From contig OZ320318.1 in the NCBI GenBank assembly GCA_976226885.1, positions 55,924,001 through 55,988,000 on the forward strand: 64,000 nt of DNA, read 5' to 3'. The stretch is from Iphione sp. A-MEVVRFRX5. Taxonomy: Eukaryota. Below the pieces are notes generated by a model. That model was not told where the DNA came from. It saw only the letters and a program-made list of their open reading frames with translations, and did not search any database. The first letter of the stretch is position 1; each line of letters begins with the position of its first letter. The translations under genes were made by a program, and so were the position numbers. Of the stretch, positions 1 through 64,000 are shown in pieces.

Positions 1-1112
1 TAGACTGCCAATCTATATTTGGTGAGAATTAACATATATATATATATTGATATTTTTATACAATAGAAGGTTGCACACGTATCAAGTGAGAATCGAAAGA
101 AGTACATGTACCACCATACGAATACAACCGTGGAGGCTGTTTATTCATGATAATTATCGGATAAACTATGATATTTGAGCCATCATACCTTTTGACGCAT
201 TGTGAGAAAACCTCCTTCGCGAAAATAACTAATTTTACCTGTATCACTGGGAACTATTATTGAACTGATTAGGTGTAATAGCAGGGGCGAGAATAGCAAA
301 TATTGCTTCCAGCCAGTGATATTAATCACTTAGCCGATGGATGCACGCCTGCTTTATTAATAATATTTTAGCTTTATTCTTCCCTTTTTTCTTCATACGA
401 AAAAGTCCCCCTGCGTCTGTCGTAGGAAATAGAATTGACCATTTTTTCGATAGAAAATAATCTTTTCTATCTTTTATTTATACGGTAAATGTAGGTTAGC
501 AGTATGCTTAAGTAGAATAGAAACGACATTGTATGCCCGATCATTTGTTTTATCCCGCTTCTCGGATTCTAATAAGGGTACGATAATTTGTCTACCGACA
601 TTCAGGAGCAAAACTGAGTGTACAGGCCATGTTGGACGGGACAATCGATCTGTACAATCGGACATCCAAGCAACGCACGGTTACAACAAACAGTTGGAGG
701 ACCTTTGTTGTTTGCCCCTGCTGAAAAGAGTCAATGATCATCCCAACCCCGTTCTCAAGTAATGTCCAATTTCTGTGGCCATCTTCTTTATTCTCGAATG
801 TCTCCCAGTTCGGTGAACCAGGCTTCAAATATGAAATGTCTATTACATCTTTTTAAAGATTCACTGCAGTTGTGCGATAGATAACAAAGAACTGTAACTG
901 TTTCGTCTTCCTGCTATCTACGAATGTTATGGACACGGTATTTGCTTGTTTCATATATATTTAAGTACGGCTACTTTATATTTTTCTTTGTACTATTTTT
1001 GGGGTCTCATAATATTTCAAATAATTATGGCAAATGCCAAACTTCTCACAATCTTTCATCATGAGGTTTCTAAAATACTACAACCTTTTTAGCCTTTCTC
1101 TTCCTCATATAC

Positions 1113-1272
1113 CAGGCCCATAGCCATGGGGGAATCGGGGGTATCATCCGATACCCCCCAAAGCCACTAATGCCTTTTTGCCTCTATAGAGAGGGAAAAA
1201 AATTAGTTCCACCTCTGTAATATTGGGGGTATCTTCCGATACCCCCCAAAAATGGTCCTGGCTACGGGCCTG
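1113..1272. mobile_element. 160-bp MITE, 14-bp TIR CAGGCCCRTAGCCA, 5-bp TSD (TATAC)
   Basis: caggcccatagcca...tggctacgggcctg flanked by tatac on both sides; two internal GGGGGTATC-N4-GATACCCCC hairpins; second copy at 56417. Confidence 0.85.
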
Positions 1273-1739
1273 TATACCAGGCTACTGTCTCATTACTTCT
1301 CTACAAAATTACCTAACTACCAAACCCCTAGACTCCTGGACTGTGCAATTAGGCAACTAGACTGCTTCACGTCGGGATACCGATACTAGTAGACTTAAAA
1401 GGACCCTTTTTGCAAAACGCAAATATGTCTAACTGACAGAATACCCATAGATTCAATTATTTCTTGGTCACATCTGCTGTTTTCCTAATCCAGACATCTC
1501 GAAAGATAGCAGAAGGTTAGAACACCTTCATATCTGAAATCATATAGCCTGAAATGTGTTGACCAGGAATAAACTACAGCAAACCTGAACAGAAGTTGCC
1601 TAGATGGACTATACTGTTTGCTACCAGACGTAATGCAGCTCACCATTCTCAGAACTCAGCGGCGAGGTAGTAGAATGTCAAACTCTGCTGCGTCAGCAGG
1701 AGAGTAACCAGGGACATTATGCTTCAACTCATGTATAAA

Positions 1740-1865
1740 AATTGAAATTACATAAGAAAATAGTATTTTCAAAACGTTTTCAAGTTCATTCCCTTTATAA
1801 TGTTTCGGAAACAACGTTTTTTAAATTTCCAAGATGCTTCAGAAAATGTTTTTGTGTTTGCCGGG
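1740..1865. mobile_element. Truncated right end of a CCC-ended (CMC/EnSpm-like) MITE
   Basis: aaaacgttt-rich segment ending aaaatgtttttgtgtttgccggg, like the termini of 36808-37559; no left end found. Confidence 0.45.
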
Positions 1866-2049
1866 ATGTTCTTTTAAAGCACCAGACACCTGACCCATAC
1901 ACAGAGACAGGAACACATGGAATAGGTCTCGTTCTTCTGCATAGAACTATCATTTCCAATACATATGTGTCTGGGGTTAGTTTGACAAAATCGGACACAC
2001 AACATATGCCCCTATCAGTGGAGGAGACCCATTGCTAGCAACTAGTAGC

Positions 2050-2960
2050 AAGCCTTCAAGTCTGACTGTGTGTAGAGCATGGTTGTACCTGCCACGGCAT
2101 TTACTAGGTTTATTCCCAGGCTGGGTAAGGTATACCTAACATCGATGCTGTATGATCCTTGGATGGCAAGTGGACTGCAACACCAAGGGTTTAAGTGGTG
2201 ACCTCTATTTTCTTGATGTCATCTTAACTAGCATCGACAGATGCCTGAGACAATCCTGCAGCCCCAGAATATGTGAATTTCCCAGTCTCTTCATGAATCT
2301 CGCGGTATATATCTCTACCCAGTGAACTGGGAAGACAAGGGAAATCATTTGCTGGTGACATGGTCCCCGTGGATCGATCCAGACGTGGGGATTCGAAAAC
2401 ATTGAGCTGACGTTGGACGTGATACAACGGTGGAATAAGTAGTCCATTACATCCCGCCCTCGCTGATGTGGTAATGTCAGCCTGTCCAAGTGGAAACTCA
2501 AGACCTTTATTGGCAAATAACGTGATAGACAACCCAGTCTAGCAAATATAAACGCAGAGTGTGTGTCGCTAATACATGCAGAGACTTGCAGTGCACGTGG
2601 CAGTTTGTTACACGATTAAACCTTTGTAAGATTTTTTTGGAGGCATCAGACATTCCAGTTGCCATTTTTAATTGTGGCTCAGTTTAGGTGAAATAAAGAG
2701 GATTCACTACAAAATCAAAGTCTCTCCAGAGTTTATTCCTCGAGTAGAAATCTGTAGATATAGATATAGACAATCAGCGAACTGATGAGGGCTTAGGCAT
2801 TCTACGCTGAGTTTAGTGATTATCTTACTGATCAGACTAAAGAACATCAATCGTACATGGCATTGGCTATCTATTAACCAACTAGAAGCCTTGGTACAAA
2901 AAAGGAATTGAATGAATAGAATGCCATCAGCCTTGTCCAGCGGCATTACTACATCGATTT
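2050..2960 (-). mobile_element. Highly decayed LINE reverse-transcriptase relic
   Basis: Motif remnants in correct order across frames: DKADGIL (cf. KAxGxDGI), RYLPIKVLS (cf. NYRPISLL), DRST (cf. GRST), GLSQASVD (cf. DLSKAFD), IQGS (cf. PQGS). Many stops; boundaries approximate. Confidence 0.4.
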
Positions 2961-3409
2961 ATTGGTGCTAACTATAGGCTGAAACCTAGCTTTAGTAAAT
3001 ACTGCTACCAGTAGAGGTCATTGAGGGCAAGACCATAACAGAGGTTGGGGTCAATGAATGCAATTGCCAATGCCTCTGTAAAAGGTACTGTGAGATCAAA
3101 AAGTTCAGTTTGATGAACTCATGGAAATTTCCATTACTGTGTTACTCTGCTGTGATTGGTTGGTTGGAGATCTTCTACTCTCTTTATTAGATGAGGAGAC
3201 TATGATTAGCTACTGAGAGGTCATCCTTATTTCCTAATATGGGGTGAGCTCCCTTATTGGTGGAAAGTGTTGAGCGCTATTCCAATGAAAGTGAATAATC
3301 TGCATGCAACTTGTGGTGTGGTGCTTGCTACCCAGACCTTCCCCATTACTGTTGGCGGGGCCTATTCCAATGTATGCATGTAATGCGCACTACCTTTTTT
3401 GGCATATTT

Positions 3410-3600
3410 CAGGCAAATATGCCTGAGGTTTGCCATTTTTTGGCCAAATATGCCTTAGTTTCCCATTTTTTGGGCCAAATTTGCCTGAATTTAGCTGTGT
3501 TTTGGCCAATTTGCCTGAGTTACACAATTTTTCACCATTTTCTGGCTGCATTTGCCTGATATTTGCTTCTTTCTTGGCCATTTGCCTGGTTTTTGGCTTA
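3410..3600. repeat. ~31-bp minisatellite (ttttggccaaatttgcctgaattt-like), about 6 units
   Basis: tgcct(g/t) anchors at 3420, 3451, 3482, 3512, 3553, 3583. Confidence 0.75.
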
Positions 3601-6600
3601 TTACCAGCCCTCTGAGAGTGGCGGGGTACAGGAAGACCAGACCAATACTAATCATCCCACATGCAGTAGGTGGTGGGTGTGGGTCGTTCACTTACATGTT
3701 TATAGTTATATTTTAACTGCTTGGAGTTATATTTTAACTGCTTTGACCAGACCACCTGCCCTCCATGCACAGAGTGGCCAGTCCATGAGGTTTGCATCCA
3801 TGGGGATAGCGCTTTATACATCTTGTTACTCTGCCTTTTACTGGCATATGTGTACTCATTCGCTGTGATGATTCTATTGAAATGATACATAGTTGCAAGT
3901 GATGGATCTATCTGCTGATTTGTCAGATAATGAGGCTAGTCCTCTGATTGGTTGAAAAGGGTACAAACACTGGTTTTAGAAGGAAATAAAGTTTTGAAAC
4001 TGGCAGCTTGGAGTTACAACTTTATGGGTCCACTTTACAGAACGATCTTTTTTAACATTTCACCTTTGGGTACAGTTTTACCACATTTAACCTATGTATA
4101 GTTCATTGGGATTGGGTCTAAAAAATATCTATTTCCAGTGACATGTTGAAATAACATAGGTCAGAAGTTAGGTGGATTTTTTCATTGCTAATGGATCCTG
4201 AAAACAACAAATGTTTATCATAGTACTACTTCTACTGCTTGGATCTTAATAAAAACTGGTATCATGTGAAAGCTAATCTCAGAAGCAAATTGGTGTTTTG
4301 CATAAATCTCTATCTTTATTTCAAGAAATTCTACTTTGCAGGTTTATATTTTCATGTCAACAAGATGGAAGAGGGGTCATGTGATCAAAGTTGACCCAGT
4401 TTATTTTGTATACTGTCACATGATATTTCTTTTGGCCAATGAAATCCTCACATTCATGTCAACACGTACCCGAAACCAAAATAGCAACTATTGAAAGCAT
4501 CTACATCTGAAGTTGAACAAGAATCAGCATATTGCAGTAATATTCCACTTTTGCCATCTAACTTTGGTCTTAGGTGACGTGGTTAAAATTGTTCACCAAA
4601 AGTAAGAATCCATATGTAAACCCTAAGTGACATCATGATGTTCTGCTGTTTCATCTTGAATATGAAGTGCCCATAGCACTGGCCGACCGTCTATTTATAT
4701 TAAAACATCCAAACGGTTTGGGATTTTCATGATATACATGCACTGAGATGCTACACATAGAGGCCATGTCAGACGCCCCTATTTACCAAGCCAAAAAGTG
4801 AATACATGTACTTCCGCCCATACTCGTCTACACAGTTAAAGCAATAAAGCCATGAAAGTCATGGAAAGGCATCACTAAAATTAATATGATTTAGCATTTA
4901 AGGGAAGATTGTCACATGACTATTTCCTGTATTTTGAATAATATAGGATGAAGAGTTATTTTGTAATCACATAAAATATACCTTAAAAAGGGCATAGCCT
5001 TACTCTCATACAGGGTTTATTTTGATTTTGCCTTGACAGGCCAGGTTAGGCAAGGTGAGTGATAATGAAGGAATTATATATTTGATACATTCAAAAGATA
5101 ATGAAAGTATTGTAAGAAACTTTAACATCATATTAGCAGCGAACGTTATTTTATGTTTTCTATTTTATGTTTTCCTCAAAGGATTTTATTTTTTCTTGAG
5201 GTTTAACTGTAGTTAGAGACAAAGCCAGATGACTGTAACCACCACCAAAAACAGGAGGACTTCAAAGCCTTGTATTTAATGACAGCATTACTTTACATGG
5301 TTTTCAAATGAGAAACATCTGTCTACGGTATAGGAATGCATGAGCCAAAACACATTTCTATGTGTGAAATGTTAGTAATAATACAGGCATTAAACATGTT
5401 GACAATTGCAGGAATTAAACATGTTGACAACTGCTAACCAAACAGGAAGTAGCTTGTCTCCCTAAACCCAATATAGGGCCTATTATGGGATCGTATAAAA
5501 CACTCTATGCTTACCCCGTGGATATTAATTTTCTGGTTAAATAAGTCAGGCGGCGAAAGCGTCTCAGTGGAAATTTCTTCTTTGATCTCTGACAGTAACT
5601 TAGTTACATCCGGACTTTGTTTGTCCTAGTCTGATACATGTTTTGCTCAATCATTGGTTTCACTATGTGAATATCTGTGCGTTTCTCAGCACGACCCTGC
5701 CTCATGAATTCTTTAAGAAAACGACTCCCTTCTTGGGACAAGTGTCATGAATATCATGCTGGGAACTGGAGTACGTGACCTAAACAAGACTGATTCTACT
5801 TTTTGGCCATACGTCTTCTGGCTTCGTGGTGTGGCAGGTCTTTGTCACGGGATTAAATGTCATGACTGGCTGGTAGACAGGTGCGTCACCAATACCTTTC
5901 TCGCAGCAACTCTATCGCTCCAGACAGGTAAGAGAAACGTAAATGATGTAAATTTCTGGAAGAAGCAGAAGGTCCTCTTCGAAATAACTAAAGTACTTTA
6001 CTTAATAGAACTAATTCACTGATCACTGAGTCGTTGAATGAATCTTTTTTTGCCGAAAGTGCTTGCATACAAACCGGGCATCATAATGCACTGTATACCC
6101 TTCTTACCAGTGGATTACTGGTTTGGAGGCTCGTCTATTCTGAGCAGATGGGCTGTAGCTAATACACATTCTATCATGGCGGTTCAAGTCATGAAGTTTG
6201 TTCAAGACTGTGACAGAGCACCTTTTTCTCGTCGGCATTGTTTGTGAACAATGTATAAATCAGTACCCTTGCTTTGACCTGAAAAATTCTAAAATTCTAA
6301 AATAGCTGCTCTAAAACCGCTTTAGAATCGATTCCTTCGCATAATTGAAGTTCAGATACAATATATATATATGCATCTGCGCTATCTATGTTATGCATCA
6401 TATAATATTAATTTTAACAAATCTTGGATTTTGATTGCCTGAATATGTCAACTTTGTCAGCTAAAGCCAGTTTCTGTTTTTCAAAATGTTCTCGCGAAAG
6501 GATATTCCTCCTATATGCACCATTTGCTTCATATATATAACCCAAATACATAATGGAAGTATCTACATCGATAACATGCGGAAACCTCTTTGCTGAGTAT

Positions 6601-8450
6601 TGGGAGTGTCGATTACCACGAGAATGAGAGTCAGTACTTCCCAATGTAAATATTTGTTAATCCATTGGAGCTTTTCTCCCCTACAGTTGACAGGCGCGTT
6701 TTGTATTCTTACATTAAGCACACTTGTCTTGTGACTGGAACCAGGAATACAAGACGGTCCATAAGATGTTATGCTTCGTACCAATGTGAGAAGGATCCAC
6801 TATAGCAGGTAAGAGTAAACGGATTATCATATGAGTATAATTCACCACTGACCATTTGCCTTTTTTTCCCGTATTCAAAACTATCTGTTGACGGAAGAAC
6901 AACAGTTTTAATAATTAAACGCGGTACACACCACATAGTACAGAGTTGCATTAGAGTATTCGTTTTTGAAATTCTGCCATTATCCGCATGAGTCGTATCA
7001 CATTCTATATGAAGGTAATGTAACATAAATGCTAGAAAAAAAATGTCTTCATAGAGAAACCCTGCTCCATTTTAACCCCCCTTTACATAAAATTGTCGAT
7101 GGAAAAAACACGAATATATCAGAACATTTATTCAGCCGCACAATGCAAAGGACTGAATTATAAATGTAGATATATCGCCCCTGCGCCTTTATGGAAGCGT
7201 GGTTGAGCTTTTACAGATAGGAAGGCAGCACTATATTCTCTGGGGTATCTATTGATCAGAGTATCTCACACAGGTAACACGGATGCAGAAGGCCAGTGCC
7301 TGGCTATTTGTCTCTCACTTCACATACTACATACCAGTCCTTGAGCCGAGGTTCTCCCGGCAGCTTACTTCGGCTAGCAAATAGCTATTTTAGAGAGCAA
7401 CGCGTTTAACGGATTGAGTGTATTTATATTCGGTACATGCTAGCAATGTGTAAGAAGCTTTCTGAATATCATCGAAGCATTTTTATCTTTATAACATGGA
7501 TTCTTATACATGTACATAAATGTGTACTTTTGATTTCTAAAAGTGGACGATTAAGCAGATTGTTACCACCTTTACGTGTCAGTACAGACTTTAATATAAC
7601 TCTTTTCCATTCTCAAAATATGTCAAAAACAAATATAGAAATGACGAAGTGCCAACGTAAATATACCAGAAAAATGCTCAAATGTAAGCATTTCTCTGCT
7701 GTACGTTACGCTCGGGATAATGAAATGCGACAAATTGGCCGGATCTGTGTTAAAGCATGAAATTGTTTCAGTGGCGTGTTCGTCATGGTCAGTGGAAAGC
7801 AGTGAAAATTAAATAGAAGGATAAAATGGTACGCGATTCTCAGAGGTGACTTCAATGCTCCCCCTCAAGTACACATTAAGTAATGATATAGTACGAGAAC
7901 CCAACTATAGTAGCCAGGCAGGTTAGAAGGCAGAAATTTGAAAGGCAGATGTTTTTCAATATGATACTGAGATTTTTCATCTTTACCTGAGGTTTCCATC
8001 GTATTTTTTCTCATTTCTTGTGAAAACTTCGAAAGAACATTTTTGGCTTGAACGGGCAAGAATTAAACATGCACAGCCCTTAGGCTGCAATTTCGACCAT
8101 GGTAATCCGTTACCAAGCTCTGATGCTTGATTACGACAGAGCGTCATAATGCCTATTGTTGCATCCTCTTTGTCTGAGTAGGCGTAAGGCTGGCTTTCCT
8201 TGTGTGTGGAAAACACCTGCATAGCTCGGACTGCATGGTGCAGGAAAGAACCATTCTATGACCCACTACAGGGTTCTTTCCATGTCTACGGGTGCATGGT
8301 GCATGGTGCATGGTGTGGAGGGGTGCGGAGGCCAAAAACAGACCTGGGCCATAAAATTCTCTGCACATGCACATGTACGCACCCATAGGATAGAGAAATA
8401 CACCTTGATAGATGTTGTAAATGCTTTTCTAATTTGCATATGATGTGCAT

Positions 8451-8632
8451 AAAAACTGCACAGTTTCCACTGATATGTCTTGACCTCCATGAAAAACTGC
8501 AAAATTTCTACCGATTTGCCTCAATTTCCTTGAAAAACTGCACAGTTTCCACCGATATGCCTCAACCCCCCTGAAAAACTGCACAATTACCACTGCTATG
8601 CTTCGCTCTCCATGAAAAGATGCACAATTTCT
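8451..8632. repeat. 41-bp minisatellite, about 4.5 units
   Basis: aaaaactgc anchors at 8451, 8492, 8533, 8574 and a variant at ~8614; followed by (CT)n and by ggaaacagggcc (~8735-8746), a Harbinger-like end. Confidence 0.8.
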
Positions 8633-8636
8633 CTCT

Positions 8637-8647
8637 TACTCTCTCTC

Positions 8648-8692
<45 letters not shown>
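8637..8692. repeat. (CT)n microsatellite
   Basis: Direct read, with one interruption. Confidence 0.95.
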
Positions 8693-8694
<2 letters not shown>

Positions 8695-9539
8695 CACACA
8701 TACATGGAAAACAACTGTGCATAGAGGTGCGGAAACAGGGCCAATTTTCCAGACAGCCACGCAGTGCATAGAACCCTCCACGTGCATGGAAAGCTGGCCT
8801 TACTTCTTATATCAATCTAATTTAAAGTGAAGATAAAGTAAGCGGTCTTAAAGCACATGACATGCGAGGAATTGAGGGATGTCATGATTCGATCGGGGAA
8901 ATATTTAGATAGAAACATCTAAAGCATTTCAGAAATGTCACATGAAAGTAATGATAACCATATAGTTATACATCTATACAGTCAGACCACTTTACTTTAA
9001 AGACTCGAAAACTTCGGATACATAATGCTTCGAGCTTTATGATGTAACAATGGCTTTATCATTTACATTGTATGCTGAATCATTCCTTCAGTATCCAGTA
9101 TTTCAGACAAAATCCTAGAATACTCAGAAGTCCAAAGTTGGAGTTTGGGTTGAAAAATATGAACAAAAATTTAGGTAACAATTTAGGAAAAGTAAAATAC
9201 GAAATAAAGTATTTTATTCGTTTTAGTACTTTTAATGAATTTCGAGTTCGTTATAGTAGTCTTTTATGCACTTTTAGTCTCTTAGCCACTTTTTTCTTAT
9301 TTTCCTTAGTCCCCCGCCTAACACACTGAACTTTCTTGACTTCTTATTAAATCATGGGGAGAAATTTCTAATGTCCACTGTCCAATGGTGCCAAACTATA
9401 ATATTCTAGAAACATTTGAAACCTAACCACATCTAGGAACATTCCATTCTAACGTTATCTGAATATTACCTCCCTAAATGTTAAATATCTAAGTTGACTT
9501 CAAATTACCTCGACCATCGGTATCCTACAGTTGGAAGCA

Positions 9540-10100
9540 CGACCCAGTTTCATACGTGCTGCAAGACGTGATTGACAGCAAGTGCGTTTGCTTGTATACA
9601 GGTGTATGTGGAGCCGTGGGTGACAGTAATACCCTGCATCACCCTTTCAAGGGTTAATCATTCTTTGACTGCACGTGACGGACGCGTTAAGAACCGAGCA
9701 CGCGCAAAACAGTCATACTCGCGGAAGATTCATCACATACATTTTAGTTAGTAAAGATTTAACCCACCTTTGAAAGCTGCTATGTGCGGGGGATGGTTCT
9801 CACCTGGCCGTCACTCTCTCTCTCTCTCTCTCTCTGTCTCTCTGAGCTGTTCACCGAGCGGCTCGGTCGTGCGACTGCACGTGAGAGCAAATATGGTCCT
9901 CCCCTTCTACTTCAAGCCTTCTAAGCTAAACGTGCCCACCGCACAGAACGCCCACCCATCCGCTAACACGTGGGCAGCTGTTGTTGCGGTGGTGGCGCCA
10001 TCTACGGTGGTAGGCACACTCATCACCACACCGTTAGGGACGACTGAGGGAATTATTGGTCGAGTGCAACAGTAGCATGAATACCAAACGTAAGGTGACA
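9540..10100. promoter_or_regulatory. CpG-rich candidate promoter/first-exon region with three CACGTG E-boxes
   Basis: CACGTG at 9672, 9878 and 9967; GACTGCACGTGA repeated exactly at 9667 and 9873; splice-donor matches on both strands. Confidence 0.35.
9813..9842. repeat. (CT)n microsatellite
   Basis: Direct read. Confidence 0.9.
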
Positions 10101-10414
10101 CTAGTTCGAAGTCTATGATCATCAAATACCAGAGAGAAGTTGTTTCATTTGAAAACACTTTCTGACGGAGGAGAGTTTGAGTCTGCCTCATGAAGTCCAT
10201 TCAAGGAGAGTGCAGGGAGATTTCAATTGATTCTTCAAATGGCTTCCTAAGAACAACATTAATATTGCAGGAAGTAAATGAGCATTTCAAAGCACATTTA
10301 TCCTTGCGTTATTCTCCAATATCTCAGGTTATATCATGTAAACCACAGTCAAGTATTGGCAAAGCCCAGTAAAATGTGCGACGTATTATGCTATACAAAT
10401 GAAAGCCCGTACAA

Positions 10415-10470
10415 CCCTCCTGGCTCCATTGGTATAATAGTGGACTTGTAAAACAGAAGACAGAGTCCCT
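10415..10470 (+). pseudogene. Decayed tRNA-Thr(UGU)-like sequence or SINE head
   Basis: A-box-like tggctccattggta, anticodon-arm-like tggacttgtaaaacag, eroded B-box ..gagtccc; no intact cloverleaf. Confidence 0.3.
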
Positions 10471-10604
10471 TTTTGAAAGCAGTGGGCAAGAATCCTTGAA
10501 AACATTGTATGAAGGATGGGCTATTGCTACGCACGGCGCTCTTAAAGGTTCTTACAGATGCTGGGTTTGGAGGGTTTTCGGGTTTTGCACGATCAAAATC
10601 GTTA

Positions 10605-10802
10605 GGCCCTATTCACATGCATCCTGATTTTTCTGGTGCTCGTCAGCAGACGGGTGCGGACAATTTTCCAGCCCAGCTCTAACATTATACCCACTCACAT
10701 ACATCCGGAAATATCCGTGCCCGCACACGGGTGCGTATGTCAAACTGTCTGGGATAGGACAGATGGGACAGACTTTTTGTCAGGATGTATGTGAACACAG
10801 CC
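10605..10802. mobile_element. PIF/Harbinger-like MITE, TSD TTA
   Basis: tta|ggccctattcacatgcatcctga...tcaggatgtatgtgaacacagcc|tta; 23-bp TIR with 4 mismatches. Confidence 0.8.
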
Positions 10803-11306
10803 TTATTCGGATGGTTTCTAGGAAAGATTTATCTTTATTATAGGTCTCATGACCAAGATTTATTGTAAATTATATCGCATGATTCTATATTATATGACCA
10901 TTAAGACCTTGAATTGAAATGGATGTTACTACACATTTACATTCCAATATATCTAAATTGTTTTAAGCTATTGTGGAAAGTGAAAGCCGTGCTTTAGTTC
11001 GACCTCTGCAGCAAGCTGTGTCAAGATGAGAATGTTAATAGAGTACCATAGTAGCATAAATAGGAGATAGAAAGTACCCTTCCGTCAACTGCATTTGGGT
11101 GACAAATGAAAACACTAAAGCGCTATCCCCATGGATGTGAACCATCCACACCCATGGATAGAATTATACCCATGTGAGCAGACAACCGGACACGCTAATC
11201 TGTGTGTGGGGGGTGATCACTTGTTGTCCAGTCTTCCCAGGCTCCGCCACCTCATGCGGACTGATAATAGAATAGAATAGGAGAGAATAGAGTAAAATAA
11301 ACAGGG

Positions 11307-11420
11307 GAGATCTGCACAAAAAAACACATTTTTTACATAAATTTGACAGGAATTCAGTGAGATCTGCACAAAAAACATATTACTTACACAAATTTGACAA
11401 GAATTCAGTGAGATATGTGC
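11307..11420. repeat. ~52-bp tandem repeat, about 2.2 copies
   Basis: gagatctgcaca at 11307 and 11359; variant gagatatgtgc at 11410. Confidence 0.8.
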
Positions 11421-12571
11421 ACATACACACATGCACACATACACATGTACACATCAGGAAGACAGAGTGTATAATTAACATATATGGGGATAGATCCCGC
11501 CACCTGTTGTGGATGGGTTTGGGATGTCCGCACCACGCCACTTGTTGCATGCGGACTATTTGCATCCATGGGGATAGCGCTTAAAGGTGCTGCCCCCCTC
11601 CCAGCATGAACACTCAATGGATCTACAACGTAAATACGTAAAATGGCGAATGCCTGGTGTATGTGTACCAAATATAACAAACAAGGTAAAACTTGTGAGA
11701 AGTAGTATAATGCCTTTGACGTGAATTTAATAAACATAAACGTAAGTACCACGTCCAAACGTGCACACTACACTCTACTGATCTAGAAGATGGTCGCAAA
11801 ATAAACCTTATCGGTGATAACTTTATTACATAGAAGAAGGTCGTGAATGACAGACAATGAATGCATATGATAGAATAGAACAAGTCGGCGAATTCGCAAT
11901 CTCCGTATATTTAAATTCAGTCTAGCAAAACAGGTTGAAGATGGATGATGTGGTATATATTCAGTGAAACACTTACAATGGGACAAGCACAGCCCACGTC
12001 TGATAGAATATTGATCACTAGTGTTTCTGATACATATCAAACATATGCTGAAATCAAGCTCGTAGAAAAAGTCTTTAAAAGCATGTGTATGTTTTTATTG
12101 GTTGGGGACTAGGATGGTAATCTGCGGTCCACGTGATAAGATTTATTTTCCTTGCACATCCTAAAAGCAGTTGGTGAGCTTTTTCAAACCAAACGGACCT
12201 GTTATTAGGAAGGGGTTTGGTTTTGTTGATACTGGACGCTTGTATGTGCGGAGTTTCTTTCGCTCCCAACCATCTAGGAACAACTATGCAGGGGTATTTG
12301 TATTCAAACTGAAGGTGATATGAAGATTACTAAGACCCAAAGTTAGTATCAAATATCACTCACAACGTAGTTATCCAGATCACCCCTGTGATTATGTCTA
12401 GCGTGTTGTAATCCTGTTGGTACAACATCTTTAATACGCAAGTGATGGGTTCTTTAACTCTTGTACAAATACTTACATCCTGTAAATTGCGATTTTCAGT
12501 GTGCTAAAGCTCCCTCGTCCCTTCTTTCTCCAAATATTATGCATAAATGGTATGAAACTCCAGTCCTTTTT

Positions 12572-12779
12572 TCAGGAGATGAAAGGCCCTCGTCCATAAT
12601 AGTCTGGGAAAAACCTGACTCGTATATGTGGGTTTGGCCGCTGCAGCAGGTTTCCGGCAAGCCTAAAGTCGGTGGTCTGCGCCAGCTGGCGATAAATTGC
12701 CATGGTGTAAATCCAGGTGAAGATGACGACTATTATCAGGACGCCGACGACCACAATGAGGGTTGTTTGTGTTACAGCG
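12572..12779 (-). CDS. Gene 1 exon 13: TM helix and cytoplasmic tail
   Basis: gtactttcag|C GCT..: AVTQTTLIVVVGVLIIVVIFTWIYTMAIYRQLAQTTDFRLAGNLLQRPNPHIRVRFFPDYYGRGPFIS*. Confidence 0.85.
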
Positions 12780-15700
12780 CTGAAAGTACAGATTTCTACT
12801 CGTCACATCCAATGCATCTATGAGTCAAGAGTTATATGTGCCTACGTCCAATACTGATCTGTGTCCATTATTGCCTTACGTGCTATTAACTTGAGAGAAG
12901 AATACCAGCTGATTTGCAAGAGTTCACCTCATCTCAAAGATCTATGGTATCAAATGGATGTCCGTAAATGCATATGAATTCGACAGAAATACTCACCTAC
13001 AGAGGGGGAAACAGGCTTCATTTATTGCAGGCATTTCCGATGACGTATCTAACAACAACAAATCGTTATCCATCATTACGAACAAGCATTCATAATGGGA
13101 ACATCGAGATTACTGAAAATGGTTTCAATTGACCGATCGACGAATTGCTTCATTTTGCAGTAAAATGATGTTGTTTACACTTGCGGTAAAATTTACGTCC
13201 TTTACATCATGAGTTCACAGGAAAAATTTATAGGACTGAACCTTCTCTGCACATTGAGCTACATTAAGACAGGCTTTTGCTCATTGTCTTCCTTGCTTAA
13301 CCTCCTTAACTTCAGCGTTAATTTGATATGAATTTTATGAAAATCGGACAATTAGAACTGTGTTTTTTCAGGTTGGAAAGACACCTCCTGTCTTGATTTT
13401 TTTACAAGCAGCATGTGCTCTGTCATAGTCTAGGCTAGGACTGTCATAGCCTTGCTACCAGTTCTAACACTCTACCGGGGAAACTGTATATTATTGCTTG
13501 GATAAACAAGTGGGAAGGGTCACCCAACCCAGAAACGGATGTACACACATTCAATTCATTCACAATCAAAATGGAGGTCGATGCTCGACTAAATTTTTCT
13601 ATGTAGAAATTTGGGCAAAATAGATCATTTTCAATTGAACTATGACACAAATCACCACAATATTTTAGTTTCATACCTTTTGGACATGTTTGGAGGCTAA
13701 CTGGAATTATATTTTGATTTATATGTAGCAGCTTACTTAATAGCATCATGTTTGTTGTAAACCAGAAAAAAACAAAGTTTAGGTATACTGGTCATGCTCA
13801 AACCTATATTTTATTGGGTCAAGCATGTGCAGAAGGATATTTCAAGACAGCGTACGTCATGTATATAGATACCATCTTCAAGTCAATAAAGATGAATAAA
13901 TTGTGAGTATAAGACATTAAAATGGAGAAAAATGGTAATTATATCATTGTTAGAACTGTGATTAAGGACAATTCTCTGGAAAGGGATCCCCTGGTCCTAT
14001 CCGGGTCACCTCAGGGAGTGACTTCCTCAACTACCTTCGGTGTCTTTAATTGCTTAGTTACATCCATTGTTTTTTTATGTTACGACGCAATTCTGCAATG
14101 GGTCAATTGGACAGAGGAAAATCCAAAATTGCATCCTTTTGTACAGTGGAACCCTATATCAAGGACACCCTCTACTAAGGACACCCAACCTAAGGCCAAA
14201 AAAAGAATTAGGTGTGTTTCTGGTAATGACCAGCCAAAAACCTAGGTAGGGAGGGGGGTATCTATTTTTTCTTTTTTTGGATATTTTTCTAGTTTCTTCC
14301 TCTGGTTTTCAATAATGATAAAGACAATATAAAGAATTTTGACCAATCTGTATGAGCTTTACAGTTTTTTTGTGAATTTCCATGGATTTTGTTGTTTTTC
14401 ACTGAAATTACCAAAAACATGTGTAATGAAAACACATGTCTAAGGAAGTTCAGCCTTGGAAACTCTTTCGGGCCAAAAAATCTTTAGGTAGGGGTGGGTT
14501 ACCTGAAACACACCTATTTTTGGGGGGGCCTAATTTACAGGTTGCAAACAAAACCAAATCTATATATCATAGTTAAATACTCCTGCTATTAAGGACACCC
14601 CTCTTCATGTATGTACATTCTGTTGTCAGTCCATTTGCTATCTGTAATAGAGAGGTCGACATGTCACAAAGAAGGCAAACTAGACAATTAATAGAAATTG
14701 TTAGCACACAGATATGTGCGCATTAGATATATGGCTCGTAAAATCAGATCAATGATACTTTCCATGACTCAGTGTTGATTTGCCATCACAGATGAGGCGT
14801 GTATAATAATCTGGGGTATGAATTCAGTCACACTGCAAAAACACTTACTTGATATACCATTTATAGCTCTTACTCCATCGAGTATTTCAACGGCTGTGTT
14901 TTCTATAGTTAAGTGGTTATCAAGAGCTCGGATCCTGGACTCGATGGCAGCTAAAAGCGCCGCCTCTTGAGAGACCGACAAAGGTTGCTCTGTCACAAGT
15001 GATGCCACGATTATTGTACTTCCTGTCCTGCAAAATGGTGTTCAAAGAAGAACTAGTTTAACCGGAGGAAGTTTAATCATTAGAACGAGGCTATTCAGTT
15101 AAGTTATTACATGTACACTACCCATATAAAATGTCTGAGAGTAACTCCGGTTCATGCATAGAAATCTCGCAGCTATGCAGTTTTAGAAAAATATTTGTCT
15201 GCACACGAGCTCTGTATGCATGCTGTATGAAAAGATGCAATTATGCAGGAAATAGCAAATTGAGATTCCTACTGTGCTTTTAAGAGGGAGGACCAGACCT
15301 GCCATATGTTTTAAGTAACATAAAAGGTGCATCCATTTTTATCTTTCTTTAAATAATTTCTATAACAAAAAAACAAATATACAGGTATTGATTTATTAAT
15401 ACCCGAAATACCACAACCTAAATCGGGAAACACCTATGTTTTCTTGCCGGACTTCCCATTCCTTTATGATTAATATAAAATGGATAATCATGAAAAGATA
15501 TCTGTAATTGATCTTCGGACAAAATGTCCTTGCACCTAGCCAACAATATACATATATAGAGAGAGATTTAGAGTAAATTAGGTGAAAAGAACAGCATAAC
15601 TCACATGACACCATATGTAATATCAACCACTCCAAGCCTGCTTATCAGATTAATCTCATTCCAAATCTGTAAATACAGTTCGCTGATACGTAAAGGGAAC

Positions 15701-18700
15701 GCAGGTTATTATGGGAACATTTCCAAAGAAATATAATTTCATATCGTTTAATCCTTTGCAGGTACATTTATTCGTTCAGAGAATTTTTCAAACTTTGTTA
15801 TAGATAGGATTGGTCTCCGAAGATTTCTGATACAATCCGGAGCAAAAATTTCAAGAGGGGTAATGTGTTCCTCATAGAGGACCACATTTATACAAATATC
15901 ATATCATTCAAGGGAAAATGAGGGACAGGAAGAACAAAAATCGACTGATTTGTAGTCTTATTTATAGTATTTTAAACGTACCTGTTCTGCAAAAGCTGTC
16001 ATTATTGCAATACTCTCGGGCGAGGAAGTGTTGAATAGAGCTGGAGTCGATGTCAGATTCAACAAGATTGCCACATCCAAATGGGAAGATGCTGTAGTTG
16101 TTTAAAAGGACATCTTTATTAAAAAATAAATAGATCAAACTACATCTTTTTCCTTTTGATGGTGGGAAGGGATTCTTTGTCTGTAAGCTAAATGCAAATG
16201 CAAACCAAACTTTTCTGTATTTTTACGATTAATGTGAAATCTCCATTTACCTGAACAGAAACTGCTGTTAACAAGAAAGTAACCTTGTCGGCAAGCGCAG
16301 GTATAGCTCCCTGGGACGTTCAAGCATATATGCTGGCACGCTTGAGATTGCGATTCACATTCATTTACATCTGTCATCAAAGCAAAACAAGGGTTTTTAG
16401 CTGCTTGCCTGTCTTTCTATTCCTTCGTTTTTCACCCTTTGAACACCGGGACCTACCTCAATGAAAAATACGAGAGGTAACAGGAGGATAATAAAAACGA
16501 TGCTAGTACCGTGTTGTCGAAAGATATTCATTTCGGACTCTTTTTGTGCACTAAGAACATCACACCACCAGCGCCATCTGTACGTCTGTGTATGTAACAG
16601 GGAGACAACTACCCACCGCATTTCTAGTTCTTTGTTATAATTGTTTTGTGTAATACATAGCATGATAGCTTCACGGTACAGTGTGTTTGGCATGTATATG
16701 AAATTTATTGTGTCAAATCTTTAGAAATGTGAAACTGACCAACAACTCTAGGATGGTTTATTCTATAAACAAGGAACTTGCAATGCAATGAGGTGCTCTA
16801 GTCCATTGATTTAGACTTCAGACATGTCTTTGGCCACATGCTTCTATAGTTTACCGCGTCTTTTCAAAAGCCATTGTATGCAATCATAGAAGAGATGAAT
16901 ATGAAAATTGCGTTTCTCCTTAAAAGGAACAGTCAAAGGTGCCATAGTTGTATATTTTGAACAAACCTTCACAGTAGCGTTTGTCTTCTTGCAGCACATA
17001 ACCGTCATAACAGGAGCACGTGTAAGACCCCTCGATGTTTTCGCATCGATGGAAACAACAGCCGTTTATCTGCGCACATTCATCAAGGTCTAAGGTTATA
17101 TAAAACGCAGTGGATTAGAATGCCTCTTACTTCATGAAACAAATCTCATTTCTTATAAATTTACGACATTCAATCTGCATATATATTGAAACGTTTGCTT
17201 GGTTTCTTACCACGACACTGCGTTAAGTTATGTAGAAAGTAGCCCATGGGACACAAGCACAAATACGTTCCAACACTATTAACGCATGTTCCATCGCACC
17301 CATGTATCCCCAGTTCACATTCATCTTCATCTGAAAGGAAAAGTTGGACTGACAACGTTTTAAAAAAAAACTTACAAAACATAGTACGATGAAAGCTACT
17401 CCCAACCCTTGTTCTTTGTCATATGACCTAGAGAGTTTATACGATCATGCACTGCATAATGATGCAGCCCCAACTTCATCTGTGGCCATTTCCCGGCGTG
17501 AGTCACTCACAAACAGCTTTAAACTGAACTATTTTTCTTAGTGTATAGTTCTTTCTCAAAAGCAGTCAAACAGCGTTGAAAAGTCGATCAGACTTTGTTA
17601 TACTGTTGGCTGCTTGGACATAGAAAACGCATCCAGGTCGTGCAAAAGCGTATTAATTAAAGGAATAACATGTCACTTCATGTTCGCGTTTGGTACACTT
17701 TGACCTTGTTGACCTGGCGACCACGTTCCGACAGCCATCATGGCACGTTGGGACTTGGCTTACCTTAGGAAGAGCTGTACATGTGTATGTAGGTTTGGAA
17801 CTTGCAGAGTGGCTGCGCCCAACAGATATCATTCATAGCTGTGGAAGAGTCCGCCATCTTATCTATTTGTTGGTAACCAGGCAGGGGTGTTTTTCTTAAA
17901 CGGCATCATTTTTTTAGCGGAAGGTGGAAAAGTCAAGTATATATAGCTAGTGCGAATTCTGAATCACTTCTATTAGCATACCTAAGCAACTGCGGCCATT
18001 ATTGGAGAGTCTATATCCAGGCGGGCAGCCACAAGTGTAACTTCCCGGCTCGTCATAGCAATCGTATTCGCATCCACCGTTGGCGGTCAGGCATTCGTTC
18101 AGATCTGAATGGTTGGATGATTTCCATTAATTGAATGTAGCATAGCAAACGGGAAAAATGTTGCATATCGTTTCTTAAAATATAAATATTGGAATCATTT
18201 TTTCTCGCAAACCGTTGGCACCCACAGATAATCTTTATTTTGATTGCCTGTGATAATATTTAAAAATATTCTCTGAGACATGACCGACACAATGAGTGTC
18301 TTTCACCCGGAAGAATAAACTCAGTTATCTAAGCGTTTAGTTTGCCTGGTCCCTTCAATTCGTATGTAATCCACACCACAGTAGTAGCTGGGCAAGTACC
18401 TTCTGTCTAGAAGATATTTGCACCTTCTTAAATCTTTCCATGCAAGTGATACTTGCACCATGCAGATCAGCCTATATTGTTCAACATAAAAGGTGCATTC
18501 ATTGTGAGTGCATTGTATGTCTGTCATTGCCAGTAATACTTGCATCGTGTGTAGCTTTCCATGTGTAGGTTCTGTGTGAACTTTGAGGATTTATCTGTGT
18601 AGGTGATGTTTGCAAATATTTATCTATCCAGGACCATACCTAGATGTCTGAGTGGGGGTTCCTGTTGACTATTTAAATGGATTATGCGGCCAAAAGTAAA

Positions 18701-21700
18701 TAATTAATTCCGCATTGTTGTTAGCTTGGAGAGTCAGTCATTAAAACACTCACATGTTATTCATGAATTTAAAAGTAATATATCCTCCAATTAGAAGTAC
18801 ACTACTTTTTAAGGGGTTCGACCGAATACCCTAGTTGCGAGCCTGCTATCTCCTCCTGAATTAGGTGGCCCGAGGTTATGATTTTTTGCATATACATGCA
18901 AATATATGACCTGTATGTGTGTCCAATACTCAGCTCTAGGTTTTGTCTGCATTTGGATATGATTCATTAATTATTTTGATTAATATAACAAACACTATAC
19001 CTTCCACCCTTCTTTCCACAACATATAATGCAGGAGATATTATTCATACATGTTACAATACCCATGGGGATGCTCGTCTTTCGGGAAACGCCATTGTTTG
19101 CCTCAACATCTAGATTTTCCTTCATATGATCATGCAAGTCTAAATTTTCCTTGTGGAAAGCATAATATGAAAACATATATTATATGTTTCTATTACCTGA
19201 ACACGTTGACCCATCGGTATCAAGAAATGACCCTTCGGGGCAGGTACATACGTACGTTCCAGCGGTATTGCTGCAATTGTGACTGCAGGAGTGATTAGTC
19301 AGACATTCGTCGATGTCTACAAAAAGAATATAGTGAACATAATACTTTTCTCATCCGTCATTTTAGGTTCACTGGATTACTTCATTTTACGGTAAAGAAA
19401 CTGTTAGGCTTACTTTACAATCGCAAAAGGATTTTTTTATACTTGTTTGTCAAAGCCTTTGTTATTGATGAGAATGACATATATGAATATAACCTATATG
19501 CAAGCAATTCAAATCCAATTTTTGGGAATTACATCTTCATTTTGGTGGCCCCCCATATCCCCTTCTCTACAACGGTATACACCTGTTACTTTCTGTAAAA
19601 CGTGTCAATTGATCAAGTTGTGTCTTCTCATCTGTGTGTAACGCACCGGTGCAGCCAGGCCATGCGCCAGTGAAGAAGTAACCCACCGGGCACCGTGTAG
19701 TCATTGTTGCGTTGCTGTCACATGAATCTGGGTTAGCACAAGTTCCATTGGGGCAGACACAGAGAACCTGACCTGAAAGATATACAGTCATGTCTCATTT
19801 AGGGAAGTATGATAAGGCTCTAGAGCTGCAACCCAGAGAAACAAGGTAATCCTACTGCAGTCCGGTTTACACGAAATATGAAACATCAATTAAGCGAGTC
19901 ATTCAGAGTCACATAATAATAGTTTAAAGGAAAATTGTTCATTTTGATAGCCACTTTAACGTGCACATTTTTTTCCTGTACTTATGAGCATTCACAACAT
20001 ATTATTATTAGGTTCAGCAGTTCGTAAAATACTTAACCTTGCAGGGTGAAATTCCAGAAATCTACACTCGTCAAAGGCTCGTTCCCGATGAAGCAATGCT
20101 GGCTTAAGACAACATCTTTATCCAACAGGATGCTAAGTCTTGTCGGGTTCTCCGGGTAGAACCTGGCGTCTGGTAGGATAGTGAGCAAACCGCCGGGCAA
20201 ATACTGCACCTCAGACTGTCCGCGCTCTGACGTCACATCGATGACGTACACCGGCATGGCGGTGTCAGTCCTTACGAAGATTATGGTGGCGGGCACGTCC
20301 GGTCGCCGGATGGGGGCATCGAAGAGAACGCTAAAACCCGACTGAAGGGTGAACAGTTCACTGCCTCTCCAAGTGAGCGATTCGGGGACCACCCTCACCG
20401 GTTCCGTTGTAAGCCTAATGCAAACCCAGGGGCTGGGTACTCCCTCGGTCGTGAGTATGTACAAACAGACGTAGGAGGTCCCTACTTCCGCTGAAGGAGA
20501 CCAGGATAGTTCCAATGTGGCAGAGTTAGTATCCGACCTGAAGTTCAATTGGGAGTCCAGGTTTTGTGATGAGGCTATGTGTAACTCCAAGGAACTCACA
20601 TCTATACCTATGTTCTCTATGGTGATTTCCATGGTGCGAGTTGAGTTTGGCGCGGTGCCGGTACACCGCTGTTCTAAGGCATCCGAATCAGCAAATGTAG
20701 GCTGAGAATCACAAGGAACGGAGTCGTTGAAGACATAAATCTGAAACTGCAAAGAAGCTTGGCTCAAGGCAACCGTTGCATTGGACTGTTCGTAGTCTTC
20801 CAGGATCAAGGCAATAATGTGGTACCCCTCAACAACAATGAGGGTATCTACAGTCAGCGTGCAGGCGTCAGTATCAAGAGTGACTCCTGTAACTTCCCCA
20901 CAAGCGTCGGCACACTCATCTGCTGTTGTTCCATAGCGGCAGCGTATAATATCGTGGTCTGGGTCTTCCACCGGAATCTGGAGGACGTGGGTGCAGCCAT
21001 GCGCCAGGCGGATGACGGGGACTAGGACGGCGCGCGGGCTTGAATTCACCGTCGAACTGTCGGCTCGTACCGTCGACGTCGCCTGTAGTTGGAGGCGCCA
21101 TGACCTTGTCGTAAAGGTCGGGCCCCAGCAACAACCGAGAGCTACAAGCTGCACTGGGGAGTTACTGGCGGGTACCAGCGGAATACTACCAACGCCAGCT
21201 GTCCAGTCCCCAGCGGCACTGAAGTCCGTACAGGTGTAATTCAGAGGCCCCACACTGGTCGCTACTTCACAGCCCTGGAAGCAAAAGAGGAGGTGCTCGG
21301 CGTTTGTGCTTCCACTCTGAATGGTTGCCGTGTCGCAGAAATGCAGAGGATGACTTCTTTGCCAGAACAATCGGTAGAATATTTGAATCTGGAATTTAAA
21401 TCAAGCCGTTGGTTGTAACAATGCTTATGCGAGAGAGGGTTCAGATGTAAATACACATTCTGAAATTTCTGTAGGGTTTTGACCATTGAGTTTTCCACTT
21501 CTGCGGACAATTCAGCTGGGAACCAACACATGCCTGATTTCTATGATGTTTTTTTAATCTTGTTTAACTTGAATTCAGATTAGAAAGACTTAAAGCTGTT
21601 TCTGGGGTAAATTTCTTTTGCTTAAACTGGATTGATTGAGACCCCCAAATCAGAGGGGTTAAACCTGTTTGGGCCCTTTTCACAGTATCTAGACATCACA

Positions 21701-24700
21701 ACATTTCTGACTGATTGGTTCCAGTAATTTTATTTTTCCTAAACTATGAAAAATTAGTATGCTTACACCGAAATGTCATTTGATGTCTATTTCAATTTTA
21801 AAAATGACAAATTTCTGGAATTTCTTTAAGTTATCATTCTATTTCTTTGTAAAGACAGTGGTATAAATCAACCACTCCATGAAGAACTCCTTATGCTGTA
21901 TGCTTTACTGAGGCTAGCACACACATAAAAAGGAGTGTAATTAATTGACCTCACTATAGTATTGTATTGATATGAATCTTTTAATTATCAAATCCTGTAA
22001 AGGAAATGTTAAAAAGAGTTCAACAGGCAATATCCCTATCAAGGTTATTCCCAAGCTTAACATTCCTCTTAACGCCATTTGCTGAAACATCCTGGAAACC
22101 AGGCAATAAAGTTTAATGAAAAGACTGTCCCCTATTGAGAACTAACATGTACATGTATATTTGTGAGAAGTGATGGAAATGTGGGTAGCCAATCATTTGG
22201 ATCTTTATGTTAAATAACCATTTAAGAGTCCTAAAAATAAAGGAAATGAAAGTCTACTCAGGAAAACTTTGTTTGCTTATTTGTCATGAAGAATCTGTTG
22301 CAAAAGTCAGTTGTGGTAAATTTTGTTCCTAATAAGGATATTTGTGTCATATGATATGTAAATGACCTAATTGTACGCCATTCTGGTGAAATGAGTTTGA
22401 AGTCAGAAAAAATCGAAGTTGTTTACATGTTTCATTGAAAAATGCAATTGCTTAGCTTTCTAATGAGGTATATTAGGCAAAATATGGTGATGTGACAAAG
22501 TAATGTAGTATTGCAGTAAACCACAAATGAGAAACTAAGATGTTTGTCTTTGAAGATTCATAGGTGCACTCTACCATGGTCTTCTAGAATAACCACAGCA
22601 ACACATATTTCTTATTTCTCAATCTTCCTGAAACTGTACATAGTCTATCTTTGCTATCTAAGCTATAAAATACAAAGAATCATGTATTTTGAGACATAAT
22701 ATTTTATTTATGCCGGCCTTTGAAAACATGAGAAATTCTCCCTCTGGAATGGAAGCTCAACCTAGAAAGGCAAGCACAAAGTATCACAGCACCTTCATCT
22801 AGAAGCTTAAAAGTGGCTGTTGGTTGACCATAGGTTGAAAAAAAGTCTGTGTAAGTGTTCACAATTCTCTTGGGCTGATTAAAAGTGCAGTCTTGGAGGT
22901 TATAATCATAACTTAGGAAATTCTGCAGCAATATGATGCTCTACAAATATTGCATGATATATGAATTTAATGTGGGTGACGTTGTGGTGTAGATGACAAA
23001 ACATGAAGAATTAACAAAAACAAAGTATGTATCATTCACGACTCATTCTTAGAGTGAGGATGACGTCACAGTGGTATTTCAGACTGGTGTCCCGACTTAT
23101 ATACAGGGCAGGGTGCCAGGTGTGGAGGTGAAAGACAATGGACTTCTCTCTTTGAGCTATTATACTGTTTAGTCACATAATAATTATTTGGCATTGTTTT
23201 CAATGCTGGTTCTGACATTATGATGAGCACACATATAGAACTACCTTAAGATGCAGTGCATATGTCAAAATAATCATTAGTTTGTTTTCACCAGCCCCCA
23301 GAGTTCACATTCGGATATGCAGAAACTCCCCAATTATCAGCCACTCTTCACCTCTACAGTATTTTCACTGAATTACAAAGTTTAGAAAAAGTTTTCAATC
23401 TATACACTAATTCAGTTATTTAGTTTATCAATAAAACCGTGAAATGAGCACAGTGGCTTTATATGATATCAATGAAATCTCTATGAAAATTGGCTTGACA
23501 ACTCATTGTTTACACTTTACTCACCACAAGTACCCTGATTCCCCACTCCAAGAATTGTAATAAGCTTAGTTAACCATGTGGGGTTTTTTATCTGTGACCA
23601 TTGCAATCATTTAGCATAAACATTACCACTAAATAAATCAAGCAATACGATAACTGGAAAAGGGACACCTCTTGCACAATTTGTACGTTTTCATATGCTT
23701 GTCTCATCAAGCGTTTCGTTAATGTGTAGATTCTGCAAACTTTAAACAATCATGCGAATACTAAAAGAAAAACGTCATTAAACATGATTATTCACATATC
23801 CTTTACATCTTTCGGGCATATATTTCTGCTGTATATATTCTATTTTCCTGCATTTCTGACCTTGTTTACAGATTTCCCTGCCTGACAACAATGAAGAAAA
23901 TCGATTTTTTCCAATCCCACAGAGACGGTACACACATGAATATATCCTCCCTTAGTTGTTACGCAGGTGCCTTTGGGGAGCGCAATGACGCGTACACGTG
24001 CCCGGAAGCACATACACACATATATCATGCCTTATATACAAATGCGATGCAATTTCACAAATGTCGTCATCTCTCCTCACTTCACAGCTTAATTGTTTCT
24101 GAAATTGTCCAGACAAACTTTGTTGCATCAAACAGAATTCATTATCTCACCAACATAGCGACAGGACTGCTCTAGTATGTATGAACCCAAATGGCATGGG
24201 ATAAGAATCTTGTGCACAATACTTTTAGAAGTACGTTGCTTACATCGGTTGTTTTTGCCTCCTTTAGCACCACATTCTGAACATAATGTGCATTCTTCGT
24301 CGCAAGTGTCTCTGCAACTACCAGCAACAGCTGTGGCAACTTGTTTTACCCTCTCCTTGAATATTTCGAAATGAGGCCGATTTAATAAGGTCTGCTCGTG
24401 ATTAAGTTACCAATAGTTTAATTAGGTCCATAAAAGCCAATATTCTTGGTGAAATCGGTGTCAATATTGATGGACTGAGAGGAGGAGTCCTTGGTACGAG
24501 GATTAACAAAGTAAGAGGGTTTGACTGAGACCTTGTCCACCTTACAGGACAAGGGGGCGAAGACACTTTTAGGGAGATCCTAGAGAAACATGCCTAGAGA
24601 TAACCTAGGGAAACTTTTAGAAAATAAGCAAGGAACAGTTCAGTCGAAATAATGACCAGAAAAAGACAAAGCGAACGGGGAAATATAAAGCTTGTCAACA

Positions 24701-27700
24701 AAGGTGAACGTGAGCAGAGGAACACATAGACAGCTAGAGAGGCAAACAGACAGGTAGGCAAGAACGTGACGATAAGAGGTACGTAAATGCGCAAATTGCC
24801 ACCTACATTGCAATCTTAGTGACATGGGCGGGAAACATTTGCCAGCAAATTCAGGATATTAACGGTCTGTCCTTTGCCATAAATCTGGCTTGAATGTCGT
24901 GGGTCTTGGGTAGCTATTATGTGTAATTTAATGATGATTATCTCGATAACATCAGGCATAGACAGCTAGATTTATGCCTCTCCCAGCAAAGGTGAAAGAA
25001 TGTACCAAATAATCAAGTGACAGGGCGGTGTCCACGTGTTTCTAATCTGCTTTTTGTCTGTTACATTCATAGTTGCAGGTGTTCATTTATAGGCAAGCAG
25101 ATGCATTCCAAGATCTAATTATGGAACAGCGTGTGCCCGTTAACACTTCATATATAACACCGACCGTTTCTTTTGATTACAACTCGTACAGAAACTTCAC
25201 CGGCATGAAGGAAATCAAGACATAGATCACGGTATTTAAAGCATACCACTTAAGAGTACAATGAGGGTAGTTCATGAGACAAATGAAGACAAGTCAGCTA
25301 CGTACTTTACAACACCTGTGTGAAGTCGACGAGGACAAGTGCCACGAAAAGATACGGAAGTATCTTAAAACGTGACAATCATAGAGCCTGGTGAGTATGA
25401 ATAGCTCAATAAACACTTTCAAACAGCACGTACCAGAGAGAGTCGGAGATGGAAAGTTACAGAAGGAGACAGACTTTATTACGAGAACAGGTTACGGTAA
25501 AAATGGAAATAATTACTGGAATGAGAAGTAGACGCAAACTATATTTTTGCATTTCTGTTCATTTTAGATGTGCCTAATTTGGACAGAATACATAAAATCG
25601 TACATACAAATATATGCCTGACCGACGCTGAAAGGGACACTGATAGATACTAACACTATAGTCGAAACAGCATTTTTTATCAGACTCTCTAAATAGAGGA
25701 TACCAATTAATGCAATAGGAGTTTAAGGATTACCATGGTTAATCCAGCCGGTTATATTCTTACCAGGCATCAGTGCAGTCTGTAAAAGACTACTTTCTTG
25801 TTGAGTACGGGCATCATGGACATTCCCGAACATGTTTTTTTACCTTATTCTTTTCGACGGGTCTTTTTGTGCCTCAGTAATATTTTTCTCTTAAAATCTC
25901 TTTTAAGGTTGAAGGCTTTTATTCAGCCAGTCTCCGGTGGATACATAGAGGTTTTCTTGGTGAGTGTAGAACATGACGCATGTATAGAATTAGAAATACG
26001 TTTAAGTAAATACATGATGAAAAACTGCCAAGTGATATCTGTGAAAAAGACATTCAGTTGTGGATTACCAATAAATTGTTCTGATATCAGGCTTTTGTAT
26101 TCTATCACGGTGTTGGGGATCACAAGTTTAAATATTATCTCACAGCAATGGAGAAGATAGAGGCGTGTGCCATCCATCCATGATAGCAGAGAATTATGGA
26201 AAAGGCAGGAGATAAGTTACACATGGGCATGATCATAAATGAATCAGAATTTTAAATGTACTATTAACACTTTACTACAGAGTAATTGATTTGCAATAGC
26301 AATCCGACTCAGAAATGCTCAACAGAGGTCTGTATAAATTATTAACTGGGGGGGGGGGGAGGTTAGGGTGGTGGTGGGTGGGATGCACGGGGCGAAGTAA
26401 GGCCATGGTAGTAGTCAGTAAGAAATCAGTCTAGAGCCAGTTGTTGGTGGACCTAGAGTGGACCTTGGCTGGTGGAGTGGGAGCTCCGGATTGTGGGGAG
26501 AACATGCCAATAAAGGCACAAATGGGAAGTGGGCGAGATGAAGCAAGAAAATGCCATAAGTAGGGAACTTGTTTGGTGTTGCTAGCAACCAAGTTTGGTT
26601 GGGACTGCCCCCAAACGTTCGTAGCAGTTGATTGCCACCGCTCCATCTTCTTCAGGCAGGTAGTAATCCTATGTGGGCACAATAATGCCCATCCACAGCA
26701 CATGAGACTGAGTCTACCCCGTCTGCCAACACCGACAAGGATTTGGACAGACCATTAATTGATGCCATTCCTCAGGAAGATATTCAAGAACTGAGCGAGT
26801 CTCTTGATGTGACAATTACATGGTATTTTTTGTGTCCCAGGTTGGAACAGCCAGTTACCCTCGAACTTGAGTGCTCTTCAAATCCCTGGTGACAGTCGGA
26901 GGCACCCGTTAATCCGGTCAGGCAATGAGTTCCACATGGCTACCCCTCTGTACCTGAGGCTCTGTGCATATTCTGATCTCTTGGGCTTATTCAGTGCTCC
27001 TCTTAGAGCAGCGCCCTGTCTCCTTTTCATTCTTGCTGCATGCTCCAGGAGTACCAAGGTGATGTATCCTGTGTGTGACCATTAGGGCCGATTTCCTTAA
27101 TTGCATTGGTTTCCGTGCATTTTGATCGGTTTGATCCGTTTTTATTAAACTAATGGTCTACAGTGTGAGGTATTCCTTACCTGCATGTGCGTTGACATCT
27201 GTTGATGTCCAGTTGATGTGCATTGACCATTATCAGTCCCTGACCGATATTTTTCCACATGGCTACCCCTCTGTACCTGAGGCTCTGTGCATATTCTGAT
27301 CTCTTGGGCTTATTTAGTGCTCCTCTTAGAGCAGCGCCCTGTCTTCTTTTCATTCTTGCTGCATGCTCCAGGAGTACCAAGGTGATGTATCCTGTGTGTG
27401 ACCATTAGAGCCGATTTCCTTAATTGCATTGGTGTCCGTGCATTTTGATCGGTTTGATCCGTTTTTATTAAACTAATGGTCTACAGTGTGAGGTGTTCCT
27501 TACCTGCATGTGCGTTGACGTCTGTTGATGTCCAGTTGATGTGCATTGACCATTATCAGTCCCTGACCGATATTTTTCCACATGGCTACCCCTCTGTACC
27601 TGAGGCTCTGTGCATATTCTGATCTCTTGGGCTTATTTAGTGCTCCTCTTAGAGCAGCGCCCTGTCTTCTTTTCATTCTTGCTGCATGCTCCAGGAGTAC

Positions 27701-30700
27701 CAAGGTGATGTATCCTGTGTGTGACCATTAGAGCCGATTTCCTTAATTGCATTGGTGTCCGTGCATTTTGATCGGTTTGATCCGTTTTTATTAAACTAAT
27801 GGTCTACAGTGTGAGGTGTTCCTTACCTGCATGTGCGTTGACGTCTGTTGATGTCCAGTTGATGTGCATTGACCATTATCAGTCCCTGACCGATATTTTA
27901 ACACATATGGACAGAAACACACAGTAGGATAGAGGATGTGCCCTTTGAAGCAGGCGAAAGTAAGTTGGACATACTTTTTTCAGTGACATTCACCAGTTTA
28001 TACTTTTTACAGTGACATTTACCAGCTTTTTCCTTTTTCCAGTGACATTCACCAGTTTTTATATTTTTTCCAGTGACATTTACCAGTTTCTATCACACAG
28101 CCTCACGCATCCTCCATAAGCACCCCCACCATGAGGCTGGATTAAGGGAAAATCCATGTAAAATGCAACAGTAGGACATTTGTTTCCATCCTCACAGGAG
28201 TTCTGTTCAGCTTGACATCCAAAGCGATTCCAGCTGCCTTTCCCATAGACACATTTTGACTCACTTAAGAAGAAGCCTTCAGCTTTGCACCAACTCTAGC
28301 AGGAACAACCACTGTGTGGTCATCAGCACGGAGAACCGTATAGCAGCAGTCTGAAATTGTAGCAGTAATTACATTTATCACAAGATTAAATGCTCTCGGG
28401 CCGAATACAGAGCCCCATGGAATCTCCTGGCAGAGAGTCCTTAATGATGATAAGTGGCCTGAGCAGCACACATATACCTGCCTACCATCCAGGTAACTAA
28501 CGACAAAGTTGACCACATTCCATTCAGCTGCCACACAGTGTATAATGCTGCAATGTGGCACCAGATCGAATGCGTTGGGCAAGTTAAATACCACTAAGCA
28601 GCAGTAAAATCCACTATTCTTCCAGTCATAGATTAGGATTGCTGTCATGGCTGTTTCTGTGTTCCTTCCAGAATGAAGGCCATGTTGAGAAGACCCTGTA
28701 AAACCTTGGTCCTCAATGTTCTGCATCAAAGTTTTGGTGAACCAGGCCAGATGATAGTGTCCTGGCTCTTTTGTTTCCCTTTTTGTGAACTGGAAAAATG
28801 CAGGTAATATTCCATGAGCTTGGATATGTCCCTGTTTGGTAGATACTTAGGAATAACCAGAATACATTATCTGTCATCATCATCAAGAGCGGTTTCAGGA
28901 TTTTCAGTGGTACGCCATCTATTTTAAATTATTTGTGCAGCTTCTGTCTACTTAGGATCTAGCATACCTCTATCAGACTTGTCTTTAGTTCAAATCCATC
29001 TCAAAACAGTTCATGACCATGTCTGCTCTTAGACAGTCGTGTAGGATATGGATATCTGCCTTAGCCCACTGTCAGACACTGATCCTCTCAGTTTTGACAA
29101 ATTTCTTCCCCTTATGAATGAAGATCCCAACTGGCATTTGATTACAAACCAGTCAAGTCGGTGGACCCAGAGATGTGCTGCACCGATCCTCTTCCCAATA
29201 TGAGATGGGTGATACTCCATCAATGTTTGCAGATTCTCCATAAGGCCAAAATATAGGTGTGTTTCTGGTCGGGACCAGCCAAAAACCTAGGTAGAGAGGG
29301 GGGTATCTTTTTGTTTTTTTAATTTTTTTCCACTTTCTTCCTCTGGATTTCAATAATAATCAAGACAATGAGAAGAGTTTTGACCAATCTGTATGAATTT
29401 TACTGTTTTTAGTGAGTTTCCATGGATTTTGTTGTTTTTCTACTAAATTTACTAAAAATATGTGCCATGAAAACAATATATCTAAGGAAATTCAGCCTTG
29501 GAAACTCTTTGGGGCCAAAAAATTGTTAGGTAGGGTGAGGTTTTACTAGGTAGGGGTGGGTTACCAGAAACACACCTATTATTTTTTTGCCTAATCATAG
29601 TTGAAGCCCCCAAAGACTACGTCAACTGTCTTTTGTCCATAGGTGAAAGAGCTACGTGTGAAAAACAACTGCGTGTCGGTGATCTCCCCAAAATTGTTCT
29701 GAAATCATATCCCTATCGGAGATGCTTTTCCACCGAATATCCATGTTAGATATATCCTGTTTTTGAGTCAAAGTGTAGCCCGTGAATTATTACCAACGCT
29801 TTTATGCTACAGGTACTGAAGCGTTATAGCCATTGCTAAGTTAAGTCCAGTTAGTTCAGCAGAACATGTGTGTTGTCCGTAGATTTACCATGCCTCCTGT
29901 CTAGTAATGTTTATATTTCATCTACCCCCAAAATCAGGGATGAGTGAACCGACTACATTTGGCTACCTGGCCTGTGCAGGGGAGACCAGTTTCTACGATT
30001 ACCAGTTACAGAGCACAGGAAAGCAGCCATCAGGACTCATTGACGGAGACAGAAATTCCCGGCTATTCCACTAGCGACCTTGTAACGAAGCAGGAGCATG
30101 GTCATTGAGCTGTATCACAACTATGTCCTGGTCTTGTCCAGCAGAAAAGGGTGTCACTCCCAAGTAGTTTTGGCTTTATTTCCATGTAACCGTGTTTTCT
30201 GTGAATGTTTTCCATACATGTGTCTGTAATTTTTGGCACCCATGCTTATGGACTGGAGTGCTTTCATGTGCCTGTTTCCACGGGCAAAAGATAAGGAGAT
30301 GTCCTAACATACATGGAGCAGGGAATACGTATTTTGGGCAAACCAGTACGTTGAAAATGGGTACAGACAACAAAGGAATGCACAGGTAAGTTATACTTAT
30401 AGACACTTACATCGAATGGCAGAATTCGTGTATAAATGGCATTAATCACTGTATAATGAGGAGTGTGATATGCTCAAATCCAGTTTTCAATTCAGTTTAT
30501 TCAATCAGGGTACAGCTACAATATATAATGGTACCTGACTCTCTTTGTCCTAGCTATGTTGTGTCACTGATGTTCCAACGGACACAAGACTCGCGTACCC
30601 GCATGAGTCTCATGAAGTTGATAACCATAGATTTTAAAATTTAGAGAAACGTGCATGAAAAACATGGACCAGAAACAGGGGTAAGATGTACATGGAAACT

Positions 30701-31261
30701 AAACCTAGATCCGATGTGAAGTAGCGACAGAGCAGCGGATAAGTGGCTGCCACAACGAATGTTACTAGTGGTTCTCAACACATAGCGCAAACGGTATTCT
30801 TAGGGCATTAGAAACGACTCGGTTCCCATCTTAAAAGCGAGTGTCTGCTGTAGTCAGGTCTGTGAAATCACGAATTCAAAATCGAGTCTAGGAAATACGT
30901 AATAGAAGGCTCAAACCTCTCAGTTTTATGTCTTCCATGATTATCATATACATTGTACTTATAATGCATAATGAATAAAAACACAGTGCTTCCATGGAGA
31001 AACCCTTATGTAACGCCACTACTGTGGGTTTTGTTAAAATTTATCTCGAGGTCTAATCTGTGAATTCAAGTTGGTATATTGTAGGTAAAGTCGCATTAAG
31101 TTCAAGTCGATGAAGTCACTTTCCCTGTTTTCATGTAATAGTCCAGACGGCATGCTTCTCCACAAAGGTCCTAGGATGCCCCAAACGGACGCCCATTTAT
31201 AAATGTTACACTTGAAGACAGCCACATCTGCACAGACAATTAAACGTGCACTCACTCACTC

Positions 31262-31327
<66 letters not shown>

Positions 31328-31516
31328 AAGATGATATGGACCCACCTCTCCATCCGACAAGCCGTCCACGTAAATAATTCCCCCTCGGAAGTTCTGTGGC
31401 GTGCCGAACGTTGGGAGTAAAGCTACCATCACCAGAATGACGGTCGGCAGGAGCCCGACAGAGATCCCTCCGCCTGTGGCCATATCGCCGTGGTTATGGG
31501 GCTCGGGGCTTAGCAT
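12572..31516 (-). CDS. Gene 1 (complete, 13 exons, 954 aa): type I membrane protein, SP - Sib/T9SS-cargo-like N-module - Big_5-like Ig - EGF-like - 5x cbEGF - SEA-like - TM - short tail
   Basis: join(complement): 31346-31516, 20038-21388, 19647-19772, 19197-19316, 17982-18104, 17211-17330, 16967-17089, 16251-16370, 15982-16091, 15605-15666, 14849-15027, 12997-13048, 12572-12779. All introns are GT-AG, phases are continuous, and the total is 2865 nt = 955 codons with no internal stop. Confidence 0.85.
12997..13048 (-). CDS. Gene 1 exon 12: juxtamembrane linker
   Basis: ttgttgttag|AT..: (N)TSSEMPAINEACFPLC(S); donor AG|GTGAGT; 52 nt, phase 1->2. Confidence 0.75.
14144..14663. mobile_element. 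Tc1/mariner (Tigger/pogo-like) MITE, interrupted
   Basis: ta|cagtggaaccctatatcaaggacacc left end, repeated aaggacacc, eroded right end taatagagaggtcgacatg; split by the insertion at 14194-14530. Confidence 0.55.
14194..14530. mobile_element. PIF/Harbinger-like MITE family H1, copy A, TSD TAA
   Basis: taa|ggccaaaa..aggtgtgtttctggtaa ... ttacctgaaacacacct..ggcc|taa; colinear with 29244-29591. Confidence 0.85.
14849..15027 (-). CDS. Gene 1 exon 11: SEA-like domain with GSTII motif
   Basis: ttttgcag|G ACA GGA AGT..: TGSTIIVASLVTEQPLSVSQEAALLAAIESRIRALDNHLTIENTAVEILDGVRAINGIS; donor A|GTAAGT at 14848 gives phase 1, matching exon 12. An alternative GTAAGA at 14873 would break the frame. Confidence 0.8.
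15605..15666 (-). CDS. Gene 1 exon 10: SEA-like domain, middle
   Basis: tatttacag|ATT TGG..: IWNEINLISRLGVVDITYGV(M); donor AT|GTGAGT; phase 0->2, exactly bridging exons 9 and 11. Confidence 0.78.
15982..16091 (-). CDS. Gene 1 exon 9: SEA-like domain, first part
   Basis: caactacag|CA..: ASSHLDVAILLNLTSTPALFNTSSPESIAIMTAFAEQ; donor CAG|GTACGT; phase 1->0. Confidence 0.8.
16251..16370 (-). CDS. Gene 1 exon 8: cbEGF 5
   Basis: gatgacag|ATG..: DVNECESQSQACQHICLNVPGSYTCACRQGYFLVNSSFCS; donor TCA G|GTAAAT; 120 nt. Confidence 0.93.
16967..17089 (-). CDS. Gene 1 exon 7: cbEGF 4 (7 Cys)
   Basis: Not in the minus-strand ORF track. ccttag|ACC..: [41 protein letters not shown]; donor GAA G|GTTTGT; 123 nt. 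Confidence 0.92.
17211..17330 (-). CDS. Gene 1 exon 6: cbEGF 3
   Basis: cctttcag|ATG..: DEDECELGIHGCDGTCVNSVGTYLCLCPMGYFLHNLTQCR; donor CGT G|GTAAGA; 120 nt. Confidence 0.93.
17982..18104 (-). CDS. Gene 1 exon 5: cbEGF 2
   Basis: Not in the ORF track. attcag|ATCTG..: DLNECLTANGGCEYDCYDEPGSYTCGCPPGYRLSNNGRSCL; donor TTA G|GTATGC; 123 nt. Confidence 0.93.
19197..19316 (-). CDS. Gene 1 exon 4: cbEGF 1
   Basis: Not in the ORF track. ttttgtag|AC ATC GAC GAA TGT = DIDECLTNHSCSHNCSNTAGTYVCTCPEGSFLDTDGSTCS; donor TCA G|GTAATA; 120 nt, phase 1-1. Confidence 0.93.
19647..19772 (-). CDS. Gene 1 exon 3: atypical 6-Cys EGF-like unit
   Basis: tctttcag|GT CAG..; GQVLCVCPNGTCANPDSCDSNATMTTRCPVGYFFTGAWPGCT; donor ACC G|GTGCGT; 126 nt, phase 1-1. 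Confidence 0.85.
20038..21388 (-). CDS. Gene 1 exon 2 (1351 nt): Cys-rich N-module, cadherin/Ig-like and Big_5-like beta domains
   Basis: Acceptor ttccag|ATT CAA ATA (IQIFYRLFWQR..), in frame with track ORF 20033..21370; donor CAA G|GTTAAG, phase 1; motifs CTDFS, GCCW, NSSP, VEDPDHDIIRCRY, LEDY, WNFT; 16 Cys. Confidence 0.92.
26931..27899. repeat. 3 x 323-bp near-identical tandem array
   Basis: tccacatggctacccc at 26931, 27254 and 27577 (period 323). Units 2 and 3 look identical; unit 1 differs at about 6 sites. Confidence 0.97.
27975..28090. repeat. ~30-bp minisatellite x4
   Basis: cagtgacatt at 27981, 28010, 28040, 28071. Confidence 0.9.
29244..29591. mobile_element. PIF/Harbinger-like MITE family H1, copy B, TSD TAA
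   Basis: taa|ggccaaaatataggtgtgtttctgg ... gaaacacacctattatttttttgcc|taa; aligns end to end with copy A. Confidence 0.85.
31255..31328. repeat. Compound (CT)n(CA)n microsatellite at the start of gene 1 intron 1
   Basis: Direct read; begins ~17 nt inside the donor, reading (UG)n(AG)n on the transcript. Confidence 0.95.
31346..31516 (-). CDS. Gene 1 exon 1: signal peptide + NFRGGII motif
   Basis: MLSPEPHNHGDMATGGGISVGLLPTVILVMVALLPTFGTPQNFRGGIIYVDGLSDGE; hydrophobic core; donor GAG|GTGGGT, phase 0. The start could be the second Met (31483). Confidence 0.85.
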
Positions 31517-32731
31517 GTTTAGTAGAACTCTGCCGCACGCCCCCGACTGCCAGATGGACTCGATGGAGCAGTGAACGCAAATCCATCAGAAGTAAACGCC
31601 TATACTTGTCGCACTGCCCTTTGAGAGAAAAGAGAGCTTTTCTTCCTACGGTGGATATAGGGGCAGTGTCAGAAATAACAGGACAAAAAAAAACTCTCGT
31701 GAGGCAGCGTCATTGCCCCAGGTCGCAATGACTGTGGGAGGCTTGCTTGCACTTGAACACTGGCGTGGCGGTAATTTGGTTGGGGTAGAACGGCAATAGG
31801 TCATAGGGGCAAGACTACGTTCCGCAGTGATGAACTTATTTCTGCTGGCGGGCGTTTTATTCGTGGTGTACGTGTAGCTTTAGCAGTTATCCAATAAAAC
31901 GCAATTGTGAAGATTAAACAGTTTGGTCACGTTATATGAAAGATGGACTCGACGGCTGTAGGGAATCTTGCAAAATAATGTCGAACGCGCTTCAGAGCAG
32001 GATACAGTGGGCTCCCGCCATTAAGACGGACAAGGAATGGGAAGAAACAAAAAGCAGGGAAGGATTGGAATAGAGCACACTAGATGACTTTCTCATGGCT
32101 ACGAATGAGTACAGACTAGAAATTAGGAAAGAAATAGCCGGTCTCTATGGTGTTCCACTATATGTCTCTAGATTATGTATTAGTAACAGGTGTTGTTCCC
32201 TTCTTCTCCGAGAGAGGCCGAGTTAAATACTAACCGAATACATTAATATCTGGTCCTCTTGAACAAATAGATCGAAATACAATCTTGACCGAGTTCAAAT
32301 GTAACCAGGCGGTGGGATTTGTGAGAGCTGTAAAAGAGTCCCCGCTACCCGAGCAAACGGGTCCAACCAAGAGATGTGATTCACTTTTCACGTTCCACTT
32401 GGCCTGAAATATAATGGTTCCACTTGGGAAGACATGAACGCCCATACCTACAGGTCTAAGCTGTTCAATTTTAATCATGAATATCTCATACCTTGTTCTA
32501 ACAAGTACAAGAAAATGCAATTATTATCATCACTAGGTCCTTATCAGTTAGACAACTTTGTCTTAGTCCGCGCTGCAAAGACGAGCTAAAATGTAGCTAT
32601 AACATCTTTGATAGATGCTTTTCGTCGATCACTTTGCTTTTCTCCTGTATGTGCACCTGTCTCGTTCCGTTACAAAAATGTGTAACCTTTCCTTGCTTTT
32701 TGATACTTTTCGGGACGAAATCTTGACACAT

Positions 32732-33457
32732 CCCAGTAAACATGCCTGTATTTGCCCAATACCAATTTTGTACAGTTAGGTACTGGCAGTAATGGCAAAT
32801 AAATGTCATTACCCAGCCTGTATTGGTCCAATACCAATTTTGTACAGTTAGGTACTGGTTGTAATGGCAGATAAAAACCATTACCCAGCCAATAGTAGCC
32901 AATACCTTGTGTGTTTTGTAGGATCTAAATGATGTACTGGCCCAGTATTGGCCCTGTATTGGCATTCTTTTCCAGTAGTATGCCTGCCACCTAGTGGTAA
33001 AAATTCAAAAATAAAAAATCAGCAGTCAAAAACAGAGAGGTGTAGCACAGAAGACAATAGAATTGACATTTTACAGGTATATATATTTTTCTTTCTCAAC
33101 AAGTTTGTGTGATATTGAACATAAGTAACCAGTAATTCACTAGGACATTTGCTAGTGCATTGTTCACTTGAATATATTTGGAGAATGGTTGTAAAATACT
33201 GGTACTCTTGGAATATGGTAGTGAGTGATAATAGGGGGCTTTATAAATTGTGATGAGAAATCTCACTAAGGATTACTGTAATGGGCCTGTACTTGGCCAA
33301 TACCGGACCTGTACTGTGTCTGTACTGGATAACTGGTACCAGCCCGTTACACACCCAGTTTGCAAATCTGTACTGGCCCAGTACTGATATCCTGTACCGG
33401 ACTGTTACTGTAAACTGTACCGGCCCAGTACCGGTCCATTACAGTCATTTTGCTGGG
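32732..33457. mobile_element. CCC-ended (CMC/EnSpm-like) MITE with internal ~72-bp repeats
   Basis: cccagtaaacatgcctgtatt ... attacagtcattttgctggg imperfect TIR; ccaatacc anchors at 32756, 32828, 32899; many cccagtac/gtactgg subterminal motifs; TSD imperfect. Confidence 0.6.
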
Positions 33458-33893
33458 GTAAAATGTTTGCTGGAACTTGCTGGAATACATGCGCATATGT
33501 ATTAGGCTGACAAGAAAAGGGTAAAAACATGAATCTTTTTGTCATATTAAATTAATGGTTGTAAGATTCAAACATCCATCTCATTTACCCTTTGCGTGCC
33601 CTGAATCTTGCATTCCCTACAAGAGAATCATTTATACAGTGGACTGCTAATCTTCAAAAGTTATCAACGTATAGCGAGCATTACCTTTGTTTTAATTTAT
33701 TATAATTGCTTCAATATACTTAATAATTGAAAAATGACAACCATTGTATGGAATTACACAATCAATTTTATTGTAGACTGCGATATTGCAAAAATCAGAT
33801 CCGTTCCATACCACTTAAACATCTTACTTCCTTTTAACCTTATTTTATATTCATTATATGTCATATTCGGCAAAGGGTTCCTTAGATGTTTAA

Positions 33894-35168
33894 GGCAAAA
33901 CAAATAGGTGTGTTTCTGGTAACCCACCGCTACTTAGGAAAACCTCACCCTACCTGAATATCTTTTTGCCTCCAAGAGCCTCCAAGACTGAATTTCCTTA
34001 AATACATGTTTTCATGACTGTATTATCTCAGGTAGTCAAATGTGTTTTCATCGCCAAGGATATCATCTGAAGAGTATTTTTATACATGTTTTCAGTAAAT
34101 TCAGTGAAAAACCAATGGGGGCCATGCAAATTTAGTAAAATAACATCAAAACTCATGCAAAGTGGGTAAAATATGCAAGAAAATGGTGAATTTCATGTAA
34201 ACTGGGCCAGAAAAAAAGTAAACTTCACGTAAATTCAGTTACAAATACAAAATTCATGTCATTTTTTACTGCAAAATGGTGAAATCCATGCAAATTTGGC
34301 AGAAAATGGCAAAATTGCTGAACAGATGTGAATAAATTTGAGGAACTATCTTATTTGCATGAAACATAGCTAAGGCCTAAAAATAAAGTTCTGTGTTTCT
34401 GGTAACAAGCAAAAAATAGACAGGGTCGGTCGATAGGGACTATTTTTTATATTTTTCTTTTTTTCCAATGTTAATTCAGACTGTCAGAAGAATTCAGAAG
34501 AGATGTGTATAGTTATATCACTTCTACTGCATAGATTTTAATAAAACTTATATCAAATGAAAGCCAGTAACCCTGGGAGTAATTTGGTGTATAGAACATG
34601 TTGCTATCATCATTCATTCTAAAGTTATTCCAAAAGAAGAAAAAAAATAAAATGTACAATTGGCCAGAATATAGAGTCGGAAACAAAGCTATTTTTTGTT
34701 TAGGCCTAACAAGGCCATTCCACTACCACTTTTCCTATACTGCTGTACAAAACATGCATACAGGGCCATGAAAAATGGAATCCATTCCAATCCAAACACA
34801 CAGTGCCATTGTACATAAAACATTTTACACCATACACATTACATTGTATGCATGCAAGGAAACAGTCCTGGTATGATCCATAGTTCTCCAAAATACATAC
34901 CTTCATGGCTGTTAAACCATGCTCTTAAGGAAACTCACAATTTTGGTAAGACACAGAGAAGGAGACAATACACAAGGTCAATAAAAATGGACTTTAAATC
35001 ACTTTAAGTACAAGTGATTTTCTTGGCCTGTTCTCGAGAGATGACCTGTCAGAGCCCCATGGAAACCCTATGTGATGGCTCAAATGCAGAAAGGAACAGA
35101 TCTTTTTTCTAAAACTTTTAGTATACAATGCAAGTAACCAGAAACACACCTTTTTTTAAGGAGGGGGC
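33894..35168. mobile_element. Long inverted H1-family element with expanded internal minisatellite and a nested MITE
   Basis: Start ggcaaaacaaataggtgtgtttctggtaacccacc matches the reverse complement of the copy B right end; far end gtaaccagaaacacacc..ggggc|tta; TSD taa/tta imperfect. Confidence 0.55.
34374..34706. mobile_element. PIF/Harbinger-like MITE, TSD TAA, nested in 33894-35168
   Basis: taa|ggcctaaaaataaagttctgtgtttc ... gaaacaaagctattttttgtttaggcc|taa. Confidence 0.75.
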
Positions 35169-36807
35169 TTATAGAACAACAGACTTACACAACAATACAT
35201 CATAGACTACTGTTAAACATCCCCAGCACTACCGTATTTATCATCATTGGATCATCATCAATCACTCTGACAGCCAGTTACACGAAATAGAAATAAATTT
35301 TTATAAGTCTGTTTTAGGCTAGACACAATGGGTCCTTAGCCTCAAATCAGCGACGTCATGCAATCTTAGGTTCTGTGATGACAAGCATGTAGGTGACCAG
35401 AAGCGCTGACCCGTAAGATGAGACACGAGCCATTGCCAGTTTATAAGATGTGATTCCTTTCTGAGTGATGCGGCCTATACTGTACTTATTGTCTTTATAT
35501 TGCGAAGGAATATCTCAAGATGGTTAGTGTACTATTCATTTAGAAACAGCCTATCGTGTATAACATGTCAACATCAAGGTCTGGGCAATAAACTTACCAT
35601 ATGATTTGGTTTCATGTGACAAATCCGTTCACTTTTCTGGATATATTCTTTTGGATGTCCTGTATTGGGATTATTAGGTCTGGTGTTATAGGCATCTTTA
35701 ATGAGCACGAGTAGCAGTTACTAGTTACAAATGTCGGATTAAGTTCTTATCGACCATCGAGTCTCCTCTCGTTTCAGTAACCTTAACGGAGAGAATGAGA
35801 GTTAAAGTCGCCTGTGATTGAGGGTATGAATGTCTGTGGAAATCAGGATATCAGAAGAGATAAGTGATATCTATTTCTGCCTTTGATGCAAGTAGCTTTA
35901 GGGTGAGATATTCTGAATTTGATTCTTCTGATCTATTGGTCTCCACTGACGGCATGCTGTTCTTCATGAGCTTTACAATACCGTGTTGGTATTGATTTTT
36001 CCAGCTGTAAATGCACATTCGGGACAACACATATATCTTTGTCCCATACACGATAACTAAACTCTAAATTCTAATTCAATAATTTTGCAGGTTGAAAGTA
36101 TATCTGTATGCCGCATACGGAAAAATAGGGTTTTACATTAACAACACATAATACTTTGATATCAAATATGCTCCATTCATGATTACTGAAATTAAGTACG
36201 TTTGGAATTAATAGGAAGAACGGTACCTTGTCCCAACTTTGGACCTCCCTAAGTAGTTGGTTTCTATGCCTAATGCTGTAATAACCCCTCCATCAACCCA
36301 CAGCGAATCTGATCTTTTGACTGTCGAGACTTGTTGGTGAACATCAGGTTGGTGGAACATCAGGGTTAAAAATCGAGTGAAGTAAACTTTGATTTCTTTC
36401 TCCATAATAAATATATATATAATTAGTCATCCCTGCTGCCGTCATCCGCCTGTTACATTTGAACTCCAGACATCTGAGTTTCGCCAGTTTTCTAGTATTT
36501 GTCAGCGTTGCAAAGACCCCCTCGAATTCATGTATTACATGTACATCTTTGAACTAAATGCGTCCGAATCCTCGTCGAAATTCATGGTGCCTCGAGCTAA
36601 TTACTACAAATGACAGGTGAGGCTTAGCTGTAAAATGTAATTGAATAAAGTGTTACAAATGTCCATGCAAATCCAGGACCATGCATGATTTAGATCCCAA
36701 ATGTACACTCCAGTTGATTCTATTCGTGTTATTCACTGCACCCGCTGTGGCGTGCATACTATGAAATGAGATTATCCATGCTGCAACACCTTTGAACATA
36801 CTTGCAG

Positions 36808-37559
36808 CCCAGCAGCACAGAACGTTTTAAAAACGTTTTTATAACGTTTTTATTTGTTTATAATGTTTGCAACCGTTTTACAACATTTTTAAAACGTTTT
36901 TATCAGGTTACAACGTTTGCAACCATTTTACAACATTTAAGGAACGTTTTTATTTGGTTATAGCGTTTGCAACCATTTTAGAAAATATCACTCGCTGATG
37001 TCCTCACACCTCTCCAGGGGTTATCCTCGTCCTTGGCCGTCCTCCTGTCACTCTTAGACATCCCACACCGTCAGCAGTGTCACCCTTGAGTTGTCACCCT
37101 TGAGTGTCACCCTGGAATTGCATTGACATTCAGACTTGGCCGTCCTCCTGTAACCCTAAGATGTCCCGACACCTCTCCAGGTGCTAACCCCGTCCTTGGC
37201 TGTCCGCTTGTCACTCTCAGACATCCCACACCTCCACCAGTGTCATTTGCAGCCGTGACCCTCCTCCTGTCGCCCTCAGATGTCCCCACACCTTTACCCA
37301 TGTCACCTTCAGCCTTCAAGTAACGAGATGCTTGCATTCATGTACAGCCCTTGTGGTCAAGTGGGCAGGAGTGCACGCCTAGACAGGGGGAATGAATGGG
37401 GAACATGTGTTCAAAACCTCCCCAAACCAGTTGAACAACTTTTTCAGAAATGTTATAAAAATGTTTTTAGAAAATGTTCTATAAACCTTTTCCAATTAGG
37501 TTAGGAAAACATTATGCAAACATTTACAACGTTTTTACGACGTTTCTGTATTGGCTGGC
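36808..37559. mobile_element. CCC-ended (CMC/EnSpm-like) MITE, 2-bp TSD AG, with GC-rich internal repeats
   Basis: ag|cccagcagcacagaacgtttt ... gacgtttctgtattggctggc|ag; subterminal aacgtttt arrays at both ends. Confidence 0.75.
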
Positions 37560-38279
37560 AGCTTCCATTATTTGTTAAGAGTCACATTTAATTATCACAT
37601 CCATGACATGCATTAGTTTATATATATCATAGACGCCCTGTATATGTACATATATATAAACAAGGTATAACATTTCACTGGCTATTCCCATAGTGACCCT
37701 AGACAACAACCACTGGACCTTGATAATGTATTCGCTTCATAACGCCTTCATGGATTAACGTCGTTCAACTTAAAAGTTTTTCATATGTTGATACTCTGTA
37801 ATAAAGAAAGACCTCGGTTTCACCCCACTCTGTGTTATTGTGGTATTTCTTCCTCCCACATGCGACTTCATTTATAATATATATGAATATATAGAGGGTA
37901 AGTACCTTGACTTGTCCTCCTTTTTAGCGAATTTTCCATGCACAATATTCATGTTGATAGTACAGTCTCCTACATAATAGTCAGTATTATCGAATGAACC
38001 GAATAGGAAAACAGTCCATGCATCGAACAAAATGCAAATATCAAATAACATCCAAGCAAAATGGCCGCCAATCTCTCCTCGCAATAATGGCACCATAATA
38101 ATTCACTGTCATGAGAAATTCTGAAGATAAAGTACAATTTTCTTCAATACAAATTTATACACAATTGAAAAACATGTTCCTGGACCATTTGGCACGCCTT
38201 CCATGTGACGTCAACAATCATATGCAGCGCCGTGTGGGTAGTAGCAGAACTAAAGGCTTCCCACCATTTAGGGGTTAAT

Positions 38280-39700
38280 TACTTTGCTGAACTTGGTAGA
38301 TATTACTGACAGCCAGTGCCAAATCTATTGGGTAAGATCTCCTTCAGTATGCAACCAGTGTGCCAGCACACCCTGGATATGTATTTACCCGGGATACCTC
38401 GAAGCAGACATAATATGGAAGGTAGGAATATTATAGGGTACAGCGGCAAAGCAAAGTGTTGCCAGAAGTTGTATGAGGCTGATTTAGATTTTTACGCCAT
38501 AGTAAGTTGAAGTAGCCACAAATCCACTGCTGTTCGGGCTTATAAGCACCCACCTCATAAACTTGGATAGAAAATTTCAGCTGACCGGCAGCTGCATGAG
38601 CCCGACCTACAAGCAACTAAACGATGAATCCAGCCCATACCATCAGTTAGCTGCTAGGAAAAGAAATCTTGCCCATTCCCCAAGTGATATTAATGCAAAA
38701 ATAACCCGCAACCAAACTCCAGGAGTAACAGGCAATATTTAACCTGGGGCTCAACAAGGACAAAACTGATCCATAGCATGGTGTCGAGAAGGAGGCGGAC
38801 AGTTGGTCCAGACCTGCACAAGCCAACAAAGCCAGCAATCATTGTTGTGTTATGAGGTATCCCAATCGATCATCATCTAGCAAGGCCAGTATGCCCCATA
38901 AAAGAAACACTTCTTTAACATTGTGTTACCACTGAGCTATCAACTTAGAGCAGAAAACAATACATAATTAATTAACAATATGGAAAAAAACACATTATGT
39001 CTCAGGGTAATACACTTCTGAGCATATGGATCTCAAATGCAAGCAGGCAGCTCTGAGGTGCACTGCAGCCAACACAGATTTCTACCCCAAGAAACAACCA
39101 CAAAGAAGTAGATGTAACCCAATCACATGAGAGAGAAGTACTCAGAGGTCAAGTTGGAACACAGGGAGAGACGAGGGTTTTAATATTTAAAACGCTGAAT
39201 TATAACCCCCAACCAGACTTTCCTTGATGGATGAGATCCTCTTTAGGGAGGTGATTATGTTGAGAGCAACCATACAAATATTCGTTTTAAAGAATGTCAG
39301 AGACAGCAGTGTTAGGTAAAAGTAGACCCATGGTCGAAGGGTAGTGGGTATGGTTGGTAGAGTGGAGCCACAAGAGGTAACCTAAGGAGACGTGGCCGTG
39401 TTCCGAGCGCGTCTACGAACATATATAGCTGGTCTACGCGGTCCCCTCAGCAACCTCCCCCATCTCACCTTGATTATAGTTTAGCAGTGACTGGTAACCT
39501 GAGACATGAGGACATCCTAATAAGACCATTCTTGACTTCTCTAGGGCTTGCCGATCCCACATTCCCCACAAAAGCTGTCTAGACACGGTGACGTCGATAA
39601 ACCCAACATTATAATCTTAGGCTATTACTTTTGCATGAACTCTCTACAAGAGTGAGAGGAAAGTCATGCCCTGCAGCTATTTTAATCCTTTAGTATAATG
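38280..39700 (-). mobile_element. Highly decayed LINE RT relic
   Basis: Remnants in order: VGFIDV (cf. FLDF), GEVAEGT..MFVDAL (cf. GVPQGS..INDL), LVEPQVKYC (cf. RPxLEYC); boundaries approximate. Confidence 0.35.
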
Positions 39701-42322
39701 CCGCCGCCCCTAACGTCAATCCGCCCATTGGCTTTAGAGCCCTTCTCTGTAGTAGTCGCTCTACACTTCAAATCAGTTCATGGGGGAAATTCATGTATTT
39801 AACGTGGGTGTAAATCTGTCTTGAACCCTCAATACATTGGTGATTAAGTCCACACACAAGACGGTTCAGTCTCTAGAAAATGTGCTCCAGTCAAGCAGGT
39901 TGAACACGAAGTGCAAAATATTTGTAAAGAGAGGAATGGGCAGGATTTCAGGTGATTCAAGCTTATTTTGTCTAACATATAATGGTGACTCTTAGGAGTG
40001 GCCTCCGCAACAAATTGGTATTCACTAAGGTCAGTCACGTACGTTTTCAAGCTGGACTACAAGTTATATGCCTTGGCAGAAATATTGTAAGTGTAATATT
40101 ATCATGTCACTGAATAAAAAGAAATATAGCAGAACGGTGTTGACGCAAAATAGGATTTAATATGGTTATTGTCAAGCAACGTTACGAAGGACTGTCAGTT
40201 TAATTGATTTGTTGCTTTAGTTCCACCTTGTTGAAAACAGGAATCAGATAAAGGGTCGCTGCTTCCCTCCCACGTGCACACAGAGCACTTTCAATAAAAT
40301 GGTCTGTATTTTTTTTACCTTCGGGCCATAAATACGTCCTCTTGGTCCGTTTAACCGAAGCATAATCTACCCTGCCCCCATTTGAAGATTTTGCCCTGGT
40401 TTGTGGCTACTTTGGATCTTTCAGTCAGTAGCCTGCCATTTAGAGAATAAGGTATAAGTGCACTTCTATTGTGGTGCCTGGAGTGTGGAATGCGAGGTGC
40501 AAATTATACAGAATTTGCTGTTCTTTAGCGACAATTGTACACACAAAAAATGTAATTTTGCCGTTTTGTGCAGATGTCCCTGAAAACAAGCGGATTCTGC
40601 AAAAATTGCGTCCTTGTTGCGAAAATGACTAGAAAACCCTGAGCCTGGCCCTAATGCGAATGCCTGATTTAAATGTCACTGCTTTGCACCAGGAACAGTC
40701 CCTGTGGATGGATCCGTGCGCGCGGGAAACGTAATAAAAACTGCTCGTGAATGAACATCGTGTGTAGCAAAAATCATTCCAGACTCTGCTATAGATGTGT
40801 CATGTAAATATTTTAAGGGAATCGTGTGAATGGTTCACTTGTAGCAAGTAAATTACTCAGTCGAGTAGGACCACAAAAGGTCTATATGAGTAAAACGTAG
40901 TTACAGCTGTGTAGCGTACACCAGCCCGGGATAGTTTGCCAAGCAATCGTTGAAATCAAGTATATTAGTAAATTATTGCTTTTTCACACGAAATGTAGAG
41001 TAGATGATCACCTTCACACCGTGCTCTTTAAAATCAATAAGACTTCAATAAATCGATTTACATGTCTTTCCTTTATATTTGCTGATATCGATGAAATATA
41101 AATTTAAATATAAGTTTAAAGTATTTGTGATGTCTTCACATAGATATCATGCTCACCTCCAAGGGATGGTTACTTAAGTGCCACTCTAGATATCCTCTGC
41201 TGTCTGTACGAGTCTAAGGGTGGCGCCTCTAAAGGGCTAAAGGCCAGACTAATCTTCAGTAACTGTATTTTGGTGTACAAAAATTGTCCTTTTGACATTA
41301 TATTATGGAGACATAGAAGGATAGAAACAGGTCCGCAAAATGATAACTTCATTTCGACGTTGAAGATTAATAATTTATGTATTGAAACTACTTTTTCAAT
41401 TTTCTAAATATTGTCAGTTCCCGCTCAGGGCCCTCATATAGCCAACCTTTTTCACCGTAGTGGTTCTAGCCGAGATAACATCTGTCACTGTCTGTGAAAT
41501 CTCGCTGGTTTAGAGAGCGTGTTTCAATACTGTACCTTTTTATTGACATGCCAAAGCTCCTGGGAAAATGGCCTAAAAGTAAAGTTTTGTATTACTCCTG
41601 TCACAATGAAAAGATGCGCCGAATGGGCAATGCAATTACCCTTGAAGTGTATGGTGGTGGTGACATGAATTTTATTGCCTATTGCAGAATACCTCGATAA
41701 TCTGAACCACACCTCGTTGGTATGAGGCATTAAGGTGTGGAAAGTCAAACTTTATGACGTTTACAACGGTTAGAACTATTCTGAGTCAACCTGTATTAGA
41801 ATCTGGCATCTAACGAGACCGTAAGTTGTCATAAAATATCTTTATTATGCTCGGTAAATCCTAAATACAAAAATAGATCATCGGTTGAGAAGATGAACGC
41901 ATTGTCAATTCCACTATGGGGAAGACACGCTGCGTTGTCATTTGGTGGAAATGATTTTTCACATTTTTAACATTTCTTGTCCCGGTTTAGAAAAATCTTC
42001 ATGAACATAGGGTCATGCACGTACAAAGAGCTTCAGAGGCTCACCCACTGTCTCTTCTCTAAACTTTCATTTACAACTGTGTATGTACATGATAAATGCA
42101 GGTCAACGGACAAACTTGCCGTTTGAATTCATTAAAGATAAAAGAGACTACTGCTGTCTGAACTAATTGATATTCTTTCAAATCGTATTCAATGTATCAT
42201 CAATGACGTGAGCACCAACTTGATTTATAAACTTTCAATCAAGAAGCTAATCTTTTCTCAGCTTTTGCCCTCAGGCTAGTAACTAGGCCTATGAGGCTAA
42301 GGTTTATTTTCAGCCCAGGCAG

Positions 42323-42536
42323 ATCTAGGGAGTTCCTTTTAAGATAAAAGGAAGTATTCAACGGCCCTTCCTTTTTCAACCCGTTCATAAATTGTAGGTA
42401 GAGAAATATTCACCGGGCGCGTTTTGTAATCTTTGTGGTAATGACAACTAGGGATAAGGTTTTAATCAAGCAACTTTACACTGCTGCAAAGGCAAACTAC
42501 ATGGGTTAGTTCGTTCGCAACCAAAACTCCCTAGAT
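42323..42536. mobile_element. ~214-bp element with 12-bp perfect terminal inverted repeat
   Basis: atctagggagtt (42323) ... aactccctagat (42536). Confidence 0.6.
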
Positions 42537-43980
42537 ATCAGACCATGGACGTTCGATGAGACAGCCTCCCCTTTTAAAACTTATAAACTGATTTCCTTGA
42601 GACAATCCAGGGTTGATTAAACTGACTCTATATGCATAAACGTCAACTTTGTCAAATAAAAATAAGTAAATCTTTGGTTCAGCTTATAAAACAGTCTGTA
42701 CATTTCGTATAATTCCTGTAGTTGACTTCAGTTGATCCAATAGAAATACAGCGTTGAACACAATCGATACAGCGATTCGCTGAATCTATGTAGTCTTTCT
42801 TTGGTTAGTTGTTATATGGAAACGTACCGCTATCGAAGCGTCTTCTGGGATAAGGCACCCTAACCTGCCTTATATATAGCATCACTAAAACCTTTTTTAG
42901 CTTACGGAAGTTATATGTCCTTTACTAGAAAGTTTGTTGCTGCTGTATATACAACTTAACTCGATAAAAGGTCCAGGCCTGAAATGGCTTATATACATCA
43001 GAGAAGCAGAATGTATGTTTATGTGTGTAGAAGCATGTGTCTGTATATAGAGCACACCTCCTTACGGTTCAATGGGTTCGACAGAATTTTTTATTTTTCT
43101 TTTGTGATTGTATTCCTGTTTATGGAGTGTTCCTTTTCGGGCTGTATGAAAATTCTATTTCTCGTTAATATTTATAGTCTTCAATCAGCAAGAAAGGTGT
43201 GTGGGCTACCTAATTCTCCGGGCAAACATCCTGTCCTAAATTCCATGCTCCAAATTATTCAAGTAAAGAGGCCGTTTTATAGAGTGATGCTGAATAGCTT
43301 TAAATATTGAGTATAGAACAATACATGTATTCAGTTTCTATGTATAGGTCCATAAAGTTCTATGACACATGATGCATGAAGATGCTTAACAAACGGTGTG
43401 CCAATTCATGTACTGATCTTTTTAAGTTAAAAATAGAATGTTATATTTTGTACGTGTTTAGTTATGCTTTTCAGATCGAAATTTGATGCAAGTAACGGTT
43501 TTAACCGGATGACCTACCTTAATTTAGGACTGTGCTCTTACATAGACCTCTTCCACCATATCATACAGGCATCTTGCCCCACCTGGATACCCATAACATA
43601 TGACCACATGTTTAAATATTGGATAAAATTGAGCATGCTCATCGTCAAATTGGGTCCTCGAATCCGCAGAGTAGGTGAGAACAGTGCCAAAAACAATTTA
43701 AAAACACAAAATGGCAATCCGTTTTAAAGATTAGCAAGAAAACGCCTTCTTTCCCCGGTAGGGCATCTTAGACAACGGTACTCTTTGCGTGTGCATGCCT
43801 GTAGATATGTTATGCGTATGTGGCTGCATATGTTCATGAACGTATATAAGCCTATGCTTTTGTGTATTATTAGCCCTGGCACATTGGACCATTTATTTCA
43901 CGCCTGTCTACGACGGAAGCCACTGTTTATATGTTGCTTTCCTGGACGCCGTAATAAAAGCCGTCCGGGCCCCTCTGACG

Positions 43981-44469
43981 TCATAAGTTCGTTTCGTCCA
44001 GCTTGCGGCGGATGGGCAGTTCACGCTCGCGGTTGTAGTTGTAGTTGGAGGCGTTGTTGTTGTTGACAGCCACCGGTGCGGCCTGGTAATCGACGGTACT
44101 GCCGGCCTCCTCCGATACTGACCCGTTAGGTACCCCTCCGCCGCCGCTGCCGCCGCCGCCGCCGCTGCCGCCACCGCCGGGGATCACTTTGGTGATCGCC
44201 GGCAGCACCCGCACCTCCGACCCGGCGTCGTTGAAGACGCCATCGTTCTCGCTGTCGCTATCCATGTTGGCCAGGCGCTGCTCGACGCCGATCAAACGCG
44301 ACACGATATTGAACGGCATAAGATCCTTCCGGGTGATGATACCGACGACGCGGTTGCGGCTGTCGACAACCATGAGATGCCTTAAGCCCATTGTGCGGAA
44401 GACGGAGTAGGTGCGCGTGAGGGAATGATTTTCGTCCACCTTGGGAGCTGACAGGTTCACGTAGTTATT
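43981..44469 (-). CDS. CLC last exon: CBS2 + low-complexity tail ending DETNL*
   Basis: gtcaacag|AAT AAC TAC; within ORF 43981..44526; stop TGA. Confidence 0.92.
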   Translation of the reverse strand, partial: NNYVNLSAPKVDENHSLTRTYSVFRTMGLRHLMVVDSRNRVVGIITRKDLMPFNIVSRLIGVEQRLANMDSDSENDGVFNDAGSEVRVLPAITKVIPGGGGSGGGGGSGGGGVPNGSVSEEAGSTVDYQAAPVAVNNNNASNYNYNRERELPIRRKLDETNL

Positions 44470-47400
44470 CTGTTGACGTACAAAGGAATTGTTTATAGGT
44501 GGGGGGGGATTGTGCTGCTCCAACAATTATAGATCATAAACAAGATCTATAAACCAACTTGGACAAATCCTACATGTATTTGTATGTATATTTAGAATAA
44601 ACGTTCATTATGGTGCTGTCAAATGAAAATGAAAAAAGTACTTCAGTCATAAGAAACAACCGTCACATCTTCGGGACAAATTATGGAAAACCACAGCGAC
44701 AGGAACGGTACCAATTATGAACTGCGTAATTTTAGTATTAAGAATTATACTGTTGCAAAGATACAACATACCAAGTCGACAAATATGCTCTGGTACTGGG
44801 GGAATTTAGCATACATTCGAACCCTCTCCAGCACAGCACTGGAATCAGCGATGTAGTCCACAGATATCTATATGAAGACGAAACAACTCAGGTTCTTGAA
44901 AACCACATAGAAGTTGTGACAATGATTCTCAATAAAAATATCAAATCAAAATCAAGTTAAATAAATTGAACGCATTTATCTAGTCAACGGCGCAAAACAT
45001 TTCTACTTGAAGGCATTTCAAATGTAAGTCGCCATAAAAAATACTTTTCGAGACGGCCGATTGGATCCATCTAACTTGTCTAACAGTTGTTAGAAGGTGT
45101 TTGTAAACATAACTTTGTTGTAGGATTTATATTGTTCTACATAATTAGGATACATATATACTCTACTTCAAAGAACCCATCAGAAACTATGTAATTCTGA
45201 GCGTTAAAGGCAGTGTCAGACTCACCTCTCTGTACCCTATATTGGGTCGGATCACAGTTCCAATTTTGTCTACATTATAAACATCGTCACTGTACAGAAT
45301 CACATAGAGCTCTGTCCTACACTCGTGAGCAGGTGCAAATCAAACATCAAAACCAAAATTAAAACAAAATAAACCAAATAAAGCATGCATGCATGGATGG
45401 AACAATGGGACTACAGACAAGTCACGGAGGGAACAATTACGCTGCCGCTAAACGCTGCTTCCCATGCGCATAACATCCTTTTATGTTCATTTTTATTTCG
45501 AAGCACTGACGACCGAGGGGACAGGCAGAAAGTTCAACATGGATATCTAGCGGGGCAGGAAGCCATAAGCTGTATTTTTGAGTGGGAAAATCTCAAAGTA
45601 GGTTTTATTCCTTCAGTATATTTCTTATGTATCGGTGTAGCATGTATGGCCCTGAAGCATCGTGAATTGTCTCTCTGTCTCATCATGCTCATGTATACCT
45701 ATGTATCATGTTCATTGTTTACACCTCCAAAATTAGTCATCGTTCCCATACGAAACTTGCATGTCCTATTCCTAAAAAATTATGCTACATGGAGACACAG
45801 CATGCTACATGCTATACATGTGCATAAGTACATTTGTACAATCCTGCTGTTATTCTTATTACCCAAAGTCCATAGTGAACCATGCATGAACATACAACAC
45901 AGAGACACAGGTTCGAGGAAATTGGGCCTAACTCTTTAGAATTGCTTCAACTCATATGATGCATGCAATCTTTGACTGGAGAATTTCTGCAAAATGTATA
46001 CATATATATGTGTGTGGTAATATGCAAATCAAAGGCCTGCTGTTTCATTATAGAATTTGAACTAAACGAAACATTGATTTTGTCCTTTTGGTATAATTTC
46101 CCAAGCTGCGGTAGAGATGTCATAGTTGATTTATATTTAAAAATATTTCTATATTTAAATCATGCAAACCCGTGATTGTTGAAAAAAGGAAAGAGGCACA
46201 CGCAGTTTTCCATTTTGGCAGCGCAAACGGCGCACCACAAAATGACAAATTAATTCGCGTGCCCATTTGGGATTTGAAAGAACGCAAATAGAAAAGAAAC
46301 CAACAAAACCTTGTCAGCAGTCCGATCGCCAGTTCTATGCGTGTCTCGTCATCGTACTTGACAACAGGAAATCCACCGTGCTCGGTCTCAAGCAGCATAC
46401 GGGCCAGGTTTGTCACTGATTCGACGGCTTGAATTGTGCGCACCGGAGAGTTCATAACGTCCATTGCTGAATACATTTCAAGGTTCTTCCTGAAAGGTAG
46501 ATTTAAGAATGCTACCATCTCGATGTAAACTCTGCCTCCACGAGAATAGCAAGTCATGACAATTGATTAGGGAGGGTTTTCATGTATGCATGTGTCTGTG
46601 GCAGTCCGTGCATGTTTCAGTGCGTATTTTTCGGGAACAATGCTCTACAGGAGCAGTGTACCCATGCACACATGTCTGTGCATGTGTGTAACATGTCAGC
46701 ATTGTGCGTGTTTCTAAAATGAAAAATGTTAAATTTTCCACAGTTCACAGTACTTGTTAGCGCATGTTTGTGGCGTATATTTTGGGAAAACTTGTTATCA
46801 CAGACACGTAACCATGGAAACACAGCAAATTCATGCACCACGGCATGTATACAGTAGTTATTGGATTAGTGAAAATATGCCATTACACACTCCTGCATGG
46901 ACTGATACACCAAGATGTATGCATGGAAACCCTGCCTTAGCCATTGAATGTGGTTCACGGTCGTGCTAGGAATACATTTTCCTATAATGAACTTTTGTGT
47001 AGATTGGATATGTGATCATATTACATGTGTACACTTTTATTCTTTTTCACGACATACGGTTTTGCACCTTTCTTATTAAGCCTGATATTACAAGATCCCT
47101 AAAACATGTCACAGTGCCCAATGAAGTGTACAACGTGATCTTTCCAACACAAAATATATAATGAGAACGAATCCTAAATCTATGGGGTGCAATCTTTTAA
47201 ATAAACATTCAGCACCTTTATGGTGGAATTTCAGCTCAATCTTGAAATAATGGGTACACAACGGCGTCTCAGTTGCAGAAGATAATTAGTACCAAAGAAT
47301 CCTACTTCTACTCTACCACAACAAGAAACACTCGGTTCAGAGGATATGATAAGGAAGATCAGTGTTTTCTTTATTACCAGGAACTGAGCTACAGTGGAAA

Positions 47401-50400
47401 TATGCCAATGGACTCCGACCAGTATGGGTGAAGATTATTACAGTGGAGTCTCTATTTACGACCACATCATTTTGCTACCATTCTCTATTTCAGAACACCT
47501 GAGATGGGTACCAAAATGCTGATTTCTATACATCTGATATTCTGTTTGGACCAAATTTGCCAATATGACCATTTGAGCTTGGTCCCAAGTGGTGGGCATG
47601 AATAGAGTCTCCATTGTATATCAATTTGTGTAACCATAGAGAGAAAGTATGTTGTGAAACTTGGTGATCAAATGTGTCAGATCTTGTTAGTCCGCTCGCC
47701 TTAAAATCAGCTTCATCCTGAAAATTTCGCTCATACAAAAGAAACAAAGACAGCAAATTGTTATGTTCGCACAGACGACGACGAAAGACGAACGAGACAA
47801 ACACGGTGACGGCGTTACTTTTGCCGTATTTAAAGTTTTAAGGTCTAGAGTACAAACGATTAGGATGTCTAGAAGAGTTGAAGGTGGTCTACGTACACGT
47901 GGCCATCGATGGCTATGTTCAACTCAGGATCTAGATAGGGCAAGCTTTTGGCGTCCAGCTGATACCTGTACAGAGGTTTGCTTATTGCGTCGGCGACGAT
48001 CTTGGCCACAAAGTTGGCAATCAAAACAGGCACCACGACGTCAATGTCCTGAGACATCTCGACCTGCAAGAAACGATGCAAAAATGTGCGAGAAACGCAT
48101 TCAAAAAAGACTGATTTGTTTTCACGAGAGCATTTGAGGCAAAGTAGAAGCACAATCAACGACACACAGGTTCCTTAGACATAGTTTCCATGTGTGTGTG
48201 TGTGTTCATGTGTAGCAAGTCTTAGAGCCGTGAAACACAGTGAAAAGTTCACAATCTGTTCACAGCCTAAATCATTCAAATAGCAATACAGCCAGCATAG
48301 AACCTTGTATCTCCCCAGTATATACCATAGTTACACTAGCTATATAAAACGTTGCCTGAAAGTAGTCCGGTCATGGGGAGAGGTCTCATAGTGGAGTGAT
48401 TTTCCAGAATTACCTTATTTTTTATACTGATTGATCCATGAGGATATTTGAAAGCAAGACAGAGGTGGTTATCACCTTTAGTGTATGTAAAATGCCTATT
48501 ACTAAAAACATGACATATGTGGCCCTACTTTCTACACAGAGTGTTGTATTCCTACCCCCTCTGTTCAGTCAAGAAGAACCGAGAGTAAAAGGCCAGATGA
48601 ATCTGTACTTTGACCCATACCCTCCCTCCATCTCTGACACCCCCATAAAACTACACACACACTCTTACCAATCAGTGCATGCGCCAAAGACGCTTGTTCC
48701 CATTGAAAACATGCCTGAATACAAGGATATGGCTGTGAAAATTGGGAACACCAATCTGACAACACAACATGCAGAAACACTACACAGTACACAGTACATG
48801 TGCACCTGGAGACATTCCTGGTGAAAATCATAGTTCCCAATCCCCACCATGAAAAAACAGTGCCATGGCCATGAAAACCTGTGCACATGGAAATTAGGCC
48901 CAAGTGTGTACGAGAGTATATGAGGCAATATGGGATAAATTGAGCAAGCTCTAAGGAATTTTAGTCGGGTTTGTGCTAAAGATGTGTCAATTCGGGAAAG
49001 TCCAGATTATTTTAGTCTGGTTACACTACCTATATAAAACGTTGCCTGAAAGTAGTACTGCCATGGGTAGGAGGTCTCACACAGATGTGAGTTAAAACAG
49101 AGAGAGTATTTTTTATTATAACTTATAGATCTAGAGAAAACATTGCATATGAACACAAATTCTATATACTTTTCCTTGATTTAAGCTGCTTAAAGTAACA
49201 AAAGAACATTACATTGAACTATTTTCTCAGTAAAGCAAGTATACAGATGTATTCCTACACCCCTGTGTGCTCAGTCAAGCAGAACTGAGGGTTGTAAACT
49301 TCAAAGAATTAACAGACTGCCATGCATGTGGACTTTGGACTCACAACTGCCAAAGGCGCTTGTTTGTTCTAAAGATATGTAAATTTGATAAACTATCCAT
49401 AGTTTTTACGAGACAAATATATGAAGTCATACACGGATACATTCATACAGAGAAAGAAGAGAAAAGGGGAGAGAAGAGCGACTGAAACAAACAGACAAAA
49501 AACACCTTTACACATGGAGGCAGCCCCTGTAAGAGCACACATGAAGCCCTGCTAAAAGAACACACTTTCTTGATAAAACGGCCCTTGTGCCTCCTTTAAG
49601 GCAGGCAGTCTCAAGCATCAAAGGCACGCTGACTTATTTTATTACATAGCTGAAAACATCCTGGCTTATTTTATTACATAGCTGAAAACACCTTAGGTCT
49701 ATGAAAAAGTAGTTGTATTTATAAGCATTCAGTATCGATTACACTGGTAAAGATTTTCACGATTTCGATGTAAATGTACAAAGGAGTGAGAAATTGACTC
49801 CTCTACAAACATGTATCATTGACCCGTGTCGGCTGAATGTACATTGCTGAGCCGTAGAAGATACAGGACAGACTAGTTTGGTGGAACCCATTTTACAAAG
49901 TTTCGAGAAGCGTCGAAGAGAGCTTAACAGGTACTCCCTACGAGGGATGACCTTGCTTCTTTGGTGTGAAATCGGTGTAATGAATTGGCTCTGGCCAGTT
50001 TATTTCGCCACCCACTTCAAAGACAGGAATTGGTTCATGTGAATACTACTTAAATCTGCTTAGCGGGAGTCGTGGCATGCTACCTGATTCATACTTTAGT
50101 ACACCTTCGTTCGCTTGATGTACGCCAAGAGTTAACAGAGTGTGGGCTATCCATTACCACCATTTATCAAGCCATTCAAGGAGACTTTGATCGAAGATGC
50201 CGCCTGTGAAGGTTCTTTTTCAACAGTTCAAGGATCGTTCATATAGATGTTTTTAAAAGAATATTCTGAAACTAGATGAGTTGCTTTTTCGCCACTAAAG
50301 TGTATACATCCATATATGATATGTTTACATTTATCTACGTCATTTCTTATAATAAAATTTGTCACGTGATATTTATGAAAGTATCTAAGACCGACTAACA

Positions 50401-51765
50401 CTGTAAAACGTTAATCAAAATATTTAGTTGTGGTTGTAGTCTGAAGATTCTTGTATTAACTCTTTTACCAGCGAAACGACTTCAATATCTGAATGCATTA
50501 AAATGTTTACAAGACGAAGCTGTCTATAGCCTTATGAAACATGAATTAGTTATGGATGGGGGTAACATTTCGTAAATATACTCTCAACAATGTTTATCTC
50601 CATAACAATGGAAACCAAGTAATATACACAAATTTTATTATATAATACAAGCAATAATATATAATGTTACTACGTAATAAATTGTTGCATATTTGAACAA
50701 GAAGTGGACCATTGTGGCATTATAGATGAGATGAGAGCAATTTTCCGACCGCCCATAAGTAAAAGATTTTCACTAACAATGACTTACGATGATGACGGTG
50801 ATGGCGAGCGTCAGTCGAGTGACGCCTCCCAACAGGCTGCCAGCCCCCAGCACTGCCATCACACCGGGGTCCATCCATTCCCAAGACTTTTCGATCGGCA
50901 CTTCAAACCCAGTCACCAACTTGTAAAGGTCGAGAATTCCAACACCTAAAGCACGCCCATATAAAGCACCGGAGATCCTGGTGGGGGTGGGGGAGAAATA
51001 AATGCTTAGAGCTATTTTAGGCGAATAACGACCAAACAAGTGTAGATATTATTCACACACATAAATACATGTATGGACCTATTTCAGTTCTAAATAACTG
51101 CATGCATTTAATATAATAACTGAAATATCATAGTTTACTATTACGTAGGTTTATATACATATATTCTTCACAGGCCATGGCATTTGCCATGGCATTTGTA
51201 TGTCATTTGTATGTTGTTTCCTCACTAGGGGACGTTACATAATTAGCATTATCAATATCGTGCTTTAAAAGAGATCGAACATCTCAGAACAAAGTCAGCA
51301 AATCCCAAAACCCGACTGTCTCACCATGTACTTCTTAGAGTGCATCTAAACTAAAGGAAATGTAAAAGAAAAATGTAAAACAATTAGTGAGACTGTTTTA
51401 AACTTGTCCTGCTACACTCCGATCACCGCTATCGTGGAAATATAACACTTACAAGAGAGAATAGCTTTAATATTTACATATACGATAGTTGATGTACAAT
51501 CTGTTTTGACTTACACTTCAGATATGCTGCTTGGTGGCACAGTTATTCAGATTCGCTGCTTGGGGGCAATGTTACACTATTGGTTTAGGAAATTATCACA
51601 ATTTTATAAATAAGAAATTAGCTGAAGTGTCTTAAACAAATGAAAATATTAAACAGCAGCTTTATGTAGGCCTATGCCAGCATGCAACTTTGTAGGTCTG
51701 TAAGTTCGTAAAGGGAGGGAGGGAGACCTGTATGCGAGTACCCCTGTGCTCGCATATATGATATC

Positions 51766-51804
<39 letters not shown>

Positions 51805-54800
51805 CGTGCGGGGGGTGCGTGTGTGTGAGGAGCGGCACGTAGATCTCCGGGTGACTGCTCATACACTAATTTGTTTGTAGGGAAATAGGTGTGCGTCCAG
51901 TTTGTATGTTTTGCGTGTCATGCATTGTAAATTCTATGTCTGTATGCTGACGAGATTATCAAGTACTTTCGGATACCGGAGATATTGACTGCACGTAACC
52001 TGACCCACGTATACGTAGTAATGGCCCCCGAGTATGCTTTATTGATGCCTGCCTGGTGCTTACAGGAGAGGGACAAAAGTGCCACCGGTGACAGCGATGC
52101 CTGCCGTCCAGCAGGTCATGAACAGCCAACAGCCGAGAACAGAGCCGAGGGACGCATAGCCATAGAGCCTGTGCACTCCGCGCCGGGTGAGCCGGCCAAG
52201 GAAGGCGGTGCCCGAATTCATCATTAACGTGGCCACTGTAAACAGAGAGGGGACTGACGGCTAGCTACCGAGGACAAGCTATGGAGGAGAGAGGGTGAGT
52301 TGAACTTTGGAACAAGTGCCTTTAAAGGGGGACGTGCTGAAGTTGGCATGTTTCAAACATATCGAGATTCTAGAGGCTGCACTGAATACAACTTGCACTT
52401 TTTTGGTGGGGTGTGAGGGGATATACCTGAGCACGCAGAGGAAATCAATTTCCACTACCCTCCACGTCCGCACTACCCTCATTTTACAACAAATAGGGTT
52501 TGAGTGTATAAATGCTGAGGTATATGAACACAAAACATACACATTCCTGGTCTAGTACGGAAACGCAAGAAACCCATTCCTATGGTGGTTGTAGTTTACA
52601 GAGAAATTATTGTCAATGTTGAAAACCTTTGTTTAAGGTTGCAAGAAAGCCAACCACCGTCTTACACAATCTTACAAAATAAGGGAAGTGAGAAAGGACA
52701 ACATGTTGGGATGTCATTATCAGCCTCAGTCTCCTGTTGCTAGGAATGATGTTCCCTTAGATTATGAAAGAGGTATATTTTAAGAGTGCTTTGCTTTTCT
52801 GTCATTACAAGGTCCAGACAAGGTTTACATGATGTGCAGAAAGAAGCCTCCACACACAGACAAAGATTCGCTCCACGCTGTCAGTGGAAACAGGAGAGGG
52901 ATTGTGACAAGCAGACTGGTATAGCTGTACACTCTGTATTTTCTGTAGCTGATTAAGTGGCGGAAGGTAGACTCGCTCGATTTGAAAAACAAGGTGGCCA
53001 CTGGAAACGTAAAAGGATAGCAGAAACGCTCAGTCTTTTATACTCTCTATTATTGAAACGGATGCGAATGGATACAGCTCTTTTCAAATGTTTATGCGTG
53101 CTGAAATATTAATAGCAGGCCCATACCGAAGGTTGGTCGAAGCAGAACTATGCTCTTCATAAAATATGCAATTGGAAAGTAACCCATAGTTTGTATTCAT
53201 TTATAAATACAGTATTTGTATCATCGGAGTAAGAGCGTACGATGATGCTCCAGATTTATTCAGTTTCATCGAAAATGTCTTTGTGCTGGGGGTTTGACAG
53301 AATCCCCTGATCCTCTAGGGATGGACCTGGCAGAAGCAATTGGCAAAAACGTCACGAAAATATTCTATTGTATTTCCGAACTATTGTTATTTTTACCTAA
53401 TCTGTACGTGTGGTCGTATGAAGTCTTATTTACGGAAGACCTCAGGCTAATGGCTTCATTGTTTCACCTACCTTCGCTGTACTGAGTGACGGTTCCATTC
53501 TGTTGGCAAGTGTAAATCTCTGGCTCAAAGGTGTCATTTCTAGGAGGAAAACAAGAACATCTGATGAAATGCTACATAAATAGGATAAGAATATATGCAT
53601 ATATGCATATTGTCCTTGGTAGAATGGACTTTTTATTAGCTTCCTTTTCTCACTTTCCTTGCCATTTTTACCTGACCGAATACATACAGTATTATTATAA
53701 GCCATTAATAGGACCAGGTGCACATGAATGAATAATCCAGATCCTGGAGTAAACAAACAACTTTACTATACACATTTTCTGATTGAAAATTTGATATATG
53801 ATCACACTCTCGATATTTTAGTCCACGTCCATCATTATCCAGTCATTTTGTTTAAAAAGTACTGCTATCGAGAAAAACGTCAAATTTCGATCTATACCGT
53901 CGTGATTGGAACTAGATCGTCGCACAAGATCGCCACAGGCGGTCATATAGAACTGTATACCACTTGTGAGCATTACATGAGAGACGTAAAAGGGTCCACT
54001 GTAAATATTATGGATAATATGAATGGGTGGTAGTGTGGGTGTCGAGCAGGAATATTAGTTATTAGAAAATATTAGTAAATCATGGGAAATGAAAAGGTAT
54101 TTAATATTCAGTGAGTATAACTACAAGATAGTATTATTCCAAACGTAGGCTAACGGGTTAATTAAAGAGAGTGATGGCGTGTCTTTGGCAGTTTCGGTGG
54201 TCTTACCGTAAGTCGGAGTCGCAAGCCTTTCCTTTACTGAAAACCACAAGTCACGTTCTAACAGCAACCGCCGCCAAAGTGGCCATAGATGTGTTACGAT
54301 TTACAGTTAAATTCCGTTGCTCCAATAATAGATCACGGGTCAAAACAGGAAATGTGCCTTTGCCTTACTCTATGTCCTTATGCCTCGTCATTTGTACGCA
54401 ACACTTTATCTCTAGTCTATTCCCAACTACACTTTCCTCGAAAAAAAACGCATCAAATAGTGCGCTACAGGCATCATGCCCTGTCATTGCAACAGGGAGT
54501 GTCACCTTTGAATTCACCCATACCCCACTATGCCTTCCTCCCCTCTTTTGTTGTCTGATGCACATTCATTTACTTATGGCAGTAACCATGCCATATCTTC
54601 TGTCCTACCCCACCATGTATTGCTCAACTTCCAGCGGTTTGCTCCCCTCCCTCTTTAGTTATCTAATGACCAATTTGGACCTGGTAGCTCGGAGAAAAAC
54701 TACAGTGACTGACATGATGATGATGAAGATACCAATGACCTGCCAGATGTAGTCGGTATCCCAGCGAAAGACTTTAACGTGGGAGATCTTAACCTCTGGG

Positions 54801-57800
54801 TGGCGACCAAAACAGGGTCACCATGCCATTTCGTGTGGGTCACTAAGGGTCTCTCTACATTTTTTCATAATTGTTTAGGGGGTCACAAACCTCACTACAG
54901 CTCATGGTCGCATCACCAATGAATGTCTCATGCTTAAGTATTTCTTTTAATAATCATTCTTCATTTTCAAGTGGTGCCATATTCTGGATAAATCTCAACT
55001 GACATGATTTGAATCATTATATCAGTTATTGGTGGCTCAGCTGGTACAAAGGCTATACTTTGAGTCGCAGCAGAGAACCTCTGCACTAACCAAAGATAAC
55101 TTGGTCATCTGGATAAGGTAGAAAAAGACTAGTAGTCTTTGGAAATGTTGCACCAAAAATAATATCATTGAATTTGCAATGGCACTTCAGGCAAACCCAG
55201 TGTCACCAACCACATCTGTCGCACCAACAGTTTTGCCGAACCTCAAAGAATTGTATCCACTACAGTGTATTCCATTCTCCACTTCAGGTTACAAGCCTGT
55301 ATATGCGGCTTCATCTGTTATTACTTGCCTGTTCGACATACCCATATCTGCCCCCCCCCCACCTCCTTGCCTTTTCAGGTAAGAAGAATAATCTAGAGGG
55401 GGGCAAAGCGTACAATTACATAGTGATAGAAATCTCTGGACATCACAGGGAACCTTTTTAAAGCCTGGCCTTAGGCCCAGTTTCCATTAACACAGAAACA
55501 TGCATGAGCACAATTGTGTGTTTGTGTACATGAGCAAGCAGTACTTTTTCCATGCAGCCTCATGCACAGGGGTGTTCTTTGAGGTTACATGAGGTTGAAC
55601 GAAAAAAAATGGAGAAAAATGATGGGGAAATGACGAAAAAGGATAGAAATGATGCTAAAAGCCACGAAAATGGCAAAACTGATGCAAAAAATATGAAAAG
55701 GGACAGAAATGATGCAAAAAGCTCTGAAAAATGGCAATATTCACCAGAAAAAGTCCAGAAAGGGAGGACCTTGTGCGGAATGTGCCGTGATGTGTGGTAA
55801 TATGTAAAAAGTGAGTAAAAGTGAAGAAATGTAAAGAAATATGAAGAAATTGCAATGCATGGCTGTGTGTATAGCATGCATGCAAGAAAAATGACCGAGC
55901 ATGTCCCAAAAATGGACCACACATACTGTGCACAGTGACGCATACACGTCTATGCACCAATGAAAACCACTATATCAAAGACAGTGTGATCAATAAATAT
56001 GCACATCAACAGACAGTCATGCACACGCATGTTTCTGTGTTAATGGAAATTGGGCCCTATCATGTAGATTTGATGACCCCCGCCTATGTATTCTGTAGAT
56101 GAATTCAGCTTCCTCAAGGCAAACAATCAGGCTGAATTTTCTTAAGAACATGTTTTCATAGGAAAGTTGGTGTGTTTGTGGGAGGGGGGGGCTATGTGTA
56201 TACCCTAGAGGTTTTCTTTAGGCGTGTGTAGTATGTTTTTATGGGTGTACATATGTTTTTGGATTTGGAATGTTCCAAATTTTCAGGGTGCCATGGCTGC
56301 GTTTCTATGAGCAGTATACAAAGAGTGACAATGAAATAACCAAGTTAGCTATGCTTCATGCAAAAAACAACACAATTGCTTACATGTCCTCTCTTCTCTC
56401 CATCAGGCTTGCCATACAGGCCCGTAGCCAAGGGGGTATCGGGGGTATCGGACGATACCCCCCAAAGTGATTGATTACTATAGATCCTTATATGAATTTT
56501 AAGAAATTAGTTCCACCCCTGTGGTATCGGGGGTATCGTCCGATACCCCCCACAAAAAGCCCTGGCTATGGGCCTGCCATATATGGGCCAAATTTAGATT
56601 ACTTGAATTTCGTCGTTTTTTTCTTTAGAAAATTACATGAATTTTGCTATTTGAGGGCTGAATTTACATGAGTTTGCATGAATCTTGCTCTTTCTCAGCC
56701 GAATTTGGATGGATTTTGCACCAGACTTTCTGAAAACAAACCCAGGAATACATGACAGAAATGATACACTCCTGTCGTGCAAACATGCCAACGTGGCCTT
56801 GAAAATATTGCTGTAAAAATACAAGTGAAAATACGCATCGAAGGAAATTCAGCCTTACTGCATGAAAAACAGCAAATATTTGGGGGGAAAACTAGCATCA
56901 TGCTGTCGGCCTTGCGGCTGAACAGGGATATAGAGAAACAAGCCAGGGGGCTGTTCATAAAAGTAACATATTTGATGTTGCTCTGCAGGTGGAGCATGAC
57001 CTCCGGGCAACTGCCATTGGCGAGGTCGACGTGGGGCTTAGAATCACCCGCCAGACCACATAGAGAAAATTGAGCTTTACGGGCAGACGTTCACTGAGAC
57101 TCTGACCAGTCCTCTTGCTAATGCTAACCTCCTCCCCTAACACACACACAGACACATACACAAACATACACACACACCTCATCAACGGAAGAAGACAAGA
57201 AGGCGAAGTAAGCTAGCCAAGTCCTCTGTGGCAAAATTTGTGGCTTGTACCGACGACGGTGAACGTCATTATAGGTGTGTTCACGTTGAAACTACAGGTT
57301 ACCATTATTTCTCATTAGCTCCCCTGGAATTTCCTCGTAATGAAACATCACACAACATTTATAGCGTGTTATTCCAGATTTGGAGGAATTTTTTTCTCAG
57401 GGAGAGAATTTTTTCGTGACAAAGGTTTTGATGGGTGGTGACACAAGGAACATAACCATGGCGCAAAGGGAGCGAGACTTCATCATTCATCTTGTTGCAT
57501 TAAACAATAAATGTGACGCTAGTCCTACTCTTTCAAACATCTAGTGATGACAGCTTTTGGTCATATCCTTAATGGTAATCATCCTGAACGTTATCAGATC
57601 GACGTATAATTTGGCTTGACTCATTTTGGATATTGTAATGGCTGTTGAATAACTAACTGATAAAATTATGTTGACTAATTTGAACCCACGCCCAGATTGC
57701 GCAATATTTTCATGCCACCATGCTATCAGGCTGTTACTCTCTGTAAGAGAAGACCTTAATGTACGTCTCTCGTCTCAGGCTCTTTAAGCCTTCTATTTCG

Positions 57801-60800
57801 ACTTCTGTCTTTTTTATGCCTCCTCTGCGAATCCAATTCATAAATGTCGATTGATCGCGTGAAAAGGATGCTTGAATGCTGCAAATGGTCTGTTCTGGCA
57901 AAACACCTAAACTAGTGTGTAATAAATCTGGTCAAAGAAGAAGTATTTCAAAACGTCTAGTGGAAAGAGACATACGAGCTGACTGTTGCGTTGGCTCAAC
58001 AAACAGATCCAACACGCCTAAAGCCTAGTTTACATACCCAAGACACGTTTTAATCACGGATGCCCCTTCGGTTTCAATAGTGAGGGGTGTGCACGAAAAG
58101 GCCATGGGTAGATAGACAATGATAGCTGCCATGAGGAGCTGAAAGGGAACAGATTAATCAGTATTGGGTTTCCCCGTCTCAACCAAAAATCGAAATTACT
58201 GGCAAATGAATGTCATTTGGTAAATTCAAAGTCTAGGAAATAATAATACGTAAATAAATATCATATTAGGTCCATTTAAATGGGCTCTCCGTAATTTAAT
58301 TTAGATCGCTCCTAGGCATTTCCTTTACAATTTGTCCACATGCCCTTGTCACCTCTTATCGCTAATTACCTAACGAACAACCCTCTGTACTTTCTAAAAA
58401 CATGCAACTCAATGTAGTGATGAAAACGATTAGAAGGAGAGGCCTACCACAATAATGATGCACTCCAACATTCTAGCTAGTGCATGAAGTGTTTTGTTTT
58501 TTATCCTCTTCAAGATGGATAGGCGTATCCTCACAATTAAAGCGTTCAGACGAGTAAAGAAAGCACCCAAAAAGCCACCAACGATGCCAAGTGCGATGGC
58601 TGGTAGGAAGATGGCAATGTGCATGTTGAGTGGTTCGGTGACCTGTCAGTGAGCAGTTAGTACGGGGTAAGACCATGAGTAGCAGTTAGTAAGTGATTAA
58701 AACGACCCCTGATAAAGACACTGTACATGCACGAACCGCGGGGAAAATTACATATAATGCACCCCTGAAAACTGTGTGTTGGTGTGTTCCTCATTTAATA
58801 CAAGTTAGCCCCCCCCCCTAAAAATATCTATGTTTCTGGTAACATGTTGAAAAAATGTTGGGTTAGTAGGACGGTGGATTCTGTCGGTGAACCCCTGAAG
58901 AAGGACATTATGTTCGAAATATTGGGTCTTTAAAAACCACTAAAAGCCAAGTCACTGTTTTGTGTTGGTGTGTTCTAATTATTTCAACGTGGATTCTATT
59001 TTTCTACATACAACTGTCACCCTGAAAAAGCTAGGTAGCACTTGTCAAACCAGGTATTGTCACTTCTACTGTTTAAATTTTAACATAATGTATATCATGA
59101 AAGCTAAGGAGCTTAGGAACAAACTGGTATGTGTTTGTAACCTTATTCATCGCTATGTTACATGGGCACTAAAATCAGGGATGGTCTGGTTACTGTAAAG
59201 ACAGATAATTTAGTGGGCCTGATTAAAATGTTTAAAAATGTTTAGATTGGAAGTGCTCGCCGGTAGAATACCAGGTGAAACTACCCATCGGTTCATCTAG
59301 ATAGAAGGCTCTGGATTTAATTTAGTACCGTGTAAGTACAATACGAAGGGGTTAATTAGTACATGAACAATAGAAAGTAATTAGTTGGCGAAATGGTAGC
59401 TCATTCCCACTGAAATGCCTTTCACGTATATTATGTCATCATCCTGTGCGCCTTTAGAATAGCCATAATGACTTCCTTTCAAGCCCTACATGGGCTAAGT
59501 GGGAGCAGAAATCAGGAGCCTCTGGTTTGGAACGATTACATATTTCCATCCATGAAAAGAATGTTCACATTTATCTATTTGTACAAATGCGATTCTGTGT
59601 GTCACGTAATTCCACTTCCCGAAAATAAAATAATTTTCATTACACTATACAGACCATGTCCACGTTAATGGAATTTTAAGAAAAATGGAATACGCAATAC
59701 CATATAGATTTTAAGACACTTAATATAGCCTTGGATAACTAGGATATGTATGTATGTAAATGTCTATATGTATACATCTTGTAAATTTGAATTTTTTTAT
59801 TGTCATTGCGATGCCTGAATACCTCTCTCAACAAATTTTGAATACATGTCCTTTCTCGTGTAGGCAAAAAGGCCTAACCTTGTATGTACTACGTAGATGC
59901 AAATAGAAGCTTGCTCAACAGTCATAGGTTCTTCACTTTCGAATAAGAAACCTCCCCTGACAAATCGATTTTTTGTATATTCTTTGGACCAGATATACCT
60001 TGAAATAAATAAATACTTCAAGCATAGGCGGCTGAAACAGCGGCGTTGTAACAGGAGGGATAGCTGGATGAAAATATGAAAATTGTGAATGGTAAAACTC
60101 ACAGTTAGACTGAATAATCCGAAGGGTGTCTTGCCGTTGTAGCGGAAGCCGTTGAAGGCAGTGTTGAAGAGGTTGGCGGTGGCGGCAGCCACCCCACAGC
60201 AGAAGAAGGTCTGCCAGGACAGTCGACGTGACCAGAATGACGACAGGTCCTCCATGGCGAACAGTAGGCCCCCGATGGGTGCATTGAAGGCTGCTGCTAC
60301 GCCGGCCGCCACCCCGGCCGTGGTGAACGAACGCCTTGAAGAGCATGCCATTGATCAGTTCAATGTTTTACTTAATTTATAGCAGGCTGCTCAACAACCA
60401 ATTTATGTTCAAGACGCCTTTATTCGAATGATGACTGTAGCAAATCAAAGGGACGAATGAAAAATAAATGTACACTGTATCTAAGGTTGAATTTTTAATA
60501 TATGATCTATAAAAAGTTTGTGTAACGCATGAGAAAGGGTATGGTTGCCAAGCCTCTTCCCTCGATCTTCCCTCAATGAATCCGGAAAAATGGTATTTAA
60601 ATAATACACGATTTATTATATGTTCCTTCTGTCTCTTTCATTCCCTACGAAGTGTTTTTTTCTGACCAAATTACAATGTTAATACCACAGGCATTGGACG
60701 AAGAGTTTTACCTGGAATTCATAATGGTGTTTTTAACGGGTTTGTACTTACCGATCCTCTGGGTTGCGAAACCTTGAGAATATCGTAGGACTAAATCCAA

Positions 60801-60844
60801 ATGTCTTGGATTCAAACTGTCCGATGCCGCAGCCGACTATTGCA
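43981..60844 (-). CDS. Gene 2 (5'-partial, 12 exons in window, ~690 aa): CLC family Cl- channel or Cl-/H+ exchanger, CLC-6/7-related, two CBS domains
   Basis: join(complement): 60752-60844, 60103-60334, 58448-58642, 58038-58138, 53472-53539, 52064-52235, 50788-50977, 47897-48063, 46310-46489, 45226-45316, 44772-44867, 43981-44469. All GT-AG, phases continuous (2074 nt). Motifs: [36 protein letters not shown] (central Tyr), [22 protein letters not shown]. The exact orthologue cannot be assigned, so no symbol is given. Confidence 0.93.
44772..44867 (-). CDS. CLC exon: [32 protein letters not shown]
   Basis: Not in the ORF track. cttcatatag|ATA; donor TTG|GTATGT; phase 0-0; gives VDL-NNYVN typical of the CBS2 start. 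Confidence 0.85.
45226..45316 (-). CDS. CLC exon: [18 protein letters not shown]
   Basis: Not in the ORF track. gtgtag|G ACA; donor GAG|GTGAGT; phase 2->0. Confidence 0.85.
46310..46489 (-). CDS. CLC exon: CBS1 ([24 protein letters not shown])
   Basis: acctttcag|G AAG; donor AG|GTTTTG; 180 nt, phase 2-2. Confidence 0.9.
47897..48063 (-). CDS. CLC exon: [33 protein letters not shown]
   Basis: tttcttgcag|GTC; donor GT|GTACGT; carries the central Tyr (helix R). Confidence 0.92.
48320..49420. repeat. Diverged ~700-bp local duplication in a CLC intron
   Basis: Three colinear matching blocks: tatataaaacgttgcctgaaagtagt (~48341 and ~49031), tgtattcctac..tcagtcaag (~48545 and ~49248), gccaaag(a/g)cgcttgtt (~48683 and ~49348). 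Confidence 0.75.
50788..50977 (-). CDS. CLC exon: [36 protein letters not shown]
   Basis: ccaccag|G ATC; donor ATC|GTAAGT. Confidence 0.93.
51770..51800. repeat. (TG)n microsatellite
   Basis: Direct read. Confidence 0.95.
52064..52235 (-). CDS. CLC exon: [25 protein letters not shown]
   Basis: Not in the minus-strand ORF track. tgtttacag|TG; donor CT|GTAAGC; contains the GxFxP selectivity-filter motif. Confidence 0.92.
53472..53539 (-). CDS. CLC exon: [22 protein letters not shown]
   Basis: ttcctcctag|A AAT; donor GAA G|GTAGGT; phase 2->1; joins to give YSEVATL (compare CLC-6/7 YNDxATL). Confidence 0.85.
55474..56056. mobile_element. PIF/Harbinger-like MITE, 30-bp TIR, A-rich internal repeats
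   Basis: tta|ggcccagtttccattaacacagaaacatgc ... gcatgtttctgtgttaatggaaattgggcc|cta (1 mismatch in TIR; TSD tta/cta). Confidence 0.85.
56417..56576. mobile_element. 160-bp MITE, same family, 5-bp TSD (CCATA)
   Basis: caggcccgtagcca...tggctatgggcctg flanked by ccata on both sides; same length and hairpins as 1113-1272. Confidence 0.85.
58038..58138 (-). CDS. CLC exon: [34 protein letters not shown]
   Basis: Not in the ORF track. ccctttcag|CTC; donor GG|GTATGT; phase 0->2. Confidence 0.85.
58448..58642 (-). CDS. CLC exon: [35 protein letters not shown]
   Basis: cactgacag|GTC; donor GTG|GTAGGC; 195 nt, phase 0-0. Confidence 0.9.
60103..60334 (-). CDS. CLC exon: [40 protein letters not shown]
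   Basis: cttcaag|G CGT; donor ACT|GTGAGT; within ORF 59803..60351. Confidence 0.93.
60752..60844 (-). CDS. CLC exon (first in window): [17 protein letters not shown]
   Basis: Not in the ORF track. ttttatag|T GCA ATA..; donor CG|GTAAGT; phase 2-2; matches the CLC-6/7-type helix F to F-R-N..D-R segment. Confidence 0.9.
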
Positions 60845-62512
60845 CTATAAAATATGAGAAGTAATGCAATCTCCATGACTACGGCTTTCTTTGAAAATTA
60901 AACGTGCCAGGTCTGGTTTTCATGATACCTCTGGACAAGAGTTAAAATTTGATTTTGGAGCTTTTTATATTGCACAAAGGATGGTGAGATTACGTGGCTA
61001 GGTGTATCAAAGCTCCTGTGTGACCGTAATTTTGAAAATTGCCTCTGTGGTCTATATGATAATGTACTTTTTCATGTAATGAGATTCGATTTGTTTTTCT
61101 TTCTGTACCTAGCTGTGTAACGTTATTTGTCTTCATCCTTTGTCAAACACACAAGGTTACGCCTATTCCATCTCGATCGGTGGCCAATGATAGAAGGAGA
61201 GATTCTACAAACGTGCTTACGTCTTATACTGTAAAACTCGAATGTGACCATCAATTGACACCAGCCATTTTTCCTTGATTTCAGAGACATCATTTACATA
61301 GGTGTATTCTGTCATTTATCATGTATTATCTGGTCCAGAGAAAAATGCTCCTCTCCTAACTGATTGGTCGCATTCGCGGGGAGAGGGGGGGTCTAACTGC
61401 ACAAATTCATGTTTTTGCACAAATGAATCTGTCGAAAAATCACACCTCTATGCTTAGTTTGACTGCCCGCAGCAGCTAAGCAGTGCTTCCCATCTTATCA
61501 CAGAAAATAGGATAATAAGAAAATCACAAACATGAACGTCTCGAGATGAGAATAAGTATAAAGAAGAGAAAAGCAGCTGAAATAGCTCCAAGAAACGCAA
61601 GGAACCATAATGCTATTGACATACGTTTACAATGGAGTGATCCTGGAGTCTTTTAGATTAACAAGTTTCTTCAGACTGCCATCATTCAAAGATTATAATG
61701 ATTACATGTACATGAATGTATACTATCGATGCAAATTAACCACATATATCTCTCCTAAATAAAACTTCGCGACTGACGTAATCTTGTATGCATGACCAGT
61801 TTCTAAAGGCCCAGGAAATGTCTGTTTGTGCCGACACTAATGGATTTATTAATTATTAGAATCAAAATGGCTTCCCTTCTTCCAGCTACATTCTGTGAGA
61901 TGTACACGTATGTAATTGGCACTGGTCCTGAGAGGTTATAGCCTGTTCAAGTCTGAAAGCATGCAATTCAGTGATATGTATGTGCATACTTTTAACCGTC
62001 GGCAAGATTGATCTCAGTGAAATGTTTGAGATTGTACACACTATACATTTGAGTGGGTGACTGTAAGTCAAGAGTATGTCCCTTTTACTGTAGTAATACA
62101 TGTAACAGACATCAGACTGTAAGCGTAACTGCGTCTATTTTTTGCGGAGAAGATTCATATTCATAATATTGGCTTTTCTATCGACAAAAAGGTGCATATT
62201 TCTATGTGCTATATGAATAACTCAAGCTACGCTCTTTCCTATGGTGGGGGGAGGGCGTTCCTAATGCCTGTCCGATCTCAAGGTGGTATTGCTTAGTACG
62301 TCGCCAGGAAATTATGTTGAACCTGAGAATCCATATGAGAATAATCATATTTTCTTAACTTAGAAAGAGCATGTCAGTTTGACGATTTGTTGCCATACAT
62401 ATACATGTACATTGTATATAAAGCACACTAGGATAACATTCAAAACACCTGGACGTCAAAATTGTATGTACAGGTCTTCATCTATTGCTTTGAAATGACG
62501 TGCCTGCTCTAA

Positions 62513-63133
62513 GGCCCGGTTTCCATACCTGCGGTGATGTGCGGTACAATGCGGGTGCGGCGAGGTGCGTTTATATTTTTCCCGCACCTTCCCGCACCCT
62601 CCCGCAGAGGGGTGTCCTCAACACCCTGCGGGACTGTGCGGGAAATGCTGGGAGAAAATACAGGAAAATATACGAAAAACGGCAAAAAACCACTGAAAAC
62701 AGGCCAATTCCATGCAAATTGTCCCGAAAAACGCTTAATTCATGCAAATTCGGCCGAAAAACGGCAAATTACATGCAAATTCGGCCGAAAAACGGCTTAT
62801 TTCATGCAAATTCGGCCGAAAAACGGCAAAAATGTGCGGAAAAATTCGGGGGAAAAACGGCATTGTGCGGAAATGTGCGGTATCATCAGTCAAAAGTCAG
62901 TAAATGTCAGTAAAACCAAGGAAACCCCAGTGCGTTGCCCTGCGTGTGTGGTAAATTTATGGGAAGAGACCAAAAACGAGCAACGCACGGCGTCGCACTG
63001 CAACGCACACGGACACCACCGCAGGTAAGGAAACACTCTCACTGATAACCTATAGAGCAATAATTATGTAATTCACCGCACTTCACCGCACAGCAACGCA
63101 CACGGACACCACCGCAGGTAAGGAAACCGGGGC
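62513..63133. mobile_element. PIF/Harbinger-like MITE, TSD TAA, with octamer minisatellite and duplicated right subterminal block
   Basis: taa|ggcccggtttccatacctgcggtg ... caccgcaggtaaggaaaccggggc|taa; caacgcacacggacaccaccgcaggtaaggaaac occurs at 63001 and ~63094. Confidence 0.88.
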
Positions 63134-64000
63134 TAATACCTATCGAAAACTACACATCTGCACAGACAGGCACATACAAATGCTGCAAAAGAGTCTGGTG
63201 TTCCGTTTGAATGTGTCTTCTATGTGGAAATGTAAAAACCAACTTATCATTTTGTGCCCCGATTTTAGATGGTCACCACTGAAAAGAATGTGTGTTTTTG
63301 TTATCATATTGAATATAAAATAACCTAGAATTTGAAATGCCATTATCCAGTTTGATCGCAGTTGCGTTTTTGCGTTTCGAATAAATGTGTTCTTTACCAC
63401 TTTTCGTACATACAGGTGCACTACAAGGTGAAAATGGACTTGGTCTCATCCACCTGGCATTCAGTGATTCGGTCTAGTTATCAGTTATCATTTTGTTCTT
63501 TGCATGCTTTAGCATATTTGAAGGAGTACAAAACGTTTTCAGTTTTGTAACTAATACTGGATGCTAGGAAGAAGGTGACAAAGGATGTGCTCGAGAGAAG
63601 GCATGGAAATCTGGAATTATACGTCTGTGTTAATAAATCTTAATTTTTCTAAAAAAAAAAAAAAGTGCGTTCATACTCGTGATTATGGCTTTCCGGCTTC
63701 AGCCCATGGGTTGCCTGTATACTTTCGTCTTTAGATGTCCTGTCCCACTATGGTACTTGCTGTTACGTTGGGACAACCTGGTTTCCCGTGTGTTAAATAG
63801 CCACGTACACCATTACAAAGAGACATATCAATCTTCTATGTGACATTTTATACGAAGGACGCATTGGTCTTGTGATTATGGTTTAGTAAAACGTGAAAAA
63901 TGACAGTGACGAATGGTGCATCGCGTTTACTCGTTTATATGGTTAAGCAGCAACTCTTTAATTATGAAGTTAAATGATGCTTACCTGTCGAGGTGATATT

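Follow-up and report, generated by a model that had tools for sequence, protein, structure and literature searches.

A predicted type I membrane protein of Iphione sp. with a Sib-type head on an EGF/cbEGF rod

In amoebae, the Sib proteins act as receptors for adhesion to the substrate and to particles, and they are characterized by an extracellular VWA domain, by cytosolic NPxY motifs (talin binding) and by a glycine-rich transmembrane (TM) region (PMC9197732). The gene described in this work lies in a window of 64,000 nucleotides of contig OZ320318.1 of Iphione sp., and its predicted product resembles the Dictyostelium SibA-E proteins (“integrin beta-like proteins A-E”) in being a type I membrane protein whose mature N-terminus opens with the same multi-Ig head. 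Unlike SibA-E, it gave no VWA match in the Pfam scans, which covered the exons other than exon 12, its tail YRQLAQTTDFRLAGNLLQRPNPHIRVRFFPDYYGRGPFIS carries NPHI in place of NPxY, and its TM contains a single Gly. Below the head, moreover, it has an EGF/cbEGF rod and a possible SEA module. The gene was also considered as a Sib orthologue, and this was ruled out since there is neither a VWA match nor an NPxY motif; the head module alone is in common.

Exon structure and layout of the predicted protein

The initial annotation had described a frame-continuous type I membrane protein of 13 exons and 954 aa. An independent re-derivation from the sequence on the minus strand (31516-12572) gave the identical length (CDS of 2865 nt, 954 aa), with canonical splice sites (AG...GT) at all the introns and phases that chain without a stop across the predicted 13-exon model. 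The predicted protein consists of a signal peptide, a 466-aa N-module, a divergent EGF-like module, five cbEGF modules, a juxtamembrane module of ~115 aa, a TM helix and a tail of 40 aa. We consider it probable that the locus is an intact gene and that its 954-aa product is a type I membrane glycoprotein with these parts, the N-module being a Sib-type head.

All the exons are on the minus strand. Exon 1 (31516-31346) carries the start codon, the signal peptide (..LLPTVILVMVALLPTFG) and the first head strand NFRGGIIYVDGLSDGE, and ends at a phase-0 donor (GAG/GTGGGT); most of the four-domain head is encoded by exon 2 (21388-20038), which ends in phase 1 (donor CAA G/GTTAAG). The following six exons are all phase 1-1. 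As judged from its sequence, exon 3 (19772-19647) codes for an EGF-like module that has six cysteines but is divergent, with neither a Pfam match nor the Ca2+ motif. Each of exons 4-8 has a six-Cys EGF opening with the motif D-x-D/N-E-C, and all five reach the gathering score of EGF_CA (PF07645; 28.0-38.2 bits vs 27), with FXa_inhibition and cEGF matches as well; these are exon 4 (19316-19197, starting with DIDEC, 33.4 bits), exon 5 (18104-17982, DLNEC, 28.0 bits), exon 6 (17330-17211, DEDEC, 33.9 bits), exon 7 (17089-16967, DLDEC, 32.0 bits) and exon 8 (16370-16251, DVNEC, 38.2 bits).

The juxtamembrane module (14849..16091) is N-glycosylation-rich and is formed by exons 9 (16091-15982), 10 (15666-15605) and 11 (15027-14849), all placed by phase chaining. 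Its motif ..DITYGVM-TG-STIIVASLV resembles the SEA site G/SVVV, and the module is possibly SEA-like. It was proposed earlier that this half of the protein has the architecture cbEGF x5 - SEA - TM: the six phase 1-1 EGF exons, the five cbEGF modules and the TM stand on sequence and on the EGF_CA matches, whereas the SEA domain is unproven, exons 9, 10 and 11 taken singly giving neither a Pfam match (SEA, PF01390) nor a PDB sequence match. A comparable arrangement is found in type I proteins combining SEA and EGF, such as the membrane mucins MUC1, MUC3, MUC12, MUC13 and MUC17, and in the SEA domains of agrin or enteropeptidase type; these share with the gene a module of ~115 aa just outside the TM, EGF neighbours and a motif like G-S-(T/V)-(I/V)-(I/V)-V, but differ from it in that the gene gave no SEA sequence-profile match in the exon-by-exon search and has no mucin repeat region. 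Exon 12 (13048-12997) encodes a 16-aa linker, TSSEMPAINEACFPLC, entered in phase 1 and left in phase 2; among the five phase-matching exons above the splice-score cut-offs, it alone has a strong donor (8.5 vs <=5.0 for the other four). Lastly, exon 13 (12779-12572) encodes the TM helix TLIVVVGVLIIVVIFTWIYTMAIY, a hydrophobic stretch of ~23 residues, followed by the 40-aa cytoplasmic tail (..RPNPHIRVRFFPDYYGRGPFIS), in which no motif was recognised, and by a TGA stop.

The closest relative of the gene, here called L001, is 47% identical to it in exon 2 and has the same exon split, the exon with the signal peptide and xFRGG (..FATDFRGGLIFVDPLPGGQ) being separated from the large head exon. Downstream and on the same strand, L001 has an EGF-like exon (a weak counterpart of exon 3, at 11838-11924), two exons for cbEGF modules and one exon, similar to exon 13, for a TM and tail (21109-21369; tblastn E 0.003, vs that single locus). 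Conservation of the juxtamembrane module (exons 9-11) was not detectable in L001. The order head, EGF, TM appears to be conserved between the two loci, and this comparison lends support to the predicted splice joints.

The head and its family

An AlphaFold2 model of the exon 2 head, built with a 60-sequence family alignment, has four beta-sandwich domains (pLDDT 94.6, pTM 0.88), and structure searches with this model returned Ig-like matches to domains 3 and 4. Domain 1 (21056..21388; exon 2 residues 1 to ~111) is the rest of the SIBA-E_N-type sandwich begun in exon 1, with C..C, CTDFS and DW motifs conserved in the family alignment. Domain 2 (20705..21055; residues ~112-228) contains the invariant columns N115-S-S-P118 (the linker), D142-P-D144-H-D146, C150-R151, E158-C159 and E197-D198. 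Domain 3 (20399..20704; residues 229-330) is an Ig/filamin-like sandwich, many Ig and filamin domains being placed on it (VIA-align, Z 8-9.3), and domain 4 (20038..20398; residues 331-450) is of the bacterial Ig type and resembles Big_5 (VIA-align Z 9.7 for residues 330-450). The acidic cluster of domain 2 is a probable Ca2+-binding site. The I-N-S-S-P linker, the D-P-D-G-D cluster and the E-D pair in the next sandwich resemble the interdomain Ca2+ sites of classical cadherins and of CADG/PKD-type beta-sandwiches. This likeness is at the motif level only, no Pfam match to cadherin, PKD or He_PIG being obtained on exon 2 or on the relatives.

The N-terminal motifs quoted in the initial annotation are all present in the gene (NFRGGII..GE/IQIFY..W.R, then NSSP, then DPDHD), and their resemblance to the N-terminus of Sib proteins was borne out through the relatives. 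Since exon 2 alone has no Pfam match (the first strand of domain 1 sits on exon 1), the Sib link is transitive: in phmmer searches, exon 2 matches the relatives P0027, P0058 and P0088 over domain 1 (E 8e-38, 4e-30 and 2e-25, respectively), and all three exceed the gathering score (28.1 bits) of SIBA-E_N (PF24907), with 30.9, 33.8 and 33.8 bits over residues ~28-170. A SIBA-E_N match of any strength was obtained in 14 of 48 relatives. At the position of domain 2, Ig_SIBA-E_2nd (PF24908) was found below threshold in P0054, P0057, P0083 and P0028 (14-17 bits vs 27.8), and Ig_SIBA-E_3rd (PF24910), also below threshold, in 2 of 60 relatives (best E 1.4e-4; match coordinates not obtained). Weak Big_5 matches lie at the position of domain 4 in P0005 (336-450), P0024 (347-456) and P0044 (371-458). 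As three relatives pass the SIBA-E_N threshold and others have weaker matches to Big_5 and to Sib Ig domains 2 and 3, the Sib resemblance is real, and on these sequence comparisons the head is a homologue of the N-terminal part of the Sib adhesion proteins of Dictyostelium.

A phmmer search with exon 2 against 1.84 billion representatives returned 663 matches with E<=1e-3, of which 313 have E<=1e-10 (best E 1.3e-116). The N-module of this candidate undescribed receptor is therefore not unique to the gene: its family comprises 663 or more clusters (50% identity). All the named clusters sampled (19 of 19) belong to cnidarians, bivalves, echinoderms or crustaceans; they include no vertebrate and no characterised protein, in keeping with the earlier remark that no vertebrate receptor was recognised. 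In these four groups, mosaic surface proteins widely carry the head as their N-terminal cap. The named relatives sharing it include Nematostella LOC116611783, Acropora millepora LOC114963338, Crassostrea virginica LOC111105368, Anneissia LOC117108507, Acanthaster LOC110991064 and the Mercenaria proteins “DMBT1-like” and “CSMD3-like”. These uncharacterised invertebrate proteins have the same head of ~450 aa, which immediately follows the signal peptide (E 1e-25 to 1e-50 vs exon 2), and several of them run into EGF or cbEGF, junctions of the head with (cb)EGF being present in the RefSeq models P0033, P0070 and P0058; they differ from the gene in their partner domains, and the best annotated match is 31-35% identical. 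The stalks capped by the head vary (SRCR+ZP, EGF+SRCR, Sushi+HRM, cbEGF+ZP, Ig), further partners being teneurin-type EGF and GAIN-type domains and bacterial-type Ig arrays, in proteins of up to 4,069 aa. The cassette of the gene (cbEGF x5, SEA-like module and TM) was found in none of the invertebrate relatives examined.

In the relatives in which the N-terminus is present, the start “SHFRGG..I.W” directly follows the signal peptide, with His, Phe and Arg of the first strand conserved in 45, 46 and 44 of 48 sequences. Every invariant or near-invariant head residue of the family is retained in the gene; the His of the “HFRGG” start, otherwise ~94% conserved, is replaced by Asn in the gene, unlike the conserved Sib-type start, and by Asp in L001. 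The gene and L001 form a divergent subgroup of the head family, and the absence of the conserved first-strand His and Trp could reflect an altered or lost head function.

Alternative explanations and proposed role

Two alternatives concern the gene itself. It is highly improbable that two genes were wrongly joined, i.e., a secreted head-only protein (exons 1-2) and a separate EGF-to-TM gene (exons 3-13). The splice joints are predictions from the genomic sequence, and read-through of the exon 2 donor meets an immediate stop (CAA GGT TAA), so that the unspliced product would be a secreted head of 507 aa; against this, exon 2 ends in phase 1, matching the phase 1-1 EGF exons, exon 3 has neither a start codon nor a signal peptide of its own, in L001 the order and the strand are the same and a TM exon comes last, and annotated relatives join the head to EGF. 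We also regard as very unlikely an origin of the head from surface proteins of Bacteroidota type, i.e., T9SS cargo. Some Bacteroidota proteins start with H-x-x-G-G-E-I-x-Y, and matches to the “bacterial Ig-like” families Big_5, Big_13 and Big_3_3 occur in some relatives, in domain 4 and in domains further downstream. The Bacteroidota/T9SS resemblance proposed earlier nevertheless found no support in NCBIfam, a library of bacterial families, or in a prokaryotic pattern scan, both insensitive to distant relatives: no NCBIfam family matched exon 2 and no T9SS or Bacteroidota family matched the 48 relatives (which gave two unrelated single-member matches near E 0.002-0.006), while the NSSP and DPDGD patterns, scanned across the genomes of 185,579 prokaryotic species, yielded one confirmed locus, an archaeal PKD-type domain sharing the generic DPDGD stretch only and representing the sole prokaryotic pattern match. 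In addition, the gene ends in TM and tail, without a T9SS C-terminal sorting domain, and the giant intron-less ORF with head of relative P0059 sits in sparse, eukaryote-like DNA.

As to function, the earlier suggestion of an adhesion or microbe-binding receptor is an inference, and two other readings, both rather unlikely and to a similar degree, were weighed. The head family might be a diversified module of invertebrate innate immunity, with the gene as a membrane-anchored member acting in pattern recognition or microbe binding. The family is indeed large and sequence-diverse (663 clusters), and its heads occur in fusion with SRCR (in proteins called DMBT1-like) and Sushi domains, which are typical of innate immunity; but the gene has no lectin or known PAMP-binding domain, and other fusion partners of the head, namely ZP, teneurin-type EGF, HRM and GAIN-type domains, are not immune-specific. 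Alternatively, the protein might not be a receptor but contribute to an apical matrix (mucus, cuticle, shell or the organic matrix of a skeleton), either structurally or in shed form, its ectodomain being released at the juxtamembrane module and built into extracellular material. The ZP polymerisation modules of the relatives P0010 and P0070, the resemblance of G-S-T-I-I-V to the SEA self-cleavage site and the short, motif-less tail point in this direction, as do the names “ZP domain-containing protein-like” (one cluster member, in Montipora) and mucin-2-like (another relative); yet the gene lacks ZP, VWD and mucin-repeat domains, the SEA assignment is unproven, and the TM exon is conserved in L001.

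The working that we propose is that of a receptor in extracellular adhesion or recognition. The all-beta head, with domain 1 of SIBA-E_N type, domains 2-3 Sib-type Ig-like and domain 4 Big_5-like, would be the ligand-binding end, and its acidic cluster, invariant in the family alignment (NSSP linker, D-x-D-x-D and E-D), might bind Ca2+ like a cadherin interdomain site. It would stand on a rod of one EGF-like and five cbEGF modules, keeping it ~15-20 nm from the membrane, above the possibly SEA-like juxtamembrane module, the single TM helix and a tail so short that enzymatic signalling is unlikely.

On this basis we advance, tentatively and at less than even confidence, the idea that the Sib-type head might be an ancient adhesion/recognition module common to Amoebozoa and animals, which diversified as a cap in cnidarians and marine invertebrates, was lost or changed beyond recognition in vertebrates and is not known to have been studied in animals, the gene being a tractable representative. 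If this idea is correct, the gene, with its head, cbEGF rod and membrane anchor, would be a simple example of an unrecognised class of metazoan receptors, the head of which is common, yet unstudied, in corals, molluscs, echinoderms and crustaceans.

Organization of the gene and its surroundings

The exon set was derived by reading the sequence and by chaining splice sites by phase, and it comprises thirteen exons, all of them on the minus strand. Exon E1 (31516-31346) ends at the donor GAG|GTGGGT (at 31345), and the six exons E3 (19772-19647), E4 (19316-19197), E5 (18104-17982), E6 (17330-17211), E7 (17089-16967) and E8 (16370-16251) are all phase 1-1. The chaining by phase placed E2 (21388-20038), E9 (16091-15982), E10 (15666-15605), E11 (15027-14849), E12 (13048-12997) and E13 (12779-12572); between E11 and E13, E12 is the sole candidate with a strong donor and matching phases. 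AG...GT signals are present at all introns, in-frame stops are absent from all exons, and the summed exons (2865 nt) encode 954 aa plus the stop. The 13-exon, 954-aa gene claimed in the initial annotation is thus recovered from the sequence with identical length and chained phases.

The comparison with L001, the locus of the closest relative, is relevant to the integrity of this gene. There, the exon encoding the N-terminal module (the head, formed by a strand on E1 and by E2) is followed 3', on the same strand, by one EGF-like exon, a pair of cbEGF exons and, similar to E13, a transmembrane-plus-tail exon. Since order and strand are kept, this layout supports the view that head, EGF modules and transmembrane segment would belong to one gene. 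The use of 152 relatives as tblastn queries revealed neither a second head copy nor matches to E9-E13 in the window. A TAA (window 20036-20038) is met at once past the exon-2 donor (CAA GGT TAA), so that retention of this intron would yield a 507-aa secreted protein consisting of the head only; in L001 the corresponding frame stays open for about 65 further codons, and for this reason the stop looks like a chance occurrence.

Domain and homology searches were run on each exon separately, without joining them. E4-E8 all attain the Pfam gathering score for EGF_CA (28.0-38.2 bits vs 27), each opening with D-x-D/N-E-C, and E3 encodes an EGF-like module with six cysteines and no Pfam match. The roughly 115 residues encoded by E9-E11 include several N-x-S/T sites and a ..DITYGVM-TG-STIIVASLV stretch, whose TG-STIIVASLV part we take to resemble the SEA self-cleavage motif G|SVVV. 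Pfam and PDB sequence searches with the single juxtamembrane exons gave no match, and "SEA-like" is a plausible label for this module and nothing more. E13 encodes a hydrophobic helix (~23 residues), followed by a 40-aa tail (..RPNPHIRVRFFPDYYGRGPFIS) lacking an NPxY motif.

As for the surroundings, the upstream neighbor on the same strand is a ClC-6/7-type chloride channel/transporter, whose exons lie at window 43981-60351 (minus), with CBS-domain sequence in the ORFs 43981-44526 and 46120-46557 and a motif-bearing ORF at 59803-60351. Within the 10-kb first intron, a 323-bp tandem repeat (three copies, 98% identity, window 26930-27906) adjoins a degenerate reverse-transcriptase-like ORF fragment (minus, window 28265-28846), and the two represent transposon debris. 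A (GA)n/(CA)n microsatellite (window 31251-31328) starts about 15 bp past the exon-1 donor; the long (GT/CA)n tract of L001 (14532-14905) lies in a different intron.

Spread of the head family and its relationship with Sib proteins

The head escaped the faster searches. E2 had no match in Pfam, NCBIfam, PDB sequences or the word-index proteins; four overlapping pieces of it gave nothing relevant in Pfam at E<=10, and PDB sequence searches with E2 and E11 gave nothing meaningful. An exhaustive HMMER search with E2 over 1.84 billion representatives retrieved 663 proteins at E<=1e-3, of which 313 reached E<=1e-10 and 53 reached E<=1e-30; therefore, the blank result of the word-index search with E2 reflects a failure of sensitivity. 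The same word-index search with A1, a broad alignment of head relatives, yielded only eight unnamed ORF fragments. The named cluster members belong to cnidarians (Nematostella, Acropora, Montipora), bivalves (Crassostrea, Saccostrea, Mercenaria, Sinanodonta), echinoderms (Anneissia, Antedon, Acanthaster) and crustaceans (Macrobrachium, Halocaridina), and none of the 19 sampled named clusters is from a vertebrate. These members are either "uncharacterized" or take their names from C-terminal domains (DMBT1-like, CSMD3-like, SVEP1-like, mucin-2-like), and such names conceal the head that these proteins have in common.

Dictyostelium lacks integrins, and its principal receptors for adhesion to substrate and particles are the Sib proteins (PMC9197732). 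A resemblance to the Sib N-terminus had been proposed for the gene, and it proved to correspond to a real homology, because relatives of E2 pass the threshold of the Pfam profile PF24907 ("SIBA-E_N, Integrin beta-like protein A-E, N-terminal"). This profile was matched by 14 of the 48 relatives possessing an N-terminus, three of them above its gathering score of 28.1 (P0027, 30.9 bits; P0088 and P0058, 33.8 bits each), with matches covering profile positions 1-117 of 119 and starting at the HFRGG motif. E2 in turn aligns over the whole head with P0027, P0058 and P0088 (E 8e-38, 4e-30 and 2e-25, respectively), so that the homology is demonstrated transitively through these three proteins. PF24908 (second Ig-like domain) gave sub-threshold matches in four relatives, located where the second domain lies; for PF24910 (third domain), 2 of 60 relatives gave a match (best E 1.4e-4, position within the proteins not obtained), and Big_5 matches fall on the fourth domain. 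The gene is not, however, a Sib orthologue, since, of the features of Sib proteins (PMC9197732), the VWA domain gave no match in Pfam scans of twelve of the thirteen exons, and the NPxY motif and the glycine-rich transmembrane segment are absent.

A likeness to Bacteroidota proteins had also been suggested, and it received no support either from NCBIfam or from a scan of 185,579 prokaryotic species genomes, both of which are insensitive to distant relatives. No T9SS/Bacteroidota family of NCBIfam was found for E2 or for the 48 relatives, the latter giving two unrelated single-member matches (E ~0.002-0.006). The scan, which used the patterns V[SNT]DPD[GN]D[IT][IV] and DT[GSN][QKR]INSSPR derived from A3, a tight alignment of head relatives, returned one confirmed locus, an archaeal PKD-type domain sharing only the generic DPDGD stretch. 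It lies on a Thermoplasmatota MAG contig (L004, 1600-3573), where an FG-GAP/PQQ-like propeller precedes the PKD-type domain (..VNHTFCVTVNDPDGDTVFCLWEWGDGT..); this is a generic motif match. A Bacteroidota link of the head is, thus, unsupported. The gene itself we regard as a divergent representative of the invertebrate surface proteins with a Sib-type head, a family that is large and unstudied.

In the literature searched, we found no paper on the animal head family, nor on the Pfam entries or "HFRGG". Transcriptomes of a clam and a sea cucumber do contain the automatic annotation "Integrin beta-like protein A" (PMC7430831, PMC6429463), which shows that the similarity has already surfaced, unanalyzed, in annotation pipelines; the membership of these transcripts in the family is putative.

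Conserved features of the head

In relatives with an N-terminus, the motif S-H-F-R-G-G/A-x-I-x-W-K-P...I-E-I-x-Y-R-I-S-W-R-R-S directly follows the signal peptide, with His conserved in 45, Phe in 46 and Arg in 44 of 48 sequences. The counterpart in the gene is split between NFRGGIIYVDGLSDGE on exon 1 and IQIFYRLFWQRS on exon 2, and its first strand diverges in having Asn in place of His and Val in place of Trp. The closest relative (P0001, 47% identical; L001, from an ENA assembly) has the identical exon split, the upstream exon carrying DFRGGLIFVDPLPGGQ, and many ORF-level matches start precisely where E2 does (query residue 2), which fits a conserved intron at this point. We considered, and rejected, the possibility that the conserved His acts in a His-brace (LPMO-like), there being no second invariant His and the gene itself having Asn; the pattern preceding this residue (A/G/S/C, then S/T, then H) also counts against it and fits a cleavage leaving Ser-His as the mature start.

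The invariant residues (N115-S-S-P118, D142, D144, D146, C150-R151, E158-C159 and E197-D198), all of which are retained in the gene, map to the junction between domains 1 and 2 and to domain 2. By analogy with cadherin interdomain sites, this cluster might bind Ca2+. The domains are those predicted by AF2 with a 60-sequence alignment (pLDDT 94.6, pTM 0.88), that is, four beta-sandwiches at E2 residues ~1-111, 112-228, 229-330 and 331-450; the prediction of E2 from its single sequence was useless (pLDDT 33). Foldseek against the PDB retrieved only generic multi-Ig chains (TM ~0.2), and in VIA-align the matches to domains 3 and 4 were likewise generic (Ig, filamin and CopC-like), domains 1 and 2 being barely covered. 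These fold matches, mostly to domains 3 and 4, offered no functional lead.

Partner domains and possible role of the head

The head caps a high variety of architectures, including SRCR+ZP, EGF+SRCR, Sushi+HRM, cbEGF+ZP, Ig and teneurin-type EGF, as well as long arrays of bacterial-type Ig domains; a head-to-(cb)EGF junction occurs in the RefSeq models P0033, P0070 and P0058. In the SVEP1-like RefSeq protein P0003 (3,259 aa) the head is internal (residues 1651-2032) rather than N-terminal, perhaps because the gene model is a fusion or because this copy is genuinely internal. The relative P0059 is a single intron-less ORF of 4,045 aa, present in two ENA assemblies (L002, 10001-22138, and L003) within sparse, gene-poor, eukaryote-like DNA; it combines the same head, preceded by its own signal peptide, with DUF7619 and weak TSP1, CARDB and RHS matches.

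The gain from the single locus is modest, as it represents one divergent member whose role in adhesion or recognition we infer. What extends beyond it is that the N-terminal head of Sib proteins, and not just their generic VWA/EGF parts, caps hundreds of surface proteins of corals, anemones, bivalves, echinoderms and crustaceans, which suggests a binding module in wide use among animals, one with neither a known ligand nor a solved structure. If this head is a Ca2+-dependent adhesion/recognition unit, then a receptor family would be added to invertebrate cell adhesion or immunity, and a concrete link would be established between the adhesion machineries of amoebozoans and animals. It is this common amoebozoan-animal adhesion head, unstudied in animals, that outweighs the single locus in interest.
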